64,000 nucleotides of DNA, from contig CASETE010000012.1 of the NCBI GenBank assembly GCA_949290785.1, positions 431-64,430 on the forward strand, read 5' to 3'. This DNA comes from an uncultured Pseudomonadota bacterium. GTDB taxonomy: Bacteria; Pseudomonadota; Alphaproteobacteria; Rs-D84. Positions 1 to 64,000 of the stretch are shown one piece after another. The first letter of the stretch is position 1. The number at the start of each line of letters is the position of its first letter. The notes beneath the pieces are model-generated. The model worked only from the letters and a program-made list of their open reading frames with translations, did no database searches and was not told where the DNA came from. The position numbers and the translations under genes were made by a program.

Positions 1-1220
1 ATAATCATATATTCACCTTCTGGTGACGCAAATTTTAGACGACTAAGCAAGCATTCTGTTATAAGTGAAGAAAACACAGTACGAGTTGTTACATTACTTG
101 TTATGTAAGTATGACCTTCTGGCGGTGCAGGATCAAATATACCGTCAGAATAACCAGGACATTGATATCTAATATTATTATTACAATAATATCCGCCAAC
201 ACCACATTGTGAACATTTATTACCATTTAACCAATATCCAGGCAAACAATTTATTTGTTCACTGCCCGCGGGGCATTCGGAATTTTGTGGACATATATCA
301 CACCCAGTGCCATTTTTGTAATATCCCGCATTGCATGTAAAATCATCCGCGCTGGTACAGGTGGAGTTTGCGACACACTGTGTACACGTGCCGCCCGCAT
401 TATAACAACCAGGGTTACAATTTGGTGCCGTGCCACAATCACCCGGCGCATAGTTCAAGCACCGACCGTCATCGTGTTTATACAATCCGTCAGGACATAC
501 CATTTCATCAATCTTGCCACCGGGACATATAACCCCATCATCACACTTACTGCAACTGCCACCGGTACGATAATAACCAGACGCACAGTGGTCACGAATA
601 TTATCTAAATCAACAGTAGATTCACCCCTTGGGCAATAATAACCAGTTGGACATTTTGAACAAAGTCCATCACCATTTTTATAATATCCATTATCACAGG
701 TTATGCCAACAACGGCCTCGCCCGGTGGACAATAATATCCAATTCCACAAGGATAACATGTGCCCGAAAAATGTAAATAATATCCATCACCACAACGAAT
801 TAATGTTTCACCATCGCATACATGGTTTGCACAAGAAAGACATTGAACAACAGTACCGTTATCTCTTATCTGTTTATAATACCCATCGTTACAATAAAAA
901 AACTCATGCCCGCCCGCACATGTTGCATTCTCTGGACAGGCGGGGCATGCACCGTCCTTGTCATAAAATCCAGGCAGGCAATTATAATCTGTGCCGTTTG
1001 TGCAGGTTGAATTTTCAACACTGCATTTAGAGCATATATTACCGTTTTTATACCAGCCACTATCACAGACAAAATCAATACCGTCTGGGCATTCGGCGTT
1101 CGCGGGGCATTCATAGCAAAAATCGCCGTCGGCATATTCACCAACGTTGCAAGTTACAGCATTTGCAGAAAAAATCGGTGTTATTAAAAAGCAGCACAAC
1201 AGCAATATTTTTTTAATCAT
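1..1220 (-). CDS. Secreted cysteine-rich repeat protein, C-terminus cut by window edge (furin / ephrin-receptor-like GCC2_GCC3-type repeats)
   Basis: Absent from the ORF track because it runs off the window. Manual translation of the minus strand from ATG at 1220 stays open to position 1 (>406 aa). It starts with signal peptide MIKKILLLCCFLITPIFSANA, followed by about 12 repeats of C-x2-G-[YFW]-Y-x3-6-G-x-C-x2-C (CDSGWYKNGNICSKC, CDNGYYKNGDGLCSKCPTGYYCP, CNAGYYKNGTGCDICP). Plus-strand ORFs 255-608 and 629-1030 are antisense shadows. Confidence 0.8.
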   Translation of the reverse strand, partial: MIKKILLLCCFLITPIFSANAVTCNVGEYADGDFCYECPANAECPDGIDFVCDSGWYKNGNICSKCSVENSTCTNGTDYNCLPGFYDKDGACPACPENATCAGGHEFFYCNDGYYKQIRDNGTVVQCLSCANHVCDGETLIRCGDGYYLHFSGTCYPCGIGYYCPPGEAVVGITCDNGYYKNGDGLCSKCPTGYYCPRGESTVDLDNIRDHCASGYYRTGGSCSKCDDGVICPGGKIDEMVCPDGLYKHDDGRCLNYAPGDCGTAPNCNPGCYNAGGTCTQCVANSTCTSADDFTCNAGYYKNGTGCDICPQNSECPAGSEQINCLPGYWLNGNKCSQCGVGGYYCNNNIRYQCPGYSDGIFDPAPPEGHTYITSNVTTRTVFSSLITECLLSRLKFASPEGEYMI

Positions 1221-1348
1221 ACCGCAGTAATCCCCCCATATGATATTTTTTACAACCTTGATTTGATTTTAGAAAAAAATTCCCCGTCCCCGCAACAAAA
1301 AAATTCCCCACATATTAATGTGGGGTTTATATATGTATTATTCATAAA

Positions 1349-1696
1349 TTATTTTTTCCAAAATGCAAATCCAGAACGACGTTCAGTCTTTTCTTCACGT
1401 TGTTTTCTGTCTTCGCGTGCACGACGACGCTCTGCCCGACGTTCTTGAAAGCGACGTGCAGATTCTTCATCGCGTTGAATCAATTTTAATGTTGTAACAG
1501 ACAGTTTACCGTCGGTTCTGACTTCTTCCTCAAATTCTACGATATCATTTTCATTTAAAAATCTGATACCTGCATCCTTTAAAGAACTGGAATGAACAAA
1601 CACATCATCTGTATTCCCGTTTTCGTTCGGTGTGTCTGGCGTAATAAAACCAAAGCACTTTTTACCGTTATACCATTTTACTTTACCTTGACGCAT
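1349..1696 (-). CDS. Cold-shock domain protein with Arg/Glu-rich basic C-terminal tail
   Basis: MRQGKVKWYNGKKCFGFITP...DVFVHSS matches the CSD RNP-1/RNP-2 pattern. Start is moved to the internal ATG at 1696, preceded by AAGGAA. The tail reads RRFQERRAERRRAREDRKQREEKTERR. Confidence 0.85.
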   Translation of the reverse strand: MRQGKVKWYNGKKCFGFITPDTPNENGNTDDVFVHSSSLKDAGIRFLNENDIVEFEEEVRTDGKLSVTTLKLIQRDEESARRFQERRAERRRAREDRKQREEKTERRSGFAFWKK

Positions 1697-1831
1697 AATT
1701 GATTCCTTTCCTATGCTTGTTATGGACCCCATAAAACACGAGTTCCTGTAATAATTGTTAACAATACTTACAATGAAAGCAAGCAAAAATGAAAATACAA
1801 CAATAGTTTGATTTCCTATGCCGGTTTCCGC

Positions 1832-3268
1832 CTATTTAGCGGATTTTTTATAATAACGTTGTACCTCGGTCATGACAAAGTTAAACAACTTGCCCGCCAT
1901 CGTGTCCGAAGGCGCCGACCAATCGCGTTGAACATACGGCATCGCAGATATTAATATAAAACGAACCATAAACCTAAATATCTGACTTTCTTGGGCCTGC
2001 GTAAGTTTGGCCGGGGCGTTTTCTACATAAAAAACTTCGTTTGAAATTGCCGTGTCCAGTTTACCTATTATTCCGTCTAAAACCTTTTGCGGATAGTACA
2101 ACTTACAAGGCTTCGGAAAACCGTCAAATATCGTTACGTCATTACCCTGACTGTATAAAATGTTCCAACCAACACGATCAAACAAGTCTTCTAGGCACTG
2201 ACATATTAATAAATTATATTCTGAAATGCCCATGTTATGCGCACGCGCACCAAGACTAATGTTTAATGAAGCACCGGCCTTTTCAGACGGGCTCTGCATA
2301 ACAACATCGTTTTCATTCTGACGAACCTGCTCGTAATTAATGTGCGTCTGACGTTCAAACTCAAAAAAAGTACGAACCTGGCAAATTATTTCCATGGGAA
2401 CAACCCTGCCGTCTTTGCCGATGTCTATAATTAACTTTGCATCGCGATAATTACGCGGGTTATCCACGTCAAAAAAATTATCGCGAACAGACAAAATCCT
2501 GTCCGGCATGGTATCACATACATGCTCTATGAAAGTACGAGCCTGAGGTATCAAATCAAACAAGCATTTAACACGCCATACGTCTTGTAAACGCATACGA
2601 GGCTTTTTGATTTTATCCAACGCACGAACTAATTCTACGGCTATCTTTTCATGACCGGAACCTATTATGGACAACACCGTCTCGGATGGAGTAGAAATGT
2701 ACTTCTCGTTCAGTTTTTGACGAATCTTTATAGATATATCACGCGCTGTCTTTTCGTCGTCATAATTTGATACAATTCTATAAACAGCATCCGTAACCTC
2801 TTCCACATATGCGCTGTAATACTTACCAGTAATTTTATCAATGGCCCTGTTTACATTCTTCTGCGCACCAACGATGACCGTAACAATAGAAGATACTGCC
2901 AAGTCTATCTTGTGCCCCGCACCGCTGGTAAAAAACTGATTCCGCATAGGGTCTGCATCTAAACGATGATGTACTATATAAGGCGACAACGGATTTATGT
3001 CTGATATCTTTATCGGCTCATATATCGCATCGTCCGTTGCGTAATCATATCGCATAACAGGCGCCTTTGGCGCGCCAAAACATTTTCCAAGAAAATAAAA
3101 CACTTCCCGAAACCAAACAATGCTATTCGAATACAATTCAGATAAATACTGGGCCGCTTCCTCATTTATACGATCGGACGCACGCGCCGATTCTATTATA
3201 GCTAAATTCCGCCGATCGTTATCGGCGGTTTTGTCTATTGCATACGTATCGGAAAACTTGCTTATCAT
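1832..3268 (-). CDS. Hypothetical 478-aa protein, possible divergent RelA/SpoT-like nucleotidyltransferase fold
   Basis: Long clean ORF. The central segment LQDVWRVKCLF...VRDNFFDVDNPRNYRDAKLIIDIG...PMEIICQVRTFFEFERQTHINYEQVR resembles the spacing of D-x-x-G-x-R / GY-x-S-x-H / EIQIRT...H..YK motifs. Assignment is by eye only. Confidence 0.55.
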   Translation of the reverse strand: MISKFSDTYAIDKTADNDRRNLAIIESARASDRINEEAAQYLSELYSNSIVWFREVFYFLGKCFGAPKAPVMRYDYATDDAIYEPIKISDINPLSPYIVHHRLDADPMRNQFFTSGAGHKIDLAVSSIVTVIVGAQKNVNRAIDKITGKYYSAYVEEVTDAVYRIVSNYDDEKTARDISIKIRQKLNEKYISTPSETVLSIIGSGHEKIAVELVRALDKIKKPRMRLQDVWRVKCLFDLIPQARTFIEHVCDTMPDRILSVRDNFFDVDNPRNYRDAKLIIDIGKDGRVVPMEIICQVRTFFEFERQTHINYEQVRQNENDVVMQSPSEKAGASLNISLGARAHNMGISEYNLLICQCLEDLFDRVGWNILYSQGNDVTIFDGFPKPCKLYYPQKVLDGIIGKLDTAISNEVFYVENAPAKLTQAQESQIFRFMVRFILISAMPYVQRDWSAPSDTMAGKLFNFVMTEVQRYYKKSAK

Positions 3269-3282
3269 GTCAGCACAGCACC

Positions 3283-4761
3283 TTATTTCATAATCGGAAA
3301 TAATACAATGTCACGCAAAGTTGGCTGATCAAAGATAATACTCGCTAATCTGTCCACGCCCATGCCTACACCCGAAATCGGCGGAAATCCATGTTCCATC
3401 GCACGAACGAAATCGTTGTCCGGATTAAAGGCTTCTTCGTCACCATCCGCAATATTTTTTGCCTGCTCTTCAAATGCGGCCTTTTGCTGAATTGGGTTGA
3501 CTAACTCTGAATAACCTTTACATAATTCCGCACCGCAAGCCAACAATTGATACATATCTATACGACGAACGTCTTCGTCGTTGCGACGCGCCAACGGAAC
3601 CATGTACGCTGGATAATTGTACAATACAGTCGGATTTACAATCTTGTCACGAATCTTGCGCTTGTAAACATAATCAACCAATGCCGGTAACGACTTTAAA
3701 TCTTCTAATTCTGACGCTGGGAACATACCCGCCGACACCAGTTTGTCGCGCAATTCTTCAACGTTTTCAAAGTCCAAAATATTACAACCAAAAAATTCGT
3801 TCATTTTTGCGGTATAATCTATCATCTCGTATTTTGAAAAGTCCAATTTCGTTCCCTGATATTCAATTTGTAACGTACCACGACATTTTTGCAATAGGTA
3901 TTGTATCAAATCCCAAGTGAACTTTATGTTCTTGTTATAATCCCAATAAGACGCATACCATTCAACCATAGTAAATTCTTGCAAATGCATGGCATCCATA
4001 CCCTCGTTACGAAAGTCCTTGGCAACTTCATATACGCGATCAAAGCCAGCACCGATTGCTTCCTTTAAGAACAGTTCCGGCGATATACGCAACTGAAAAT
4101 CCGCATCCAATGCATTATGATGCGTGGTAAATGGACGCGCCGCCGCACCACTAGCAATATTCTGCATGATTGGCGTCTCTATCTCTAAAAATCCGTGACT
4201 GTTCATAAAATCACGCCAATGTTGCATCATCTTGAAACGACCCAACAAGGCCTGTCTTGATTCGGAATTTGATATTATATCTAAATAACGTTGACGATAT
4301 CTAGTTTCCATATCGGTCAAACCATGGAACTTTTCCGGCAAAGGACGCAACGCCTTGGAAAGAATATCATACTTTGAAACGCGTACCGTTAATTCGCCCG
4401 CAGTCGTATGATACAACTCGCCGGTAATACCGATAAAATCGCCCAAATCAACGTTAGCCTTCATAAACTTATACTGTTCTTCGCCCAGTTCTTCGCGCGA
4501 CATAGAAAACTGAATCTCGCCCTCTATATCATAAATACGACCAAACATAAGTTTGCCCAACCAACGCAACGCGGTAACACGACCAGCCAGTTTAACTTGC
4601 GCACCATCAGATAAATTTCGTGCGTCCGCAATCGTATGAGTACGTTCAAATTTATCTTTCCAAACAACACCGTCACGGGCGCGAATATTTTCTGCTTTTT
4701 GCAAGCGTGCTTGTAATTCATTCGTAGAGATTTTCGTTGTGTTGTTTGCGTTTTCTGACAT
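3283..4761 (-). CDS. lysS: Lysine--tRNA ligase, class II
   Basis: N-terminal OB-fold region and class II core motifs are present (FLEIETPIMQ, RISPELFLKE, GFDRVYEVAKDFRNEG, GVGMGVDRL). Start is set at the internal ATG 4761 (MSENANN) with GGAAC upstream. Confidence 0.95.
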   Translation of the reverse strand: MSENANNTTKISTNELQARLQKAENIRARDGVVWKDKFERTHTIADARNLSDGAQVKLAGRVTALRWLGKLMFGRIYDIEGEIQFSMSREELGEEQYKFMKANVDLGDFIGITGELYHTTAGELTVRVSKYDILSKALRPLPEKFHGLTDMETRYRQRYLDIISNSESRQALLGRFKMMQHWRDFMNSHGFLEIETPIMQNIASGAAARPFTTHHNALDADFQLRISPELFLKEAIGAGFDRVYEVAKDFRNEGMDAMHLQEFTMVEWYASYWDYNKNIKFTWDLIQYLLQKCRGTLQIEYQGTKLDFSKYEMIDYTAKMNEFFGCNILDFENVEELRDKLVSAGMFPASELEDLKSLPALVDYVYKRKIRDKIVNPTVLYNYPAYMVPLARRNDEDVRRIDMYQLLACGAELCKGYSELVNPIQQKAAFEEQAKNIADGDEEAFNPDNDFVRAMEHGFPPISGVGMGVDRLASIIFDQPTLRDIVLFPIMK

Positions 4762-4901
4762 GCTCGTTCCTTTTTGAACCGTTAAAGTTAAAAAAACGGA
4801 CGCCCAAAAGTGCGTCCGTCGTTTATAGAGGGTCGCACTTTTCAATTATAAGATTTTTTAAAATTGAATTTCATCGTGCACTGACCTTTTATTCTTAAAC
4901 C

Positions 4902-4978
4902 TGGTGCGAGCAAAGGGGCTCGAACCCTCGACCTCAACCTTGGCAAGGTTGCGCTCTAGCCAACTGAGCTACGCTCGC
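4902..4978 (-). tRNA. tRNA-Gly (GCC)
   Basis: The reverse complement folds as a cloverleaf: gcgagcg/tgctcgc acceptor, anticodon stem caacc/ggttg with loop ttGCCaa, T-loop ttcgagc, encoded CCA. Confidence 0.9.
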
Positions 4979-5043
4979 ATTGCGTGACATATTCTTACAT
5001 ATCTTTTTTATAATTGCAAGCATTTTTTACACAACATAAAAAA

Positions 5044-5063
5044 CCGCAGATAACTGCGGTTTT
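5044..5063 (-). terminator. Intrinsic terminator downstream of 5070-6059
   Basis: Hairpin ccgcag-ataa-ctgcgg flanked by A-run and T-run (bidirectional form). Confidence 0.7.
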
Positions 5064-5069
5064 ATTTGT

Positions 5070-6059
5070 CTAGAACCACTTCCATGGTTGCAAGACTTTT
5101 AACAAACCGTATACGGTACGTCTGTCCGTAAACGTATGACCACAACGCGGACATACTATGAACGGAGCAATTATAGCCTTGACCTTTTTGAAAGCCATAA
5201 CCCATAACAAAACGCCCAAAGCCCAAAACGCTATAACCAGACCCCATGCGACATAACCAAAGTACTTATTAACCGTATCCGTGATTATAGTTACCGTACT
5301 TAAACTGGACTTTTCCAGGTCGTTATATATCTTGGTCGCAACGCCCCATGAAGACGGACGCCATGGATATACGTGCTTTATACCATAGTTGGTTAATAAC
5401 GTCGTTCCCAAACCACCGCTATTTTTGTCCAGTTGCGATTTAATTGCAGTGTCAATCATGTCATCAATTTGTACCTGCAATACGCTGGTTAAGTCTGTTT
5501 CTATCTTGTCAAGTTTCTGATTCACTAATTTGGCAGTATCGTCGACCTTGGCAATAGTATCGTTTGCTTTGTTAACAGTATCGTCAACCGCACCAATCGC
5601 TTTGTCTACACCGCTGGTATCAACGCCAAACATACCTGCCAAGCCAGATATCTTTTTCGCCTTATCGCTGGTTTCTTTGACGTCTTGTGTAGCGTCTTTT
5701 GCCTTTGCTGTTGTATCCGTTACTTTATCAACAGCATCTTCGGCCATACGCACCTTATCTATGGCAAAAGCAACCGGTTCTTCAAGATTGATAGAGTCTT
5801 TTATACCGTCTAACAATTTTTCATATTGCTCTACAATATTTCTTTGCAAATCAAAAAACATTGATACAACAATTGACTTCTTGATAGGTTCAGAATACGT
5901 GTTCTTGACCCATAATGGCGCCCAAACCACAAACACAATCCATATCACAGAAATAACTGCGAATATCCGCTTGGTACGCGTTACAAAAGAAGTCTTTTTC
6001 TTGACGGTTTTAGCACCGCCCATATCTATGACTTCTACTTCTTTCTGTTTTTTTGGCAT
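5070..6059 (-). CDS. Hypothetical membrane protein with central coiled-coil/low-complexity Asp-Lys-Thr region
   Basis: Start is at the internal ATG 6059 (MPKKQKEVE), preceded by AAGGAGAA. There is an N-terminal TM (IFAVISVIWIVFVVWAPLWV) and C-terminal TMs. Confidence 0.7.
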   Translation of the reverse strand: MPKKQKEVEVIDMGGAKTVKKKTSFVTRTKRIFAVISVIWIVFVVWAPLWVKNTYSEPIKKSIVVSMFFDLQRNIVEQYEKLLDGIKDSINLEEPVAFAIDKVRMAEDAVDKVTDTTAKAKDATQDVKETSDKAKKISGLAGMFGVDTSGVDKAIGAVDDTVNKANDTIAKVDDTAKLVNQKLDKIETDLTSVLQVQIDDMIDTAIKSQLDKNSGGLGTTLLTNYGIKHVYPWRPSSWGVATKIYNDLEKSSLSTVTIITDTVNKYFGYVAWGLVIAFWALGVLLWVMAFKKVKAIIAPFIVCPRCGHTFTDRRTVYGLLKVLQPWKWF

Positions 6060-6119
6060 ATTTTCTCCTTTCGTTATATAAGCAGTATAATAAAACACGT
6101 CCGTTTTTTTCAATAACTT

Positions 6120-6467
6120 TTATCGGGTATTTTCTTTAAATTTTTTTATTTCGTCTTTGTACGCTTCTAGCATAATCTGCACACCCGGATTTTTATGCTG
6201 AAGTTCCATAATTGCCGTTAACGTCTTGTAATATATTTCTGCCTTGCTGTTTTTATCAAACGTCGTTACAGAAATTGTCGTATTTAAATTCCATTGATTT
6301 GAAGAAGCCTTCATATTACCCAATGTGTATATATAAATTAAATTACCAACACTTTTCTTTGATACAGCTAAATATAATTTATCCGTAGAATTTAATGATA
6401 TAGTTGATGCATCTTTATTCTGATTCAACCATTTAATTGCCAAGTTCGTTTTTAATTTTTCTAACAT
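6120..6467 (-). CDS. Hypothetical protein (115 aa)
   Basis: ORF is packed tightly between neighbours; its stop lies 6 nt before the downstream gene. No recognisable motif. Confidence 0.55.
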   Translation of the reverse strand: MLEKLKTNLAIKWLNQNKDASTISLNSTDKLYLAVSKKSVGNLIYIYTLGNMKASSNQWNLNTTISVTTFDKNSKAEIYYKTLTAIMELQHKNPGVQIMLEAYKDEIKKFKENTR

Positions 6468-6468
6468 A

Positions 6469-7581
6469 TTATTCTTCGCCTGTATATTTCGTTATAAACT
6501 CTTTCTTAAACTCTGCAAATCTGCCCTGCTCTATGGCCACACGAATGTCGCGCATTAAATCTTGATAAAACCACAAGTTATGTTGCGTCAACAAAGTCGC
6601 CCCCAATATTTCGTTACACTTTATCAAGTGATGAATATACGCGCGCGACAACCGACATGCCGGACAACCACACTTGTCATCTAAGGGCGTTGGGTCGTCA
6701 CGAAACTTTGCGTTTTTCATATTCATGGTACCATGACGTGTAAATGCTTGCGCCGTTCTGCCCGCACGCGTTGGCATAACGCAATCAAACATATCTATGC
6801 CACGTTCTACCGCGCCGATTATATCAAGTGGCGTTCCCACCCCCATTAAATATCTTGGTTTATCTTCCGGTAACAACGGAGTTGTTGTTGCAATCATATC
6901 AAACATAACGTCTTGTGGCTCGCCAACTGCCAAGCCGCCAACGGCATAGCCGTCAAACCCAATTTCAGTCAGCGCCGTTGCAGACTTTATACGCAAATCT
7001 TTAAAATCAGCCCCTTGGACTATACCGAATATTCCATATCCTGGGCGGTCAACGAAAGCATCTTTACTACGGCGCGCCCAACGAGTCACCATATCCACGT
7101 TCTTTTCTACGCGTTCGCGCGGTGCCGGTAAATGCAAACATTCATCCAGAACCATCGTTATATTAGAATCTAACTGATGTTGAATACGCACTGAATCTTC
7201 CGGACGTAAAAAATGCTTTATTCCACCGTCTATATGCGAAGTAAACTCTACGCCCTCTTCTTTCATTTTTACCAAGTTAGACAGCGACATAACTTGGAAA
7301 CCACCACTGTCAGTTAATATAGGACCTGTCCAACCACTAAACTTATGAAGTCCGCCCATTTTTTCAACTAAATCGCCACCAGGGCGCATCATCAGATGAT
7401 AAGTGTTTCCCAAGATGACTTCGGTACCAGTTGCACGCACTTGGTCCATAGTAAGTGCCTTGACCGTTGCAGCCGTTCCAACCGCCATAAACGCAGGCGT
7501 TTGAAAGGTCCCATGCGCCGTTTCTACTTCACCGCGGCGCGCCATACCGTCTTTTGCAATTAAATTAAACTTTAACGACAT
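6469..7581 (-). CDS. tgt: Queuine tRNA-ribosyltransferase
   Basis: Motifs GTFQTPAFMAVGT, LGNTYHL, TDSGGFQV and DECLH are present, with zinc site CGCPAC...H. Confidence 0.95.
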   Translation of the reverse strand: MSLKFNLIAKDGMARRGEVETAHGTFQTPAFMAVGTAATVKALTMDQVRATGTEVILGNTYHLMMRPGGDLVEKMGGLHKFSGWTGPILTDSGGFQVMSLSNLVKMKEEGVEFTSHIDGGIKHFLRPEDSVRIQHQLDSNITMVLDECLHLPAPRERVEKNVDMVTRWARRSKDAFVDRPGYGIFGIVQGADFKDLRIKSATALTEIGFDGYAVGGLAVGEPQDVMFDMIATTTPLLPEDKPRYLMGVGTPLDIIGAVERGIDMFDCVMPTRAGRTAQAFTRHGTMNMKNAKFRDDPTPLDDKCGCPACRLSRAYIHHLIKCNEILGATLLTQHNLWFYQDLMRDIRVAIEQGRFAEFKKEFITKYTGEE

Positions 7582-8900
7582 TTATCATCCTTTGTGATTA
7601 TCATAGAATTTTGTTGCGACAAATCACCTATATTTTCGTTCCATACTTTAATTAAATCCGTATCATAGTCTGCACCATTTGAAAGTATTGAAATCGGACC
7701 GTCAAAATACCCACGTGAATTACGTATAACGTCTGCTGCCGTCATAGAATTTGACATTTTTATAACAGAATTAAAATCATATAAAGTACCAAAATCTAAA
7801 TAATATGAAATCAATTTAGCTGCACGCTTTTCATTTGACTCCAAGAAATCCGCATCGCCTAGTTTCATTTTGTTATTATAACGATTTATATAGTCGTTAG
7901 TGATATGATTTTTCATATAAACATCATTTACTGTCCTTGCCATTAACGAAACTACTTTTTCTAAATTTTCTGGTGTGGCGGTGGTACTAAAACCATTTAA
8001 ACGTTGCTCATTCGGCCCCCAAGAACCAGACTTAACCCCATAAACCAAACCATTTTCTTGTCTTAATACATTATATAAATTATACCGCATCCAATCTTCA
8101 AACGTCCTTACGCACATACGTTTAAACAAATTTTCTTCTTTATATTTATATAACTCTGGAAAAACAATAGAAAAATTAGTGTTTTTATCCTCTTTAATAC
8201 TGTAATGTGCAACATCTGGGACGTATGGAACTTCTTCTATATTTTTAGAAACATCAAACGCTTTAAGGAAAGAATATTTACTTTCTATGTCTTTTAACAA
8301 AGCATCTTTGTCTTCTATTTTACCAGATACACATATCACACAATTTTTAGCGGACAACCGACGTCCCATAAACAACTTCAGTTGTTTACGGTTAAACGAT
8401 TTTATATTTGCTTCCGTTCCAAGCGTGCGATAAGTAGGATATTTCCCAGCAAAAATTTTATTATTTATAAACTCATACACTTTATTATTCAAATTATCTT
8501 GTTTTCTTCTTAATTCGTCCAAGATAACCGTTTTTTCGTTTTCTATAACACTCTCGTCAAAAGACGAATTTTGCAACATATCACTAAAAACATCTAATAA
8601 AACTGGGGCGTTATCTGAATATATACGTCCATATAATTTTAAAGAATTATCCGATGTAGACGCATTCCAAATTCCAGAATTATCACTAATAAAATCATTT
8701 ATTTCATTATAGTCTTTGAAACGCTTTGTCCCCTTACATAACATATGTTCGCAAAAGTGTGTTATGCCGTATTCATTTGGCTTTTCATCGCGACTGCCTG
8801 TATCAAAAGTAACCACAACTTTTGTAGATGCCGCATCCATAGGGTCCAGAATAACAGTTAACCCATTTGATAACTTATGCAAACTTGGCTCAAACTTCAT
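7572..8900 (-). CDS. M16 (pitrilysin) family zinc peptidase
   Basis: Inverted zinc motif H-x-x-E-H occurs in GITHFCEHMLCKGT. Size is typical of the family. It overlaps tgt by 10 nt and abuts queA. Confidence 0.85.
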   Translation of the reverse strand: MKFEPSLHKLSNGLTVILDPMDAASTKVVVTFDTGSRDEKPNEYGITHFCEHMLCKGTKRFKDYNEINDFISDNSGIWNASTSDNSLKLYGRIYSDNAPVLLDVFSDMLQNSSFDESVIENEKTVILDELRRKQDNLNNKVYEFINNKIFAGKYPTYRTLGTEANIKSFNRKQLKLFMGRRLSAKNCVICVSGKIEDKDALLKDIESKYSFLKAFDVSKNIEEVPYVPDVAHYSIKEDKNTNFSIVFPELYKYKEENLFKRMCVRTFEDWMRYNLYNVLRQENGLVYGVKSGSWGPNEQRLNGFSTTATPENLEKVVSLMARTVNDVYMKNHITNDYINRYNNKMKLGDADFLESNEKRAAKLISYYLDFGTLYDFNSVIKMSNSMTAADVIRNSRGYFDGPISILSNGADYDTDLIKVWNENIGDLSQQNSMIITKDDKCR

Positions 8901-9932
8901 TTATTCCCCCTTCTTAAATAACAAGCAACAGTCCCCATACGAGAAAAATCTATATTTTTCATCCACCGCATGCGCGTATGCTTTCTTCATTTCATCAAGT
9001 CCTGCAAATGCAGACACCAACATAAACAACGTAGATTTCGGCAAATGAAAGTTCGTCAGTAATATATCAACTGCACCAAACTTATATCCCGGCGTAATGA
9101 ATATATTTGTACTGCGACAAATAGGCGCAATCCTTGCTTTTCTGTCTTGTTTCGGCAATATGCCATTATCCATTGCCGCACTTTCAAGCGTCCGCATAGA
9201 CGTAGTACCAACCGCAATTACACGTTTTGCATTATTTATTACATCCGCTTGTTGCGGCGTAATGCAACACCATTCACTGTGCATTTTATGTTGTGATAAA
9301 TCTTCCGTCTTTACAGGCATCCAAGTTCCTGCACCAACATGCAAAGTTATCTTTACAATCTTTGCGCCGCGGGCTTCTATTTCTTGCATTAACTCTGGCG
9401 TAAAGTGCAAACCCGCGGTTGGCGCAGCCATTGAACCGACTGGATCCGCATATACCGTTTGATAACGGTCACGGTCTTCGGTTTCTGCCGCACGTTTCAT
9501 ATATGGCGGCAGCGGCATTTTGCCAACTTTGTCTAGGACCGCAAAAACATTATCACATAAAAATTCCAGTTTCAGACCACTTTCATCATCTTTGTCCAGA
9601 ACTTTAACTTGCGTACCATCGTCCAAAGTTAAAACCGCATCAACGTTTATCTTGTTAAACTTTTTGCACAGTCCCCACCATACCTTATCACTTACGGCGG
9701 TGTGTAAAGTTATCTCGTGTCCAGAGGCATTAAACCGCGCAGGTATTACCTTGGAATTATTAAAAACGACAACGTCGCCAGGCTGTAAATAATCCAAAAA
9801 ATCACGAATATGTTTATCTGCAACGGCGGTTCCGTTCACAACAAGCATACGTGACGCATCACGGCGATGTAGCGGGTGCGACGCTATCAATTCTGTTGGT
9901 AATTCAAAATCAAAATCTGATGTGTGTAACAT
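8901..9932 (-). CDS. queA: S-adenosylmethionine:tRNA ribosyltransferase-isomerase
   Basis: Motifs FDFELPTELIASHP, PLPPYMKR, YQTVYA, APTAGLHFT and AVGTTSMRTLES are present. Confidence 0.95.
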   Translation of the reverse strand: MLHTSDFDFELPTELIASHPLHRRDASRMLVVNGTAVADKHIRDFLDYLQPGDVVVFNNSKVIPARFNASGHEITLHTAVSDKVWWGLCKKFNKINVDAVLTLDDGTQVKVLDKDDESGLKLEFLCDNVFAVLDKVGKMPLPPYMKRAAETEDRDRYQTVYADPVGSMAAPTAGLHFTPELMQEIEARGAKIVKITLHVGAGTWMPVKTEDLSQHKMHSEWCCITPQQADVINNAKRVIAVGTTSMRTLESAAMDNGILPKQDRKARIAPICRSTNIFITPGYKFGAVDILLTNFHLPKSTLFMLVSAFAGLDEMKKAYAHAVDEKYRFFSYGDCCLLFKKGE

Positions 9933-9936
9933 TAAT

Positions 9937-10359
9937 TTATCTTGTCTTTTGTCTTAGCGCATTTATTGCGCCTGATTTGGTACCACGTGCAAAATCATTA
10001 GCAATCTCGTCCAACGTCTTGCCATTTATTCCGCGAATTCTGGATATTTTGCCAAAAAAATGATGATTCTTGTAAACAGCATCATTACCAGAAATATTCA
10101 AAGCCAGCGTATCGTTTACTTTTATATTATTATAATATTCCATGCCTTTGGCGAACTTTTCAAACTCTATGACCGTTTTTGCATTGTCTTTTTTATCCAA
10201 AGATTTGACGATTATTTTGTTACCAGACTTTTTTTCTACGACACAATTATCAACCAAGATAAATTTATCGGATATATACATCAGTCCGCAACATAAACAC
10301 AAAACAAAAATCGTATACAATGCCCTTGTTACTAATACGTCTTCTACACGATGATTCAT
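9937..10359 (-). CDS. Hypothetical membrane-anchored protein
   Basis: One N-terminal TM (LYTIFVLCLCCGLMYI). The ORF overlaps the era stop by 4 nt. Confidence 0.6.
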   Translation of the reverse strand: MNHRVEDVLVTRALYTIFVLCLCCGLMYISDKFILVDNCVVEKKSGNKIIVKSLDKKDNAKTVIEFEKFAKGMEYYNNIKVNDTLALNISGNDAVYKNHHFFGKISRIRGINGKTLDEIANDFARGTKSGAINALRQKTR

Positions 10360-11252
10360 TTTTTAAACTCCAACCCTTGTTCCGCATAATTTTCGGCCTT
10401 ATTTTCCCAATCGGGCTCTACGCGAACAAACAAATGCAAGCGTGCGTTTACATCCCACTGCTCTTGTATATCACGCCGCGCGGCAGTACCTATTTTCTTT
10501 AACTGTGCACCACCACGACCTATTACTATCTTCTTATGAGCCTCGTTCTGAACGGCAATTTTTTGATATATATCCAAGACACCTTCGTCATCAACCTCTA
10601 CCCTTTCCGTCAAAACGTTTATATGATAAGGTAATTCTTGATGAACATACTTATATATCTTTTCACGCGTTAGTTCTGATAAATACAGTGCATCAGGAAC
10701 ATCTGACGCATCCTTAGTATCAAACAAATAAGGCGACTCTGGCATAACGGCAGCCAAAGAATCTAACATCTGTTGCACACCGTCGTTTTTTAACGCGGAA
10801 ATCATAAATATTTCTTTAAAGTCCACCATCTGTGATAATTCGGCCGCAATCGGTAATAAATCTTGCTTTCTTATGGCGTCTGCCTTGTTCAATGCAACAA
10901 ATAAATTCTGATTGCCTTTTATTTTTTCTATCAGATTACGAACCGTATCGGTAACACCCTTTTGCGCATCCAACACCAATAAAATGGCGTCTGCATCTGA
11001 TACCGCGTCCATTGCCGCCCCAACCATCGCCCTGTCTAAACGACGCGAAGGCTTAAACACCCCCGGCGTATCAACAAAAATTAATTGACGAGCACCCACC
11101 ATCTTGACCGCACGCAGTCGCGTACGCGTTGTTTGTACCTTGTGTGAAACGATAGATACCTTGCGCCCCATAATCCGGTTCATCAAAGTACTTTTACCTG
11201 CGTTGGTCGGACCAACGATTGCAATAAATCCTGAATATGTCTTGTCTGTCAT
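10356..11252 (-). CDS. era: GTPase Era
   Basis: G1 motif GPTNAGKST, G3 DTPG, G4 NKAD and a C-terminal KH domain (VIGRGGAQLKKIG). Start is set at the internal ATG 11252 (MTDKTYSGF). Confidence 0.95.
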   Translation of the reverse strand: MTDKTYSGFIAIVGPTNAGKSTLMNRIMGRKVSIVSHKVQTTRTRLRAVKMVGARQLIFVDTPGVFKPSRRLDRAMVGAAMDAVSDADAILLVLDAQKGVTDTVRNLIEKIKGNQNLFVALNKADAIRKQDLLPIAAELSQMVDFKEIFMISALKNDGVQQMLDSLAAVMPESPYLFDTKDASDVPDALYLSELTREKIYKYVHQELPYHINVLTERVEVDDEGVLDIYQKIAVQNEAHKKIVIGRGGAQLKKIGTAARRDIQEQWDVNARLHLFVRVEPDWENKAENYAEQGLEFKK

Positions 11253-11359
11253 ACCGAGTACCTTAGCACACCTAAACAAAAAGTGAATAAAAATCTTGCA
11301 AGTGCCGAATATTTTGATATTTATTACCAAGAAATATTTAATCAAATGCGGAGCAAATC

Positions 11360-12070
11360 ATGCAATTAACAGGTCCAAAAATCTTAGAAATTATGAACAA
11401 ACCAAATTATATGAACCCGGAATCAAAACCCGACATAATAATTAAACCATTTAACCGTAAATGCCTTGGCAGTAATAGTTATGACTTGCATCTGGCTGAT
11501 ACGCTTAAGGTCTATAAGCATACTTTACCCAAGGGTATGAAGCCTGCAATTCAATACAAAGGTAACCGCAGTAATCACAGCATGATGGACTGGTTTGAAT
11601 CATACGTATATTATGTTGACTATATTTTATGTCATCAAAACTATGACGCAATAAACCCACAATTTTTAATAGACCCATGCGAAGATGAATCTCATGAAAC
11701 AATTGATATAAAAATTCCTGAAACAGGACTTATTTTATCGCCAATGATTGGATACCTGGGGTCAACCGTTGAATACACAGAAACAAGAAATCTGTTCCCT
11801 TATATAGACGGCAAATCATCTATTGGACGCAACTTTATATTAAACCACCACACTGCTGGGCGCGGTGACGACGGCTTTTGCGGAACATGGACGCTGGAAA
11901 TTAAAACCCTGTACCCAACAGTCGTTTATCCGAACATGCGCATCGGTCAAATATATTACGAAACATTTTTGGGCACAAGAAAACCCTATGACAAAAACAA
12001 GGCTAGTCATTATAACGGTCAAATTGGACCAACAGCGGCGGCCAAAATACAAATTGAAAAGATACGATAA
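11360..12070 (+). CDS. dcd: dCTP deaminase / dUTPase-superfamily protein
   Basis: LGSNSYDLHL and GKSSIGR...GFCGTWTLEI...RIGQI are typical of dCTP deaminase. The protein is about 40 aa longer than usual because of an internal insert. Confidence 0.75.
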   Translation: MQLTGPKILEIMNKPNYMNPESKPDIIIKPFNRKCLGSNSYDLHLADTLKVYKHTLPKGMKPAIQYKGNRSNHSMMDWFESYVYYVDYILCHQNYDAINPQFLIDPCEDESHETIDIKIPETGLILSPMIGYLGSTVEYTETRNLFPYIDGKSSIGRNFILNHHTAGRGDDGFCGTWTLEIKTLYPTVVYPNMRIGQIYYETFLGTRKPYDKNKASHYNGQIGPTAAAKIQIEKIR

Positions 12071-12096
12071 AAAAACCGGTTTTACACCGGTTTTTT
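12071..12096. terminator. Bidirectional intrinsic terminator between dcd and bamD
   Basis: aaaaaccgg-ttttaca-ccggttttt forms a 9-bp stem with flanking A and T runs. Confidence 0.75.
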
Positions 12097-12850
12097 ATTT
12101 CTTTACTTCCCCAAATTCCGAAGATTTTTTAGACAATTTTTTCGTCCACTCGTTATCTGGGAAATTTAACTTTAACATTTCGGCATATCCCGTGGCCTGT
12201 TCTGTCAGACCAATGGCTTTATAACACTCGGTCAACCTAAACAACGCTTCGGGCGTCATAACAGTTTCTTGGGCACCAGAGACAACAGACTGCAACTTGG
12301 ATATCGCACTGGGCCAATTTTCTTTCTGCATATCAGAACGCGCCGAATACATTATCTTGCCCGCTATATAGTTTTTCAAAATGACTATTTTATTTTCTGC
12401 GTTCTTGGCATATTTAGACCGTGGAAACCTTTCAACCAATTGTTCAAACTGTTGCAAAGCGTACGCAGACATACCTGGTTCACGACGAACGTCACTTACC
12501 TGACGATAATAGCACATTCCGCGCAAGTATAATATATAAGGAACATCTTTGTGCCCCGGATGAAAACGCATAAACCTGTCTGCCGTTAACAGAGCCCCAG
12601 CAAAATCATCGTCCATATATTGCGAATACGCCGCCATAACCAACGCATCTGCCGCCCATGGACTGGAAGGATATTGACTTTCAGCCTTCAAAAACTCTGC
12701 GGCGGCGGTTTCATAATCTTCATCATTGAATTCCGCATACGCTGTTTCGTATATTTCTTTTAATGGCTTATCTGGTTCTATATCTTTACCACTGCCAGCG
12801 CAACCCGCTAAAACAGCAGTAACACCAAATGCGATAAATAATTTTTTCAT
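12095..12850 (-). CDS. bamD: Outer membrane protein assembly factor BamD (TPR lipoprotein)
   Basis: Lipobox LAGCAG, TPR-like repeats and typical BamD length and motifs (YPSSPWAADA, FPRSKYA). Confidence 0.85.
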   Translation of the reverse strand: MKKLFIAFGVTAVLAGCAGSGKDIEPDKPLKEIYETAYAEFNDEDYETAAAEFLKAESQYPSSPWAADALVMAAYSQYMDDDFAGALLTADRFMRFHPGHKDVPYILYLRGMCYYRQVSDVRREPGMSAYALQQFEQLVERFPRSKYAKNAENKIVILKNYIAGKIMYSARSDMQKENWPSAISKLQSVVSGAQETVMTPEALFRLTECYKAIGLTEQATGYAEMLKLNFPDNEWTKKLSKKSSEFGEVKK

Positions 12851-12903
12851 AGTTTTTATTCCTGCCTTGATTTTATGTCTTGAACATGAGTATAATCTAA
12901 ACT

Positions 12904-14373
12904 ATGAAACTAGGCAAACATATTTTCGGGGTTGGTGCAATGACAGGCATAAGTCGCGTATTCGGTTTCATCCGCGACATGCTGATTGCACGTGTATTAG
13001 GCGCAGGACGCCTGTCTGACATATTCTTAGCCGCTTTTAAGTTACCTAACCTATTTCGTGACTTGCTGGGCGAAGGGGCACTGTCTGCCATATTCATTCC
13101 TATGTACACAGACTTAAAGAAAGACGACTATTTTGCCAAAAACGTTTTTTCCTGGTTAATGACGATACTTTTGGGAATAACCGTTGTGTTTGAAATCTTA
13201 ATGCCAATAGTCGTATGGATTCTGGCACCCGGATTTTCAGAAGACCCTGGAAAACTAGAATTAACCATACTTATTTCCAGAATAATGTTCTTTTACGTAA
13301 TATTCGTTTGCGGCGCGGCATTCCTATCCGCAATACTAAACGCCTTTTCACGTTTCTTGTTGGCGGCTTTTATGCCTGTGCTGTTAAACATAATGTTAAT
13401 CGGCGCACTTTTGTTGTCTGCCTTCTTCGCATCTGACACCATTTTGTACATTATGGCTTTCACAGTGGTATTGTCCGGCATTATACAATTTGCAGTCTTG
13501 TGGAATAGAATTAGAAAAAAACATTTCGGACTATATTTAATTAAACCTAAATGGACGCCCGGAATTAAAAGTTTATTCAAAAGACTGGGAATAAGCATCG
13601 TCGGCAACGGTTTTTATCAAATAACCATAATCATAGGAACCTTGGTCGCCAGTTTCCAAAGCGGCGCTGTTTCTTGGCTTTATTATTCGGACCGCATTGT
13701 ACAACTACCTTTTGCAATGATTGGCTTGGCCGTCGGAACGGTTTTAATGTCTTCTATCTCTAATGCGCTGGCGGGAAAAAATATGCGTAGCGTATATATC
13801 CAGCAAAATTCTTCCATGCGTAAGTCTATGATGTTAATTATGCCTTGTCTTGTCGGGCTGTTCGTACTTGCCGAACCGATTATAAAGTATTTGTTTGAAT
13901 ACGGTGCATGGACCCCTCAATCCACACATGCGGTGGCAGTGGCGATAATGATTCAAGTATTTGTATTGCCGGCAATGATGATAAGCCAGATTTATAGCAA
14001 GACTTTGTATGCCAGCCAAGATGTCAGAACGCCCGTAAAAACAAGCATGATTTCACTGGGTGCTGCGTCCGTCATATATTTGGCGCTATTCCCTTTTGTC
14101 GGCTATCTAGCAATTCCTATTGGAGTCGTAATCAGCGGTTATTTAAAAAATTACTTGCTGGGGCGTGCATGCAGGCAGCGTGAATTATTTCACCTGAACA
14201 AAGGTACCTTGAAGTCTATCTTTGCCTTTTTACTGCTTTCTGTACTAATGGGCGCACTGTTATGGCAAGTAAATATTTCTAGCATATGGGTCTTGTTCAT
14301 TTCCATTGCGATGTTCGGCGTCATATATCTTCCGTTGGCTTACATTATTGATAAAAAAATATCATCAAAATAA
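12904..14373 (+). CDS. murJ: Lipid II flippase MurJ
   Basis: N-terminus GAMTGISRVFGFIRDMLIARVLGAG...FKLPNLFRDLLGEGALSAIFIP and a polytopic membrane profile. Confidence 0.9.
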   Translation: MKLGKHIFGVGAMTGISRVFGFIRDMLIARVLGAGRLSDIFLAAFKLPNLFRDLLGEGALSAIFIPMYTDLKKDDYFAKNVFSWLMTILLGITVVFEILMPIVVWILAPGFSEDPGKLELTILISRIMFFYVIFVCGAAFLSAILNAFSRFLLAAFMPVLLNIMLIGALLLSAFFASDTILYIMAFTVVLSGIIQFAVLWNRIRKKHFGLYLIKPKWTPGIKSLFKRLGISIVGNGFYQITIIIGTLVASFQSGAVSWLYYSDRIVQLPFAMIGLAVGTVLMSSISNALAGKNMRSVYIQQNSSMRKSMMLIMPCLVGLFVLAEPIIKYLFEYGAWTPQSTHAVAVAIMIQVFVLPAMMISQIYSKTLYASQDVRTPVKTSMISLGAASVIYLALFPFVGYLAIPIGVVISGYLKNYLLGRACRQRELFHLNKGTLKSIFAFLLLSVLMGALLWQVNISSIWVLFISIAMFGVIYLPLAYIIDKKISSK

Positions 14374-14431
14374 AGTTGAAAACAGACTTTTTATATGATA
14401 TTATTTAAAACAAGAATGTAAGGAGTCCCAA

Positions 14432-15346
14432 ATGAAAAAAATCGTTTCATTAGCAGTATTGACCGGTATCATTGCCGGTTGTAGCGACCTAAGTTCTACG
14501 GATACCAGCGCGGTAAACGGCTATGGTTCCGACGGCTTTGGCGAAGAAGTTCTTGTCACAACAGACAGCACAGGCACAAACGCGTCGTTAAACGATGCAT
14601 ATCTGCTGGCACCGGCACCGAAATACTATGTCGGCACCGCTTATAAAGTAGAAGACGTTCAATACATCCCTGTTGAAGATTTAACATATAATCAAACCGG
14701 CGTTGCGGGAATAATACCATCTGAATTAAACGGCACAAAAACAAGCAACGGTGAAATATTTGATGTAAACCAAATGGTTGCAACAAGTAAAACCTTGCCA
14801 CTGCCAACGATTGCACGCGTAACCAACCTTGATAACGGTCAGGCTGTTACAGTACGTGTAAACAACCGCGGTCCTTTTGTAAACACACGTATTATGGACT
14901 TGTCACCTGCAGCGGCACAAAAAATCGGCATGAACGGTCAGGCAAAGGTTCAAATCCAAGTATTAGCAAATGAATCTATGGCTGTTAAAAACGCAACGCT
15001 TGGCACAAGCGCACAACCACAACAAACTGTAACAGCACAACCCGTACAAACAGTTGAAACGACAACAGTTGTAACAACAACGCAGGCGCCTGTTGCAACA
15101 ACTGGGGGCGATTACAGTGTACAAGTTGCCGCGTTCTATGCTCAAGATAGTGCAAATGCATTGGCAGCAAAAATGCGCGCTTATGGAAATGCGGTTGTCG
15201 TTGAAGAAGGCGACATGTACAAAGTTCGCATTATTGACTTGGATGCAGCACAAGCACGTAGCGTAATTGATTCTTTACGCGCAAACGAAGGTATGGCACC
15301 AGGCTTGTTGCAAAACGGTCGTTGGATAAACGCCGACAGTATTTAA
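14432..15346 (+). CDS. rlpA: Septal ring lytic transglycosylase RlpA-family lipoprotein (DPBB + SPOR)
   Basis: Lipobox IAGCSD, DPBB core TSNGEIFD...ARVTNLDNGQAVTVRVNNRGPF, and C-terminal SPOR-like YSVQVAAF...ANALAAKM. Confidence 0.85.
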   Translation: MKKIVSLAVLTGIIAGCSDLSSTDTSAVNGYGSDGFGEEVLVTTDSTGTNASLNDAYLLAPAPKYYVGTAYKVEDVQYIPVEDLTYNQTGVAGIIPSELNGTKTSNGEIFDVNQMVATSKTLPLPTIARVTNLDNGQAVTVRVNNRGPFVNTRIMDLSPAAAQKIGMNGQAKVQIQVLANESMAVKNATLGTSAQPQQTVTAQPVQTVETTTVVTTTQAPVATTGGDYSVQVAAFYAQDSANALAAKMRAYGNAVVVEEGDMYKVRIIDLDAAQARSVIDSLRANEGMAPGLLQNGRWINADSI

Positions 15347-15372
15347 AAAAACGCCCTGCGGGGCGTTTTTTT
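15345..15372. terminator. Bidirectional intrinsic terminator after rlpA
   Basis: Sequence aaaaaaacgccc-tgcg-gggcgtttttttt. Confidence 0.8.
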
Positions 15373-15417
15373 TACTCTTGTTGATTTTTTGTTTTTTGTT
15401 TTTATAATTCTTCTGTT

Positions 15418-15789
15418 ATGAAAAAACTATCCGACGCAGACATTAACGATATGGCAAACACCGTCTTTAAACCTGATACAAATGTTGTCAAACAGGTAAG
15501 ATCTGAATTACGCCTATCAACAAGAATTCCACAAACAAAAACCGCACAATATACAGAACGCGCCGTTTTAGATTTACATCAATATACCCAAGAACAAGCA
15601 TGGGACGCCATTAATAACCTAATCCACAGCGGTATACGTAATGCAACGATAATCACTGGGGCCAGCGGAATTTTAAAAATAAAGTTTCAACAATGGGTCA
15701 AAGACAGCATTATATCTGCGTATTTCATATCTGTAACCCCCATTAACAATGGCAGTTTTTGTGTAAGACTAAAAAAGCCCGCTGATTAA
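15418..15789 (+). CDS. Smr domain protein
   Basis: LDLHQYTQEQAWDAINNLI...ATIITGASG matches the Smr pattern LDLHG..xxEA...IIHGKG. Confidence 0.7.
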   Translation: MKKLSDADINDMANTVFKPDTNVVKQVRSELRLSTRIPQTKTAQYTERAVLDLHQYTQEQAWDAINNLIHSGIRNATIITGASGILKIKFQQWVKDSIISAYFISVTPINNGSFCVRLKKPAD

Positions 15790-16616
15790 TTCCGTCCCAA
15801 CCATTTCATAGGATCAATATATTTATCATTATACTTAATAGAATAATGTAAATGTGCCCCATCTGCCATACCCGTCTTGCCGGTTTTTGCAATTTCACAA
15901 CCCGCAAATACCGTTTCACCCTGTTTAACCAATTGCTGACTTAAATGACAATAAATAGTTTTATATCCACTTGGGTGACGAATTCTTATACCATTGCCAC
16001 AATATTTGTCACTCCACACAGCCTCTACCACCCCATCCGCAGGCGTAAACACAGATGTTCCGGCAGGCACCCCAAAATCTATACCATAATGTTTTTTATA
16101 TTCCCCAGTTATTGGATGTTCTCTATAACCATAGGGAGATGTGATACGAGGTTTGCCTTTTAAAGGCTCACCCACGGGTTCCCTTTGACCGGCTGGTATA
16201 TCCGTTTTTACAGGGAAACATCTTGGTGTATAATTAACAACTACGTTAGGTTGCGTTGTTGCGGATTGTTGCGCTTGGACGTCTTCGGTTTGTTTGACAA
16301 AGCCACCGTCTTCACCGGTCTGATAACCTAAATCATACATATGCTGGCTGGCATCTTCTGTATTTTGCTCTGACCGTTGTATATCCTCTGCCAGCGTAAT
16401 CCCATAATATGCACATCCTGATATACAGCGTCCGCTGGCATCATACGTGGATTCTAGGACTTCAAAACCATCTGACAATAACTCAACACGTTGAACAAAC
16501 GTTAAATCCGCCGCAGTCTTTGGAAAAGATTGCGCTTGCAACAAACTGGAGCCATCTGCATAGCGCGCATAACATACAGATATCAATGCTAATAATATAC
16601 CGCTTGGATACTTCAT
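15786..16616 (-). CDS. M23 family metallopeptidase
   Basis: HYGIDFGVPAGTSVFTPADGVV...GAHLHYSI carries the HxxxD and HxH LytM motifs. A signal peptide is present. Confidence 0.85.
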   Translation of the reverse strand: MKYPSGILLALISVCYARYADGSSLLQAQSFPKTAADLTFVQRVELLSDGFEVLESTYDASGRCISGCAYYGITLAEDIQRSEQNTEDASQHMYDLGYQTGEDGGFVKQTEDVQAQQSATTQPNVVVNYTPRCFPVKTDIPAGQREPVGEPLKGKPRITSPYGYREHPITGEYKKHYGIDFGVPAGTSVFTPADGVVEAVWSDKYCGNGIRIRHPSGYKTIYCHLSQQLVKQGETVFAGCEIAKTGKTGMADGAHLHYSIKYNDKYIDPMKWLGRN

Positions 16617-16648
16617 AATAATTTAATTATAGCATATTTAATGCCAAA

Positions 16649-17797
16649 TTAAAAAATTATCTTCAGATTTAATTTTCCCGTATGCGCAATATATTCAGAA
16701 CGCAAGTCCAAATTATATGATATACCAGCAGAAAATGACGTTGCATATACGTTTATCCCCAGTCCTCCGTTAAATGCAGCCCGATGCGGAATTTCTATGG
16801 GAATGTCATAAACACTGTAATCAATTAACTGAACCGATATATTATCCGTACCGTTGCTGATAAAATCGTAACTGCCACCCATGTGCATGTCCGGACGAAT
16901 AATAAAATCACTGCCCTTGAAATCAAAGCCGACTTTAACGCCTGCGAACCCAGTTAAAAAGTTATACCACCAATCGTCAAATTCTTGGGACGCATTATCA
17001 ACATATTTATCTGAATATGTATATAAATATTTAACGCCAACTTGCGGAATTAAAGAAATGCGCCCACGATACATTAAAAAGCCGGTATTTACCTGCCCTG
17101 CAACAAAATCCGTGTCATAAGCACTGTTATCGGGCATCCCAGCAATTGTCTTGTCCATATTCCAACTGGTATGACCGCCGTTTAATCCGACGTTAACAAA
17201 GAAACCACTGTCCGCGACATATTCTGTAAACATTGTAATGCTGTTACTGGTGGCATCTGCATAGACCTTTGTATCTTGCGTATCTGTCATGCTGCGCGTA
17301 TAAGACACCCCCAGCTGCCAACCGTTTGATATAAAACCTTTGGCGCTGATATAAAAACCGGTATTTCGCGTATCAAAAGAACCGTTATTATCCGAGTCAA
17401 ATTCTGCAAAAGACCCAAAAACCTGACCGTCAATGCTTATCGTCTGATTTTGCACGTTGCAATTCATCAAATTCTTGACGCACTGATTTCTACGCGCCAT
17501 TATTGGCGAGTCTATAACAGAAAACGCCTGTGACACATGGTGGTTGATTTCAAACAAACCTATTGCACTGGTATTAAAGGCCAAAATAGAAACCGCATCC
17601 GATAACGCCAACGTGTTCGTGGTCTGTACATCACGAATATACGCGGCGATTTCACCGCCAACGCCAAGGTTTGCCAGCAAATTCTGCCACGCAGACGCCG
17701 CCTCTACTAAATAATCCGCCGGATATAAATTCTGTGCTTTTACTGCGCTTGGACAAACGCATAAACCTGTACAAAATATATATAAAATATTTTTCAT
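16649..17797 (-). CDS. Autotransporter beta-domain outer membrane protein
   Basis: Signal peptide ending VKA/QN. The C-terminal ~270 aa show alternating beta-strand pattern ending ...KLNLKIIF (terminal aromatic). Confidence 0.7.
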   Translation of the reverse strand: MKNILYIFCTGLCVCPSAVKAQNLYPADYLVEAASAWQNLLANLGVGGEIAAYIRDVQTTNTLALSDAVSILAFNTSAIGLFEINHHVSQAFSVIDSPIMARRNQCVKNLMNCNVQNQTISIDGQVFGSFAEFDSDNNGSFDTRNTGFYISAKGFISNGWQLGVSYTRSMTDTQDTKVYADATSNSITMFTEYVADSGFFVNVGLNGGHTSWNMDKTIAGMPDNSAYDTDFVAGQVNTGFLMYRGRISLIPQVGVKYLYTYSDKYVDNASQEFDDWWYNFLTGFAGVKVGFDFKGSDFIIRPDMHMGGSYDFISNGTDNISVQLIDYSVYDIPIEIPHRAAFNGGLGINVYATSFSAGISYNLDLRSEYIAHTGKLNLKIIF

Positions 17798-17862
17798 GAC
17801 TTGCCTTGTTTTTTATTTATAATAGAAAGCAAAGCAACAATTTTTAACAGGAACCATTTACT

Positions 17863-18792
17863 ATGAAACAAGTCAAAACCGTATACGACCACATTCGCAG
17901 CAACAATATTAAAACGACTATTTTAGTCATCTTATTTCCGCTGATATTCATCGCACTAATATTTTTATTTACTTGGATTGTTGTGCCCGCTGAACAAGCA
18001 TTAGAGACAACGATTCAAGTAGCGATACCTACTTTCATCGCTTGTGCTGTATGGTTATTGATATCTTGGGCATTTGGGGATTCAATGATGTTAAATTCCG
18101 CACACGCACACGAAATACACGACGACGACCCAAAGAATCGCGAAATCTTTCGCGCCGTTGAAAACGTATCTATCGCAGCCGGTTTGCCCTGTCCGAAAGT
18201 TTATATCATAGACGACGATTCAATGAACGCCTTTGCAACGGGACGCAGTCCAAAAGACGCTTCTGTTGCGCTGACACGCGGTATAATAAAAAAATTGGAC
18301 CGACTGGAACTGGAAGGCGTCATCGCACACGAAATGGCGCATATAGGTAACCGAGACATCAGATTAGATATGTTACTTATAACTGGCGTCGGTGTAACTG
18401 TATTTGCGGCCGATATGATTTTACGTATGGCGCTATACGGTAACAACGACCGCGACGACAATAAAAATAGCGCTGCCATTTTATTAATGGTATGGCTGGC
18501 GTTTATGGTATTTAATTGGATTGTCACCCCGATACTACGCATGGCAATATCCAGAAATCGCGAATACGCCGCCGACGCAACCGGCGCACATATCACAAGA
18601 AACCCAAAAGCTTTGGCGTCTGCCCTGCGCAAAATCACGACTGATTCACGCGTAGAATGCTTGGATAAAGTAAAATCTATGTCTGCGGTTTGTATTGCGT
18701 ATCCCGGCGGTCCCCGCGAATTCATCAGTTCTCTGATGGCAACGCACCCACCAGTAGAAGAAAGAATTAAAAGATTGGAATCAATGGCTTAA
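17863..18792 (+). CDS. htpX: Zinc metalloprotease HtpX (M48)
   Basis: HEMAHIGNRD (HExxH) motif, four TM segments and C-terminal ATHPPVEERI. Confidence 0.9.
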   Translation: MKQVKTVYDHIRSNNIKTTILVILFPLIFIALIFLFTWIVVPAEQALETTIQVAIPTFIACAVWLLISWAFGDSMMLNSAHAHEIHDDDPKNREIFRAVENVSIAAGLPCPKVYIIDDDSMNAFATGRSPKDASVALTRGIIKKLDRLELEGVIAHEMAHIGNRDIRLDMLLITGVGVTVFAADMILRMALYGNNDRDDNKNSAAILLMVWLAFMVFNWIVTPILRMAISRNREYAADATGAHITRNPKALASALRKITTDSRVECLDKVKSMSAVCIAYPGGPREFISSLMATHPPVEERIKRLESMA

Positions 18793-18807
18793 TAAGGGGT
18801 ATATATC

Positions 18808-19398
18808 ATGGCAAACCTTCATTTTCATTACGGCGCTATGGGTTCATCAAAATCCGCGCGCCTGATAATAACTGCGTATAACTTTGTACGAAACAATACG
18901 CCAACCGAAGTTATAAAGCCGCAATTTGACTCCAGATTTTCATCAGACAAAATCGTTTCACGAATTGGCATAGAAACCCCCGCGTTATCTTTACAAAACC
19001 TGCATGGCTTTGTTCCAAAACCAGACACAAAAGTCGTATTGGTTGACGAAGTTCAGTTCTTTTCACCGGCTGACATAGACATTTTGGTAAACATTGCGGA
19101 CGCCAAGAACATTATTGTTATGTGTTATGGTTTAATGGTGGATAGTAACGAAACTTTATTTCCTGCGTCAAAGCGCTTGATAGAAGTTGGTGCAAAATTG
19201 CACTTTATGGAATCAAACTGTCAAATGCCTGGTTGTATGGAACTGGCGACGCATCACCTACGTTTTGACAAGAACGGCAATGTAGTTCGGGCGGGTGAAC
19301 AATTTGAACTTGGCGACAGTAATTTCAAGTCAGTTTGTCGTCAGCATTTTAATATGCTTTATCACAAATCTGGCAAAGGCGAAAAAGGCGGCAGATAA
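18808..19398 (+). CDS. tdk: Thymidine kinase
   Basis: P-loop GAMGSSKS, motif VLVDEVQFF and a zinc ribbon C...C...CRQH. Confidence 0.9.
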   Translation: MANLHFHYGAMGSSKSARLIITAYNFVRNNTPTEVIKPQFDSRFSSDKIVSRIGIETPALSLQNLHGFVPKPDTKVVLVDEVQFFSPADIDILVNIADAKNIIVMCYGLMVDSNETLFPASKRLIEVGAKLHFMESNCQMPGCMELATHHLRFDKNGNVVRAGEQFELGDSNFKSVCRQHFNMLYHKSGKGEKGGR

Positions 19399-19455
19399 AA
19401 AAAGCAATATTTTTACTTGCAATCCGTATAAAAACTTATAAAATATAAAACTGTT

Positions 19456-19532
19456 GCGCCCATGGCTCAATTGGATAGAGCATCTGACTACGGATCAGAA
19501 GGTTGAGGGTTCGAATCCTTCTGGGCGCGCCA
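19456..19532 (+). tRNA. tRNA-Arg (ACG)
   Basis: Cloverleaf with acceptor gcgccca/tgggcgc, D-stem gctc/gagc, anticodon stem tctga/tcaga with loop ctACGga, T-arm gaggg-ttcgaat-ccttc, encoded CCA. Confidence 0.9.
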
Positions 19533-21062
19533 GGAATCAAAATCCCCCAAATTTTCATTAAAAATCGCGAAAATTGGCGACACTTTGGGGGTTCTAAATT
19601 TTTCTTGTTTATCGTATGAAAGTTTGTCTGGAAAACACAAAGTTAGAACCCCGCGTTTTTGATTCAAATCGCCAACCCGCCATATTTCCACCGGATGGAT
19701 TAAAAACTCGCACACTGTATCCAGCGCATAATCAAGTGGCATTTCGTTGGCATCCGTTGCTGTTATTTCGGATTCCAGACGCGTAATTTGCCCTGTAATG
19801 GTATTTATGCGTTCGCGACACATGTTTGCGATTTGTGGGTCATTTGAACTGTTCATCAGTAAATTAAACGCATTGTCCTTTTCTTTGTGCAGTTTGGCGA
19901 TTTCTGTTTGGCGTTGTTTTTGCTGTGCGGCGGTATCCGCGGTTATTTTATTGTATGTATCGGTAATTATTCCACGCGCCAGATTTACCAACGCTTTATC
20001 GGGTGTAATAGAACGCAGCAAACTTTCCATATCTGCGTGCAAATCATCGCGGCGTATTGATTTGCTGTGCATCGGACAATTTTTATTATAGCAGTGATAA
20101 TACATATAGCGTTTGCCACATTTACCGCGCGGTTTGTCTGCGGTCAATGGGCGACCACATGCGGCACATAATACCCAACGGCGCAATGGAAACGTCTCGT
20201 CATTCATATTGTGTTTGCGCCCACGCGTGGCCGATTTTTTACCATGCAGGCGGTCTTGTATCATTTGGAAAGTATCAATGCTGATTATTGGTTCTATGTG
20301 CCATTGCTGATATGGTATGCCCCATTGTGGGTATCCAAACCAACCGGTGTATTTTTCGTTTTTTAACATATTCTTTACAAAGTTGAGTGTCAACTGTATT
20401 GGACGCCCAAAAGAATCAATCAATATGGCACTGCGCATGCTTTCCATAACAGCCTTTTGTGTTGCCAGCCGTCCATATGCAAATCCCTCTAATGCCTCTT
20501 GTATAAATGTGGCGGTTGGGTCAAGCCGCACCCAATGAACCCGACCTTGGGTGCGGACTTTTTTATACCCCACGGGTGCATTTAATACCCAATACCCCTG
20601 TTTGGCATGTTCCATCATATTTGTTTTTGTGCGGTCTTTATTTTTTTGACGTTCATATTGGGCAACCGCAGCAGACACATATTCTATCAATTCGCTTTCT
20701 GCCGTTTCATCCATTTGCATGGTGACACTTTGAACAAGGTGGCCATGCTTCTTCATTTCTTGTCTAAATGTCGCATATAGGGCTGCATTTCGCGCAAAAC
20801 GGTTTATATCGTATGCCAACACAATATAAGGTGTTTTGACATGCCTTAAAAAGTTTAACATTTCATTAAACACGGGGCGATTTGCATCACTGCCAGACAT
20901 TCCGGGTTCTATATAAACAGTTTCAACAGGATATCCCTTGGTGCGCGCCCATGCCCGACATTGTTGTTCTTGGCTGTCCAGTCCGTTGCCTTCGGTGACT
21001 TGTTTTCGACTGGATACACGGCAATATATAATTACTTTTGGTGTAAATGCTTTTGTTTCCAT
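19488..21062 (-). CDS. Large serine recombinase (resolvase catalytic domain + recombinase domain + zinc ribbon + coiled coil)
   Basis: N-terminus VIIYCRVSSRKQ...YDINRFARN carries the catalytic Ser. The centre has C-x2-C...C-x4-C (LCAACGRPL...YYHCYNKNCP) and the C-terminus is coiled coil. The last 15 codons (WRAQKDSNPQPSDP) are encoded by the antisense of the tRNA-Arg 3' end. Confidence 0.9.
   Translation of the reverse strand: METKAFTPKVIIYCRVSSRKQVTEGNGLDSQEQQCRAWARTKGYPVETVYIEPGMSGSDANRPVFNEMLNFLRHVKTPYIVLAYDINRFARNAALYATFRQEMKKHGHLVQSVTMQMDETAESELIEYVSAAVAQYERQKNKDRTKTNMMEHAKQGYWVLNAPVGYKKVRTQGRVHWVRLDPTATFIQEALEGFAYGRLATQKAVMESMRSAILIDSFGRPIQLTLNFVKNMLKNEKYTGWFGYPQWGIPYQQWHIEPIISIDTFQMIQDRLHGKKSATRGRKHNMNDETFPLRRWVLCAACGRPLTADKPRGKCGKRYMYYHCYNKNCPMHSKSIRRDDLHADMESLLRSITPDKALVNLARGIITDTYNKITADTAAQQKQRQTEIAKLHKEKDNAFNLLMNSSNDPQIANMCRERINTITGQITRLESEITATDANEMPLDYALDTVCEFLIHPVEIWRVGDLNQKRGVLTLCFPDKLSYDKQEKFRTPKVSPIFAIFNENLGDFDSWRAQKDSNPQPSDP
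19513..19532 (+). repeat. attL core (3' 20 nt of tRNA-Arg)
   Basis: Identical to 25362-25381. Confidence 0.8.
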
Positions 21063-21473
21063 TGTTTTTGAGCCTCCAATACCAATGTATGAATTATCGG
21101 ATTCAGCGCTGAATAAATCTGCCTTATTTGGTCGTCATTGAACCGTTCGTGCCCAGCCCCCATTTGTTTCCTGCACCATTCAACACTTCTTTCATACATC
21201 GGCATCTTTACTCGTTTATCTATACTAATCCAGTCTTTTCTGCACTTATGCCTGTTATATATTCAGTATGTGTGCGGATTTTGAAATTCGCAACAAAAAA
21301 TCCGCAAAAAATTTGCGTAATATCAATATATTTTTCTTGATTTTTGAAAATCCAGCATAACAGCGCTGTTCATAAAATTGCTTGCACGGGATTTTTGTCC
21401 GTGATAAAGTAATTTTGACATGGCGGTTGCCGTGTTGGGCGTCAGAACCCATTTATACTCGGTGTCCGTGGGG

Positions 21474-21506
21474 ACAAAAAAAGCCTCCAATCATCATGGT
21501 TGGAGG
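21474..21506 (-). terminator. Hairpin + U-run on minus strand (also element 1 of a plus-strand leader structure)
   Basis: cctccaa-N9-ttggagg is preceded on the plus strand by an A7 run, so it reads as a T-run after the hairpin on the minus strand. Confidence 0.5.
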
Positions 21507-21563
21507 GCGGCGAATATATTGAATAAGCCCGCTATTTTCCGAGTATTATAGTTCTGAACCTCC

Positions 21564-21591
21564 AACCACCCGCTTTGTCAGGTGGTTTTTT
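21564..21591 (+). terminator. Leader terminator upstream of the island lipoprotein operon
   Basis: aaccacc-cgctttgtca-ggtggtt followed by tttt, ending 28 nt before ATG 21619. Confidence 0.5.
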
Positions 21592-21618
21592 GTTTGAACA
21601 AACAAGGGAGTTAAAACA

Positions 21619-22215
21619 ATGAAAAAAATATTTTTAATGCTGGCTATGTTAGCAGGATTGGGTGCATGTGCGTCTGGTATGCATGACGAAGTAATCGCAC
21701 GCAGCGATGAATTATCATCACGCCCATCGTGGGTCAAGGATGATGACCCCATAGAAGTAAAAAATGGCGATATGTTTGTGACCAGTATGGCAACTGTGCG
21801 CAGCGACCGTGCCAATATTGCCCAAGGATACAGAATAGCCGAAAATCAGGCAAAAACAGACTTGTCCAATGCGATAAAAACAGAAATCAAAACAAATTTT
21901 GTTGATGCCCAAGAAGGTGTTGAAGGCGACCAATATCGCACAGAATTTTTATCCATTGAAAAAAGTGAAATCGCATTTTCTGGTTTAACGCCTGCAAATC
22001 GTTATTGGGAAAAAGTATTGGTGACAAATGCTGATGGGGATAAAGAAATGGAATATCGTTTTTATGTTCGCATGAAAATCAAAGAATCTGATTTCAAAAA
22101 ACAGATGAACGATTTCTTGAACGGGAACAAAGGTCTGTCCGCGGAATTTAATAAACGCGTGACGGATACTGTTAATGAATTTACTATGTCCCACACCACC
22201 AGCACGGCAGAATAA
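21619..22215 (+). CDS. Lipoprotein, LPP20/FlgP-like (tentative)
   Basis: Lipobox LAGLGACAS with RBS AAGGGAG. The mature part shows an alpha/beta pattern with A.......A.......L...I (RIAENQAKTDLSNAIKTEI), as in LPP20-type lipoproteins. The family call is by eye. Confidence 0.65.
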   Translation: MKKIFLMLAMLAGLGACASGMHDEVIARSDELSSRPSWVKDDDPIEVKNGDMFVTSMATVRSDRANIAQGYRIAENQAKTDLSNAIKTEIKTNFVDAQEGVEGDQYRTEFLSIEKSEIAFSGLTPANRYWEKVLVTNADGDKEMEYRFYVRMKIKESDFKKQMNDFLNGNKGLSAEFNKRVTDTVNEFTMSHTTSTAE

Positions 22216-22217
22216 TC

Positions 22218-23936
22218 ATGAAAAAGTTGTTGTATATCGTGTTGTGCATTGGCGGCATCAGTGCCGCCAGTGCGGGGGATTGTGATTGGGCCACGGTCAC
22301 CCCACCAGACGACGCAAAGTATAAATATTTTGTGGCCAAATCGTATTCTGAAACCAGCGCAAGCGATGCCGCCAACAAGGCGGAACAAGATATAGACGCA
22401 CAAATTGGGCGTCTGTTTGGTACAAAACTGGATGTTCAATCAGAGTTTTATTCGGATGAAATCGGTGCGTCTGGCACCACCCGTTCGTATGAACGCGCCA
22501 TCGGTATGATAACATTAAAGGGGCTGGAACGGCAGCGCAGCGATGTTGAAGAAACAACAGATGGTTGGACAGGTTGCGTTCAATACAGATACTTAAAATC
22601 AGAAATAAATGCTGAAAAACAACGTCTGCAAAGTATGTCATCCGATGAATTGCAGGCATCTTTAAGATTTACAGAAGTTGTCGGCGATACACAATGCCGT
22701 GGAACGCCCGTAGAAATTGTGACTGTGCCTGCTGGGGCATATGTGACCATAGACAATGGCAGGTATCAGGGCTCGGCACCAATAAAATTTGGCAATGTAT
22801 GCAACGGCAAATATACATTGGAAATCACAAAAGAAAACTATGAACCCATAACGGAACAATTAATCGTGCCAACATCTGGCCGAATAACCAAAACATTAAA
22901 ACGCGGCACCAAGACAATCACGGTGCGTACCAGTTTGGGCGATTCAAATATCGCGGTTAATGGTGTTGATTATGGTAAAGAGCCAATTAAATTTAACGCG
23001 CCATTGGGCATAGAGCAAAGCATAACCGCCACCAATGCCGAGGCAGCACAAGTCACCCAAACGCGTACATTTTCATATGAATCAGATGATGAATACACGA
23101 TATCTATGTCTAAATTGCCGGGGAGGATAGATTTTTCTGCTTTTAAGGTTCGTAATCCTGGTGTTGAAATCAAGGTGGACGGCAATACCTTGACAGGTAA
23201 TGTTAGCAAGGAGTTGTCATCTACCGAGACGCATAAGGTTAGTTTCTCGAAAAGTGGTTTTTATAACATAACCGACAACATAGAAGTTACAGGTGGAGAA
23301 ACAATATATTATCCCAGTCAAACATTACAATTTTCAAAACACCCTGATGCAACAAGCGGTTTGTTTGGTGGTCTGGGGGTAAGTGCAGGCAGCGGTACAT
23401 TTGGGTACAATTTTGAGCTTGGTATAGACTATAAAACAAAGTATTTTTACACCGGTGTCGGTGCCCAAATAAATTATATGAAGTTGTCAAAAGCAACAAT
23501 GACATATGATTATTTCTTTTCTCATACCGCGGATATAGATATGTCTTATTGGGAGATACTATATCTTAATTTGGGCTTTAATGTTGGACGAAAATTATCA
23601 ATTTTTGGCATTGGTTCTCTTGGGCTATTAAGTATAAACGCGTTGAACAGTGCGACATCAGCCAGTTTGAATGTAAATGATAAATTAAAACCAATGTTCA
23701 GATATGGTCTGGGGTTGCAATATTCTATTCCATTGGGGCAAAGTGGTGAATGGGGGATACGATTGTCTTATTTGACGGGTAAAACACATTTGTCGCCATC
23801 AGATATTACTTTTAGCCATATGAATAACTATGACAACAGTACAATTGATGTAGACAATCAAGTATTTGATAGTTATCCCGAACAAATAAGCAGTTTCAAC
23901 ATCACATTTTTCTTGCGTGGTTTTACTGCATTATGA
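22218..23936 (+). CDS. Secreted PEGA-domain protein with C-terminal outer-membrane beta-barrel
   Basis: Signal peptide, then an N-terminal module resembling the upstream lipoprotein (ASDAANKAEQDIDAQIGRLFG). PEGA-like repeats follow (VEIVTVPAGAYVTIDNGRYQGSAPIKF...YTLEITKENYEP; ITVRTSLGDSNIAVNGVDYGKEPIKF). The last ~200 aa have alternating beta-strands. The start codon is 3 nt after the upstream stop. Confidence 0.7.
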   Translation: MKKLLYIVLCIGGISAASAGDCDWATVTPPDDAKYKYFVAKSYSETSASDAANKAEQDIDAQIGRLFGTKLDVQSEFYSDEIGASGTTRSYERAIGMITLKGLERQRSDVEETTDGWTGCVQYRYLKSEINAEKQRLQSMSSDELQASLRFTEVVGDTQCRGTPVEIVTVPAGAYVTIDNGRYQGSAPIKFGNVCNGKYTLEITKENYEPITEQLIVPTSGRITKTLKRGTKTITVRTSLGDSNIAVNGVDYGKEPIKFNAPLGIEQSITATNAEAAQVTQTRTFSYESDDEYTISMSKLPGRIDFSAFKVRNPGVEIKVDGNTLTGNVSKELSSTETHKVSFSKSGFYNITDNIEVTGGETIYYPSQTLQFSKHPDATSGLFGGLGVSAGSGTFGYNFELGIDYKTKYFYTGVGAQINYMKLSKATMTYDYFFSHTADIDMSYWEILYLNLGFNVGRKLSIFGIGSLGLLSINALNSATSASLNVNDKLKPMFRYGLGLQYSIPLGQSGEWGIRLSYLTGKTHLSPSDITFSHMNNYDNSTIDVDNQVFDSYPEQISSFNITFFLRGFTAL

Positions 23937-23993
23937 GACAAACATGCCAATCATTAACAATGGTACAAAAGACCCTATAAAACATAATAACAC

Positions 23994-24215
23994 ATGGAGA
24001 AAACAACAATGAAAACACCAGAATACACAGAACAGAAATCATTGGCAGATATGCTCGGTAAGACTAATATCTTACTGACTGCGATCGTTATATTGTTGGC
24101 GGTTGGTCTGATTGGTGATGTGTTGACATATTTCAACATCATAACACTGCCAGATCACATATACCATGGTTTTAATGCCATTTATGACCGAATGGGACGG
24201 ATGCGCGTGTATTAA
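23994..24215 (+). CDS. Small single-pass membrane protein (73 aa)
   Basis: TM segment ILLTAIVILLAVGLIGDVL. The C-terminal codons fall inside repeat copy 1. Confidence 0.45.
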   Translation: MEKTTMKTPEYTEQKSLADMLGKTNILLTAIVILLAVGLIGDVLTYFNIITLPDHIYHGFNAIYDRMGRMRVY

Positions 24216-24384
24216 ACACAATTGCCGACAGAATGCGACAAATAGCCGACAGCGCGTTTTTGCTGTTTTATGGTATGACGGTGGCATAAATTCGTTTTCG
24301 TTTGACGTCGGCCACGACAATGCGACTGTCGCTGTGTTATAAAATACACGCTGGGGTCATTTGTCACAGTGCCACATCATAACC
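24203..24384 (+). repeat. Island-internal repeat, copy 1 (with ~87-bp internal insertion)
   Basis: Segments 24203-24238 and 24326-24384 align to 24859-24953 (gcgcRtgtattaaacaYaaKtgccgacagaatgcga ... tgtcgctgtgttataaaataYRYgctggggtcatttgtcaca). Confidence 0.75.
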
Positions 24385-24476
24385 CGTGGCACTGATATTT
24401 AAAAAAAAGGAGATTTGATGGCAAAAAAACAAGAATAGTACTGGAAAGAAAAAGAAATGCATATGTTGGCAGGCTA

Positions 24477-24830
24477 GTGTCCTCGTCCGTTGTTATTGAT
24501 GATGCACTCAGTTTGAAACTTAAAAACGGCGAATCTAAAATAATTGAAGTGCCAAACGGTAAAACAGAGTTTGATATTCAAATATCAAATTCTTATAGTT
24601 TTCATATAAAAAACATACCGAGCGTGAAAAAAATTATATTACAGTATCGTCTTTTTGGCATTTCTTGTTCAGTAATATATCAAGATGGTCACGAATTTAA
24701 TGCTCCAAATAAAAATTCTGTGACATCTGTTAACAACACAATCATTTTAATAACCTCCTTGGTTATGCTGCTATTATTTTTACGTGGGCTGGGAAAGGCG
24801 ATAGCGGACATGATTTGGTTGTTTGGATGA
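24477..24830 (+). CDS. Hypothetical protein with C-terminal TM; 5' end probably disrupted by a frameshift in an A7 tract
   Basis: The ORF frame is open from 24396. The only good RBS+ATG (AAGGAG-N6-ATG at 24418) is in another frame and joins it if the A7 run 24423-24429 gains one A. Confidence 0.5.
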   Translation: MSSSVVIDDALSLKLKNGESKIIEVPNGKTEFDIQISNSYSFHIKNIPSVKKIILQYRLFGISCSVIYQDGHEFNAPNKNSVTSVNNTIILITSLVMLLLFLRGLGKAIADMIWLFG

Positions 24831-24858
24831 GCCAAGAACAATAACCCAATTCCGTGGG

Positions 24859-24953
24859 GCGCATGTATTAAACATAAGTGCCGACAGAATGCGATTGTCG
24901 CTGTGTTATAAAATATGTGCTGGGGTCATTTGTCACAATCCCACACCATAACC
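24859..24953 (+). repeat. Island-internal repeat, copy 2
   Basis: See copy 1. It is followed by C7 (24966-24972) and C6 (24978-24983) homopolymers. Confidence 0.75.
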
Positions 24954-25222
24954 ACATACCACATCCCCCCCACCATCCCCCCTAACATGTGTATCGCATC
25001 TGAATAACATCTGTGTGGATAAGCATGCTTTTATTATGGCAATGGTGTGAGTTCTAATCTTTCGTGGCGATTAAAGCAAACAAAACTGCGTGTCAAATAT
25101 CTGATTTAACGATTGCTTGGATGCACGCCAATATGTTTGATTTGCATATATATTGCGCACTGCGGCGTAATTCCGTGAACAAAGGGTTCGGACTTTGGAT
25201 ACCAATGGCGCGCCAGAAATTT

Positions 25223-25244
25223 AAACCGGCTGTATGCCGGTTTT
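25223..25244. terminator. Orphan hairpin terminator in the non-coding right arm of the island
   Basis: aaaccggc-tgtat-gccggtttt. Confidence 0.5.
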
Positions 25245-25361
25245 AATTTTGTTGCAAGCCCAAGGATTTGAACCCGACACAGAGGGTGCGACAATGAGTA
25301 GTTAAGCCAAGCTTTTGCGCAGGCGAAACGTTACGAATGCCCCGCAGGACACAGGCCGAGG

Positions 25362-25381
25362 GAATCCTTCTGGGCGCGCCA
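25362..25381 (+). repeat. attR core (orphan copy of tRNA-Arg 3' end)
   Basis: Exact 20/20 match to 19513-19532. The upstream gaggg also matches the tRNA T-stem, but the ttc of the T-loop is missing, so this is not a functional tRNA. Confidence 0.8.
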
Positions 25382-25403
25382 AAATAAATTTTATATTTCT
25401 TTA

Positions 25404-25432
25404 TAAAAAATAAAACCGCCGTAAAGGCGGTT
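25404..25432 (-). terminator. Terminator of cassette 1
   Basis: Minus strand reads aaccgcc-tttac-ggcggtt followed by a T-run, directly after the B1 stop. Confidence 0.75.
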
Positions 25433-25435
25433 GGT

Positions 25436-25747
25436 TTAACTTACGTTTGTACAAGGCGGCTCAAATTTATAAGTACCCGTTGAATCTGAACTGCCTGTCG
25501 AATAAAATATACAAAATGGATCATAATATGAAGATGGTACACATAAACCTTCTATACATTCTGGCACGTCTGCTATTGATTCAAACAAATTTATTTTTGT
25601 GGTGCCGGTTGGGCATGTACTACCACTTACAAGTCTGATTCCAACAACAGATTCCAATGTTGTTAATCCACAAGGACAACTTAAAGCAAATGCTTGCGAA
25701 AATGGAATTAATATGACGAATGCAAATATGACTATTATTTTTTTCAT
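25436..25747 (-). CDS. Secreted Cys-rich protein, family B (B1; cassette 1, position 3)
   Basis: Signal peptide MKKIIVIFAFVILIPFSQAFA. Motifs STCPTGTT, FCIFYS and DSTGTYKFEPPC are shared with B2 and B3. Confidence 0.8.
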   Translation of the reverse strand: MKKIIVIFAFVILIPFSQAFALSCPCGLTTLESVVGIRLVSGSTCPTGTTKINLFESIADVPECIEGLCVPSSYYDPFCIFYSTGSSDSTGTYKFEPPCTNVS

Positions 25748-25762
25748 TTTATTTATCCATTA

Positions 25763-26170
25763 TTATCGTTTTAATGTTTTTAATATGTTGTTTTTAAAAG
25801 TGGAATTGTTGTAAAACAACTGGGCACAACGTTGTGCACATGCGGCCTCGCACCAATCAAACTGCCCCCAAGATGTTGAGGTCATACGAACAAAATCGGA
25901 TATTGCCGGATATATCATTTTACACCAACAATAATAAGATGAACTGGATACCGTTGGGTTGGATGCCACCCTTGTAGAAGAACTGGAACATACACCAACA
26001 CCACGAATTGTTATTCCACTGCATGTAATCGTCCAATCTGGTTGATAGGTCGCAACATTCGGCGAAGTACACGATGTTGCGGATGTCATTTCCAGACACA
26101 TTGACACCGCCCAACTGGGTACAGACCATATAAATAAAAACAACATAAATATTAATTTTATTCCTTTCAT
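25763..26170 (-). CDS. Secreted Cys-rich protein, family A subtype II (A1; cassette 1, position 2)
   Basis: Start is at the internal ATG 26170 (MKGIKLIFMLFLFIWSVPSWA) with RBS AGGTGAAAGA. Motifs IRGVGVCSSS, YYCWCKM and WCEAACAQRC. Closest paralog by eye is 29194-29667. Confidence 0.8.
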   Translation of the reverse strand: MKGIKLIFMLFLFIWSVPSWAVSMCLEMTSATSCTSPNVATYQPDWTITCSGITIRGVGVCSSSSTRVASNPTVSSSSYYCWCKMIYPAISDFVRMTSTSWGQFDWCEAACAQRCAQLFYNNSTFKNNILKTLKR

Positions 26171-26192
26171 TTCTTTCACCTGTACGAATTGA

Positions 26193-26615
26193 TTAAAATA
26201 CATAATATTCTGTAGCACACCTTTGTGGACATTTCGCAGCACAAGTCTTATTATCGCCATAACTTTGTAGATATTCCCAATCTGTTATTTCTGGTCTGAT
26301 TGTCTTGCACCAACAATGCAGCGTATTTGGTGAATTGCCTAATTTTACCTGACTTGCCGACGTAAAGCACATGCCAAAGCCAAAAACCTGCATTCGTGGT
26401 CCCAGATACGTAGCATTATTGCTGTCATAATATTGAATTTCTTTTGTCCATATGTAATTACTTCCGCTGTACGACATAACCTTGAAAGAAGCACCAACTA
26501 TAGACACCCTTTGTGAAAAATTATTTAAACACATTTTTATGGTTGTTGCGGAAAATGCGGGTGTTAATGCCGCCATACATATCGCGCTGAACAAAAACAA
26601 TCTTGTTAATTTCAT
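26193..26615 (-). CDS. Secreted Cys-rich protein, family A subtype I (A2; cassette 1, position 1)
   Basis: Start is at ATG 26615 (MKLTRLFLFSAICMAALTPAFS). Motifs KMCLNNF, FGFGMCFTS, HCWCKT and TCAAKCPQRC. Confidence 0.8.
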   Translation of the reverse strand: MKLTRLFLFSAICMAALTPAFSATTIKMCLNNFSQRVSIVGASFKVMSYSGSNYIWTKEIQYYDSNNATYLGPRMQVFGFGMCFTSASQVKLGNSPNTLHCWCKTIRPEITDWEYLQSYGDNKTCAAKCPQRCATEYYVF

Positions 26616-26663
26616 TGAAGTACTGACCCCCACATATATTAGAAACCTTTATATCGTAACCTT

Positions 26664-26693
26664 ATGATAAAAAAAACATACATTTAAAGTCAA
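26664..26693 (-). promoter_or_regulatory. Sigma70-like promoter of cassette 1 (TTGACT-18-TATCAT)
   Basis: Minus strand reads tcttgactttaaatgtatgttttttttatcat. It is homologous to the cassette 3 promoter region. Confidence 0.55.
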
Positions 26694-26743
26694 GACATAA
26701 AAACATTTTCCAAAACATAAATTTTTTTATATCATACTTCAAT

Positions 26744-27055
26744 ATGAAGACTTTAACCGCCAAAGATATTTTAGAATTACCCGGAACGCCATTCCAACGC
26801 GATGTATGGTGCGCCTTGGTTAAAATACCGTACGGCGAAACCCGAACGTATCGGCAAGTTGCCGCTATGTCTGGGCACCCCAACGCCGTACGCGCAGTCG
26901 CAAACGCAATCGCAAAAAATCCCCTGCCCCCGATTATACCTTGCCACAGGGTTATACGCAGCGACGGTGGCATCGGTGGATATTCTGCACCAGGTGGAAT
27001 AAAGCAAAAAGCACGCTTGTTACACCAAGAAAAAATAACAAGTATAAAAAATTAA
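26744..27055 (+). CDS. ogt: Methylated-DNA--protein-cysteine methyltransferase (C-terminal DNA-binding/active-site domain only, 103 aa)
   Basis: TPFQRDVWCALVKIPYGETRTYRQVA...NPLPPIIPCHRVIRSDG contains the PCHR active site. Confidence 0.85.
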   Translation: MKTLTAKDILELPGTPFQRDVWCALVKIPYGETRTYRQVAAMSGHPNAVRAVANAIAKNPLPPIIPCHRVIRSDGGIGGYSAPGGIKQKARLLHQEKITSIKN

Positions 27056-27078
27056 AACGTCATGATTAATTTTTACCG

Positions 27079-27108
27079 TTGACAACGTTGTTGAAATTAA
27101 ACTACAAT
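27079..27108 (+). promoter_or_regulatory. Sigma70-like promoter of cassette 2 (TTGACA-18-TACAAT)
   Basis: Consensus -35 at 27079-27084 and -10 at 27103-27108. RBS GGGGAGGAA precedes ATG 27198. Confidence 0.6.
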
Positions 27109-27197
27109 AATCATAACAAAATACCAAAAAGCGATTTGTTTGAATTATATTCCTTGCAAATCTGCATTTTTGTCTGAAAGGGGAGGAAACATATCAC

Positions 27198-27788
27198 ATG
27201 AAATCATTGACAACATTTGCATTTACGATATTTGCGTGCTTGATTCTGCAACCTGCCTTTTCAACCACAACTGGAACAATAACAATGTGCGTTCCTGATT
27301 ATAGTAGATGGTCAGGATGGCAAAATTATACCGGTATGGGCGGTGATACAAGTGGTTATAAATACCAATATAGTTGGAGCGCAACAGCACAAAGAAAATA
27401 CATTACAACAGGGCTCATTGAAAATATTAGCGCCAAGGGCGTTGGATACTGTTCAACAAAAAGTGGCAGTCCAGGTGGCACTGCAGAATCTTTGGATGAA
27501 CGAAATCGCCCATGTAACGACGCTTATTACTGTTGGTGCAAGATGACATCACCATTGGATTCCCAGTGGGTGTTCTTGAAAGATTACAACGATGAATTTA
27601 CCAGTTTATATACAGAGTCTAGCCAATCTGGCAACCCACAAGTGTGGGTAAATGCTGGTAAAGAAGTATCAGATCAATATCTAACCAGTTATACATTTTG
27701 TCAGAAATATTGCGCAAAGGAATGTGCGGATGATTTTAAGAAAGGGGGCTCTGTAATACGCGCACCGTTGTTTAATTCTGTTCAGTAA
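27198..27788 (+). CDS. Secreted Cys-rich protein, family A subtype I (A3; cassette 2, position 1)
   Basis: Signal peptide ...LILQPAFS. Motifs TMCVPDY, AKGVGYCSTK, YYCWCKM and FCQKYCAKEC. This is the largest member (196 aa). Confidence 0.8.
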   Translation: MKSLTTFAFTIFACLILQPAFSTTTGTITMCVPDYSRWSGWQNYTGMGGDTSGYKYQYSWSATAQRKYITTGLIENISAKGVGYCSTKSGSPGGTAESLDERNRPCNDAYYCWCKMTSPLDSQWVFLKDYNDEFTSLYTESSQSGNPQVWVNAGKEVSDQYLTSYTFCQKYCAKECADDFKKGGSVIRAPLFNSVQ

Positions 27789-27813
27789 AACAAAAATAGT
27801 ACAGGAATATAAA

Positions 27814-28302
27814 ATGAAAATATTACATTTATCGATTACAGTGTTTGCATCTATGCTTTTGATATATGAATCATACGCAACAACATTTGCTTCATCATCA
27901 GAGGCGAAAATTTGTTTGACAGATTTTAGTAATGCAACAGCATGTGACAATGCAATTTATGGCGAAGCACAAATAGATAGACAAAACCAATGGTCGTTCA
28001 CTTGCCAATTAGGTGGTAGTTCATTGGATTTTAAGGGCTTGGCATTTTGCGCTTCGGAAGAAGCAAGTCCGGGAACCGTAGCAGATACAATTTCCAGCGG
28101 ACCTTATGATAATTTGCCTGAAAACTGCTGGTGCAAAATGACATATCCATTTGCATCGAAATGGGTTTACGCAGGACAAGCAGGAGGCGGTAGATATTAC
28201 TGTTTCAACATTTGTGCTTCTTATTGCAAATCCGCACTTTCACAAAATGATAGTTATAACCCAATGCGTACATTAATGTTAACAAATCCGGAAAATCAAT
28301 AA
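27814..28302 (+). CDS. Secreted Cys-rich protein, family A subtype II (A4; cassette 2, position 2)
   Basis: Signal peptide present. Motifs KICLTDF, FKGLAFCASE, NCWCKM and YCFNICASYC. Confidence 0.8.
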   Translation: MKILHLSITVFASMLLIYESYATTFASSSEAKICLTDFSNATACDNAIYGEAQIDRQNQWSFTCQLGGSSLDFKGLAFCASEEASPGTVADTISSGPYDNLPENCWCKMTYPFASKWVYAGQAGGGRYYCFNICASYCKSALSQNDSYNPMRTLMLTNPENQ

Positions 28303-28320
28303 ATAATATAGGATATAAAA

Positions 28321-28671
28321 ATGAAAAAATATATCTGTTATACAATATTTATGTTCGTCGGTATCTTGTCGGCAAATGCAGACCCGTTTATTCCGCCTGC
28401 ATCCTGCCCCGCCGGAATGCGTCAAATTACAAGACCCTATATCCTTGCAGATACAAGTTGCGGCACCGGTCAAATAGAGGCAAATATTGCTGCTACGTCT
28501 TGCTATAATTTTTATACTAATGCAAGCAATACAACTGTTAATCCAGCCAGAACGCCATCTGTATGCTTTATGTATATTCCCACGAATTTAAAATTCAAGG
28601 ACGACAAGGGCTACTATATATTTAACAACGGTATTTGCACCGTTGATGGACCAGTACAACAACAACCATAA
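28321..28671 (+). CDS. Secreted Cys-rich protein, family B (B2; cassette 2, position 3)
   Basis: Signal peptide ...GILSANA. Motifs ASCPAGM, TSCGTGQ, VCFMYI and DDKGYYIFNNGIC. Confidence 0.75.
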   Translation: MKKYICYTIFMFVGILSANADPFIPPASCPAGMRQITRPYILADTSCGTGQIEANIAATSCYNFYTNASNTTVNPARTPSVCFMYIPTNLKFKDDKGYYIFNNGICTVDGPVQQQP

Positions 28672-28674
28672 AAA

Positions 28675-28697
28675 AGTGCGAATGTCGCACTTTTTTA
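28675..28697 (+). terminator. Terminator of cassette 2
   Basis: agtgcg-aatgt-cgcact followed by ttttt. Confidence 0.75.
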
Positions 28698-28721
28698 TCA
28701 TGACAGTTAATATTTTTCGTC

Positions 28722-28751
28722 TTGACTTGAATTACTGTTTTTATTTATCAT
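28722..28751 (+). promoter_or_regulatory. Sigma70-like promoter of cassette 3 (TTGACT-18-TATCAT)
   Basis: tcttgacttgaattactgtttttatttatcat has the same architecture and flanks as the cassette 1 promoter. Confidence 0.55.
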
Positions 28752-28794
28752 TCAACATGAAATATAACCATTATATCGGGGGGCATTATATAAA

Positions 28795-29175
28795 ATGAAA
28801 TTAAAAACATTTTCTTGTTTCATGTTTTGCCTGATAATTAGCGCCCCCGCATTTGCAGAAATCACACGATGCATAAATCCGTTTTCCAATCGTGAAATGT
28901 ATACTAAAAATACAGATTCGTTGACAACGCCGAGACGATATATGTGGAGTCAAATTGTACAGCACGGCTCATGGACAACCAATATACAAGGTATCAGCAT
29001 TTGTTCTACATCAAGTACAACTGTAGAGGTTCCAATAAACGCAACACCAGCAAAATATTGTTGGTGCAGAAAAATAACACCACGGGTAGGCAACTGGACA
29101 TATTCAACAACTAGTTTTGACGACACAGCAAGTTGTTTCAGCGGTTGTGCCGAGGCATGCCGTGAGTCTATGTAA
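28795..29175 (+). CDS. Secreted Cys-rich protein, family A subtype I (A5; cassette 3, position 1)
   Basis: Signal peptide ...IISAPAFA. Motifs TRCINPF, IQGISICSTS, YCWCRK and SCFSGCAEAC. Confidence 0.8.
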   Translation: MKLKTFSCFMFCLIISAPAFAEITRCINPFSNREMYTKNTDSLTTPRRYMWSQIVQHGSWTTNIQGISICSTSSTTVEVPINATPAKYCWCRKITPRVGNWTYSTTSFDDTASCFSGCAEACRESM

Positions 29176-29193
29176 AAATACAGGAATACAGTT

Positions 29194-29667
29194 ATGAAAA
29201 TGTCAAAATTTATGTTCATACTATTTATGGTCGGCGCATATACTGACCCGGCGTCCGCGGTTTCTGTATGCGCAAGGGTGACAACCGACACAAACACCAC
29301 ATGCACCAGTCATACACCAACCGGTACAACTTCTACAACACCTGATTGGACTGTAACATGTACAAACACAACCAATAGCACAACAGATACAATAACAGTA
29401 AAAGGTATCGGCATATGTTCTAATCAAACAACCTTGTTTAATGAAACTATTACTTATCCTACTGTACAAACACCCGATGAAACGCCTATAACGTCTTATT
29501 GTTGGTGTAAAATGTTATCACCGGCCATATCAAAATTTGTACGTATCACGAATAATGCATGGGACCAATATGACTACTGCTATCCACGTTGCGCCAAAGT
29601 ATGCGCAGAAACGTTTCAGAACGATACCAGCTTTCGCGCAAGTATATTGAATAATTTATCACTATAA
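29194..29667 (+). CDS. Secreted Cys-rich protein, family A subtype II (A6; cassette 3, position 2)
   Basis: Signal peptide ...DPASA. Motifs VSVCARV, VKGIGICSNQ, SYCWCKM and YCYPRCAKVC. The Thr-rich N-terminal region is near-colinear with 25763-26170. Confidence 0.8.
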   Translation: MKMSKFMFILFMVGAYTDPASAVSVCARVTTDTNTTCTSHTPTGTTSTTPDWTVTCTNTTNSTTDTITVKGIGICSNQTTLFNETITYPTVQTPDETPITSYCWCKMLSPAISKFVRITNNAWDQYDYCYPRCAKVCAETFQNDTSFRASILNNLSL

Positions 29668-29680
29668 TAAAAGGCACAAT

Positions 29681-29998
29681 ATGAAGAAAATTTTTTTCTT
29701 GTTACTGATTTTACCAACCAGCGCCCTTGGGATTGGACCGCAAAGTTGTACCGAGGCAACTGGCACACTCAATTTTGACCAAGTAACAGAGCCGGGGTTA
29801 ATCGTAACAAATGGCAGTTGTCCAACCGGAACAACAACAGTACTTGAAACAACGGATAATATCAACTGCCCGTCTGCTGTAAGTTCTCTATTATTTACAC
29901 AAACATTTTGCATCTTGTACGAACCGGCAAATACGAATATCACAGATTCTACTGGGACCTATGAATACGTAAATGAAGTGTGCCCGTTTGCTGAATAA
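29681..29998 (+). CDS. Secreted Cys-rich protein, family B (B3; cassette 3, position 3)
   Basis: Signal peptide ...PTSALG. Motifs GSCPTGTT, FCILYE and DSTGTYEYVNEVC. Confidence 0.8.
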   Translation: MKKIFFLLLILPTSALGIGPQSCTEATGTLNFDQVTEPGLIVTNGSCPTGTTTVLETTDNINCPSAVSSLLFTQTFCILYEPANTNITDSTGTYEYVNEVCPFAE

Positions 29999-30022
29999 AT
30001 CCACGTGCATTACAAAAAATTA

Positions 30023-30047
30023 AGAGGCGATGTAAACGCCTCTTTTG
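30023..30047. terminator. Bidirectional terminator (cassette 3 / M23 peptidase)
   Basis: agaggcg-atgtaa-cgcctct with flanking A and T runs. Confidence 0.75.
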
Positions 30048-30066
30048 TTATTCCCACAAAACAGTG

Positions 30067-31323
30067 TTATATCTGTATGAACCAATCTGGATGTTGCGCT
30101 AACTTTTCCATACCTTCGTCCAGTACTTTCCTGTACTCTATGAATTTCTTTTTATCCGCAGAGCCCAAGTTACTGATTGCTGGCAACTTTACAGTCATTG
30201 GATTTACATGTTTACCGTCTTTGATTATTTCATAGTGCAAATGCGGACCCGTTGATAAACCCGTTGAACCAACATATCCAATGGTCTGACCCTGCTTTAC
30301 AGTACTGCCAACCACAACCCCCTTGGCAAATCTGGACATGTGCGCATACAACGTTTCATAAGAACCGTTGTGTCGGATTTTAACGTAATTACCATGTCCG
30401 CGATTATAACTGCGCGCGACAACGCGACCCGCACCAGCCGCCGGAATCGGCGTACCCGTAGAAGCCCTAAAATCTACGCCCTTGTGCGCACGCGTATAAC
30501 CCAAAACTGGATGCTTGCGACTGTTAGAAAAACTGCTGGTGACGCGGGCGTTATTAATCGGCGTACGTTTCAAAGACTTAATGGCACCGTTGCCGTTTTC
30601 ATCATAATATCCGGACTTGCCATCTGCCTTTTTAAAACGATACATTTTGACGTTACCACGCAAAGCCTCAAACTCTACGGCTAAAACGCGGCCGTTGTCT
30701 ATCTTTTCACCGCCAGAAAAGTTTTCTTCGTATAATACAGAAAATTTCTGACCAGCGCGCACGTCACGTTCAAAGTCCATTTCAAACGCTAACAAATCAT
30801 ACACTTCGGCAAGAATGCCCGCCGGAATACCTGCACGCATACCCGCTAAATAAAAACTGTCACCGTCTAAAATCTCGCCCGAACGGTATACCGCCCTTGT
30901 GTCACGTTCTATCTCTATGGTCTTGCACTGCCATTCCCCCGAATCGTTACACGTCAATTCTACTTGACGCCAAGGCGAAGGAATAACAACTATCTTTGAC
31001 ACCGGCTCTTCGGCACCAGAACGAATGAACTCTATCTTATCGTTGTCGGCACGTAAACTGGTTATCTCTGCGTCCTTCTTTAACACGCTTGCAATCTGCG
31101 ATACGTCATTATGCGTAAACCCTTGGGCCAGCAATAAACCAGACAAAGTATCACCGGATTCAACCAATACCAATGACTTCTCTTCCCCGTCAATGAACGA
31201 GGTACCCTTTGTAAAAAAACGAGAAACAACCAATGCAACCGCAATCAAGGTTAACAATATCGCCAACGCCATGACCGCGCGCACAACACTATTTGAAGTA
31301 ATTATATCTTTTGCTTTTTTCAT
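30067..31323 (-). CDS. M23 family murein endopeptidase (MepM-like, membrane anchored)
   Basis: N-terminal TM; C-terminal HKGVDFRASTGTPIPAAGAGRV...GPHLHYEI (HxxxD, HxH). Start is set at ATG 31323 because the track start is a TTG. Confidence 0.85.
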   Translation of the reverse strand: MKKAKDIITSNSVVRAVMALAILLTLIAVALVVSRFFTKGTSFIDGEEKSLVLVESGDTLSGLLLAQGFTHNDVSQIASVLKKDAEITSLRADNDKIEFIRSGAEEPVSKIVVIPSPWRQVELTCNDSGEWQCKTIEIERDTRAVYRSGEILDGDSFYLAGMRAGIPAGILAEVYDLLAFEMDFERDVRAGQKFSVLYEENFSGGEKIDNGRVLAVEFEALRGNVKMYRFKKADGKSGYYDENGNGAIKSLKRTPINNARVTSSFSNSRKHPVLGYTRAHKGVDFRASTGTPIPAAGAGRVVARSYNRGHGNYVKIRHNGSYETLYAHMSRFAKGVVVGSTVKQGQTIGYVGSTGLSTGPHLHYEIIKDGKHVNPMTVKLPAISNLGSADKKKFIEYRKVLDEGMEKLAQHPDWFIQI

Positions 31324-31344
31324 AAGTCCGATTATAATGATTTT

Positions 31345-32124
31345 ATGAAAATAAATCAAGCATTTGAAATCTTAAAGAAAGCCGGCGGTTTACGCGCCGC
31401 ACGCATCATAACCGATAACGTACAAAACTTGCACTCGTTACGGGTATGGTATATGGCTTGGCAATTAAAAAGAAACGTGCCCGTCGCAAAAATCATCCAC
31501 CAAAAGTGGTTCTATGGATTAAAATTTTATACAAATAGATATACATTGGACCCGCGCCCTGATACTGAAACGCTGGTGGCAGCCGTCATCAACGATTGCT
31601 CGGACAATTTGCCTCGCACGATATTAGACCTAGGAACCGGTACAGGATGCATAATCGCAGCCCTGGTCAAAAACATTCATGGAACAACTGGTATAGGGCT
31701 TGACTTTTCTTGGCGCGCCTTGTCGGTCGCAAGAAAAAACATGCGCAATTTGGGGTTGGAACATAAAATACAAATTATCAAAGATGATTTCTCGGTCGGC
31801 ACAAAAATCAATAACCGTTTTGATATCATCGTTTCTAACCCGCCATATATCGCACGCGGCGATTCACGCGTTAATGCCGGGGCAATGCACGACCCAGCCA
31901 AGGCCTTATTCGCCACCAATAACGGTTTGGGCGCATATCAGGCAATTGCAAAAAACGCTGTAAAATGGATAAAACCAAACGGTAAAATTTACCTTGAAAT
32001 CGGCGACGGTCAAAAAAACGACGTTAAAAATATTTTTGAAACGGAAAATTGGAAATTCCTGCGAACTGAAAAAGACTTGACCGGTACAGAACGCGTACTG
32101 ATATTCACATATCCAACCGTATAA
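31345..32124 (+). CDS. prmC: Release factor glutamine N5-methyltransferase
   Basis: LDPRPDTETLV, SAM motif LDLGTGTGC, catalytic VSNPPY, and ending DLTGTERVL. Confidence 0.85.
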   Translation: MKINQAFEILKKAGGLRAARIITDNVQNLHSLRVWYMAWQLKRNVPVAKIIHQKWFYGLKFYTNRYTLDPRPDTETLVAAVINDCSDNLPRTILDLGTGTGCIIAALVKNIHGTTGIGLDFSWRALSVARKNMRNLGLEHKIQIIKDDFSVGTKINNRFDIIVSNPPYIARGDSRVNAGAMHDPAKALFATNNGLGAYQAIAKNAVKWIKPNGKIYLEIGDGQKNDVKNIFETENWKFLRTEKDLTGTERVLIFTYPTV

Positions 32125-32136
32125 ACCTTATTAAAC

Positions 32137-32865
32137 CTAGTCACAATCACATTTATTGTGACAATGACAAACATGACCAGACGTATTACATTTACACCCA
32201 CCGCCGTTGGAACAACATTTGTGCGATACGAAATAAGGATTTTGCTTCTTTAATATCTCTATGGTAGAGTCAACGCCATGACCATGCACAACATAGGTTT
32301 CGTCTGGTAACTTCATATCATATAACTTTGATATAGACTCACGTAAAACATTTGCGTCACCACCAGGTAAATCATAACGACCGAAACTGTCCCGGAACAA
32401 TGTATCGCCAGTCAACAGTACACCAAATGCCGGAAAATAAAACGATAAACCGCCCACAGAATGCCCCGGCGTTTCTATGACATCCATCTGAACATTCGGC
32501 AATATGTTACTGGAACCCGAACGCAAATCCTCGGGTTTCTTATAGTCCGCGTTAATATGCGGAATTTCAAAAAAATCCAGCAGTGCGTTTCCCCACATAA
32601 TTAAATTCCAATCGCCAGAATTTAAATACCACGGAACATTATATTTCTTTGCTAAATCCGGTGCAGCAGAAATATGGTCGCTGTGCCCGTGCGTTGAGTA
32701 AATAGCAATCAGTTTTACATTACGTTCAGACAAAACCTTGTCCCAATCTGACGCGCGTCCCCATGCGTCAAATATAACCGCATCGCCGCCTTGACACACC
32801 AAAACAGAATTGGTGTTTTCTGGCGGCATATGCAGTACTTCAAAACTAAGGTCTTTACTTGCCAT
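32137..32865 (-). CDS. MBL-fold hydrolase (glyoxalase II-like) with Cys/His-rich C-terminal tail
   Basis: STHGHSDH (HxHxDH) motif, TPGHS and VHGHG. The tail reads HKCCSNGGGCKCNTSGHVCHCHNKCDCD. Confidence 0.8.
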   Translation of the reverse strand: MASKDLSFEVLHMPPENTNSVLVCQGGDAVIFDAWGRASDWDKVLSERNVKLIAIYSTHGHSDHISAAPDLAKKYNVPWYLNSGDWNLIMWGNALLDFFEIPHINADYKKPEDLRSGSSNILPNVQMDVIETPGHSVGGLSFYFPAFGVLLTGDTLFRDSFGRYDLPGGDANVLRESISKLYDMKLPDETYVVHGHGVDSTIEILKKQNPYFVSHKCCSNGGGCKCNTSGHVCHCHNKCDCD

Positions 32866-34792
32866 GTGCGTTACCAGGCTTTTTGGTTGTTTTACCGGAT
32901 GGATTTTTTGCCTTTTCCGACCCTTTGGACGACTTTTTGCCCGAGACGATTTCTTTAATTTCTTCGCCGGTCAATGTTTCGCGCGCCAACAACTCTTCCG
33001 CCAGTTTTTTAACTGTTTCTTTATTTTTTGACAATAACTTAGTTGCATCGTTATGGGCAATGGTTAACCATTCTCGGACCTCGTTATCAACCAATTCTGC
33101 TGTTTTTTCCGATGCATTTTCTAATGCAGTACGACTGCCAAAGTTGTTAACTTGGTTTATTGCCGCCAAACCTATTTTCTTTGAAAGACCAGCGGTCGTG
33201 ATAGAATAACGAGTCAAACGCGTTGCCATCGCAATATCGCTTTCTGCCCCCGTGGTTATCTTGTCGGCACCAAAGAAAACCTCTTCTGCGGCACGCCCCG
33301 CCAAAGCAATGGACAGGTTTGCCCGAACTTCGGCAATGGTCATAGACACCTTGTCGTCAATCGGCAAGTGTTGAACCATACCCAGCGCACGACCGCGCGG
33401 TATTATGGTCGCCTTGTGAATAGGGTCTGTTATATCAGCATACATTATGCTGACAAAAGCATGCCCCGCTTCGTGATACGCAGTCAATTTAATGTCTTCG
33501 GGGCGCATTTTACGAACCTTGCGCGGTCCCATAAGTATTTTATCGCGCGCTTCTTCTACGTCTACTTGCGCGATTTCCTTGCGACCACCGCGAACTGCGT
33601 GTAAAGCCGCCTCGTTTAACAAATTCTCTAAATCTGCACCAGAAAAGCCGGTTGTACCACGCGCAACATCTTGCAAGTCTACATCAGGTGCAATTTTGAC
33701 CTTCTTTGCATACAAGTCCAAAATTTCACGACGACCAGACAAATCAGGTAAATCAATATATACTTGACGGTCAAAACGACCCGGACGCAATAACGCAGGA
33801 TCCAACATGTCCGGTCTGTTAGTCGCGCCAATTACAATTATACCTGTATCGTTTGCGAAACCGTCCATTTCTATCAGCAATTGATTCAAAGTCTGCTCGC
33901 GATCTTGGTCGTTATATGAATGAGTACTGCGCCTTTGACCGATTGCATCAATTTCATCAATAAACAAAATACACGGGGCGTTACGTTTCGCCATATCAAA
34001 TATTTCTTTTATCTTGGCAACCCCTAATCCTACGATTATACCAGAAAAATCACTGCCCGACGCCGCAAAGAACGGTACGTTCGCTTCGCCGGCAATTGCA
34101 CGCGCCAGCAACGTCTTACCCGTTCCAGGTTCACCAGATAGTAATATCCCCCTTGGAATACGAGCCCCTACTTCTTTGAACTTTTCTTTATCTTTCAAGA
34201 AATCTACTATTTCCATTAATTCTTGCTTTTCAGAATCAATACCCGCAACGTCTTTAAACGTAGTCTTTGGTTTACCAGTTGATATTTTCGTCGGATTCTG
34301 CTGCGCTAAACTGCGACTAAGACCGCCGGCACCAGCCTTGAACCCGCGGAATATCCACCATATAAAAAACAACCCCATCAAAATAGGAACCCATGTACCT
34401 AAATAATCAACCCAGGTCTTTGAATTGTCTATTTTAATACTTGCACCGTTTTCAGCAATTTTTGCCAATAAGTCAGGATCATATTTTATAGTAGCATTAT
34501 ATTTTGTCCCGTCACGCAAAGTACCCGTCGCATCTTCACCACGAATTTCCATCGTCTGAATATCCGGTGCACGACGCAAAACATCGGAAAACGACAATTC
34601 TATTGGTTTTGCCGGCGCAACGTTTTGACCGTTTTGCAAAGCCTGTGGATTTACACCGCCTATAACAAAAGCCCTGATTATCATGGCAATAAACAATATA
34701 CCGAATATAGCCAAGAATGTGGACGAACCGTCCCATTTGTTACGTTTTAATTTATTTTTTATGTTCATCTTTTTGCTTTTTTTGTCTTCCAT
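32855..34792 (-). CDS. ftsH: ATP-dependent zinc metalloprotease FtsH
   Basis: Walker A GEPGTGKT, SRH TNRPDMLDPALLRPGRFDR and zinc site HEAGHA. The start is uncertain (34792 or 34768). Confidence 0.95.
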   Translation of the reverse strand: MEDKKSKKMNIKNKLKRNKWDGSSTFLAIFGILFIAMIIRAFVIGGVNPQALQNGQNVAPAKPIELSFSDVLRRAPDIQTMEIRGEDATGTLRDGTKYNATIKYDPDLLAKIAENGASIKIDNSKTWVDYLGTWVPILMGLFFIWWIFRGFKAGAGGLSRSLAQQNPTKISTGKPKTTFKDVAGIDSEKQELMEIVDFLKDKEKFKEVGARIPRGILLSGEPGTGKTLLARAIAGEANVPFFAASGSDFSGIIVGLGVAKIKEIFDMAKRNAPCILFIDEIDAIGQRRSTHSYNDQDREQTLNQLLIEMDGFANDTGIIVIGATNRPDMLDPALLRPGRFDRQVYIDLPDLSGRREILDLYAKKVKIAPDVDLQDVARGTTGFSGADLENLLNEAALHAVRGGRKEIAQVDVEEARDKILMGPRKVRKMRPEDIKLTAYHEAGHAFVSIMYADITDPIHKATIIPRGRALGMVQHLPIDDKVSMTIAEVRANLSIALAGRAAEEVFFGADKITTGAESDIAMATRLTRYSITTAGLSKKIGLAAINQVNNFGSRTALENASEKTAELVDNEVREWLTIAHNDATKLLSKNKETVKKLAEELLARETLTGEEIKEIVSGKKSSKGSEKAKNPSGKTTKKPGNAHGK

Positions 34793-35744
34793 GTCTTGTC
34801 CTAAAACTTGTTTTTGCACCTTCGGGCACAATCAAAATCCGCTGTCCCAGACGACGAATCGTACAATGACCCAAGGTAAATTTACAGTCAGTCTTTAATT
34901 TATCTAGTGCGTTTGACAGCGAATTCAAGCGTGGCTGATACTCGTCCCCCCCAATGCGTTGAATTAATGTACCAAGAAACTTTAACCTAATATCGGGGGC
35001 TTGGTCAAATAGAAAAGAATCAGAAAACATCGCACGCTTTTCTGTAAGCGCCTGTGTGATATATTCTTCTATCTCTGCATCCAACGCGTCGCGAATTCGC
35101 CCCAAGTTCTCAATAGCCAATAAAATTCTGTCATCAGAAATGCCTAATTTTTCAGACAATAAATGACGATTCTGCCTGATACGAACGCGCGTATAATGCG
35201 GGTCTTCGTTCATTTCGTCCATAAAGTATTTTATTCCATTATCGTCGCAATATCGCCGCAATTCTGAACGATGTACCCTTAATAAAGGCCTTACAATTTT
35301 AACGCCACCGCGCCAAGACACAGGACGCATAGCAGACAAACCGTATAAACCGCTGCCACGTCCAAGATTCATTAAAAAAGTCTCTATCTGGTCATCGGCA
35401 TGATGCGCCACCAATAATGCATCTATCCCCTTTTCAGCGCAAAAATCCGTCATTAATTGATAACGAGCCGTTCTGGCAGCGGCTTCTAACCCAGTAACCG
35501 GCTTTTCACCTGTCCAATAAAATATCTGACACGCAACGCCTAATTGCTTACATAAATCTTGCACATATTGCGTTTCAATCTCGGCGTTGGCTCGCAATCC
35601 ATGATTAACATGCAAACAAACGATATCTTTACGAAGTTGCGCCAACCAACATAATAAACATACCGAATCAATGCCGCCACTGACGGCAACCGCCAGTTTC
35701 TGATCTTGGTATTGCGCCATAAAATCAACAAAGTTTTTATTCAT
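34752..35744 (-). CDS. tilS: tRNA(Ile)-lysidine synthase
   Basis: PP-loop VAVSGGIDS and motif HVNHGLR. Confidence 0.9.
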   Translation of the reverse strand: MNKNFVDFMAQYQDQKLAVAVSGGIDSVCLLCWLAQLRKDIVCLHVNHGLRANAEIETQYVQDLCKQLGVACQIFYWTGEKPVTGLEAAARTARYQLMTDFCAEKGIDALLVAHHADDQIETFLMNLGRGSGLYGLSAMRPVSWRGGVKIVRPLLRVHRSELRRYCDDNGIKYFMDEMNEDPHYTRVRIRQNRHLLSEKLGISDDRILLAIENLGRIRDALDAEIEEYITQALTEKRAMFSDSFLFDQAPDIRLKFLGTLIQRIGGDEYQPRLNSLSNALDKLKTDCKFTLGHCTIRRLGQRILIVPEGAKTSFRTRHGRQKKQKDEHKK

Positions 35745-35794
35745 AATGACAATATTTTATGCTATAATTCGCAAAAATAAAGGAAAAATAAAAA

Positions 35795-36346
35795 ATGTCA
35801 CAAAAACCAAACACAATCGCTGTATATTGCGGTCATCAATACGGTACTAATCCAGAGTTTGCGCGCGACGCTAAAAAAGTCGGCGAATTGTTAGGAAAAA
35901 ATAAACTAGATATGGTTTTCGGCGGCGGAGATGTCGGTCTGATGGGCACCGTCGCAACGGCCGCGCTGGAAAACGGCGCACACGTAGTCGGCGTTTCTAC
36001 GCATAACGTTATAGAAAAGCAAGAACCCGTACACACCGGCGTAGAAATTCAGGTGGTAACTGGCGTGAACGAACGAAAACAAAAAATGTACGAACTTTCT
36101 GACGCTTTTATAATTTTACCCGGCGGAATCGGAACGTTAAACGAATTAACCGACATAATGACAATGCAACAAATCGGTGAATCCAGAAAACCTTTGTTCT
36201 TTTTAAATACCGCAAAATTCTGGGAACCGTTTGGAACCTTGTTCGTACATATGCAACAATGCGGTTTCATAGAAGACCTGAAAGACTATAACCTGCATGT
36301 TGCAGCCACTCCGGAAGAACTGATGGAATTAATAAAACAATATTAA
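35795..36346 (+). CDS. LOG family protein (cytokinin riboside 5'-monophosphate phosphoribohydrolase-like, TIGR00730)
   Basis: VFGGGDVGLMG and ILPGGIGTLNEL motifs. Confidence 0.85.
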   Translation: MSQKPNTIAVYCGHQYGTNPEFARDAKKVGELLGKNKLDMVFGGGDVGLMGTVATAALENGAHVVGVSTHNVIEKQEPVHTGVEIQVVTGVNERKQKMYELSDAFIILPGGIGTLNELTDIMTMQQIGESRKPLFFLNTAKFWEPFGTLFVHMQQCGFIEDLKDYNLHVAATPEELMELIKQY

Positions 36347-36558
36347 ATTTCTATCACTTTATCGCGACAGGTTTGACCGCGAATTATTTTAATGCTGGTC
36401 TTGGGTACATCATAGTACTTGGCCAGCATTTTTACTACCGCCTCGTTCGCTTGCCCGTCCGCAGGGGCCGACACTGTATGCACGCGTACAGTACCGTCAG
36501 CGTCAACGGTAATCTTATTCTGTCGCGCACGCGGAATAACACGAACTTTTATAATCAT
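36343..36558 (-). CDS. DUF167 (YggU-like) protein
   Basis: IKVRVIPRARQNKI...VSAPADGQANEAVVKMLAKYY is the typical UPF0235 pattern. Confidence 0.75.
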   Translation of the reverse strand: MIIKVRVIPRARQNKITVDADGTVRVHTVSAPADGQANEAVVKMLAKYYDVPKTSIKIIRGQTCRDKVIEI

Positions 36559-36929
36559 TTATCTGCTAAAATATTACGAAGATCTGTTTTTTTATCGCCC
36601 GCAACTAAATGCATATGAAAGTGAAATACAGACTGCTTTACAAACGGAGCATTTGCCCCGGCATTGGCCAAAACGTTAAAGTTTTCACAAATCCCTAATT
36701 TATTTGCGGTTTCTTTAAAGCAAATCCAAAAGTCCCTTTGCTCTTCCGGTTTTGCATGCATCACAAAGTCCAACACGTTTTCATATTCGCCCTTTGGTAT
36801 TACAAGAACATGCTTTTCAAACAGTGGGTTTATATCGTTAAAACTTAGCGCATGTTCGTTTTCTACGATTTTACTGCATGGTATTTCGTTTCTTATAATT
36901 TTTGCAAAAACATTGTTTTTATCATACAT
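36555..36929 (-). CDS. HIT family protein
   Basis: NVFAKIIRNEIP and the histidine triad HFHMHLV. Start is set at ATG 36929. Confidence 0.85.
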   Translation of the reverse strand: MYDKNNVFAKIIRNEIPCSKIVENEHALSFNDINPLFEKHVLVIPKGEYENVLDFVMHAKPEEQRDFWICFKETANKLGICENFNVLANAGANAPFVKQSVFHFHMHLVAGDKKTDLRNILADK

Positions 36930-37055
36930 ACTTTTCCCCTTGGTAACAAAGGGCAGAATATTACAACGCGCAAATAAAATCAAGCCTTGAAATCATGTTT
37001 TAACGCACTATATCTATGCCCAGAAGCAGACAGAATAGAATCAAGGAGAATAAAT

Positions 37056-37343
37056 ATGTTCAAACCTTTACATAATTATGTACTGTTGGAAAGAATAGAA
37101 GAAGAAAGTAAAACAGCAGGCGGAATAATCATCCCAGATAACGCAAAAGAAAAACCATCACGCGGGCGCGCAATCGCCGTTGGCGAAGGTGCGTTTGACG
37201 GCGACGATCGCATTCCTATGACGGTAAAAGTCGGCGACGTTGTCTTATTCGCAAAATGGGCTTCCAGCGCAAACGAAGTAAAAATAGACGGCAAAGATTA
37301 TGTGCTTATCAAAGAAACAGACATATTGGGAATCTTGGAATAA
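37056..37343 (+). CDS. groES: Co-chaperonin GroES
   Basis: [34 protein letters not shown] with RBS AAGGAGA. Start is moved to 37056. Confidence 0.95.
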
Positions 37344-37360
37344 ACAAAAAGGGTTAAAAT

Positions 37361-38977
37361 ATGGCAAAAGAAATCGTTTTTGACACAGATAAAATGGCTG
37401 CCGGCGTTGATAAACTGGCAAACGCAGTAAAAATAACAATGGGCCCAAAAGGACGCACTGTTGTTATTGAAAAATCTTATGGCGCACCCGTCGCTACGAA
37501 AGATGGCGTAACCGTTGCAAAAGCAGTATCGCTTAAAGACCCACAAGAAAACATCGGCGCTCGCATGGTGCAAGAAGTTGCAAAAAAAGCGGGGGACGAT
37601 GCCGGTGACGGAACGACAACTGCAACCGTACTGGCACAAAAACTTATTCGCGAAGGTCGCCGTGTAATTGCAGCCGGAATGAATCCTATGGATATCAAAC
37701 GCGGAATTGATTTGGCAACAACGGCGGTCGTCGCAGATATTGAAAAACACGCACGCCCTGTAAAAGATAGCGCAGAAATTGCACAAGTCGCAACCATCTC
37801 TGCAAACAGCGATAATGACATAGGCGAAAAAATTGCAAACGCTATGGAAAAAGTGGGCAAAGAAGGCGTCATAACCGTTGAAGAAGCAAAAGGTTTAGAA
37901 ACAGAAATTGACGTCGTAGAAGGCATGCAATTTGACCAAGGATTTATGTCACCATACTTTGTCACGAACAGTGAAAAAATGCTGGCCGAACTTGACGGCG
38001 CACAGATTTTGGTTTCAGAAAAGAAAATAACGGGCTTGCAAGCATTGTTACCTATTTTGGAACCAATCGCACAATCAGGTCGCCCACTGTTGATTATCGC
38101 GGAAGACGTTGAATCCGAAGCCTTGGCAACATTGGTATTAAATAAATTACGTGGCGGCTTAAAAGTTTGCGCGGTAAAAGCACCCGGCTTTGGCGACAGA
38201 CGCAAAGAAATGCTGAAAGACATCGCCGCCGTCACAGGCGCAACCGTTGTATCAGATGATATGGGTATGACATTTGAAAATATTACCGCCGACGTTTTAG
38301 GAACAGCCAAAAAAGTAGTCGTAAGCAAAGATTCTACTCTGTTGGCCCAAGGTGGCGGCGATAAAAACGCAATTGACGCACGCGCAGACGAAATCCGTAA
38401 ATTACTGTCCACAAGCACAAGCGATTATGATAAAGAGAAATTATCTGAACGCTTGGCAAAACTTGTCGGCGGCGTTGCCGTCATCAAAGTCGGCGGTATG
38501 ACAGAAGTAGAAGTCAAAGAAAAGAAAGACCGCGTAGATGACGCATTAGCAGCAACACGCGCAGCAGTCGCAGAAGGCATCGTTGCCGGCGGCGGTATTG
38601 CACTTGTTCGCGCCGTAAATGCGCTTGAAAAACTGTCTGGTGCAAACCAAGACCAAAACGTCGGTATAGATATCGTTCGTAGAACTTTGATCGCACCTTG
38701 TGCACAAATTGCTGAAAACGCTGGTGTATCAGGCGAAATCGTTGTCGGCAAGGTAATGGAATCAAAAGACTATAACTTTGGCTATAACGCACAAACTGGT
38801 GAATATGTAGACATGATGAAAGCCGGTATCATTGACCCTGCAAAAGTTGTAAAGACGGCAATCCAAGCCGCAGCAAGCACAGCAGGCGTCTTACTTACAA
38901 CTGGTGCCGTTATGTCTGAAATTCCAGAAGAAAAACCCGCACAACAAATGCCGGGCGGTATGCCAGGAATGATGTAA
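37361..38977 (+). CDS. groEL: Chaperonin GroEL
   Basis: [12 protein letters not shown] motif, C-terminal GGMPGMM, full-length 538 aa. Confidence 0.98.
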
Positions 38978-38990
38978 TCAACATAAAAAC

Positions 38991-39017
38991 ACACCCCCTT
39001 GTATCGGGGGTGTTTTT
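38991..39017. terminator. Bidirectional terminator after groEL
   Basis: acaccccc-ttgtat-cgggggtgt followed by ttttt. Confidence 0.8.
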
Positions 39018-39023
39018 ATAATT

Positions 39024-39758
39024 TTAATATGTAAAATCTAATTTCAAATTCCCAAAATCATCGTGCGTCGCTTCGTTTACAAGAATCATATTTTCCCCTG
39101 CCGTCCACTTATTTGTAAGTTCTGGCGGAACAACATTATCCTTTGTTCCTGCATAATGAACCTGCGCAACATTGGGCAGTACTTCTAGATTCATAGAATT
39201 AGATAATGAACTGTCACCGAAATACTCTGTCCAATCCGCATGGTTTAAAACGCCTGCAACAGTTATCCATTTTTTCACATCTAATTCTGGATAATGCTCT
39301 ATCACCAAACCAGACACCATTGCGCCACCAGAATAACCAATTAAAGTTATCGGCGTCTTACCAGCAAGTTGTTTTATGGCCGCCGCCATTGAATCTATTA
39401 CGGCCCTATTAAAACGCCCATCCGTCCAATATGTCTGTTCGCACTGTGGCGACATTATAAACTGACAAGGGCGCGCAATATAAACCACGTTCGGAGAAGT
39501 ATCCGAAAACGCCAAATCACGCAAAAAAGTGCTTTTCGGACTGGGGTCAGACGTCGGCATTCCCCGCCCATTAAAAGCATGTCCGTCACCTTCTATATAA
39601 ATATGCACAGGGCTGATTGTATCAGTCTTCTTCTGCCAAACCGCGATATCAAAACCATTCGTTGAAACCACAGATTTTTCATAGTTCGCCGGGATATAAG
39701 GCGAGCCAGCACAACCACATAGACATAATAATATTATAAATAGTTTATACATTTTCAC
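39024..39758 (-). CDS. Alpha/beta hydrolase-fold lipoprotein
   Basis: Lipobox LCLCGCAG and nucleophile elbow LIGYSGGA (GxSxG). Confidence 0.7.
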   Translation of the reverse strand: MKMYKLFIILLCLCGCAGSPYIPANYEKSVVSTNGFDIAVWQKKTDTISPVHIYIEGDGHAFNGRGMPTSDPSPKSTFLRDLAFSDTSPNVVYIARPCQFIMSPQCEQTYWTDGRFNRAVIDSMAAAIKQLAGKTPITLIGYSGGAMVSGLVIEHYPELDVKKWITVAGVLNHADWTEYFGDSSLSNSMNLEVLPNVAQVHYAGTKDNVVPPELTNKWTAGENMILVNEATHDDFGNLKLDFTY

Positions 39759-39806
39759 CTTTAATTATATTATTCATACTCGCCACAACAGTCAAACCTA
39801 ATTTAT

Positions 39807-39859
39807 TTGACAAAAGACCTTGACAAAATACTTGACAAATACTATTTTTAGGGTATAGT
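39807..39859 (+). promoter_or_regulatory. Promoter with three tandem TTGACAAA boxes
   Basis: TTGACA occurs at 39807, 39820 and 39832 (12-13 bp spacing). The last copy is 16 nt upstream of TATAGT (39854-39859), about 30 nt before ATG 39889. Confidence 0.55.
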
Positions 39860-39888
39860 TAACACGTCAATATAAAAAAGGTAAGCAC

Positions 39889-40656
39889 ATGTTAAAAGCA
39901 TTAAAAATGAAAATGGCAACAAACCGCTTAAAAACCAAAAGCAAGACCACACGCAATAAAAATGCACGCTCTGCCGGCGAACAGACTCAGGGATTCTGGA
40001 CAAGCGTATTAAATGTGATATATGCGCCTTTCCGTTTTATCGGCCGTATATTTACAAAATTATGGTCTTGGATTCGCAGTTTGGATGTAATAGGACTTGT
40101 TAATATGACTTTATTAACTGCCATTATCGTACTATTTTCAATGCTTATTTTGGACATGACAATGTGCAATAAAAAGCCCGTTATAATAATAGCCAAAAAT
40201 GATATTGAACAATTTAATAACGCAAACTCTGCAAACGAACAAAATGCAAAAATTGCTGAAGCAAAGCAAACAACGTTACCAATTAAACGCGATGCCAATC
40301 GTAAATACACACAAAAAACCATTACAGCGGTACACGTTGAAAAATGCGAGGTTACAGAACGTCAAACTGCACGTGTAAAAAACACACTATATGGCGATAT
40401 CATTATTGATAGCCGTGGCGCCGCAGCGATTTTAAAAGACGGCGATAGCATCAAAGGAAATTTATTTATACAAAATATGCGTAAATATACGTTGCCTTGC
40501 GGCATGTATATTGACGGCGATTTATTCTTGCGCGACGTAAACATGTTACAATTCTGCGGCGACTTCACAGTTACAGGGAACATTTATGTCAGCCCACGTT
40601 CTTCCTTCGGGCCGATTCCGCGCACTGCAAGATTAGGCGGCCAAGTTATTTTATAA
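39889..40656 (+). CDS. Hypothetical membrane protein
   Basis: Basic N-terminus, one TM (VNMTLLTAIIVLFSMLILDM) and a C-terminal region with bactofilin-like beta pattern (weak). Confidence 0.6.
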   Translation: MLKALKMKMATNRLKTKSKTTRNKNARSAGEQTQGFWTSVLNVIYAPFRFIGRIFTKLWSWIRSLDVIGLVNMTLLTAIIVLFSMLILDMTMCNKKPVIIIAKNDIEQFNNANSANEQNAKIAEAKQTTLPIKRDANRKYTQKTITAVHVEKCEVTERQTARVKNTLYGDIIIDSRGAAAILKDGDSIKGNLFIQNMRKYTLPCGMYIDGDLFLRDVNMLQFCGDFTVTGNIYVSPRSSFGPIPRTARLGGQVIL

Positions 40657-40682
40657 AATATAACTTATGCGCTTACTGTAAA

Positions 40683-40707
40683 AGACCGCGAACCGCGGTC
40701 TTTTTTT
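40683..40707 (+). terminator. Intrinsic terminator
   Basis: agaccgcg-aa-ccgcggtct followed by ttttttt. Confidence 0.8.
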
Positions 40708-40767
40708 ATGGATTTTTTGCTTAAAATATGATATAATATTGTTACAGTTCAAATTAAGGAAGGAAAT

Positions 40768-41043
40768 ATGAACATGTTTGAAAAAATTTTAAACGTTTTT
40801 GGTAAAAACCTTGGTTATACGATTATATTAATCGTTGCCGTTGTATTTTTTGCTTATTTTTCTGATGGACTAATTCCCGGAATATTAACAGCATTAAGCG
40901 CTTTGGTTGCTTACGTTTGCATTGTTATGCTTTACAAAGAATTTAAAAAAGCATTTGCATCAAAACCAGTTGCACAACCAACAGCAACCGTTGCAAAAAA
41001 AGCACAAAAAAAAGTTACCAAAAAGAAAACAAATAAAAAATAA
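40768..41043 (+). CDS. Small membrane protein with Lys-rich tail
   Basis: RBS AAGGAAGGA, two TM helices and tail KKAQKKVTKKKTNKK. Confidence 0.6.
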   Translation: MNMFEKILNVFGKNLGYTIILIVAVVFFAYFSDGLIPGILTALSALVAYVCIVMLYKEFKKAFASKPVAQPTATVAKKAQKKVTKKKTNKK

Positions 41044-41060
41044 ACTTATTTAATCATTAA

Positions 41061-41089
41061 AAAAAATCCCGCGTTTGCGGGATTTTTTT
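41061..41089. terminator. Bidirectional terminator
   Basis: aaaaaaatcccgc-gttt-gcgggattttttt. Confidence 0.8.
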
Positions 41090-41432
41090 ATTTCGTTTCT
41101 GTACTTTCATTTTGAACAGGTATCTCTGAAACAACGTTATCAGATGCCATTTCTTGCTGTACCAGTTCTGTACGCAATTCACTTTGATACTTTGATGTAT
41201 CGGACCTTGAAGCAACCAAAGCCAACGCAGCACACAACACGAAGAATATAGTTGCCAACCAAGCAGTTGCCTTGGTTAAAAAGTTCCCCGCCGCAGCACC
41301 GGTCAAAGCACCGCCAAACATAGACGCAGCCGACGACCCGGACATACCGCTACCTTCTGATTTCTGTAACAAAATTAACCCTATCATAAAGATAGCAACG
41401 ATTATTAATAAAACTAATAAAATAGAAAACAT
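41088..41432 (-). CDS. secG: Preprotein translocase subunit SecG
   Basis: IVAIFMIGLILLQKSEGSGM signature and a second TM. Confidence 0.85.
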   Translation of the reverse strand: MFSILLVLLIIVAIFMIGLILLQKSEGSGMSGSSAASMFGGALTGAAAGNFLTKATAWLATIFFVLCAALALVASRSDTSKYQSELRTELVQQEMASDNVVSEIPVQNESTETK

Positions 41433-41476
41433 TTTTTATCCTTTGAATTGATACGGTGATTTTAATCGTCAAATAC

Positions 41477-42109
41477 CTAAATTGCAAGAATTTTCAATAA
41501 CTCTTCTGCCGCGGCAATGCTCGCAGTTTTTTTAGAAGTCCCCTGACCTGTCGCAGAATGCCCCATGGCAGTCACACGAACATGAAATACAGGACTGTGA
41601 GACGCACCCGTCGTCTCCAAAAACTCATATTCCGGCAAAGCACCATTATCATGTTTCTGCACCAGTTCTTGTAACATAGTCTTTGGGTCTTTGGGCGCCG
41701 TCAAATCCGCAGCCGCCAAATCACGCCAAATTTCTGTTATAACCCTTTGCGCCTCGCCAAAACCACCATCTAAAAATATCGCGCCAAACACGGCCTCCAT
41801 CGCGTCGGCCAACACATGCTGAACACGACCGGCCGTCATATGACCATGCCGAACACGACCAGACAAACCCAATTTACCTGCAACCAGAGCCAATGTATCC
41901 GTAGATACTAACATTGCATGACGACGCGCCAATTCACCTTCGGTTTCATTCGGAAACATTTCGTATAACAACGCGGCAACACTCAGTCCCAATACTCTAT
42001 CGCCGACAAATTCCAATCTTTCATTATTATTATCGGCATCAACGCCGCTTTGGGTCAAAGCCAATTCTAACAACTGTGGATTATTAAACTTATAATTTAA
42101 CGTAGACAA
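41477..42109 (-). CDS. rnc: Ribonuclease III
   Basis: ERLEFVGDRVLGL catalytic signature and a C-terminal dsRBD. The start is apparently TTG. Confidence 0.9.
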   Translation of the reverse strand: MSTLNYKFNNPQLLELALTQSGVDADNNNERLEFVGDRVLGLSVAALLYEMFPNETEGELARRHAMLVSTDTLALVAGKLGLSGRVRHGHMTAGRVQHVLADAMEAVFGAIFLDGGFGEAQRVITEIWRDLAAADLTAPKDPKTMLQELVQKHDNGALPEYEFLETTGASHSPVFHVRVTAMGHSATGQGTSKKTASIAAAEELLKILAI

Positions 42110-42110
42110 T

Positions 42111-42989
42111 TTATTTTATCCCCATACCAAATCTATCCCAACGCATCTTGTTTCCCCAACTCCATACAGCCAACATAGGCGCATAATAGTTGTGAGAATA
42201 CCAGATAAACCAAACCTTGCCTAATACATTGTCGCGCGGCACAAAACCAATGTCTGCCCGGCTGTCACCACTGTTATCACGGTTATCGCCCATAAAGAAG
42301 TAATGATTTTCAGGTACGGTAAACGCCGCAGTGTTATCAAAACGCGCGTCGTCTGCCATCTCTATTATACTATGTTGCACACCATTGGGCAGTGTTTCTG
42401 TATATTCCGTTGCATTAAATACCCCACACGCCCAATCATACATTTCACATAACTTATCATCCTTGTACTCAATAGTATAATTAAACTCTGCCGGTTTGTT
42501 ATCTACCCATATCTTATTTCCCTTTATGACCATATTGTCCTTGTAAAACCCAACGCTTCGTTGCGACTTTGGTAACACAGCCACGATATAAGGTCTGGGG
42601 TTATCACGAGGCACCTGCACGCCATTTATATGCAAACGCCCGTTTATCATCTGTACAGTATCACCGGGCTTTCCGATAAGACGCTTTACATAATCCTGCG
42701 ATTCATTTATCGGATTTCTGAATACTATGACATCACCAATTTCAGGCTCGGTCGCCCAAAAACGCCCGTTCCACAACTTCCAAGAACCAAAAGGAAAAGA
42801 ATAACGCGAATAACCATAAGACCACTTTTCTACAAAAATATGGTCGCCAACGTGCAACGTAGGTATCATAGATTCAGACGGAATATTAAACGGTTCTAGT
42901 AAAAAACTTCTGAACACAATTGCAATCAGCGCACCGTAAAATATCGTATTAAACCAATCACGTGCAACATTCGTCTTTTTTGCTGGCAT
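42111..42989 (-). CDS. lepB: Signal peptidase I
   Basis: IPSESMIPTL (catalytic Ser), VKRLIG (Lys) and GDNRDNSGDSR boxes. Confidence 0.92.
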   Translation of the reverse strand: MPAKKTNVARDWFNTIFYGALIAIVFRSFLLEPFNIPSESMIPTLHVGDHIFVEKWSYGYSRYSFPFGSWKLWNGRFWATEPEIGDVIVFRNPINESQDYVKRLIGKPGDTVQMINGRLHINGVQVPRDNPRPYIVAVLPKSQRSVGFYKDNMVIKGNKIWVDNKPAEFNYTIEYKDDKLCEMYDWACGVFNATEYTETLPNGVQHSIIEMADDARFDNTAAFTVPENHYFFMGDNRDNSGDSRADIGFVPRDNVLGKVWFIWYSHNYYAPMLAVWSWGNKMRWDRFGMGIK

Positions 42990-43057
42990 ATTTTTCCCTT
43001 TTTATTCGCCTTATTTTATAACTTGAATTGATTAAGCGCAAGTTATAATATACAAAC

Positions 43058-44584
43058 ATGATTTCATTAAAGTCAATCATTTTTAATGGCATGGACGCAA
43101 CACAAGTTGACGTCCAAGTACAACTGTCCGCGGGACTTGCAAAACCAGAATTTAATATCATCGGATTGGCCGACCGCGCAGTCAAAGAATCAGCAGAAAG
43201 AATTCGCAACGCATTGTCTGCCTTGAACTTATCTTTACCGCCAAAGCGACTGACGGTAAACCTGTCGCCAGCCGACCTAGAAAAAAGCGGTTCTCATTTT
43301 GATTTACCCATACTATGTGGAATTTTATGTGCAATCGGCGTCTTGCCAGAATCAGAATTATCCAAATACGTCATACTGGGCGAAATAGGCCTAAATGGTG
43401 CAATTTTAAAAACTAACGGCGTATTACCCGCAAGCGTATGGTCCAGCCAAAATGGCGTCGGCATAATATGTCCCGGCTCCCAGGGAAGTGAGGCACGTTG
43501 GGCCGGACACACTAATATACTTGCACCGTTTCACGTACTGGAACTGATAAATCACTTCAAGGGTACACAGATTCTGCCTCTGCCCCAGTTAATTAACCAA
43601 TCAACAGAACAAACAAATAACAACATTGACATGTCCGATATACACGGGCAACAATCTGCTAAACGCGCGCTAGAAATTGCCGCTGCTGGCGGTCACGCGA
43701 TGTTAATGGTTGGTCCGCCGGGTTCTGGAAAAACTATGCTGGCTTCACGTTTGCCAACCATATTACCAGAAATGACCCCAACCGAGATACTAGAAACGTC
43801 TATCATTTATTCAATCGCCGGTATGCTAAACGGACAAGGACTGATATCTGTCCGCCCGTTTCGTAGCGTACACCACACGTCCAGTGCCGTATCGTTAGCC
43901 GGCGGTGGCGCAGACGCAAAACCGGGTGAAATATCTTTGGCGCACAACGGCGTTTTATTCCTTGACGAGTTACCGGAATTTAACCGTTCTACGTTGGAAA
44001 TTTTACGGCAACCTATGGAGGCGGGAAAAATAATGGTTTCACGCGCAAAACGTACCGCTACTTATCCTGCCCGATTTCAATTAATTGCCGCGATGAACCC
44101 ATGCCCGTGCGGACATTTAGGTAACGCTGCTCTATCCTGTACAAAGGCGCCTCGTTGTGCAGAAGCTTATCAAAACAAAATTTCTGGTCCACTGCTTGAT
44201 AGAATTGATTTGCACGTTGACGTTGACCCTGTTAACCCTTGGGAAATGAAAACACAGCATACAGAACCCGCAGAAACAAGTGCTATCATTCGTGAACGCG
44301 TTGTAAGTGCATATTCGCGCCAAATTCAACGTCAAGGCAAACAAAACGCCCTCTTAGACGGCCCTGAACTGGAACGCTTTGCCACGTTATCTGACGAACT
44401 GACTGACTTTCTAAACAACGCTGCAGAAAAAATGGGCATGTCAGCGCGCGGATACAACAGGATAAAACGTATTGCAAGAACGATTGCGGATTTACGTGGT
44501 GCCGATAACATAGAAATGCAAGATTTAACCGAGGCACTATCCTATCGCCCGATTAATCGTGGTAAGTATGGCACAAAAATATAA
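43058..44584 (+). CDS. comM: Mg-chelatase-like AAA+ ATPase YifB/ComM
   Basis: N-terminal Lon-like domain, Walker A GPPGSGKT, GVLFLDELPEF and C-terminal SARGYNRIKRIARTIADL. Confidence 0.9.
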   Translation: MISLKSIIFNGMDATQVDVQVQLSAGLAKPEFNIIGLADRAVKESAERIRNALSALNLSLPPKRLTVNLSPADLEKSGSHFDLPILCGILCAIGVLPESELSKYVILGEIGLNGAILKTNGVLPASVWSSQNGVGIICPGSQGSEARWAGHTNILAPFHVLELINHFKGTQILPLPQLINQSTEQTNNNIDMSDIHGQQSAKRALEIAAAGGHAMLMVGPPGSGKTMLASRLPTILPEMTPTEILETSIIYSIAGMLNGQGLISVRPFRSVHHTSSAVSLAGGGADAKPGEISLAHNGVLFLDELPEFNRSTLEILRQPMEAGKIMVSRAKRTATYPARFQLIAAMNPCPCGHLGNAALSCTKAPRCAEAYQNKISGPLLDRIDLHVDVDPVNPWEMKTQHTEPAETSAIIRERVVSAYSRQIQRQGKQNALLDGPELERFATLSDELTDFLNNAAEKMGMSARGYNRIKRIARTIADLRGADNIEMQDLTEALSYRPINRGKYGTKI

Positions 44585-44602
44585 TTAACCTTGGATAAAA
44601 AA

Positions 44603-45589
44603 TCAAAATTCAAAGCGCAGGCCTAACATCAAATTCGTATAAATCATGTTTTCTGCGCTGAACCAATCGCGTTGACGCGTATCATCTTCATTAGACAGCG
44701 CCCACTTTATTTTCGGTATATAAGCGACCCTGGCACCCATATCCAAAAACAAACCGTCAGAAATACCATAAGAAAAACCAACAGCGATTATACCTGCAAC
44801 ATTAAACGAATTTATTTCAGACCTATAAAACTGTAAAATTCCGTAATTATCTAACTTGCCAAAATTCTGCAAGTCAACAGAGGTTGATAAATCGCCATAC
44901 AAATCAGACAAGTTCAAAACCGTCTTGGAATCTGCATACCCCACACCAAAACCAATATATGGCAGTGCCTTGCGTAACGGCTTTTCCAAACCGTCAAAGA
45001 AATCATAAAATCCCATAACGCTGATTATATCTGTTGATATGGTAGATTGAACACCGCCACTTTGTATGTGTAACACAACGCCCGATATGTCGCCACCGTT
45101 TAACGGCAAGTCACCCTCGTACAGTGGGGAAGCGTTATATTCGTTTTCTGTTATATGATCCCACCCTAATTCAACGCGCCACTGCGGATAATAAGGAATA
45201 ACCCAGCCCAAACTTGCACCGGCAGCAAAGGAAAAAGAAGAAAAATCTTTACTGGCAGGCAAATCTGCCAATTCACCAATTCCTATATACTGATATCCAC
45301 TGCAACCACCGCTGTCTGCACAAGCATTATAATGTTCGGCAGATACAACTATACCACTGGCTGGATCCATATAATACTCGCTGGTTAAAGAGCCGATATT
45401 ATTTTTGATGGACGCATTCGCAATTGACGCCCCACCGCGAAAAGACATGGTAAAACGACTGCCGTCATCTTGATACCAACCGTCGCCAACGTATGTGCCA
45501 GGATATTGCCAATTCGCATACGCCCCACCGCAAGCAAAACAAGACAGCATAGATATAAAAATATAATTCCTAATTCTCATACCTATCAT
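44603..45589 (-). CDS. Outer membrane beta-barrel protein
   Basis: Signal peptide ...GGAYA, alternating strands and C-terminal LMLGLRFEF. Confidence 0.7.
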   Translation of the reverse strand: MIGMRIRNYIFISMLSCFACGGAYANWQYPGTYVGDGWYQDDGSRFTMSFRGGASIANASIKNNIGSLTSEYYMDPASGIVVSAEHYNACADSGGCSGYQYIGIGELADLPASKDFSSFSFAAGASLGWVIPYYPQWRVELGWDHITENEYNASPLYEGDLPLNGGDISGVVLHIQSGGVQSTISTDIISVMGFYDFFDGLEKPLRKALPYIGFGVGYADSKTVLNLSDLYGDLSTSVDLQNFGKLDNYGILQFYRSEINSFNVAGIIAVGFSYGISDGLFLDMGARVAYIPKIKWALSNEDDTRQRDWFSAENMIYTNLMLGLRFEF

Positions 45590-45646
45590 TATATCACAAA
45601 AATGTTCGTTATAAAAACAGATTTTAACGGATTTTTTACATATAAA

Positions 45647-47413
45647 TCATTCTATAATGTCATGAAATATTTCTGCGGGTATGGTTCCGCCCGTTATTTT
45701 AGATGACATCGGCGAAAAATCGTCATTTCCCATCCAAACGCCGATAACCAAATCATTAAAGGCCCCTATGAACCATGCATCTCTGTTATTATTACTGGTA
45801 CCAGTCTTGCCGCCCAACACACCGGGAACCATCGCCCGATGACCTGTTCCACCCGCTTGCACAACATCTTTTAACAAAACCGTCATATACTCAACCGTCT
45901 GAGGCAACAGCACCTGTATCGGTTCCGACGGATTTCTTTCGTATAAAACATTTCCTTTTAAGTCTGTGATTTTAGTAATAGAATATGGACGCACTGAATT
46001 GCCATCGTTCCATATAACCGCATATATCGTCGTCAAATCCAGCAAAGACATTTCTGACGCCCCAAGCACAGTAGAATATTCGCGACGCAACTTATTTCCT
46101 ACGCCCAAGCGTCCCGCCATATTTAACACGGTATCGATACCATAGGTCTCGGTTAGTTTTAAAGGAACCGAATTAACGCTTTTTGCAAAAGCGGTGGCCA
46201 GAGTTATATCGCCATAATACCGACCGTTATAATTTTTAGGATTATAATCGCCAATCGCAAAAGGAGAATCATTTACATACGACTCGGGCGTCAAACCGTT
46301 TTCCAACGCAACTAAATACACAACTGGTTTAAAAGAACTGCCGGGTTGCCGCATCGCCAAAACCCTGTTAAATTGACTTTCTTGATAATCCGTTCCACCA
46401 ACCATCGCACGTACAGCACCGTCGGTATTCATCGCAACAACCGCACCTTGATATTCACCGACCTTACCCGGCAAAATATCGGCAATATGTTCTTGGAAAG
46501 ACGTGTCCAAGGTAGTATATACAAGCATATCTGAATCAAACACGCCAATTCTAGACCGAACCTCGTCCATGACGAAATCCGTCCAATAGCGATACACGTT
46601 TGTATTCTGCGCAGGTATCGCAGGCGACAATTCTTTTGCCGCGATACGCGCCTGATTTAAAGATATAAAACCTTGGCGCACCATTTCTTGTAATATTATT
46701 CGCGCACGCGCAATGTTTTTATCGGGATTACGTAAAGGACTGTACGTCGTTGGCGCCTTTAACATCGCAGCAATTTGAGCCGCCTGTGCAATACTAAGAT
46801 CATTCGCAGACGTCTGGAACATGGTACGCGCGGCCGCATCAATGCCACGCATGCCACCGACTAAAGAAACCCTGTTCATGTACAAGTCTAAAATCTGATT
46901 CTTATTAAATCTGTTTTCTAGCCAATAAGATAATATTAATTCCTGAACCTTTCTTGATAGTTTTTTTTCGCGCGATAAAAATATGTTCTTGGCCGTCTGT
47001 TGCGTAATAGAAGAACCGCCCGCCGCAATGCGCCCATGAATCAAATTAGAAAATACAGCACGCGTTATTCCCCTGATATCTATCGGTCCATGTTCAAAAA
47101 ACCTTTTATCTTCAATCGCAACTATGGCTTGCCAAACATAAGGCGGCAAAGTTTCCACCGAAACAGGCGTACCCATAATCCTATTAGAAGCACGCAATTC
47201 GTTACCATCTTTATCCAAAAACACAACCGTCGCAGGACGCGTTTCGTGCAGTATCGCATCCAAAGAAGGCATTTGCAAAAATATCACCACAACATAAATA
47301 GAAACCGCAACGCATAATAACAAAAATAAGTCTATGCACCAAACAAACACACGCAACTTTAATGAAGGCGCTTTTTTTTCTTCTTGTTTTTGTTTGTCTG
47401 ACTTAAACAACAC
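45647..47413 (-). CDS. Bifunctional penicillin-binding protein (GT51 transglycosylase + transpeptidase, PBP1A class)
   Basis: GT51 motifs EDKRFFEHGPID, GGSSITQQ and RKVQE; transpeptidase motifs SSFKP and KTGT. GTG start. Confidence 0.9.
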   Translation of the reverse strand: MLFKSDKQKQEEKKAPSLKLRVFVWCIDLFLLLCVAVSIYVVVIFLQMPSLDAILHETRPATVVFLDKDGNELRASNRIMGTPVSVETLPPYVWQAIVAIEDKRFFEHGPIDIRGITRAVFSNLIHGRIAAGGSSITQQTAKNIFLSREKKLSRKVQELILSYWLENRFNKNQILDLYMNRVSLVGGMRGIDAAARTMFQTSANDLSIAQAAQIAAMLKAPTTYSPLRNPDKNIARARIILQEMVRQGFISLNQARIAAKELSPAIPAQNTNVYRYWTDFVMDEVRSRIGVFDSDMLVYTTLDTSFQEHIADILPGKVGEYQGAVVAMNTDGAVRAMVGGTDYQESQFNRVLAMRQPGSSFKPVVYLVALENGLTPESYVNDSPFAIGDYNPKNYNGRYYGDITLATAFAKSVNSVPLKLTETYGIDTVLNMAGRLGVGNKLRREYSTVLGASEMSLLDLTTIYAVIWNDGNSVRPYSITKITDLKGNVLYERNPSEPIQVLLPQTVEYMTVLLKDVVQAGGTGHRAMVPGVLGGKTGTSNNNRDAWFIGAFNDLVIGVWMGNDDFSPMSSKITGGTIPAEIFHDIIE

Positions 47414-47514
47414 CTAATCACCCCACTTCTCGTATAACGAATTATATCACAAACGACTTGCGTCATTCTAGTATTTATCGTTATAATCTTAGCATATAAA
47501 ACAGGGGGAAAGAT

Positions 47515-48156
47515 ATGAAAAAAATAATCTGTATACTTGGATGTCTTGTTGCTTTACCGGCAATGGCTGACGAATGGTATGAAGAATACAGATATGACTC
47601 GCGTCCTCAATACGATACTTATATTGGTTTACGTATACATCAGAACAAGCACTTGGCGATGAAATATGATGTAACTGGTGGCTTAAACACAACTATAAAA
47701 GACGATTCTATGGGCATAGGACTAAATATAGGCAACCGTTTAACAAACCATGTAAAATTGGAATTTGAAACGTCTTATACCGGCGGTCAAGATAATAAAT
47801 ACGACACCGATTTTGAATTTGATATTTGGTCTAATATGTTGAACATGTATTTATATCAAGAGTTTGGCGGCGCAGTTGAGACGTATGCAGGTCTGGGCGT
47901 TGGCATCGCAAGCAAATGGGGCGACGTAACGAACGCACATGCAAAAATGTCTGACACATCTACGGACCTGTCATGGGCGGCAATGCTTGGCGTAAACTTC
48001 GCTTTAAACAGCAGGCTAGATTTAAACGTCGGCGTAAAATATCAAAACTATGGCGACATAAAGCATATTAGCAACGACAAAACATACGCAACGACAAAAA
48101 TTGACGCGACAGAAATATATATCGGTGCCGCGTACAAGTTCGGACTAGGTTTGTAA
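47515..48156 (+). CDS. Small outer membrane beta-barrel protein (OmpA-beta-barrel/Omp25-like)
   Basis: Signal peptide ...LPAMA, 8-strand pattern and C-terminal YIGAAYKFG. Confidence 0.7.
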   Translation: MKKIICILGCLVALPAMADEWYEEYRYDSRPQYDTYIGLRIHQNKHLAMKYDVTGGLNTTIKDDSMGIGLNIGNRLTNHVKLEFETSYTGGQDNKYDTDFEFDIWSNMLNMYLYQEFGGAVETYAGLGVGIASKWGDVTNAHAKMSDTSTDLSWAAMLGVNFALNSRLDLNVGVKYQNYGDIKHISNDKTYATTKIDATEIYIGAAYKFGLGL

Positions 48157-48171
48157 TTTATATTTAATTGG

Positions 48172-50199
<2,028 letters not shown>

Positions 50200-50221
50200 T
50201 TAATACAACGGAAATATCAAC

Positions 50222-50467
50222 TTAGGGCTTTTGCCTTTCTTGCGGAAAATATTTCGCAAATTCTGCCCAAGTAGTATTTGTCGCTTTCATAATTTTAACA
50301 AGACTGCCGACCGACATCCAATGCGGCTTACCATATGCATTTTGACGCTTACTTTTATTCAAGGCTGTTATGTCCATACCACTAATCTGCGCCATCCGAG
50401 AACAAGATATATTGTTAGCAGCCGCTAAATTATCTATCGCTTTCCAGAACATTTTATTCGTAAGCAT
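50222..50467 (-). CDS. Small helix-turn-helix DNA-binding protein
   Basis: Start at ATG 50467 with RBS GGAGGA. ISCSRMAQISGMDITALNKSKR resembles an XRE/repressor-type HTH. Confidence 0.6.
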   Translation of the reverse strand: MLTNKMFWKAIDNLAAANNISCSRMAQISGMDITALNKSKRQNAYGKPHWMSVGSLVKIMKATNTTWAEFAKYFPQERQKP

Positions 50468-50629
50468 GTTTTCCTCCACGATTCTTATACAGCCCTTATA
50501 TTCCCAAGAATATATTCTAATTATGATTGTATTCACATATAAAATCAATCATTTTTTTATAAGAAAAGAATCATATAAAAAACCCACATTTCTGCGGGTT
50601 TTATTTTAAAAGTACACATTAACCGGTTC

Positions 50630-51439
50630 TTATTCGTCCAAAGCCTTTAATAATATGTCCTTCATTTCGTTTGGCATCATGCCGGTTGTTGAATATCCAC
50701 AATCAACATGATGTATTTCGCCTGTAACGGCGCTGGACAAATTACTAAACAAATAAACGGCTGCGCCAGACACATCTTCCAACGTCATATTACGACGCAA
50801 TGGTGTCGTTTCAGAATTCAAGCGCAACATAGCCTTAAATCCGCCCACACCGGACGATGCCAATGTCATAATAGGGCCTGCACTGATGGCGTTAACGCGA
50901 ATTTTGTCTTTACCTAAATCGGACGCCAGATAACGTACACTGCTGTCTAACGCGGACTTTGCGACACCCATAACGTTATAGTTAGGTACAGACTTTTCAC
51001 CGCCATAATATGTCAAAGCAACGATACTGCCACCGTCTGTCATTAATTTAGATGCACGACGCGTTAAATCAACCAAAGAATACACGGAAATATCCATAGT
51101 ATTTTTGAAGTTATCGCGCGTTGTGTCTGCATAACGCCCAGTCAATTCGTTTTTGTCCGAGAAAGCGATAGCATGCAACATATCGTCCAGATGTCCCCAC
51201 TCTTTTTCAATTGCGGCGAACAAAGCATCCATCTGTTCATCGTTTTGAACGTTGCATTCTTGAACAAATTTAGCATCGATTGATTCGGCCAATGGGCGAA
51301 CGCGTTTTTCAAGGTTTGGCATAGCATAAGGCATAGCGATTTCAGCGCCTTCTTCGTGAGCACGTTTAGCGATGGCCCAAGCCATAGACCAATCGTTAGC
51401 GACGCCTGTAATCAGAATCTTTTTTCCTTTTAGTAACAT
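50630..51439 (-). CDS. fabI: Enoyl-[acyl-carrier-protein] reductase (NADH)
   Basis: LLKGKKILITGVAN, catalytic Y-x6-K (YNVMGVAKSAL) and IRVNAISAGP. Confidence 0.93.
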   Translation of the reverse strand: MLLKGKKILITGVANDWSMAWAIAKRAHEEGAEIAMPYAMPNLEKRVRPLAESIDAKFVQECNVQNDEQMDALFAAIEKEWGHLDDMLHAIAFSDKNELTGRYADTTRDNFKNTMDISVYSLVDLTRRASKLMTDGGSIVALTYYGGEKSVPNYNVMGVAKSALDSSVRYLASDLGKDKIRVNAISAGPIMTLASSGVGGFKAMLRLNSETTPLRRNMTLEDVSGAAVYLFSNLSSAVTGEIHHVDCGYSTTGMMPNEMKDILLKALDE

Positions 51440-51561
51440 TTTAAACTTCCTTATATTTAATTATTGGACGACAAGAATATAGCACTAAAAAAGCAAAGTA
51501 TCAATAATTAAAAAAAATACTTGAAAAGGAATAAAAAGTATTATAAGATACAGCACGTTAT

Positions 51562-51637
51562 TCGGGCATAGTTCAGTCGGTAGAACAACGGACTGTTAAT
51601 CCGTATGTCACTGGTTCGAGTCCAGTTGCCCGAGCCA
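51562..51637 (+). tRNA. tRNA-Asn (GTT)
   Basis: Cloverleaf with acceptor tcgggca/tgcccga, anticodon stem acgga/tccgt with loop ctGTTaa, T-loop ttcgagt, encoded CCA. Confidence 0.9.
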
Positions 51638-51644
51638 AGGATTT

Positions 51645-51718
51645 CCGCAGGTTTCTGCGGATTTTTTATTATCTGTCTTCTACCCCGTTTTTATGCAAAA
51701 TTGGATGAAGGTTGCTCT
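51645..51718 (+). repeat. Direct repeat copy 1 (includes the tRNA-Asn terminator hairpin)
   Basis: ccgcagGtttctgcggattttttat...tttttatgcaaaattggatgaaGgtTgctct matches 53399-53472 except for a central 12-nt patch and a few substitutions. Confidence 0.8.
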
Positions 51719-52114
51719 AAATTGCCCTAGTTATAAAACAAAAACACATATTTGACACACTTAAATCAAAACATATTTTTATTTTCTTTTATTTCTCTTT
51801 TTTATATCTCGACTTCAAATGAGCTTTCTGTCCTTTGGTTGGAACAAGATGTATTTTCTTATTATTCGTTACTTCCCTTATGAGCATGCCGCATACATGT
51901 CTTCGATTATATACAATATTAAAAACTAAATCATAAGCAGAAATAAGTTTAGCTTCTTGGTCAATTCAGCCTTTTGACTATATATTCGATTTCTATGCTC
52001 TTTGTTTTTTCATATGCTGTTTAGTTATAAACTGCAAAACATAAAATACAAATCATCAAATAATTATTTTTTATCTTATTGAATATATAGATATAAACAG
52101 ATATAATTAACGTG

Positions 52115-53077
52115 ATGAAAAGAGAAATTTTTAAAACTGCTGGCTTTATACGAACACCAGAAAATATAATAAATATAAAATCTAACAACAATGTTTCAAA
52201 ATGGCTTGAAGAACAACAGGTTCCTGATGCTTTGGATTTTTATAATCTTAGCTCCGATGCTAACTTCATACGCTATTTTAATGAAGTCTGGAATCAAGTT
52301 TTAGAAAAAACAGAATTACAAAATGTTGTCTATGTAATTTCTAATTACTTGTTTGATGACTCTTTTCCACCTGCATGGGATATGTTTGAAAGGAATAGAG
52401 TTGATATGTTACCTGCTGTCATAATACTAACAGGTTGGCAACAACATATGAAAAATATGGCGAAAAAAAATTTTTCACCAGAACAAATAGAATTTCATAA
52501 AAACGAAATTAAAAATTCTATAACCAATGGCTTATACGTTTATAATCAACCAGGTATGCTTATGTCTGGAATGATTTGGTCCAGCATTGTTGTTCGCGCC
52601 AACCTAATTAAGTTGGGTCGTTTACAATATGAAACAAAAACAGCAGAAGATTTTTACGCATGCAAAGATATTGCAGCCGGAGAAAATATAATTGGAATGC
52701 ATATACCACGTGGACAACCGCTTTTCCCGGAAGATGTGAACAAATCTATAACAGAGGCGAAAAAATATTTCAGAAACGCTAAATTCGTTTGTGAAACTTG
52801 GTTATTAGGCAAGGAGTTAGGTGATTACTTAAAACCAGAAAGTAATATAGCGAACTTTCGCAACCATTTTAATGTAGTAAAAACTCTTGATGCAGAATCA
52901 ATCTATCGTTTCTTATTTAATGAAACAAGTAAAAAACCAGATATTTCTAAACTACCTCAAGATACTTCGTTGCGGAAATCAGTAAAGCAAGCAATGTTAT
53001 CTGGCAGACATTTTCATGATGCAATCGGTGTTCTGTCAAATAATTTAAGTACTAAATTAAATACAAAAACAAAATAA
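52115..53077 (+). CDS. Hypothetical protein, possibly GNAT-like acyltransferase (NAT_N/GNAT_C type)
   Basis: LGRLQYE...IGMHIPRGQPLFPEDVNKSITEAKKYF...FVCETWLL resembles the conserved core of that family as I recall it. The gene is visibly AT-rich. ATG 52115 is preferred over GTG 52112. Confidence 0.5.
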   Translation: MKREIFKTAGFIRTPENIINIKSNNNVSKWLEEQQVPDALDFYNLSSDANFIRYFNEVWNQVLEKTELQNVVYVISNYLFDDSFPPAWDMFERNRVDMLPAVIILTGWQQHMKNMAKKNFSPEQIEFHKNEIKNSITNGLYVYNQPGMLMSGMIWSSIVVRANLIKLGRLQYETKTAEDFYACKDIAAGENIIGMHIPRGQPLFPEDVNKSITEAKKYFRNAKFVCETWLLGKELGDYLKPESNIANFRNHFNVVKTLDAESIYRFLFNETSKKPDISKLPQDTSLRKSVKQAMLSGRHFHDAIGVLSNNLSTKLNTKTK

Positions 53078-53103
53078 AACCGTCATCATGACGGTTTTAT
53101 TTT
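53078..53103 (+). terminator. Intrinsic terminator after 52115-53077
   Basis: aaaaccgtc-atcat-gacggtttt. Confidence 0.7.
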
Positions 53104-53398
53104 TATCTTTGTCTTTAGATAATGACGAATGCTTTGTATACCTGTCTTCTTGCATAGGCAAATCAGAATTACCAAGCGCACTGATAAAAACTGTCAAAAA
53201 CGGAATTGTGTCTTATAAAGATGTTGCTATTTTTCAAAAACCGAGCAATCTAATCAAAATGCTTAAACTAGACAGACCAATTTATTCAGATTTATGCCGT
53301 GTCGGAATATCAGGCATTTTATTTGCGGATAACACCGCAAAGCAAAAACCGAGCTATATAGCTTAATATTAGACAAACTCTAAGCAACAAACGAAAAA

Positions 53399-53472
53399 CC
53401 GCAGATTTCTGCGGATTTTTTATCGTCTGGCGGCTGCCTTATTTTTATGCAAAATTGGATGAAAGTCGCTCT
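53399..53472 (+). repeat. Direct repeat copy 2
   Basis: See 51645-51718. Confidence 0.8.
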
Positions 53473-53556
53473 CGACACCCAGCACAAAATACAAAAAACT
53501 TCCTGCCATATTGACAGGAAGTTGACAGCTTTTGATTTTCAATCGCAGGTTTAGCT

Positions 53557-55122
53557 TTAGAACAATTTGAATTTATAATTTGTTCCAGCTCTGAAACTTA
53601 CATTAGAATCAGACAAACCTGCCGCAGCATTAACAGACCATCTGTCCGTCAAGCCCAACGCAGCCCCAAAAGCAACCGCCGATTGAGAGTTATAATAACC
53701 ATACCCCCCACCAACAGATAATTCGCCCTTGTCAACGTCAGAGACCGCAACCGCCGACATAGCAGCCGTACTGGCAATACCAGCTGATAGTTCTTTTTCC
53801 AACGTATTTACGCGGTTATCCGTATAAGCATTTGCTGCCCTTAACGTCAATTCACTTTGGGCATCTGTATACGCTTTCGCCGCCCCCAAGGTCAGTTCGT
53901 CACCAGCAATACGGTCTGCTGTTTCTTGAGCAATTGCCGCCGTATTTGTTGCGATTTTACCGTCCAACACTGCTTCTGCTGCTATCGCGCGCTCTGTTTC
54001 TGCGGTTATCGCATCGGTATTTGCGGTTATCGCATCGGTATTTGCGGTAATTCTGTCACCCAAGGCTTCTTCCGCAGCTGTCGCCCGGTCTGTTTCAGTT
54101 GCAATCGCATCAGATATCGCCCCTCCTTCTGCCAAAGAGTCATTTATTGCAGAATTAGCACCGTTTTCAATTGTTTCTAAAATTGGCGCATCATATGTGC
54201 CCTTGGCAGCATTATACAAGGCTTCTTCCGCTGCTTGTTGATTTGCCGCATTCTGCTGATTTGCCTGCGCCTGTGCCAACAAGTCCTCTGCTTCGCCGAC
54301 GGTTGCAAAATTATCGTTCAGATCTTGAATTATATCGCTGTCAGCATTAAATATATCTTGCGCAGCACCAAAGTTTGTCTGTTCCGTTACCCAGTTTGCA
54401 GCGGTCGTTGATACGTTTGATTCAAAAATCGCTTTGTCAGAATCATATTCGGCTTTCAAGTTTGTGAATAAAGTTTCCAATTCGGACCCGGCATCTGGCG
54501 TTTGAACTGCCCCGTCCATATTTAACAACTGTGAACCATCAGGTGACAATTTATATTGTGTACCCGTACTTAAAGCGGCCGTATACATACCACCGTCCAA
54601 ACTGGTAACATCTTCGCCATTAATTTGTGCGCTGCCGTTCGTTGTTGTAACAACTATACCGCCGGCAGATGCAGACAAAGTCTGTTCTGTTACCATATTT
54701 TGTGCTGTTTCACCTAATGTAACAGTGTCGCCGTTACCATTCTTGTAAGAATAGTTGTTTCTGTCAATTGTTGCCCCAGCAACGATTTCTTGGGTTGTGG
54801 TTACATCGCCTGTTGCCGTGGACGTACCGGTAAAATCACTTTGTTCTGGTATACCAGTAGAAAAATCTGCCGTACCGCCGTCTTTATCGGTATAGGTAAA
54901 TTTTGTCATATCAGGATTCGTTCCATATGCAACGTCAGAAACGGTGGAACCGTCAGACGCCTCATACGAATATGTTGTATCAGCCAAAGGATCAGATACG
55001 TTAGCAATGGTTTCACCATCTTCTTTTGTATAATTACCTGCAAAAGTAACATCCGTTGCAGCGTTTGCCGCGCAAGAAATACTTATTGCAAATAACGATG
55101 TTAAAAAAACATGTTTTTTCAT
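53557..55122 (-). CDS. Trimeric autotransporter adhesin (YadA-like C-terminal anchor)
   Basis: Signal peptide ...SCAANA, coiled-coil stalk repeats (ITANTDAITANTDAITAETERAIAAE, neck-like AYTD) and C-terminal anchor GIASTAAMSAV...GYYNSQSAVAFGAA...FRAGTNYKF. Confidence 0.88.
   Translation of the reverse strand: MKKHVFLTSLFAISISCAANAATDVTFAGNYTKEDGETIANVSDPLADTTYSYEASDGSTVSDVAYGTNPDMTKFTYTDKDGGTADFSTGIPEQSDFTGTSTATGDVTTTQEIVAGATIDRNNYSYKNGNGDTVTLGETAQNMVTEQTLSASAGGIVVTTTNGSAQINGEDVTSLDGGMYTAALSTGTQYKLSPDGSQLLNMDGAVQTPDAGSELETLFTNLKAEYDSDKAIFESNVSTTAANWVTEQTNFGAAQDIFNADSDIIQDLNDNFATVGEAEDLLAQAQANQQNAANQQAAEEALYNAAKGTYDAPILETIENGANSAINDSLAEGGAISDAIATETDRATAAEEALGDRITANTDAITANTDAITAETERAIAAEAVLDGKIATNTAAIAQETADRIAGDELTLGAAKAYTDAQSELTLRAANAYTDNRVNTLEKELSAGIASTAAMSAVAVSDVDKGELSVGGGYGYYNSQSAVAFGAALGLTDRWSVNAAAGLSDSNVSFRAGTNYKFKLF
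54001..54048. repeat. 21-bp tandem repeat inside the adhesin gene (2.3 copies)
   Basis: tgcggttatcgcatcggtatt occurs twice, followed by a partial third copy. It encodes the ITANTDA heptads. Confidence 0.85.
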
Positions 55123-55386
55123 AAGTTTTCCTTTTTGTTAGTACTTCACATACGTTTAAACACTAAACGTTCACAGGAAATATGTCACAAACCAACGATT
55201 GTGTTCCTACTAGCAAAATCAGAAAAAACAAACATGCAACAAGACCCCTACAAACGTCTGTATCAATTGAAAAACAGGCGTTTTTTTATTCTTGGGTGCA
55301 AATAAATAAATTTAGAAAAAAAGTAGTTGATTTAATGGTTCTATTAAATTGACCAATTGTACAACAACTTAACGAGGGAGTTTTTT

Positions 55387-55986
55387 ATGGCTATCATAGG
55401 TTATATCCGCGTCAGTTCTTGCAAGCAGACGCACGAACATCAAAAATATGAAATAGAGCAATTCGCTAAACTTCATAACATAAAAATAGATACTTGGGTG
55501 CAAGAAACCATTTCTTCCAGAAAGCCTCTTAACAAAAGACAACTGGGGAATCTGTTGGACGAATTATACCCCGGCGATATCTTGATTGCTTGCGAAATAT
55601 CCCGGCTGGGTCGTTCTCTGCTGGAAGTAATGAAAATTCTGGAACAGTGCCTTAATAAAAATTGCCAAGTGTGGACGATAAAAGAAAACTATCGGTTGGG
55701 AAACGATATCCAATCCAAAGTCATGGCGTTCGCTTTCGGCCTGTCTGCCGAAATAGAACGCAACCTTATCAGTCAACGAACCAAGGCTTCGTTGGACAGC
55801 ATCAAGGCTTCTGGTAAAAAACTGGGGCGACCGTTTGCGGCGCAATCAAAAAAATTAAAGTTGTCCAAAAACACAAAAAAAATCAAACTCTTGTTGAATA
55901 ACGGTGTATCTAAAAACCAGATTGCCAAACTTATGGGGGTGCAAAATATAACTTTGCGCAGATTCTTGCAACGTTTGGATTTATAA
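55387..55986 (+). CDS. Small serine recombinase (resolvase/invertase family)
   Basis: MAIIGYIRVSSCKQ (catalytic Ser), ISRLGRS and C-terminal HTH (SKNQIAKLMGVQNITLRRFL). RBS GAGGGA; start moved to 55387. Confidence 0.88.
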   Translation: MAIIGYIRVSSCKQTHEHQKYEIEQFAKLHNIKIDTWVQETISSRKPLNKRQLGNLLDELYPGDILIACEISRLGRSLLEVMKILEQCLNKNCQVWTIKENYRLGNDIQSKVMAFAFGLSAEIERNLISQRTKASLDSIKASGKKLGRPFAAQSKKLKLSKNTKKIKLLLNNGVSKNQIAKLMGVQNITLRRFLQRLDL

Positions 55987-56006
55987 AAAAACGCCCCAGT
56001 GGGGCG
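55985..56006 (-). terminator. Terminator of the DUF378 gene
   Basis: Minus strand reads cgcccc-act-ggggcg followed by ttttttt. Confidence 0.65.
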
Positions 56007-56037
56007 GATGACATGAATTATTGTTTTTCTGTTTTAT

Positions 56038-56244
56038 TTAATTATTAGACATTTTTTCAACCAGCATGATTATCAACCATACTAATGCTGCAATACCAAC
56101 CAAACTGTATACTATACTGCTGGCAAGCGTCGCAGGGCCAAATATAAACGCAACTAGGTCAAAACCAAATATACCTATCAGTCCCCAGTTCAAAGCACCG
56201 ATAAAGGTTAACGGTTTTAAAACATAGTCTGTCAGTCCTCTCAT
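56038..56244 (-). CDS. DUF378 family small membrane protein
   Basis: LTFIGALNWGLIGIFGFDLV is the DUF378 signature. Start at ATG 56244 with RBS AAGGAGAA. Confidence 0.75.
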   Translation of the reverse strand: MRGLTDYVLKPLTFIGALNWGLIGIFGFDLVAFIFGPATLASSIVYSLVGIAALVWLIIMLVEKMSNN

Positions 56245-56446
56245 CTTTTTCTCCTTTTCAAGGTTTGTTAAAAGTGTCACTAAGACAATATAATTATAAA
56301 CTTTTTTCAACGACCGTTCAATCACAATACTGGACTTAGGAAAAGGTACCTATCCCGCAGAAAACAAAGCGTTTCAATATTACATACAAGAACATATTGC
56401 CACAAAAACAACCCACAAAAACGCGCTTGTACAACCGCCGTTTATA

Positions 56447-57124
56447 TCAATCTTTATCTAAAATGCGCTGAATAGCAAAATTGGCCAACATCAAACCAAA
56501 AGCGCCTGTTACCGTTATAACAGAACCGAACGTTTTTCCTGTTACGTTTTTATCAGCGGGCTCCACAGAATATACAGTATCAAAATCTTTCAGTTTTTCT
56601 TCTTTTACAATCTTTCTTATTTTTGACGCCAACGGACATACTTTAGTTTCTGTAATTTTACCGTATTTAATTTTTGATACGTCCGTTTTTCGTGCGGCGC
56701 CCATACTGGATATAAATGGAACGTCTTTATCTTGGCACCACTTATACAACGCAATTTTGGGTTCAACTGTATCAATCGCATCTATGACAAAATCGGGCGT
56801 TTCTGCAAGCCGCGCATTTGCGTCAAAAAACATATTATACGCGCTGACCTTGATATCAGGCGAAATATCATGGATTCTGTCTGACGCAACAAATACCTTT
56901 GGCTTACCGATGGTACTGTGCAGTGCAAACAACTGACGATTTATGTTGGTCTCTTCTATTTTATCAAAATCAACCAAAATCAAATGCCCGATACCGCTGC
57001 GCGCCAACGCCTCTATCGCAAAAGAACCAACCGCGCCACAACCAACTATCATTACACTGGAACTTTGTAACTTGTTCATCGCACTGTCGCCAAACAACAA
57101 GCGCGTTCTATGCAGTCTGTCCAT
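56447..57124 (-). CDS. tcdA: tRNA threonylcarbamoyladenosine dehydratase (ThiF/E1-like)
   Basis: RTRLLFGDSAMNKLQSSSVMIVGCGAVGS...LVDFDKIEETNINRQ. Confidence 0.8.
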   Translation of the reverse strand: MDRLHRTRLLFGDSAMNKLQSSSVMIVGCGAVGSFAIEALARSGIGHLILVDFDKIEETNINRQLFALHSTIGKPKVFVASDRIHDISPDIKVSAYNMFFDANARLAETPDFVIDAIDTVEPKIALYKWCQDKDVPFISSMGAARKTDVSKIKYGKITETKVCPLASKIRKIVKEEKLKDFDTVYSVEPADKNVTGKTFGSVITVTGAFGLMLANFAIQRILDKD

Positions 57125-57842
57125 AACTTATAATCCTTTGGCTGTTTTCATATATTTGTTCAATAATCAAGTTCGCATCTTGACCGCGAACGTCCGCCAA
57201 TTGCTTTGCAACGGTGGGTACCGTCGTTATATCCGCGCCGTCGCTTTCCACCAACATTTTATCCAACGGGGCGGTTGATATGGTTTCTTTTGTTTTATTA
57301 TAACCGCCCTTTAAAATCACAGGCGAATAAGAAAAATATGCATCATAATCATGCAACAAGGTTTGCATAATCGCACTTCCACCATTAAAAGAATGAAATA
57401 TCAATGGCGGATATTTACAAGACACATTACGCAACGTTTGTAACAACCTTGTCCATTCACCAACGCAATGAATATGCACACACCTATCTAACCGAACCGC
57501 CAAATCCAACTGCGCTGACAAACAACGCACCTGCAAATCAATATCGGGTTTATGTTTATCCAACCCTATTTCGCCCAGCATCAAATTCGGATTTTGCACT
57601 AACATGTCATACAATCGCGAAAGCCAATCGCCCGACGCATCACATACATACCACGGATGTATGCCCAAAGCACAATATACGCCCTTGACCTGTCTTGCGA
57701 TTTCTATCAACCCTGTCCAATCTTGCTGGCGCGTCGCGTTACAGACGCACCCAACCACACCGCGTTGCAATGCGTCAGACATCAATTCTTGAACGTTTAT
57801 GACGTCTTGTAAATGACAATGAATGTCTATATATTTCCGCAT
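57108..57842 (-). CDS. TatD family metal-dependent hydrolase
   Basis: IDIHCHL N-terminal HxH, internal HCV...FHSF, and ESDGA. Confidence 0.8.
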   Translation of the reverse strand: MRKYIDIHCHLQDVINVQELMSDALQRGVVGCVCNATRQQDWTGLIEIARQVKGVYCALGIHPWYVCDASGDWLSRLYDMLVQNPNLMLGEIGLDKHKPDIDLQVRCLSAQLDLAVRLDRCVHIHCVGEWTRLLQTLRNVSCKYPPLIFHSFNGGSAIMQTLLHDYDAYFSYSPVILKGGYNKTKETISTAPLDKMLVESDGADITTVPTVAKQLADVRGQDANLIIEQIYENSQRIISYGQTA

Positions 57843-57888
57843 ACATACAGGGTAAAATTTATAAAACTTTTTGCAAGCATAACTTTCA

Positions 57889-59295
57889 TCATCTTGATTT
57901 ATTCATTATGTATAACAACTTTTGCTTTTGTGAAAGACTTGCTTTATACACATCCTTTATATGCTTGTTATGTTGCATCTTTATATAGCCCGGACAAACG
58001 CTTGGCAATTGCAAGTATGATATTTTTTCGTTTTCACATAAAAAACCCGGATTCAATTCCTTCGCGCTTGGCAACTGTAACCGACGTAACTGTTTGTTAC
58101 TGCGCAAGAAACAATTGCCCGTAACCTGTAAACTGTTCGCACTTAACTTTTCCAAAATCTCGTTTTCAGCCATAAACGCAATGTCAGTATACACTAATTT
58201 ATCAAGTATCAAATTCTGAATAGCCTTGTTTTCAAATAAAAAGTACGAACCTACCCTGTTTAAATTACGCGCCATAAAAAAACTTAGATTTTTATTTTTA
58301 GCCATAAAATAATCGCCTATACGTTGTACCGACGGCAAAGATAAATACACAATATCTGTGTTACTTAATAAAAATTTATTGCCAATTTTGGTTACGTTCT
58401 TCGCTTGTAACTTCGCAAGCTTTTTGTTCTTAGACAAAAAGTCGTCAGATATTTCTTTCACACCATTAATACATAACTCTTGCAAATTTTTATTGTTATG
58501 CAGACACCCACCGCCAATAGAAGTAATTTTCGGTACATGCATTTGTTCCATTATTTCATTATCATGCATAAAATTATCGTCTAGGTAACCTAACATCGCC
58601 AACTGCAAATTCTTTACACGCAAATTTGAATATAAGCAATTTTTACCCGCGCTTCGTAACTTTGGCGCATCAAATACAGCCAATTTTTTGTTTTTTTCTA
58701 AAAAGTTGTCTCCGCAAACCTGTAACTTCGGGAAAGATAATTTCTTTAACTGCGTGTTTGAACTTAAAAAATTGTCGCCGGTAAAACGCAAGTTTTGCGC
58801 ATTGAATTTACGAATTTTTATGTTTTTAGATAAAAAATCATCCGCAACATTTACTAAATTTGGCAGAACTAACTGTTCCAAATCCTCATTAGCCGCAAGA
58901 AACGCACCGCTGATGCACCGCAATTTGTCCGCTTCAAAAACCGACAACGCTTTGTTATGTGCCATAAACGAATGACCAATGTTTAATAAATTTGGCGCAC
59001 GAAAGTATTTTATACCGACAGAATCACGCAAAAAATTAAGACCGATATATTGCGTATTCGGTAAAGAAACCCCGACAATTTGATTATCATAAACTTCTAA
59101 GACAACCTTGTTATCTAACATAATAAACAAACTTTTCCTTGTTTTGTCTGTTCTTATGTCTACATGCCCCCTGCTTAACTCTTGATTCATGGTCTCTACA
59201 AATGAGTCTTGATAATTTGCATTGTTTGGATTTTGGCTGATTTTATTCTTTGCTGTATCAAACATAAAATTATCTAACTGTATTTGTAAATCCAT
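57889..59295 (-). CDS. Leucine-rich repeat protein (about 15 x 23-24-aa repeats, BspA/LRR_5-like)
   Basis: Repeat pattern [NK]-L-x2-[IV]-G-x2-F-[LM]-x2-N-x2-L-x2-[FL], e.g. NLVNVADDFLSKNIKIRKFNAQ / NLRFTGDNFLSSNTQLKKLSFP / KLQVCGDNFLEKNKKLAVFDAP. No signal peptide. AT-rich. Confidence 0.75.
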   Translation of the reverse strand: MDLQIQLDNFMFDTAKNKISQNPNNANYQDSFVETMNQELSRGHVDIRTDKTRKSLFIMLDNKVVLEVYDNQIVGVSLPNTQYIGLNFLRDSVGIKYFRAPNLLNIGHSFMAHNKALSVFEADKLRCISGAFLAANEDLEQLVLPNLVNVADDFLSKNIKIRKFNAQNLRFTGDNFLSSNTQLKKLSFPKLQVCGDNFLEKNKKLAVFDAPKLRSAGKNCLYSNLRVKNLQLAMLGYLDDNFMHDNEIMEQMHVPKITSIGGGCLHNNKNLQELCINGVKEISDDFLSKNKKLAKLQAKNVTKIGNKFLLSNTDIVYLSLPSVQRIGDYFMAKNKNLSFFMARNLNRVGSYFLFENKAIQNLILDKLVYTDIAFMAENEILEKLSANSLQVTGNCFLRSNKQLRRLQLPSAKELNPGFLCENEKISYLQLPSVCPGYIKMQHNKHIKDVYKASLSQKQKLLYIMNKSR

Positions 59296-59547
59296 CTTCG
59301 TTCCCTTTTATTAAAACTTATGTCAATATTTCGGTGTTCGTAAAAAAATAAATGTCGTTTTTCTTACCACATTTACAAGCAAGTACCCGTAACCCAAACT
59401 TTGCGCGACACAAAATAAGTCCAAGATATCAGAAATTCTGTTATTTCTAAGTTGTACATGACTTGATTTTTTTACCATGCTTTAACATAGACAATAATGG
59501 CACATTTTGTCAAGCAAGAATTTTTTATGACCAATACCGAAATCAAA

Positions 59548-59572
59548 ATAAAAAACCGCGATTTCCTGCGGT
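59548..59572 (-). terminator. Terminator after tRNA-Lys
   Basis: Minus strand reads accgc-aggaaatc-gcggt followed by tttttt. Confidence 0.6.
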
Positions 59573-59578
59573 TTATCT

Positions 59579-59654
59579 TGGTGGGGACACAGGGACTCGA
59601 ACCCTGGACCCAATGATTAAAAGTCATTTGCTCTACCAACTGAGCTATGTCCCC
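59579..59654 (-). tRNA. tRNA-Lys (TTT)
   Basis: Reverse-complement cloverleaf with acceptor ggggaca/tgtcccc, anticodon stem aatga/tcatt with loop ctTTTaa, T-arm caggg-ttcgagt-ccctg, CCA. Confidence 0.9.
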
Positions 59655-59769
59655 AAAACGGAACCAGAAATAAGAACATTTCTGTTCTTTTTCTGTGGTT
59701 CGGGGGCAATTTTGACATAATTTTTTATGAAATGCAAGCAAAAATAACTCTTTTTGCTTTTTTGTACTT

Positions 59770-60435
59770 TTATAGACCATCCGACACGTCGTCCGGCATA
59801 TCTTTTTCTAAGCCCGCAGACATCGTTGCACTGGCGTCTTGCCATTCTATAACATGCAATATTATATTTCTAACATGCTTAGCAACAATCACTCTATCGC
59901 GATGAAAGTTATGTTCAGTCATCAGATGCAATATCTCGCGACTTAATGCAGACAATATCTGCGTCTGTTCGCTGGTTAATACATTCCCACGGCTGGCGCG
60001 ATATAAAATCTCGTCTATTTCATATCTATACGCCCGCAGATTATTCATTTCTGCACGCGTTATCTTTAAACGTTGCGCTATTTTCTTAATTGACCAATCC
60101 TGCAACTTATTAAAAGTTTCCAGATGTACATTGACTTTTAACCCCAAAGAATGCCGCAAAAAAACGACAATATTCAAAACCACAGAATTCACCTTGTCTG
60201 AAATATTAGTCGCCAAAGTCCTGTTAACTTGTTTTGAAATTCTGTAATTCGTATAGTCATACAGCAAAAAAACAAGCGGTATAGAAAGTAAAGAAGCCGC
60301 AATATTGTCTATTAGCCCGCTGACGTTCGGGTCTTTTACCCTGTCTAGCGATATCAGGAATATAGTTATGCCGCCTATTACAGACAGTAAGTAGGGTATG
60401 GTTTTCAATAAAAGGTTCTTTAACGTTATGCCCAT
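59770..60435 (-). CDS. Hypothetical membrane protein
   Basis: Three N-terminal TM helices, then a soluble helical domain. The track start 60519 is a TTG, so ATG 60435 is used, but the start is uncertain. Confidence 0.55.
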   Translation of the reverse strand: MGITLKNLLLKTIPYLLSVIGGITIFLISLDRVKDPNVSGLIDNIAASLLSIPLVFLLYDYTNYRISKQVNRTLATNISDKVNSVVLNIVVFLRHSLGLKVNVHLETFNKLQDWSIKKIAQRLKITRAEMNNLRAYRYEIDEILYRASRGNVLTSEQTQILSALSREILHLMTEHNFHRDRVIVAKHVRNIILHVIEWQDASATMSAGLEKDMPDDVSDGL

Positions 60436-60558
60436 AATGACATTGTATCTGATTTTACACCCTTCAGCATACAAGAACCGTTTCCTGTTTATAGGTGCAA
60501 CAGCTTGAATTTTTGTCAAAAAATACTATAATTAAATGTGTAAGAATAAGGAACTGTC

Positions 60559-62256
60559 ATGGCAGAGTTTGAGAAATTTATACATGATTTGGCTTTTCAA
60601 TTAAATCTATCACGTATGGATGACGCACAACGTGCAAGATTAGAAGATTATAAAAAAAAGAACACTGCTACAAAAGACCAAAACACTTGGGATCCAAAAG
60701 CCGCCTTGCCAGACCCCACCGCTTCTGAATATGATATAAATACCCCCGACGATTGGCAAAAGCTGTATGAAAATTTTCAAAATGTTTTATATTCTCTTAA
60801 CTCCGAAAGAAAAGGCGCAACAAGGTATCATGAAGATGTTGAAAAATTCATTGATAAGTTTTACGGTCCCGGTAAATGCTTGGCACCGTTTGAAGTTTCT
60901 GCTGAGGTAACAGATATTTTAACAACAGATGTCGCCCGCGATTTCGCAATATATTTAACAAAAATCCGTGCCACTCTGGAGGCAAATGACATACCATCAA
61001 GTTCTACAGATAAATTAATAAAAAAATTAAATGATGGTTCATTTAAAACAGATAAAAAATCATTAGATATATTAAGGGCAGTTTGTGCACGAATAATATA
61101 CGATTATAGCTCACTTCCAGAACCACCACCGATTGCGACTGAAGACATTAACACATTATATGAAAAAAGCGGGCAAGGAAGACCAGCGACAACAGCTGAA
61201 TTGTCTGAGTTTCAAAAAAATTATACAGACCTTGTAAAGGGTATAATAACTAAACCAGAAGTTTTTAATGAATTTTCCGCAAAAGACGACACAAGATTAA
61301 TAAGTTATTCTATTGATCAGGCTTTACGTCAATCTAATTATACAAATCCGGATAGTAAGAATTTTCTGCCACCATTATATAAAGACAGAAAACGTTTGTT
61401 GGATAGGGCTAAAAAGAAAATAAACGATTGGGAAAAAGACTATTTCGGCAGATGGCGGTCTCGCCACGAAAGACATATTTATTCTACGAACGCATCATAT
61501 ATTGTATCTGAAATCATAAATAATAACATACGTCCAATTGATGGTTTAGGGAAAATATTGGATTCCGCAGATAAAATAAAATCTAAATTGGCCCCAAAAG
61601 CAAAGACGGATTTTGATTATTTTGTAAAAACATTAAAAAAACTATCTGAAACAAAAGCTTTTGCAGAAGCAACAAAAGACGGCGATCAAATGCGATATAT
61701 CGTTCAAGAAGTTATAAAAGACGCCGTGCACAACGATAAAGTAAACGAAGCAAAAACTGTACTTGAAACATTGGCAATGGTTAGATATGGTGCCACAACC
61801 TCTTCTGTGCGAGATAAATTACAAGACGCAACCAAGGATTTTGCTATATTTAGCGATAAAAGTTTATCTTTTAACCAAAAAAGCGAGGGTGTACAATTTG
61901 TTACAAACGCCTTTGACAAAACTATAAAAGCCGCCGGTATATTGGCTTTTGAAACCGCTAATTTTGTAAAGAATAAATTAGTAAGACAAAAAGGCGTAAA
62001 ATTCAAGAACGGTACAAAAAGAATAAAAGAATCTATGGGTTCTATTGAATACGCAGACCCAGAAAAACGCAAACAGATGGAAGAACTTTTTGCTTTCTGG
62101 GATTTTGTAAATAGTTCTATATCCAAAGACTATAAAATATTCAGACGGCATTCCAAAGTCCAAAAATCTATGACAAAAACACTTGAAGACGGAACGACAA
62201 GACCGATAGATGAAAAGTTCCGGCAGTTTTATACCGCAAACTCTATCGGGCGATAA
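60559..62256 (+). CDS. Hypothetical 565-aa Lys/Asp-rich helical protein
   Basis: Long uninterrupted ORF with RBS AAGGAA. No motif recognised. Confidence 0.7.
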   Translation: MAEFEKFIHDLAFQLNLSRMDDAQRARLEDYKKKNTATKDQNTWDPKAALPDPTASEYDINTPDDWQKLYENFQNVLYSLNSERKGATRYHEDVEKFIDKFYGPGKCLAPFEVSAEVTDILTTDVARDFAIYLTKIRATLEANDIPSSSTDKLIKKLNDGSFKTDKKSLDILRAVCARIIYDYSSLPEPPPIATEDINTLYEKSGQGRPATTAELSEFQKNYTDLVKGIITKPEVFNEFSAKDDTRLISYSIDQALRQSNYTNPDSKNFLPPLYKDRKRLLDRAKKKINDWEKDYFGRWRSRHERHIYSTNASYIVSEIINNNIRPIDGLGKILDSADKIKSKLAPKAKTDFDYFVKTLKKLSETKAFAEATKDGDQMRYIVQEVIKDAVHNDKVNEAKTVLETLAMVRYGATTSSVRDKLQDATKDFAIFSDKSLSFNQKSEGVQFVTNAFDKTIKAAGILAFETANFVKNKLVRQKGVKFKNGTKRIKESMGSIEYADPEKRKQMEELFAFWDFVNSSISKDYKIFRRHSKVQKSMTKTLEDGTTRPIDEKFRQFYTANSIGR

Positions 62257-62272
62257 TCAATTTATGAACGCT

Positions 62273-62300
62273 TGATTTTTTTGCGGATTTGTGTTATAAT
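62273..62300 (+). promoter_or_regulatory. Sigma70-like promoter TTGATT-16-TATAAT
   Basis: -35 at 62273-62278 and perfect -10 at 62295-62300. Confidence 0.5.
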
Positions 62301-62315
62301 GCTTGTACATTTCAA

Positions 62316-62337
62316 CCGCCGATATCGGCGGCTTTTT
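62316..62337 (+). terminator. Perfect 16-nt palindrome + U-run
   Basis: ccgccgatatcggcgg followed by ctttttt. It lies downstream of the promoter-like element and upstream of ATG 62374. Confidence 0.65.
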
Positions 62338-62373
62338 TAATTTCCAATTTAATCATAAGAAAAGGATTTTTTT

Positions 62374-62958
62374 ATGGCACGAGTACTTCAAATTCGGCGC
62401 GGCACGACCGCACAAAACGATAACTTTACAGGCTTGGCGGGGGAAATAACGTTTGATACAGACGCAAAAACTATTCGCGTTCATGACGGCGAAACGTTGG
62501 GTGGGTTCGCGTTGGCCAAGGCAGATCAACAAACAGGTACATCCGGCGAAACGGGGGGTGCGGATTTTGACATAGACCTGGTCCCCGACGAATTTTGGCA
62601 AAACCTTTTTAACAGATTCGGCCTGCAAGCGTGTAACACATTAACCAGCAGTTTAATAAATATATCCAACGCCGCATCAATTGAATATATCTTTAACACA
62701 GAGAAAACGGCAAAAATTACGCAGGTTTTTTTGGTATGCCAAACGCCAGAAGCAGGATACAGCATAGGCGATGAAGTCGCCGCGTTCGGCATAGAAAATC
62801 GGACCAACCCTGCACCGAACGCCTTTGTGGACACGCTTGGGCTGCACGTAAAACTGATGGTCAACGAGCAATCTTTCTGGGTCAGTCATAAAAGCACGGG
62901 CGCAACGACAAACATAACGCCGGAAAATTGGCGCATTTTATTCAGAGTTTACTGTTGA
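62374..62958 (+). CDS. Protein with phage tail-fibre-type N-terminal domain (Mtd_N / HylP-like)
   Basis: MARVLQIRRGTTAQNDNFTGLAGEITFDTDAKTIRVHDGETLGG matches the [IL]Q[IL]RRGT...L..GE[IL].[FV]DTD....[RK][IV].DG.T.GG motif of tail fibre / major tropism determinant N-termini. Confidence 0.7.
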   Translation: MARVLQIRRGTTAQNDNFTGLAGEITFDTDAKTIRVHDGETLGGFALAKADQQTGTSGETGGADFDIDLVPDEFWQNLFNRFGLQACNTLTSSLINISNAASIEYIFNTEKTAKITQVFLVCQTPEAGYSIGDEVAAFGIENRTNPAPNAFVDTLGLHVKLMVNEQSFWVSHKSTGATTNITPENWRILFRVYC

Positions 62959-63007
62959 AACGCATAAAATCATCTGCTATGCTTACCGCATAGAAAAAGG
63001 GGATATT

Positions 63008-64000
63008 ATGTATATACTTGCTTTGAACTGCGGTTCTTCTTCATTAAAGTATCAAGTTTTTGATGCTGATTCAAAAAAAGCGTTGGTCGGCGGTAACGTT
63101 GAAAAAATCGGTCTGCCAGATTCTTTCATTACCCAGAAGTATCCAGACGGCACGAAACAACGCAAAGAAACAGAAATGAAAAATCATAACGAAGCGCTAA
63201 ACGTTGTGCTGTTTATGTTACGCGAAGCGTCAATTGACATGAATGAAATCAAGGGCGTTGGTCATCGCGTTGTTATGGGCGGCGAAAAATTTGCGTCCTC
63301 GGTTGAAATCACAGACGACGTAATAAAGACAGTTGAAGAATTGTCTTCCATTGCACCGTTGCACAATCCTGCGGCGTTGCTAGGAATCGTAACAGCAAAG
63401 CAATTATTACCAAACGCAACACAAGTTGCCGTATTTGATACTGCATTTCATCAAACAATGCCGGATTACGCGTATCGCTATGCCGTTCCAAACGCTTGGT
63501 ATACGGAATTAGGCGTTCGTAAATACGGCTTTCATGGGACGTCACACCTGTACGTATCCAAGCGCGCTGCAAAAATGCTGAACAAGCCCGCATCTGAATG
63601 CAATTTAATAACGTTGCACATTGGATCTGGCGCGTCTGCGTGTGCGATAAGGAACGGTGTATCTGTTGATACATCTTTGGGTATGACGCCACTGGCTGGA
63701 TTAACGATGGGCACGCGTCCAGGTGACTTGGACCCGGGCATTGTATTATACGTCATGCAAAAACTGGGGCTAAGTGCCGACCAAATGCAAAAGCATCTGA
63801 ACAAAGATTCTGGATTGCTGGGATTGACAGAATGCTTTGCAGATAGACGTGATGTAGAACAAAACAAAGAAACGAATGACAAATGTCGTCTTGCCATTCA
63901 AATGGAGGCGCACAATGTAAAACGTTATATTGGCGCATTTATGGCAGAACTGGGTCATGTTGACGCGTTGGTCTTTACTGCAGGCGTCGGTGAAAACGAC
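63008..64000 (+). CDS. ackA: Acetate kinase (3'-truncated by window edge)
   Basis: Not in the ORF track because it runs off the window. Manual translation gives MYILALNCGSSSLKYQVFDA...GHRVVMGG...PLHNPA...AVFDTAFHQTMP...YGFHGTSH, which are classic AckA motifs. RBS AAAGGGGA. Confidence 0.93.
   Translation, partial: MYILALNCGSSSLKYQVFDADSKKALVGGNVEKIGLPDSFITQKYPDGTKQRKETEMKNHNEALNVVLFMLREASIDMNEIKGVGHRVVMGGEKFASSVEITDDVIKTVEELSSIAPLHNPAALLGIVTAKQLLPNATQVAVFDTAFHQTMPDYAYRYAVPNAWYTELGVRKYGFHGTSHLYVSKRAAKMLNKPASECNLITLHIGSGASACAIRNGVSVDTSLGMTPLAGLTMGTRPGDLDPGIVLYVMQKLGLSADQMQKHLNKDSGLLGLTECFADRRDVEQNKETNDKCRLAIQMEAHNVKRYIGAFMAELGHVDALVFTAGVGEND

Follow-up and report, generated by a model that had tools for sequence, protein, structure and literature searches.

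What three adjacent cassettes of genes for small, cysteine-rich proteins with export signals do in a very small bacterial genome is the question raised by the locus described here. The locus occupies positions 25404 to 30047 of the stretch of DNA that was analyzed (the window, 64,000 nucleotides), and it comes from an uncultured bacterium of the gut, an alphaproteobacterium in the Candidatus Enterousia / Rs-D84 lineage. The genomes of this lineage are smaller than 1 Mb and lack respiration and most biosynthesis, and the organisms are predicted to be partner dependent (PMC12306168). An earlier note on the window had proposed that three secreted components, named A-I, A-II, and B, were duplicated as a unit and work together.

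Results

All nine open reading frames (ORFs) are intact, encode products of 103 to 196 amino acids (aa), and form three operon-like A-A-B cassettes whose coordinates, strands, fixed gene order, and spacing of 13 to 25 bp match those noted earlier. Cassette 1, on the minus strand, encodes an A-family protein of type A-I that lacks an optional Cys pair and the last helix (26193..26615, 140 aa, 7 Cys), one of type A-II (25763..26170, 135 aa, with 9 Cys in the mature part), and a B-family protein (25436..25747, 103 aa). Cassette 2, on the plus strand, encodes an A-I protein with an insertion of ~40 aa ahead of the Cys-helix (27198..27788, 196 aa), an A-II protein (27814..28302, 162 aa), and a B protein (28321..28671, 116 aa), and cassette 3, also on the plus strand, encodes an A-I (28795..29175, 126 aa, 7 Cys), an A-II (29194..29667, 157 aa, 9 Cys), and a B protein (29681..29998, 105 aa). 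The intergenic gaps are 22/15, 25/18, and 18/13 bp in cassettes 1, 2, and 3, respectively. The nine ORFs do not fill the whole 4.6 kb as had been described, since an unrelated MGMT-type gene (26744-27055, plus strand) intervenes between cassettes 1 and 2. ATG is the start codon throughout, and a purine-rich motif that contains GG precedes each gene, but the AGGA-type ribosome binding site attributed to each occurs in its strict form in no more than about four genes. The Sec-type N termini were found as claimed, with MK(K) followed by a hydrophobic stretch and no lipobox in all nine products. The same nine genes are also intact in three further assemblies of the window species, and they are real, maintained genes.

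A sigma-70-like promoter site lies upstream of each cassette: TTGACT-18-TATCAT for cassette 1 (26693->26664, minus strand, a consensus match only), TTGACA-18-TACAAT for cassette 2 (27079-27108, plus strand, 11/12 consensus matches), and TTGACT-18-TATCAT for cassette 3 (28722-28751, plus strand). These three sites, which had been named before, rank among the best-scoring ones in the region, but the total of 18 promoter-like matches equals what shuffling predicts (17.8), and their suggestive value lies in placement only. Terminator-like sites were found 11 times against 4.6 expected, and a hairpin search recovered the hairpin said to close each cassette: AACCGCC...GGCGGTT followed by a minus-strand T-run for cassette 1 (25414..25432, minus strand), a terminator-like palindrome with a 14-bp stem between cassettes 2 and 3 (28668..28698), and a bidirectional terminator common to cassette 3 and a convergent M23-peptidase gene (30022..30044, plus strand).

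The nine genes split into two unrelated families, A with six members and B with three, and A-I and A-II, previously treated as separate components, are two versions of the single family A. The six A proteins share 22 to 39% identity and an invariant set of residues (C, W, G, C, CWC, P, and C-x3-C-x3-C), while the three B proteins are 25 to 36% identical and keep Cys, TG, and D..G.Y. The paralogy is real but old. Mature A proteins have ~110 to 170 residues and 7 or 9 Cys and mature B proteins have ~70 to 95 residues and 5 conserved Cys, odd numbers in both families. The optional Cys pair is absent from all three position-1 proteins and present in all three position-2 proteins. Among 125 distant representatives of A, this pair co-varies and the other seven cysteine columns are at least 98% conserved, which answers in the positive the earlier question of whether the pattern is kept among homologs. 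The statement that proteins at the same position are more alike than neighbors holds for cassettes 1 and 3, whose A-I and A-II proteins pair as sisters with 87% and 93% bootstrap support, respectively. Cassette 2 has no supported place in the tree, and the top BLAST match of its position-1 protein is its own position-2 neighbor; duplication of the whole trio as a unit can thus be demonstrated for cassettes 1 and 3 but not for cassette 2.

Neither family was recognized in the earlier note, and neither matched a characterized family in Pfam, NCBIfam, PHROGs, PADLOC, or PDB sequences; A and B seem to be two undescribed families of exported, cysteine-rich proteins. The predicted A fold is a six-stranded β-sheet with C-terminal helices (pLDDT of 70 to 89 in the A half of a B-A fusion model), in which CWC is placed on a β-strand and C-x3-C-x3-C on a helix, and Foldseek returned no neighbor for it in PDB or BFVD. 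The prediction for B reached a pLDDT of 37, and the B half of the fusion model also stayed below 50.

The module is not unique to this locus but part of a large lineage-wide family, with 1,464 clusters of A at 50% identity and at least nine A-B modules in one metagenome-assembled genome (MAG). The modules are located among housekeeping genes. In ~20 related MAGs outside the window species, 41 of 53 A genes have B as the next gene and 5 more have A and then B, and no third gene family was linked to the modules. Independent occurrence of A and B, the outcome that the earlier note had named as adverse, was therefore not borne out, and the conserved unit is the A->B pair, with A-A-B as a local elaboration. 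A 234-aa B-A fusion protein is found on many contigs (30 members in its cluster, with conservation at identities as low as 45%), with a linker in place of the A signal peptide, loss of only B-Cys2, and all nine A cysteines kept. In the fusion, B precedes A, the reverse of the gene order, and the two parts correspond to the B of a module and the A of the module after it. The fusion could partly reflect mere gene adjacency, but its conservation suggests that A and B cooperate and strengthens the earlier claim of joint action, with the pair rather than the trio as the unit. Because the Cys numbers are odd and the fusions lose only B-Cys2 while keeping nine A cysteines, a simple one-to-one intermolecular disulfide between A and B does not fit.

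Family A also appears to be an extracytoplasmic module that is reused in giant, repeat-rich secreted proteins. Between four and seven A domains occur within signal-peptide-bearing proteins of 755 to 6,218 aa that also carry Listeria-Bacteroides (Flg_new) repeats. A 1,669-aa protein (L043) has one A domain near its C terminus, along with weak, subthreshold matches to BspA-type LRR (LRR_5) and Ephrin_rec_like, and in another (P0060) the A domain terminates a weakly tail-fiber-like stalk (phrog_892, E = 4.5e-5, below the curated threshold). A different small protein, located in L031, has a weak Pfam match to Giardia VSP (E = 0.02).

The cassettes differ strongly between strains. While flanking proteins are 97 to 100% identical, identity falls to 62 to 71% for the A-I and 58 to 60% for the B protein of cassette 1 and to 59 to 61% for the A-II protein of cassette 2, which has an abrupt mosaic breakpoint past residue 38. 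The variable genes have dS values of 0.4 to 1.3, against 0.02 to 0.16 in the flanks, and dN/dS values of 0.23 to 0.56, against 0.0 to 0.27 (mostly ≤0.11); over whole genes, dN/dS stays below 1. Such high dS values point to recombination of old alleles, which also takes place at loci on which other kinds of balancing selection act, immunity and toxin loci among them. Seven alleles of the cassette 1 A-I gene share 44% identity at residues 30 to 78, compared to 96% and 85% in the flanking segments, which places the variation in a hypervariable segment within a conserved cysteine scaffold. Between paralogs within a genome, A has a mean identity of 45% and its B partners 69%, with B the more conserved in all 72 comparisons.

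Discussion

The strain-level difference of the A-B modules suggests a binding or recognition role and fits the earlier suggestion of diversifying interaction factors. Our leading but tentative explanation, somewhat short of even odds, is that the cassettes encode exported, disulfide-stabilized A:B complexes that serve as strain-variable binding or recognition factors. Each cassette would be a small operon whose Sec-exported products act jointly outside the cytoplasm, with one or two A subunits providing specificity through the hypervariable segment in a 7- or 9-Cys scaffold and one small, more conserved B subunit as the constant partner, be it adaptor, stabilizer, or tether. Expression, secretion past the inner membrane, and the forming of disulfides and of physical A:B complexes are inferred, as are a location outside the periplasm and binding itself. 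The products showed no lipobox and neither an outer membrane anchor nor an autotransporter domain, and their neighborhoods showed no linked genes for secretion; A and B, having a Sec-type signal only, may therefore stay periplasmic.

A periplasmic location would suit a different role, in which A, B, or both are immunity proteins or inhibitors directed against antibacterial effectors or host lytic enzymes, with divergent copies widening protection in the way of orphan-immunity islands. This agrees with the small size and Sec export of the proteins, for which no anchor or export system is evident, and with the multicopy arrays of their genes, whose alleles are highly polymorphic with raised dS. 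Although no toxin gene is ever adjacent to the modules, orphan immunity genes in acquired interbacterial defense clusters need no toxin-like partner. The repetition of A in the Flg_new giants, at the end of the P0060 stalk, and in L043 is nevertheless atypical of immunity proteins, which also do not usually come in strict pairs with a conserved partner, as A does with B, or in fusions such as B-A, and there were zero matches to PADLOC or Pfam immunity families; we consider this role unlikely. Structural parts of the envelope are slightly harder still to credit. Abundant, conserved, odd-numbered cysteines are compatible with intermolecular cross-links in periplasmic, outer-membrane-associated, or cell coat proteins, many copies are kept in a minimal genome, and exposed structures typically vary between strains, in this case under phage or immune pressure and not through ligand specificity. 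However, a structural coat is usually built from a few highly expressed proteins, compared to at least nine divergent paralog pairs here, no anchor, β-barrel, or S-layer-type domain was found, and the modular reuse of A in giant multidomain proteins better fits a binding module.

Least probable of all, in our judgment, is that A is a bacteriocin-like toxin against competitors or host cells, either together with B as a two-component toxin or with B as its periplasmic immunity protein. Small, Cys-rich, secreted products fit this idea, and as in polymorphic toxin-immunity pairs, a larger gene precedes a smaller one, the alleles are polymorphic with recombination and differ between strains, and A lies at or near the C terminus of some large proteins. 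In the CS-αβ motif of defensins and scorpion toxins, two disulfides staple a CxxxC helix to a CxC strand, and the predicted placement of the invariant CxC and the CxxxC(xxxC) of A would allow such a staple. The chain order is reversed in A, though, with CxC ahead of CxxxC, and the predicted domain, which comprises a six-stranded sheet, two helices, and 7 to 9 Cys, is ~3 times larger and has no structural neighbor. No A-family protein has a Pfam defensin match, and the sole such match is a subthreshold Defensin_4 hit (E = 0.0089) in one B protein; no known toxin, pore-former, bacteriocin, or immunity domain was matched by A or B. An immunity protein normally diversifies together with its cognate toxin, whereas B is the more conserved partner here, a conserved fusion would lock immunity to toxin permanently, and up to seven tandem A copies in a single protein, or at least nine modules in a genome of <1 Mb without export or immunity genes, would be many for a toxin.

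Other known systems resemble the modules in part. Two "C-P-x-G-[YT]" motifs in B recall Ephrin_rec_like, GCC2_GCC3, and cEGF repeats, and among 45 B proteins, 9 had weak cEGF and 6 had weak CC-domain matches. Assignment to these repeats was rejected, as the matches are far below curated cutoffs (best E = 0.001 to 0.004); B also differs in its odd number of five conserved Cys, and the B profile had no match in the Cys-rich repeat regions of the giant proteins. In phage tail fibers and the tail-fiber-like adhesive fibers of predatory bacteria, the variable tip is encoded ahead of a small gene for a chaperone or adhesin, much like a putative binding domain A followed by the more conserved B, and P0060 adds its stalk to this likeness. 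In contrast to those systems, A and B both carry Sec signal peptides and have housekeeping genes as neighbors, none of the nine window proteins matched a PHROG, and a search of 50,697 phage genomes gave zero matches, with only one contig, chromosomal in appearance, matched in IMG/VR.

Variable surface or secreted multigene families are known from reduced-genome, host-dependent microbes (Anaplasma Msp2/P44, Mycoplasma Vsp/Vlp, and Giardia VSP), and as in these, many paralogs in a small genome have a hypervariable region between conserved segments and differ strongly between strains, with signs of recombination. A and B have no sequence or fold relationship to those families and no membrane anchor, and two proteins, a variable A and a conserved B, make up each module. 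Since every copy has an intact ORF and a promoter-like site of its own, nothing points to one expression site accompanied by silent cassettes. If the A:B complexes are recognition factors, they would act like adhesins or receptor-recognition proteins, with partner cells, the surface of a host, or other ligands outside the cell as possible targets.

Cassette structure and the two protein families

The nine ORFs that the earlier note had placed in three cassettes (25436-29998) are all present in the arrangement it gave, each with an ATG start and a purine-rich, GG-containing motif upstream, with gaps of 13 to 25 bp inside the cassettes and with the hairpin terminator described at the end of every cassette. 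The three promoter-like sites proposed to head the cassettes rank among the region's top scores, and their placement is suggestive; the region holds 18 such sites in total compared to 17.8 in shuffled sequence. An unrelated gene of the O6-methylguanine-DNA methyltransferase type (26744-27055) lies between cassettes 1 and 2. All nine proteins begin with MK or MKK followed by a hydrophobic core. As read from the sequence, the signal peptides end in AFS/A, SWA/V, AFA/L and similar, and the first cysteine lies 3 to 9 residues past the likely SPase I site, with M, I, R or V at -1. The lipobox [LVI][ASTVI][GAS]C that marks a bacterial lipoprotein is absent from the signal-peptide end of all nine.

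All-against-all BLAST and alignments divided the nine proteins into a six-member family A (positions 1 and 2, A-I and A-II) and a three-member family B (position 3). The A proteins of the window share 22 to 39% identity and an invariant C, W, G, C, CWC, P and C-x3-C-x3-C, and a cysteine pair present in the A-II proteins is missing from the A-I proteins; the B proteins share 25 to 36% identity. A distant homology between A and B was rejected by profile-profile comparison, in which only the signal peptides align. In a bootstrapped neighbor-joining tree with clade outgroups, the A-I proteins of cassettes 1 and 3 grouped at 87% and their A-II proteins at 93%. Monophyly of all position-1 and of all position-2 proteins was rejected (8% and 0%), and the cassette 2 proteins were left unplaced. 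The suggestion that the whole trio was duplicated as a unit therefore holds for cassettes 1 and 3 only and has no bootstrap support for cassette 2.

Neither family was recognised at the outset, and curated family and structure searches gave no match either. Pfam gave no match better than E = 0.15 for the nine window proteins and no credible match among 53 A and 45 B members of the clade, and there was no match for any of the nine in NCBIfam, PHROGs, PADLOC or phage genomes. A minority of B proteins matched Ephrin_rec_like or cEGF at best E values of 0.001 to 0.004, and B does not reach the gathering threshold of either. The A and B profiles found no PDB sequence at E <= 1, and a Foldseek search with the model of a B-A fusion protein, in which only the A half is confident, gave best E values of 0.37 in the PDB (TM <= 0.17) and 0.30 in BFVD. 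All named members of either family are annotated as hypothetical or uncharacterized, and our literature search found no paper describing family A or B. A and B are two protein families without previous description.

Seven cysteine columns are at least 98% conserved among 125 distant single-domain A representatives. A further two columns co-vary as an optional pair, and in 95 of the representatives nine cysteines lie past residue 22, the approximate signal-peptide cut. B has five conserved cysteines. AlphaFold2 modelled the A half of the fusion at pLDDT 70 to 89 as six beta-strands followed by two helices. The first of these helices carries C-x3-C-x3-C, CWC is part of a strand, and the predicted structure suggests a helix-to-strand disulfide staple. 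The modelled A fold has no detectable neighbour and is probably a new cysteine-stabilised fold. The model of a window B protein reached a pLDDT of 37, and in the fusion model, too, the B half is unreliable.

The wider occurrence of the A domain was surveyed with HMMER, exhaustively over 1.84 billion representatives. A word-indexed search returned only 12 to 14 clusters and missed sequences contained in its own query, and HMMER and genome-scan counts are used instead. The domain occurs in 1,464 clusters (50% identity) at E <= 1e-3 and in 678 at E <= 1e-10. Most proteins of these clusters are about 145 aa long, and some are 755 to 6,218 aa long with four to seven A domains. When five large A proteins were compared with Pfam, two had strong Listeria-Bacteroides (Flg_new) repeats, one of them together with an Endonuclease I domain, a third had only a weak, sub-threshold Flg_new match and two had no match. 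A secreted protein of 1,669 aa at locus L043 (1052-6061) has one A domain close to its C-terminus and weak, sub-threshold matches to BspA-type LRR (LRR_5), DUF285 and Ephrin_rec_like. B was never found in the large A-domain proteins, and the B profile has no match in the cysteine-rich repeat regions of the giant ones. A is a reusable extracytoplasmic module. L043 itself is catalogued as viral (IMGVR_UViG_3300028797_006173); its housekeeping-like genes resemble those of the Enterousia locus L042, and the contig is perhaps a piece of chromosome, possibly part prophage, rather than phage.

Lineage and the A-B unit

A scan guided by a motif of the A-II subfamily covered 185,579 species-representative genomes and gave 39 loci, all in MAGs with the label Alphaproteobacteria, Proteobacteria or Candidatus Enterousia and with sources that include chicken, sheep, deer and horse guts. 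One contig found in this way is 94% identical to the window, and the housekeeping proteins of the window are 55 to 95% identical to their counterparts in several of the scan-positive MAGs. Rs-D84 / Candidatus Enterousia is uncultured and widespread in the guts of humans and farm animals, and the genomes of order Rs-D84 are mostly below 1 Mb, without respiration and most biosynthesis, and predicted to be partner dependent (PMC12306168).

Applying the family HMMs to every ORF in the fetched loci, with the window species excluded, we found B directly after A in 41 of 53 A genes and a second A followed by B in 5, while 1 A gene lies at a contig end. The other six have no separate partner and comprise a B-A fusion, a tandem A-A, a stalk-plus-A and three genes from a divergent sub-branch. 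Linkage and gene order are thus kept in related genomes, as the earlier note had asked of a functional module, but the conserved unit is the A-B pair and not the trio that it took to be retained. No third gene family or secretion system linked to the modules was found in the fetched loci. The modules occupy many different housekeeping sites, with at least nine in one MAG. The orthologous site between the M23-peptidase and MGMT genes in L032, a locus from a related genome, holds a single module, which argues that an ancestral module expanded in the window species.

The B-A fusion is a 234-aa protein made of a B domain, a linker and an A domain minus its signal peptide; it belongs to a cluster of 30 members on many independent contigs and has relatives at 76% and 45% identity. 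Its existence counts as evidence that the two components work in concert. The second conserved B cysteine is the only one lost in all three fusion orthologues (P0034, P0091 and P0092). A one-to-one intermolecular disulfide as the explanation for the odd cysteine counts was rejected, because the fusions drop this cysteine yet retain nine A cysteines. At locus L014, a fusion gene (2134-2853, minus strand; 234 aa from its likely start) comes immediately after a separate A gene (2857-3384, minus strand) in the direction of transcription, and together they encode two A and one B, the same make-up as the window trios. Variant architectures, both without a B partner, include P0059 (L039:9050-10171; 373 aa), with two A domains in tandem, and P0060 (L030:9434-10261; 275 aa), in which a stalk that contains repeats and weakly resembles a tail fibre ends in an A domain. 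Some B proteins (L005:10320-10922, L020:10326-10934, L018:10362-10865 and L037:10653-11162) have an extra N-terminal cysteine-rich segment ('CIANRDCASLVCSQKSGELLRYC...') that roughly doubles their size. L018 also encodes a 949-aa signal-peptide protein (11785-14634) whose N-terminal region is of low complexity and rich in Ala, Thr and Pro, and which has cysteine-rich motifs ('CRAKYEGCMDAFCMLDNETGGRCICSD'); it has no match in Pfam, recurs in L005, L010 and L036, and lies at most 4 kb from A-B modules in four loci.

Divergence within genomes and between strains

Within genomes, mean identity is 45% among A paralogs and 69% among their cognate B partners, with B the more conserved in all 72 comparisons. 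Between strains, the window was compared with two further assemblies of its species. The flanking proteins are 97 to 100% identical (dS of 0.02 to 0.16; dN/dS of 0.0 to 0.27, mostly at or below 0.11), and the cassette 3 genes are 94 to 100% identical. Identity between strains falls to 62 to 71% for the A-I protein of cassette 1, 58 to 60% for its B protein, 59 to 61% for the A-II protein of cassette 2 and 83% for its A-I protein, with dS of 0.33 to 1.3 and dN/dS of 0.23 to 0.56 for these four. The differences are mosaic, and signal peptides and the C-terminal scaffold are kept: identity in cassette 2 A-II drops abruptly past residue 38, from 100% to about 50%, and in seven alleles of cassette 1 A-I residues 30 to 78 are 44% identical with indels, compared to 96% and 85% on either side. 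Because dS and dN are raised together, the pattern indicates that old divergent alleles have been exchanged by recombination and maintained in the population. Cysteine content also varies: the cassette 1 B protein of the window (25436-25747) has an extra pair, giving seven cysteines compared to five in the alleles of other strains, and cassette 2 A-I (27198-27788) has one extra, in RPCND where other strains have GFEN.

Beside the cassettes, the same-species contigs L001 and L004 are syntenic with the window except that they lack about 6 kb next to a tRNA-Arg gene (19456-19532). This segment (19456-25400) is probably a small integrated mobile element. Its genes include one on the minus strand (19488-21062) for a large serine recombinase with Resolvase, Recombinase and Zn_ribbon_recom domains and one for a protein with a PEGA domain (22218-23936), and it also has several small ORFs without annotation.

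Discussion

A and B are new, co-inherited families of exported cysteine-rich proteins, with a variable A, a conserved B and hypervariability between strains. The reading we favour, tentatively and as something short of probable, is that A and B join outside the cytoplasm in a complex stabilised by disulfides and serve as variable binding or recognition factors of a partner-dependent bacterium. They resemble variable surface-antigen multigene families, as a functional class and not by homology, in their multi-copy paralogs, their hypervariable region within a conserved frame and their variation between strains; surface exposure or release, as in such antigens, is putative for A and B, whose sequences show a Sec-type signal. 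As a general category, multigene families of variable exported proteins are already known from dependent microbes. The main weakness of the binding reading is the lack of an evident route across the outer membrane, and neither sequence nor module neighbourhoods identified an anchor or export system for A or B. The window does encode a small autotransporter beta-domain protein (382 aa; 16649-17797, minus strand) about 8 kb from the cassettes, and the organism therefore has a type V export route.

That A and B are periplasmic immunity or inhibitor proteins is a quite unlikely alternative, disfavoured by the giant-protein architectures, and we rate a cross-linked envelope component as slightly less credible again. 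The lowest rank goes to a toxin or a toxin-immunity pair. Polymorphic toxin-immunity pairs have a recognisable toxin domain and a cognate immunity protein that co-diversifies with it, and we know of no case in which the immunity protein is fused to the toxin. In contrast, A and B hold no toxin domain, B is more conserved than A throughout, and B-A fusions are conserved; tandem A repeats also speak against this reading. CS-alpha-beta defensins and scorpion toxins are about 35 to 50 aa long, with a helix CxxxC before a last-strand CxC and three or four disulfides. A has these motif elements, but in reversed order and in a domain of about 120 aa with seven to nine cysteines, and neither Pfam nor Foldseek gave a CS-alpha-beta family or fold match. 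Phage tail fibres and their chaperones occur in a phage or prophage context and assemble in the cytoplasm without signal peptides, unlike A and B, which have signal peptides, housekeeping surroundings and no PHROG or phage-genome match; the likeness to tail fibres is confined to the weak one in the P0060 stalk.

Taken further, the binding reading leads to a specific proposal that we consider unlikely as a whole: an undescribed recognition system with a new fold, built as a disulfide-stabilised heterodimer or as two A and one B. Specificity for a partner-cell or host ligand would lie in the hypervariable A segment, which strains would exchange by recombination, and A would be linked to the cell through the conserved B. 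The complex would then be the main means by which the obligately partner-dependent Rs-D84 / Enterousia, with genomes below 1 Mb, choose and hold their partners.

If A and B prove to be periplasmic immunity or structural proteins, their interest would be more modest. Defining the two families offers targets for expression, binding and localisation work as well as strain-typing markers for metagenomics. A family pair that is retained, multiplied to such numbers and strongly diversified in minimal genomes is a prime candidate for mediating the lifestyle of these bacteria.

Follow-up and report, generated by a model that had tools for sequence, protein, structure and literature searches.

We have analyzed a group of small cysteine-rich genes that encode a two-protein system not described before and specific to one lineage of gut Alphaproteobacteria with reduced genomes (order Rs-D84 / Ca. 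Enterousia). Genes for the two proteins, A and B, always occur together and are sometimes fused. The window, which is the whole 64-kb stretch of DNA analyzed here, encodes six A and three B proteins in three A-A-B operons, each ending in B, a small secreted cysteine-rich gene. The original prediction described six paralogs with an ordered set of cysteine motifs and interpreted them as a disulfide-stabilised scaffold under diversifying selection. That interpretation is supported but incomplete, as it missed the partner B, the three-gene operons and the use of A as a module in giant proteins, and the family is far larger than six paralogs.

All six predicted A ORFs are present in the window ORF list, at the predicted coordinates. 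Operon 1 lies on the reverse strand and consists of A2 (26193..26633), A1 (25763..26170) and B1 (25436..25747, with 7 mature cysteines), followed by a terminator-like hairpin (25414..25432) just 3' of B1. Operons 2 and 3 are on the forward strand, in the order A3 (27198..27788), A4 (27814..28302), B2 (28321..28671) and A5 (28795..29175), A6 (29194..29667), B3 (29681..29998). A perfect 14-bp palindromic hairpin (I14; 28668..28698) covers the end of B2 between these two operons, and a second terminator-like hairpin (30022..30044) lies 3' of B3. Promoter-like sites are found 5' of A2 (TTGACT-18-TATCAT, 26664..26693, reverse strand), 5' of A3 (TTGACA-18-TACAAT, 27079..27108, forward strand, 11/12) and 5' of A5 (TTGACT-18-TATCAT, 28722..28751, forward strand); those of A2 and A3 are consensus matches only, and those of A2 and A5 form part of a 39-nt inverted repeat (I1). 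The longest ORF for A1 starts at 26260 and would run into A2; the likely start is the ATG at 26170 (MKGIKLIF), with a Shine-Dalgarno-like AGGTGA 5' of it. A2 probably starts at the ATG at 26615 (MKLTRLF). A Shine-Dalgarno-like motif is present 5' of every start.

The cysteines of the six A proteins fall in the same columns of a MAFFT alignment, and all of the motif strings originally quoted are found in the translations. Invariant positions (A1 numbering) are C25, W46, G57, C61, C81-W82-C83, P88, C107, C111 and C115; the same seven cysteines, W and G remain invariant after the addition of 19 database homologues. Thus the four ordered cysteine features, including the CWC proposed to be invariant, are positionally equivalent. 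Two further cysteines (TxC ... WxxTC) occur in A1, A4 and A6, which are of a 9-Cys type, and are missing from A2, A3 and A5; A2 and A5 are of a 7-Cys type. Thr-rich stretches had been noted in A1 and A6; this is clear for A6, but A1 contains more Ser than Thr. A3 has an insertion of ~40 aa in the hypervariable loop preceding the cysteine helix, the sequence of which is not the same in the orthologue P0002.

An independent HMM was built from 128 database sequences with the window clade left out. Of the 217 ORFs in the window with 60 aa or more it matches exactly the six A ORFs, with E values of 3.3e-26 (A1), 6.4e-10 (A2), 5.3e-20 (A3), 4.8e-23 (A4), 1.1e-15 (A5) and 8.5e-28 (A6), and no further ORF at E<=10; the pattern is therefore not due to chance. 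B1, B2 and B3 were each matched by a B HMM.

As read from the sequence, all six A proteins have a Sec-type N-terminus, with a Lys-containing n-region, a hydrophobic core and a small-x-small site, and the first cysteine is located 3-7 residues past this cleavage site. Window proteins have M, M, M, I, R or V immediately before that cysteine, where main-family members have K (VTKC). No lipobox ([LVI][ASTVI][GAS]C) is present at the end of the signal peptide in the six proteins, which rules out that they are bacterial lipoproteins. Similarly, the six n-regions (MKGIK, MKLTR, MKSLT, MKILH, MKLKT and MKMSK) are devoid of a twin-arginine, ruling out Tat-exported cofactor proteins.

The A family comprises 2104 representatives of 50%-identity clusters at E<=1e-3 in an exhaustive HMMER search, and 637 90%-identity clusters in a word-indexed search. 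The 68 loci obtained from a genome scan belong almost entirely to Ca. Enterousia or to MAGs of uncultured gut Alphaproteobacteria. Single MAGs, with genomes <1 Mb, carry at least 8-11 A copies, and the family represents roughly 1-2% of the gene set in such small genomes. Rs-D84 genomes are <1 Mb, and an obligate symbiotic or parasitic lifestyle is predicted for the bacteria that carry them; Rs-D84 / Enterousia occur widely in the guts of humans, livestock and poultry and are believed to subsist on other cells (PMC12306168).

Searches of Pfam-A, NCBIfam and PHROGs with the six A and three B proteins gave no match better than E=0.15, and six main-family proteins (P0019, P0055, P0040, P0295, P0298 and P0287) had no match at cut-off to a curated family in Pfam or NCBIfam. 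A sub-threshold score of P0298 to cEGF (E=0.011) contained zero matched stretches. The best furin-type match, Furin-like_2 on one B protein, was also sub-threshold (E=0.17), and with sub-threshold matches only, the identification of B with Ephrin_rec_like or furin-like repeats (PF07699, PF15913) is ruled out. The CPxGY motif of B merely resembles such repeats. No relative was found in the PDB by sequence; the sole match, to a geopilin domain with E=0.84, covers only the signal peptide and a Ser/Thr-rich stretch. Neither a known domain nor a described bacteriocin or lipoprotein family was thus matched by the A motif.

The association of A with B is conserved throughout the genome-scan loci. An A gene on the same strand precedes B for 65/65 B ORFs, and A is followed directly by B in 64/99 cases and by another A in 14/99. 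No other neighbouring gene recurs in >8 of these loci. Natural fusions exist in both orders: A-B in P0033, and B-A in L045 (10347-10988) and L047 (2131-2850). The A domain is also found 4-7 times within giant proteins of 2382-6218 aa that carry Flg_new repeats, from which we infer that it acts as an extracellular module; one giant with an A domain has an Endonuclease_1 domain at its end. A is C-terminal in other proteins: one of 2711 aa that also has Flg_new and Ephrin_rec_like repeats (L066), one with an N-terminal match to the tail-fibre family phrog_892 (L049, 4.5e-5), and one with an N-terminal match to phrog_17509, of unknown function (L058, 1.5e-10).

Variation in A is unevenly distributed: a core made up of the conserved Cys, W, G and P stays fixed, and amino acid changes cluster in certain loops and on a single face of the C-terminal helix. 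With column classes set on independent sequences, pooled dN/dS is 1.7 in the third of A columns that varies most (2.3 when only pairs with dS<0.3 are counted) and 0.07 in the conserved third, in agreement with the proposed diversifying selection; these are crude pooled-pair NG86 values, since pairs are non-independent and evident recombination was ignored. Whole-gene dN/dS between the window and the closest strain is below 1 (0.15-0.47). In the same comparison dN is 0.008-0.30 for A and B genes and <=0.02 for most flanking genes. The strongly raised dS of A4, B1 and A2 points to allele replacement, as judged from these sequences; A4 has 64% amino acid identity and a dS of 1.29 to its L052 orthologue. 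Within a genome, A paralogues share about 46% identity and B paralogues 69-88%. The window copies, with 22% (A) and 26% (B) identity, are far more divergent than typical family members, so conclusions from the main family may transfer imperfectly to them.

The AF2 model of A6 (pLDDT 78.5, pTM 0.75) consists of strands followed by a helix (104-121), with CWC in a beta-strand and CxxxCxxxC in the helix. A Foldseek search of the A model against the PDB gave no match (best E 0.99, TM ~0.2). The model of B3 was poor (pLDDT 40). Along the cysteine helix, conserved Cys and Ala positions alternate with pairs of hypervariable residues, a pattern expected of a helix pinned by one face. Mature cysteines number 9 in 204/236 standalone A proteins and 7 in 17/236, with Cys 2 and Cys 3 disappearing jointly, and 5 in 86/92 B proteins; 47 adjacent A+B pairs have 9+5 cysteines. 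The L045 fusion likewise has 5+9=14, but two of the three fusions have odd totals (11 and 13), a poor fit to a simple rule of one inter-chain disulfide. The proposed check for a Dsb oxidase gave a membrane-anchored DsbA-like oxidoreductase in the related genomes L015, L018 and L042 (Pfam DSBA, 6.7e-19), but no DsbA gene within the 64-kb window. Together with the modelled CWC strand and cysteine helix, the conservation pattern of the helix and the Sec signals, this enzyme supports the predicted disulfide-stabilised scaffold. The window also encodes an autotransporter, a YadA anchor and MurJ, which indicates a cell with an outer membrane. In a diderm, Sec export alone leads only as far as the periplasm.

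Several known systems resemble A/B in part. In the CSab motif of defensins and scorpion toxins, a CxC strand and a CxxxC helix provide the classic stapling of helix to sheet. The A model has a CxC strand and a CxxxC helix as well, in a small secreted protein tolerating highly variable loops. However, the order is reversed (the CWC strand precedes the helix, while CSab has helix then strand), the helix carries three cysteines (CxxxCxxxC), the domain has about 120 aa as against 35-50 aa, and no sequence-family or Foldseek match exists; a CSab fold for A is ruled out by the order, the size and the Foldseek result. Like the variant surface proteins (VSPs) of Giardia, A/B paralogues are numerous in a reduced-genome, partner-dependent organism, A is a Cys-rich exported scaffold with hypervariable Thr/Ser-rich surfaces, and Ephrin_rec_like repeats occur together with an A domain in the L066 giant. 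A and B nevertheless match no VSP, furin-like or Ephrin_rec_like model, have no transmembrane anchor, form a two-gene cassette and give no sign of one-copy-at-a-time expression. The Listeria-Bacteroides repeat (Flg_new) giants embed the A domain itself, whereas the window A proteins are free-standing single domains lacking these repeats. Geobacter splits its pilin over two genes (geopilin domains 1 and 2), which, like those of A and B, are small and adjacent and code for exported products that could associate, but the geopilin match aligns no Cys motif and implies no homology to A/B.

From sequence and structural modelling we infer, with slightly better than even confidence, that A/B is an extracellular module for binding, variable in sequence and built on a rigid disulfide scaffold. 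Both proteins would leave the cytoplasm through Sec, have their signal peptide removed by signal peptidase I and be oxidised by a DsbA-like enzyme. A would fold as a small beta-sheet with the CWC strand next to the G-x-x-x-C strand, and three predicted disulfides would staple both strands to the C-terminal helix (C-A-x-x-C-A-x-x-C). If the two semi-conserved cysteines pair together, the invariant cysteine near the mature N-terminus is left unpaired, and B, with 5 cysteines, would also have one left over. An A-B complex is probable, possibly disulfide-linked, in which A would be the variable and B the more constant partner. Such a complex may form a protease-resistant, variable module, extracellular or at the surface, that attaches to partner or host cells or evades recognition by them. 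The purpose of many fast-changing copies is probably the binding or evading of other cells.

Other functions can account for some of these features. A could be secreted as a toxin or bacteriocin to which B, in the periplasm, confers cognate immunity, and the many cassettes would then serve as an arsenal for gut competition. A tight cassette of a small exported Cys-rich protein and a smaller exported one, many divergent copies per genome, fast evolution with allele replacement and the Endonuclease_1 giant would all suit this proposal. We consider it improbable. Within a genome B is far more conserved than A, whereas a specific toxin and its immunity protein should vary together; H, D or E of a catalytic type are absent from the invariant residues of A (C, W, G, P, K and M); Pfam and NCBIfam gave no match to a bacteriocin or toxin family; and both the 4-7 internal tandem modules of A in giant repeat proteins and its fusion to B in either order are unlike a toxin tip. 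A polymorphic toxin/immunity cassette in particular is ruled out by the tandem occurrence of A, by its C-terminal half being its most conserved part and by B being steadier than A. An equally doubtful proposal is that A and B are envelope-associated subunits of a fibre or coat, polymerised via their spare cysteines, and that their variation reflects phage or immune pressure and not ligand binding. The odd cysteine counts conserved in both proteins, the high copy number, the tandem arrays and the phage-fibre-like N-termini are in its favour, but no usher, sortase-like or pilus genes recur beside the cassettes, A and B lack a donor-strand or pilin-like N-terminal helix, and the geopilin match is confined to the segments mentioned above.

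It is very improbable that A is a periplasmic binder of a metal or cofactor in which the CWC and CxxxCxxxC cysteines are ligands instead of disulfides. Six clustered invariant core cysteines and an odd total might suggest this. The Lys-containing Sec signals argue otherwise, Tat being usual for cofactor-loaded proteins, as do the DsbA-like oxidase of the lineage and the lack of conserved His, Asp and Glu; a hypervariable surface with dN/dS>1 and many paralogues per tiny genome are atypical of a cofactor protein. There is virtually no chance that the A ORFs are not genes and that their motifs come from chance or repeated non-coding DNA: both the exclusive HMM matches and the low dN/dS of the conserved columns refute this, and the same invariant residues recur in hundreds of homologues, with ribosome-binding-like motifs at the starts.

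The binding-module interpretation can be extended, although we regard the extension as rather unlikely. A and B would then form a covalent heterodimer of unseen fold, the main variable cell-contact device of an obligately partner-dependent order of gut alphaproteobacteria. It would be a bacterial counterpart of the variant-surface-protein repertoires of parasites, and would owe its diversity to tandem duplication, to the replacement of alleles and to positive selection acting on a single face of the triple-stapled helix. If this is true, the host or partner cells to which a strain can attach would be set by its A-B proteins. A is compact in design, with a rigid core predicted to be stapled by disulfides and able to accommodate hypervariable loops and a hypervariable helix face, and the domain, with >2000 clusters at 50% identity and no Pfam model or structural relative, is ready for curation and structure determination. 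Exported, under positive selection and reused in giant surface proteins, the family is a strong candidate for the partner-contact interface of Rs-D84 / Enterousia.

The six A ORFs, paralogs of a Cys-rich secreted family, lie within 25763-29667, where the original prediction had placed them. The cysteines proved to be positionally equivalent, with seven Cys together with Trp, Gly and Pro falling in the same columns of an alignment of A1-A6. The invariant columns, in A1 numbering, are C25, W46, G57, C61, C81-W82-C83, P88, C107, C111 and C115. The Cys, Trp and Gly columns stayed invariant when 19 public homologues were added, and they are invariant or nearly so among 91 aligned sequences. Among the 217 window ORFs that reach 60 aa, an HMM built from 128 database sequences only, all from outside the clade of the window, matched exactly A1-A6 (E-values 8.5e-28 to 6.4e-10), and no other ORF in this set scored at E<=10. 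Since this independent model picks exactly these six ORFs, the shared pattern is real and not due to chance. The most likely starts are 26170 for A1 and 26615 for A2, with an SD-like motif upstream of each. Sec-type signal peptides are predicted from sequence in all six proteins; none of these has a lipobox or a twin-arginine motif.

The predicted span accounted for the A genes but left out a partner gene, B. Three small secreted Cys-rich ORFs, B1 (25436-25747, minus strand), B2 (28321-28671, plus strand) and B3 (29681-29998, plus strand), each lie immediately downstream of an A gene. The genes thus form three A-A-B units: A2-A1-B1 is encoded by the minus strand, A3-A4-B2 and A5-A6-B3 by the plus strand. 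A sigma-70-like site precedes the first gene of every unit and a hairpin follows its B, both as consensus matches only. Between the divergent A operons is an MGMT-type gene (26744-27055, plus strand), whose 103-aa product consists solely of the DNA-binding/active-site domain of O6-methylguanine methyltransferase (Pfam DNA_binding_1, 9e-33). Its position is conserved in L052, the locus of the strain closest to the window.

The interval from tRNA-Arg to an M23 peptidase gene (19533-30066) is a conserved syntenic site that holds 1-3 cassettes in different genomes. Several relatives have one A(-A)-B cassette there (compare loci L003, L021, L022, L037 and L051) and the window has three, which suggests that the cluster arose by local tandem expansion and inversion. 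Right beside it is an insertion of about 5.7 kb (19534-25216), absent from L052 and bounded by a 10-bp direct repeat, GGCGCGCCAG, of which one copy forms the 3' end of the tRNA-Arg (19456-19532) and the other lies at 25207-25216. Its cargo is a large serine recombinase (19488-21062, minus strand), a 198-aa ORF and a secreted 572-aa PEGA-domain protein, and it looks like a small integrative element. L052 has a second, partial tRNA-Arg 3' end with a downstream hairpin (7040-7330), about 190 bp after the intact tRNA, which may be the remnant att site of a past integration.

The association of A with B holds across loci. An A ORF precedes B on the same strand for all 65 B ORFs, and of 99 A ORFs, 64 have B as the next gene and 14 have another A; the rest are mostly cut by contig ends or belong to large multidomain proteins. 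Apart from B, no neighbouring gene is shared by more than 8 loci. The two genes also occur naturally fused, as A-B in the public protein P0033 and as B-A in L045 (10347-10988) and L047 (2131-2850). Taken together, the linkage, the absence of other recurrent neighbours and the fusions point to a functional partnership, which is probably also physical.

Cysteine counts offer a possible basis for such a complex. After the signal peptide, standalone A proteins have nine Cys in 204 of 236 cases and seven in 17, B has five in 86 of 92, and 47 adjacent A+B pairs combine nine with five. The second and third Cys of A disappear jointly, A2, A3 and A5 being examples, and presumably pair with each other. 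This would leave the invariant first Cys, which lies 3-7 residues from the start of the mature chain, as the odd one, so that an inter-chain disulfide joining the odd Cys of A to that of B is an attractive inference. The parity rule is not clean: the L045 fusion has 5+9=14 Cys, but those of P0033 and L047 have odd totals (11 and 13). A membrane-anchored DsbA-like thioredoxin-fold protein with the motif FSCP[YF]C was found in related genomes, at L015 4226-5059 (minus strand), L018 8883-9716 (plus strand) and L042 17584-18417 (minus strand); motif scan and tblastn detected none in the 64-kb window. In L015 and L018, two Enterousia loci, this gene is about 1-1.5 kb from an A-B cassette.

An AF2 model of mature A6 based on 91 sequences (pLDDT 78.5, pTM 0.75) has strands at 13-17, 29-38, 41-54 (ending at G-x-x-x-C53), 79-87 (holding C81-W-C83) and 93-95, and helices at 104-121 (with C107, C111 and C115) and 123-131. 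The first helix repeats C-A-x-x three times, with conserved C and A and with x-x residues that rank among the most variable of A. This is consistent with a helix held against the sheet by one of its faces, and three disulfides would link C53, C81 and C83 with C107, C111 and C115. Such stapling resembles the logic of the cysteine-stabilised alpha/beta motif, although the order is reversed in A and a third staple added. Foldseek searches of the A6 model against PDB and BFVD gave no match; the top hits, which are lipocalin-like, were dismissed as noise (best E ~0.9, TM ~0.2). The only profile match in PDB, to geopilin (E=0.84), was also rejected, since the alignment covers just the signal peptide and a stretch rich in Ser/Thr. 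The AF2 model of B3 is poor (pLDDT 40) and too weak for a fold search.

The family is large and nearly confined to one lineage. Profile searches matched 637 clusters at 90% identity, and exhaustive HMMER searches recovered 2104 representatives at 50% identity with E<=1e-3, 1027 of them with E<=1e-10. No source gives these relatives any name but 'hypothetical protein', and Pfam, NCBIfam and PHROG returned nothing meaningful for the A and B proteins of the window or for members of the main family. A scan of one genome per species yielded 68 loci, nearly all from Ca. Enterousia or uncultured gut Alphaproteobacteria MAGs, with chicken, human, deer, sheep and horse as host sources; single MAGs carry at least 8-11 A copies. 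The window shares 94-97% nucleotide identity with the L052 MAG and 70-79% with other MAGs in housekeeping genes. IMG/VR viral contigs contain no relative, and a phage origin was therefore dropped. Members of the order Rs-D84 have genomes below 1 Mb that lack most biosynthetic pathways, and are proposed to be obligate symbionts or parasites touching other cells via unidentified membrane proteins (PMC12306168).

Compared with the closest strain, flanking housekeeping genes mostly show dN <=0.02, and A/B genes show dN of 0.008-0.30 with whole-gene dN/dS of 0.15-0.47. Among the flanking genes, 15786-16616 (minus strand) has an unusually high dN/dS of 0.65 against L052 when set beside the other housekeeping genes. 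For A4, B1 and A2, dS is also raised, to 0.4-1.3, a sign of allele replacement or gene conversion and not of point mutation alone. Within typical genomes, paralogues share about 46% identity for A and 69-88% for B, so that A is the one that varies; in the window, the copies of both genes are much more divergent (22% among A, 26% among B). Pooled NG86 dN/dS over 105 gene pairs, with column classes set on 112 independent sequences, was 1.7 in the most variable third of A columns (2.3 for dS<0.3), 0.53 in the middle third and 0.07 in the conserved third; allowing for the crudeness of the method and for evident recombination, these values support the originally proposed scaffold under diversifying selection. 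The variable columns cluster in three loops (after the first Cys pair, before CWC and before the helix) and, as a fourth place, on the exposed face of the helix with its C-terminal flank. In A3 an insertion of about 40 aa extends the loop that precedes the helix; the orthologue P0002 has a different insertion sequence.

The A domain, above all its C-terminal two-thirds, recurs in large proteins. Giants of 2382-6218 aa with abundant Listeria-Bacteroides (Flg_new) repeats contain four to seven copies, tandem arrays are found in P0148, P0151 and P0154, and an A domain forms the C-terminus of a 2711-aa protein that combines Flg_new and Ephrin_rec_like repeats. It is also C-terminal to phage-related N-termini, in L049 (similar to tail-fibre phrog_892, 4.5e-5) and L058 (similar to phrog_17509, function unknown, 1.5e-10). 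One of the Flg_new giants, the 4750-aa metagenome protein P0147, combines five A domains with a terminal Endonuclease_1 domain; it might be a nuclease tethered to the cell surface, in a lineage without nucleotide synthesis. The distribution of A matches that of an extracellular structural or binding module and not of an enzyme or toxin. Genes for an autotransporter barrel, a YadA anchor, MurJ and a class A PBP in the window show that the cell is a diderm. Apart from A and B, three genes of the window encode surface proteins: the autotransporter beta-domain protein (16649-17797), the YadA-anchor protein of the trimeric autotransporter type (53557-55122) and a BspA-type leucine-rich-repeat protein (57889-59295), all on the minus strand. 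This reduced genome invests heavily in surface and adhesion proteins.

Paired secreted genes of this kind could encode a toxin and its immunity protein, a reading disfavoured by the conservation of B, the lack of catalytic-type residues in A and its occurrence in tandem arrays. Metal binding by the cysteines of A is likewise disfavoured, given the Sec-type signal peptides, the DsbA-like protein of related genomes and a surface that is hypervariable. A disulfide-polymerised fibre or coat is possible, but assembly genes were not found. The best-supported account is that Sec export and DsbA-type oxidation would yield a rigid, triple-stapled alpha/beta domain A, which would associate with the smaller, more constant Cys-rich B while positive selection drives change in its exposed loops and on one face of the helix. 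The lineage-restricted family, the linkage and fusion of A and B, the contrast between conserved core and variable sites, and the reuse of A in giant surface proteins are established; the disulfide map, an A-B complex, a place beyond the periplasm and a role in binding or evasion are inferred.

Expanded, variable, Cys-rich exported families are familiar, as a general kind, from host-dependent microbes. What is new is the A domain with its apparent fold, and its obligatory cassette with B: the searchable literature holds no description of the family, and no curated model or solved structure matches it. With many cassettes, the A-B module may provide a partner-dependent gut bacterium with a repertoire of binding or antigenic specificities, serving in attachment or evasion.
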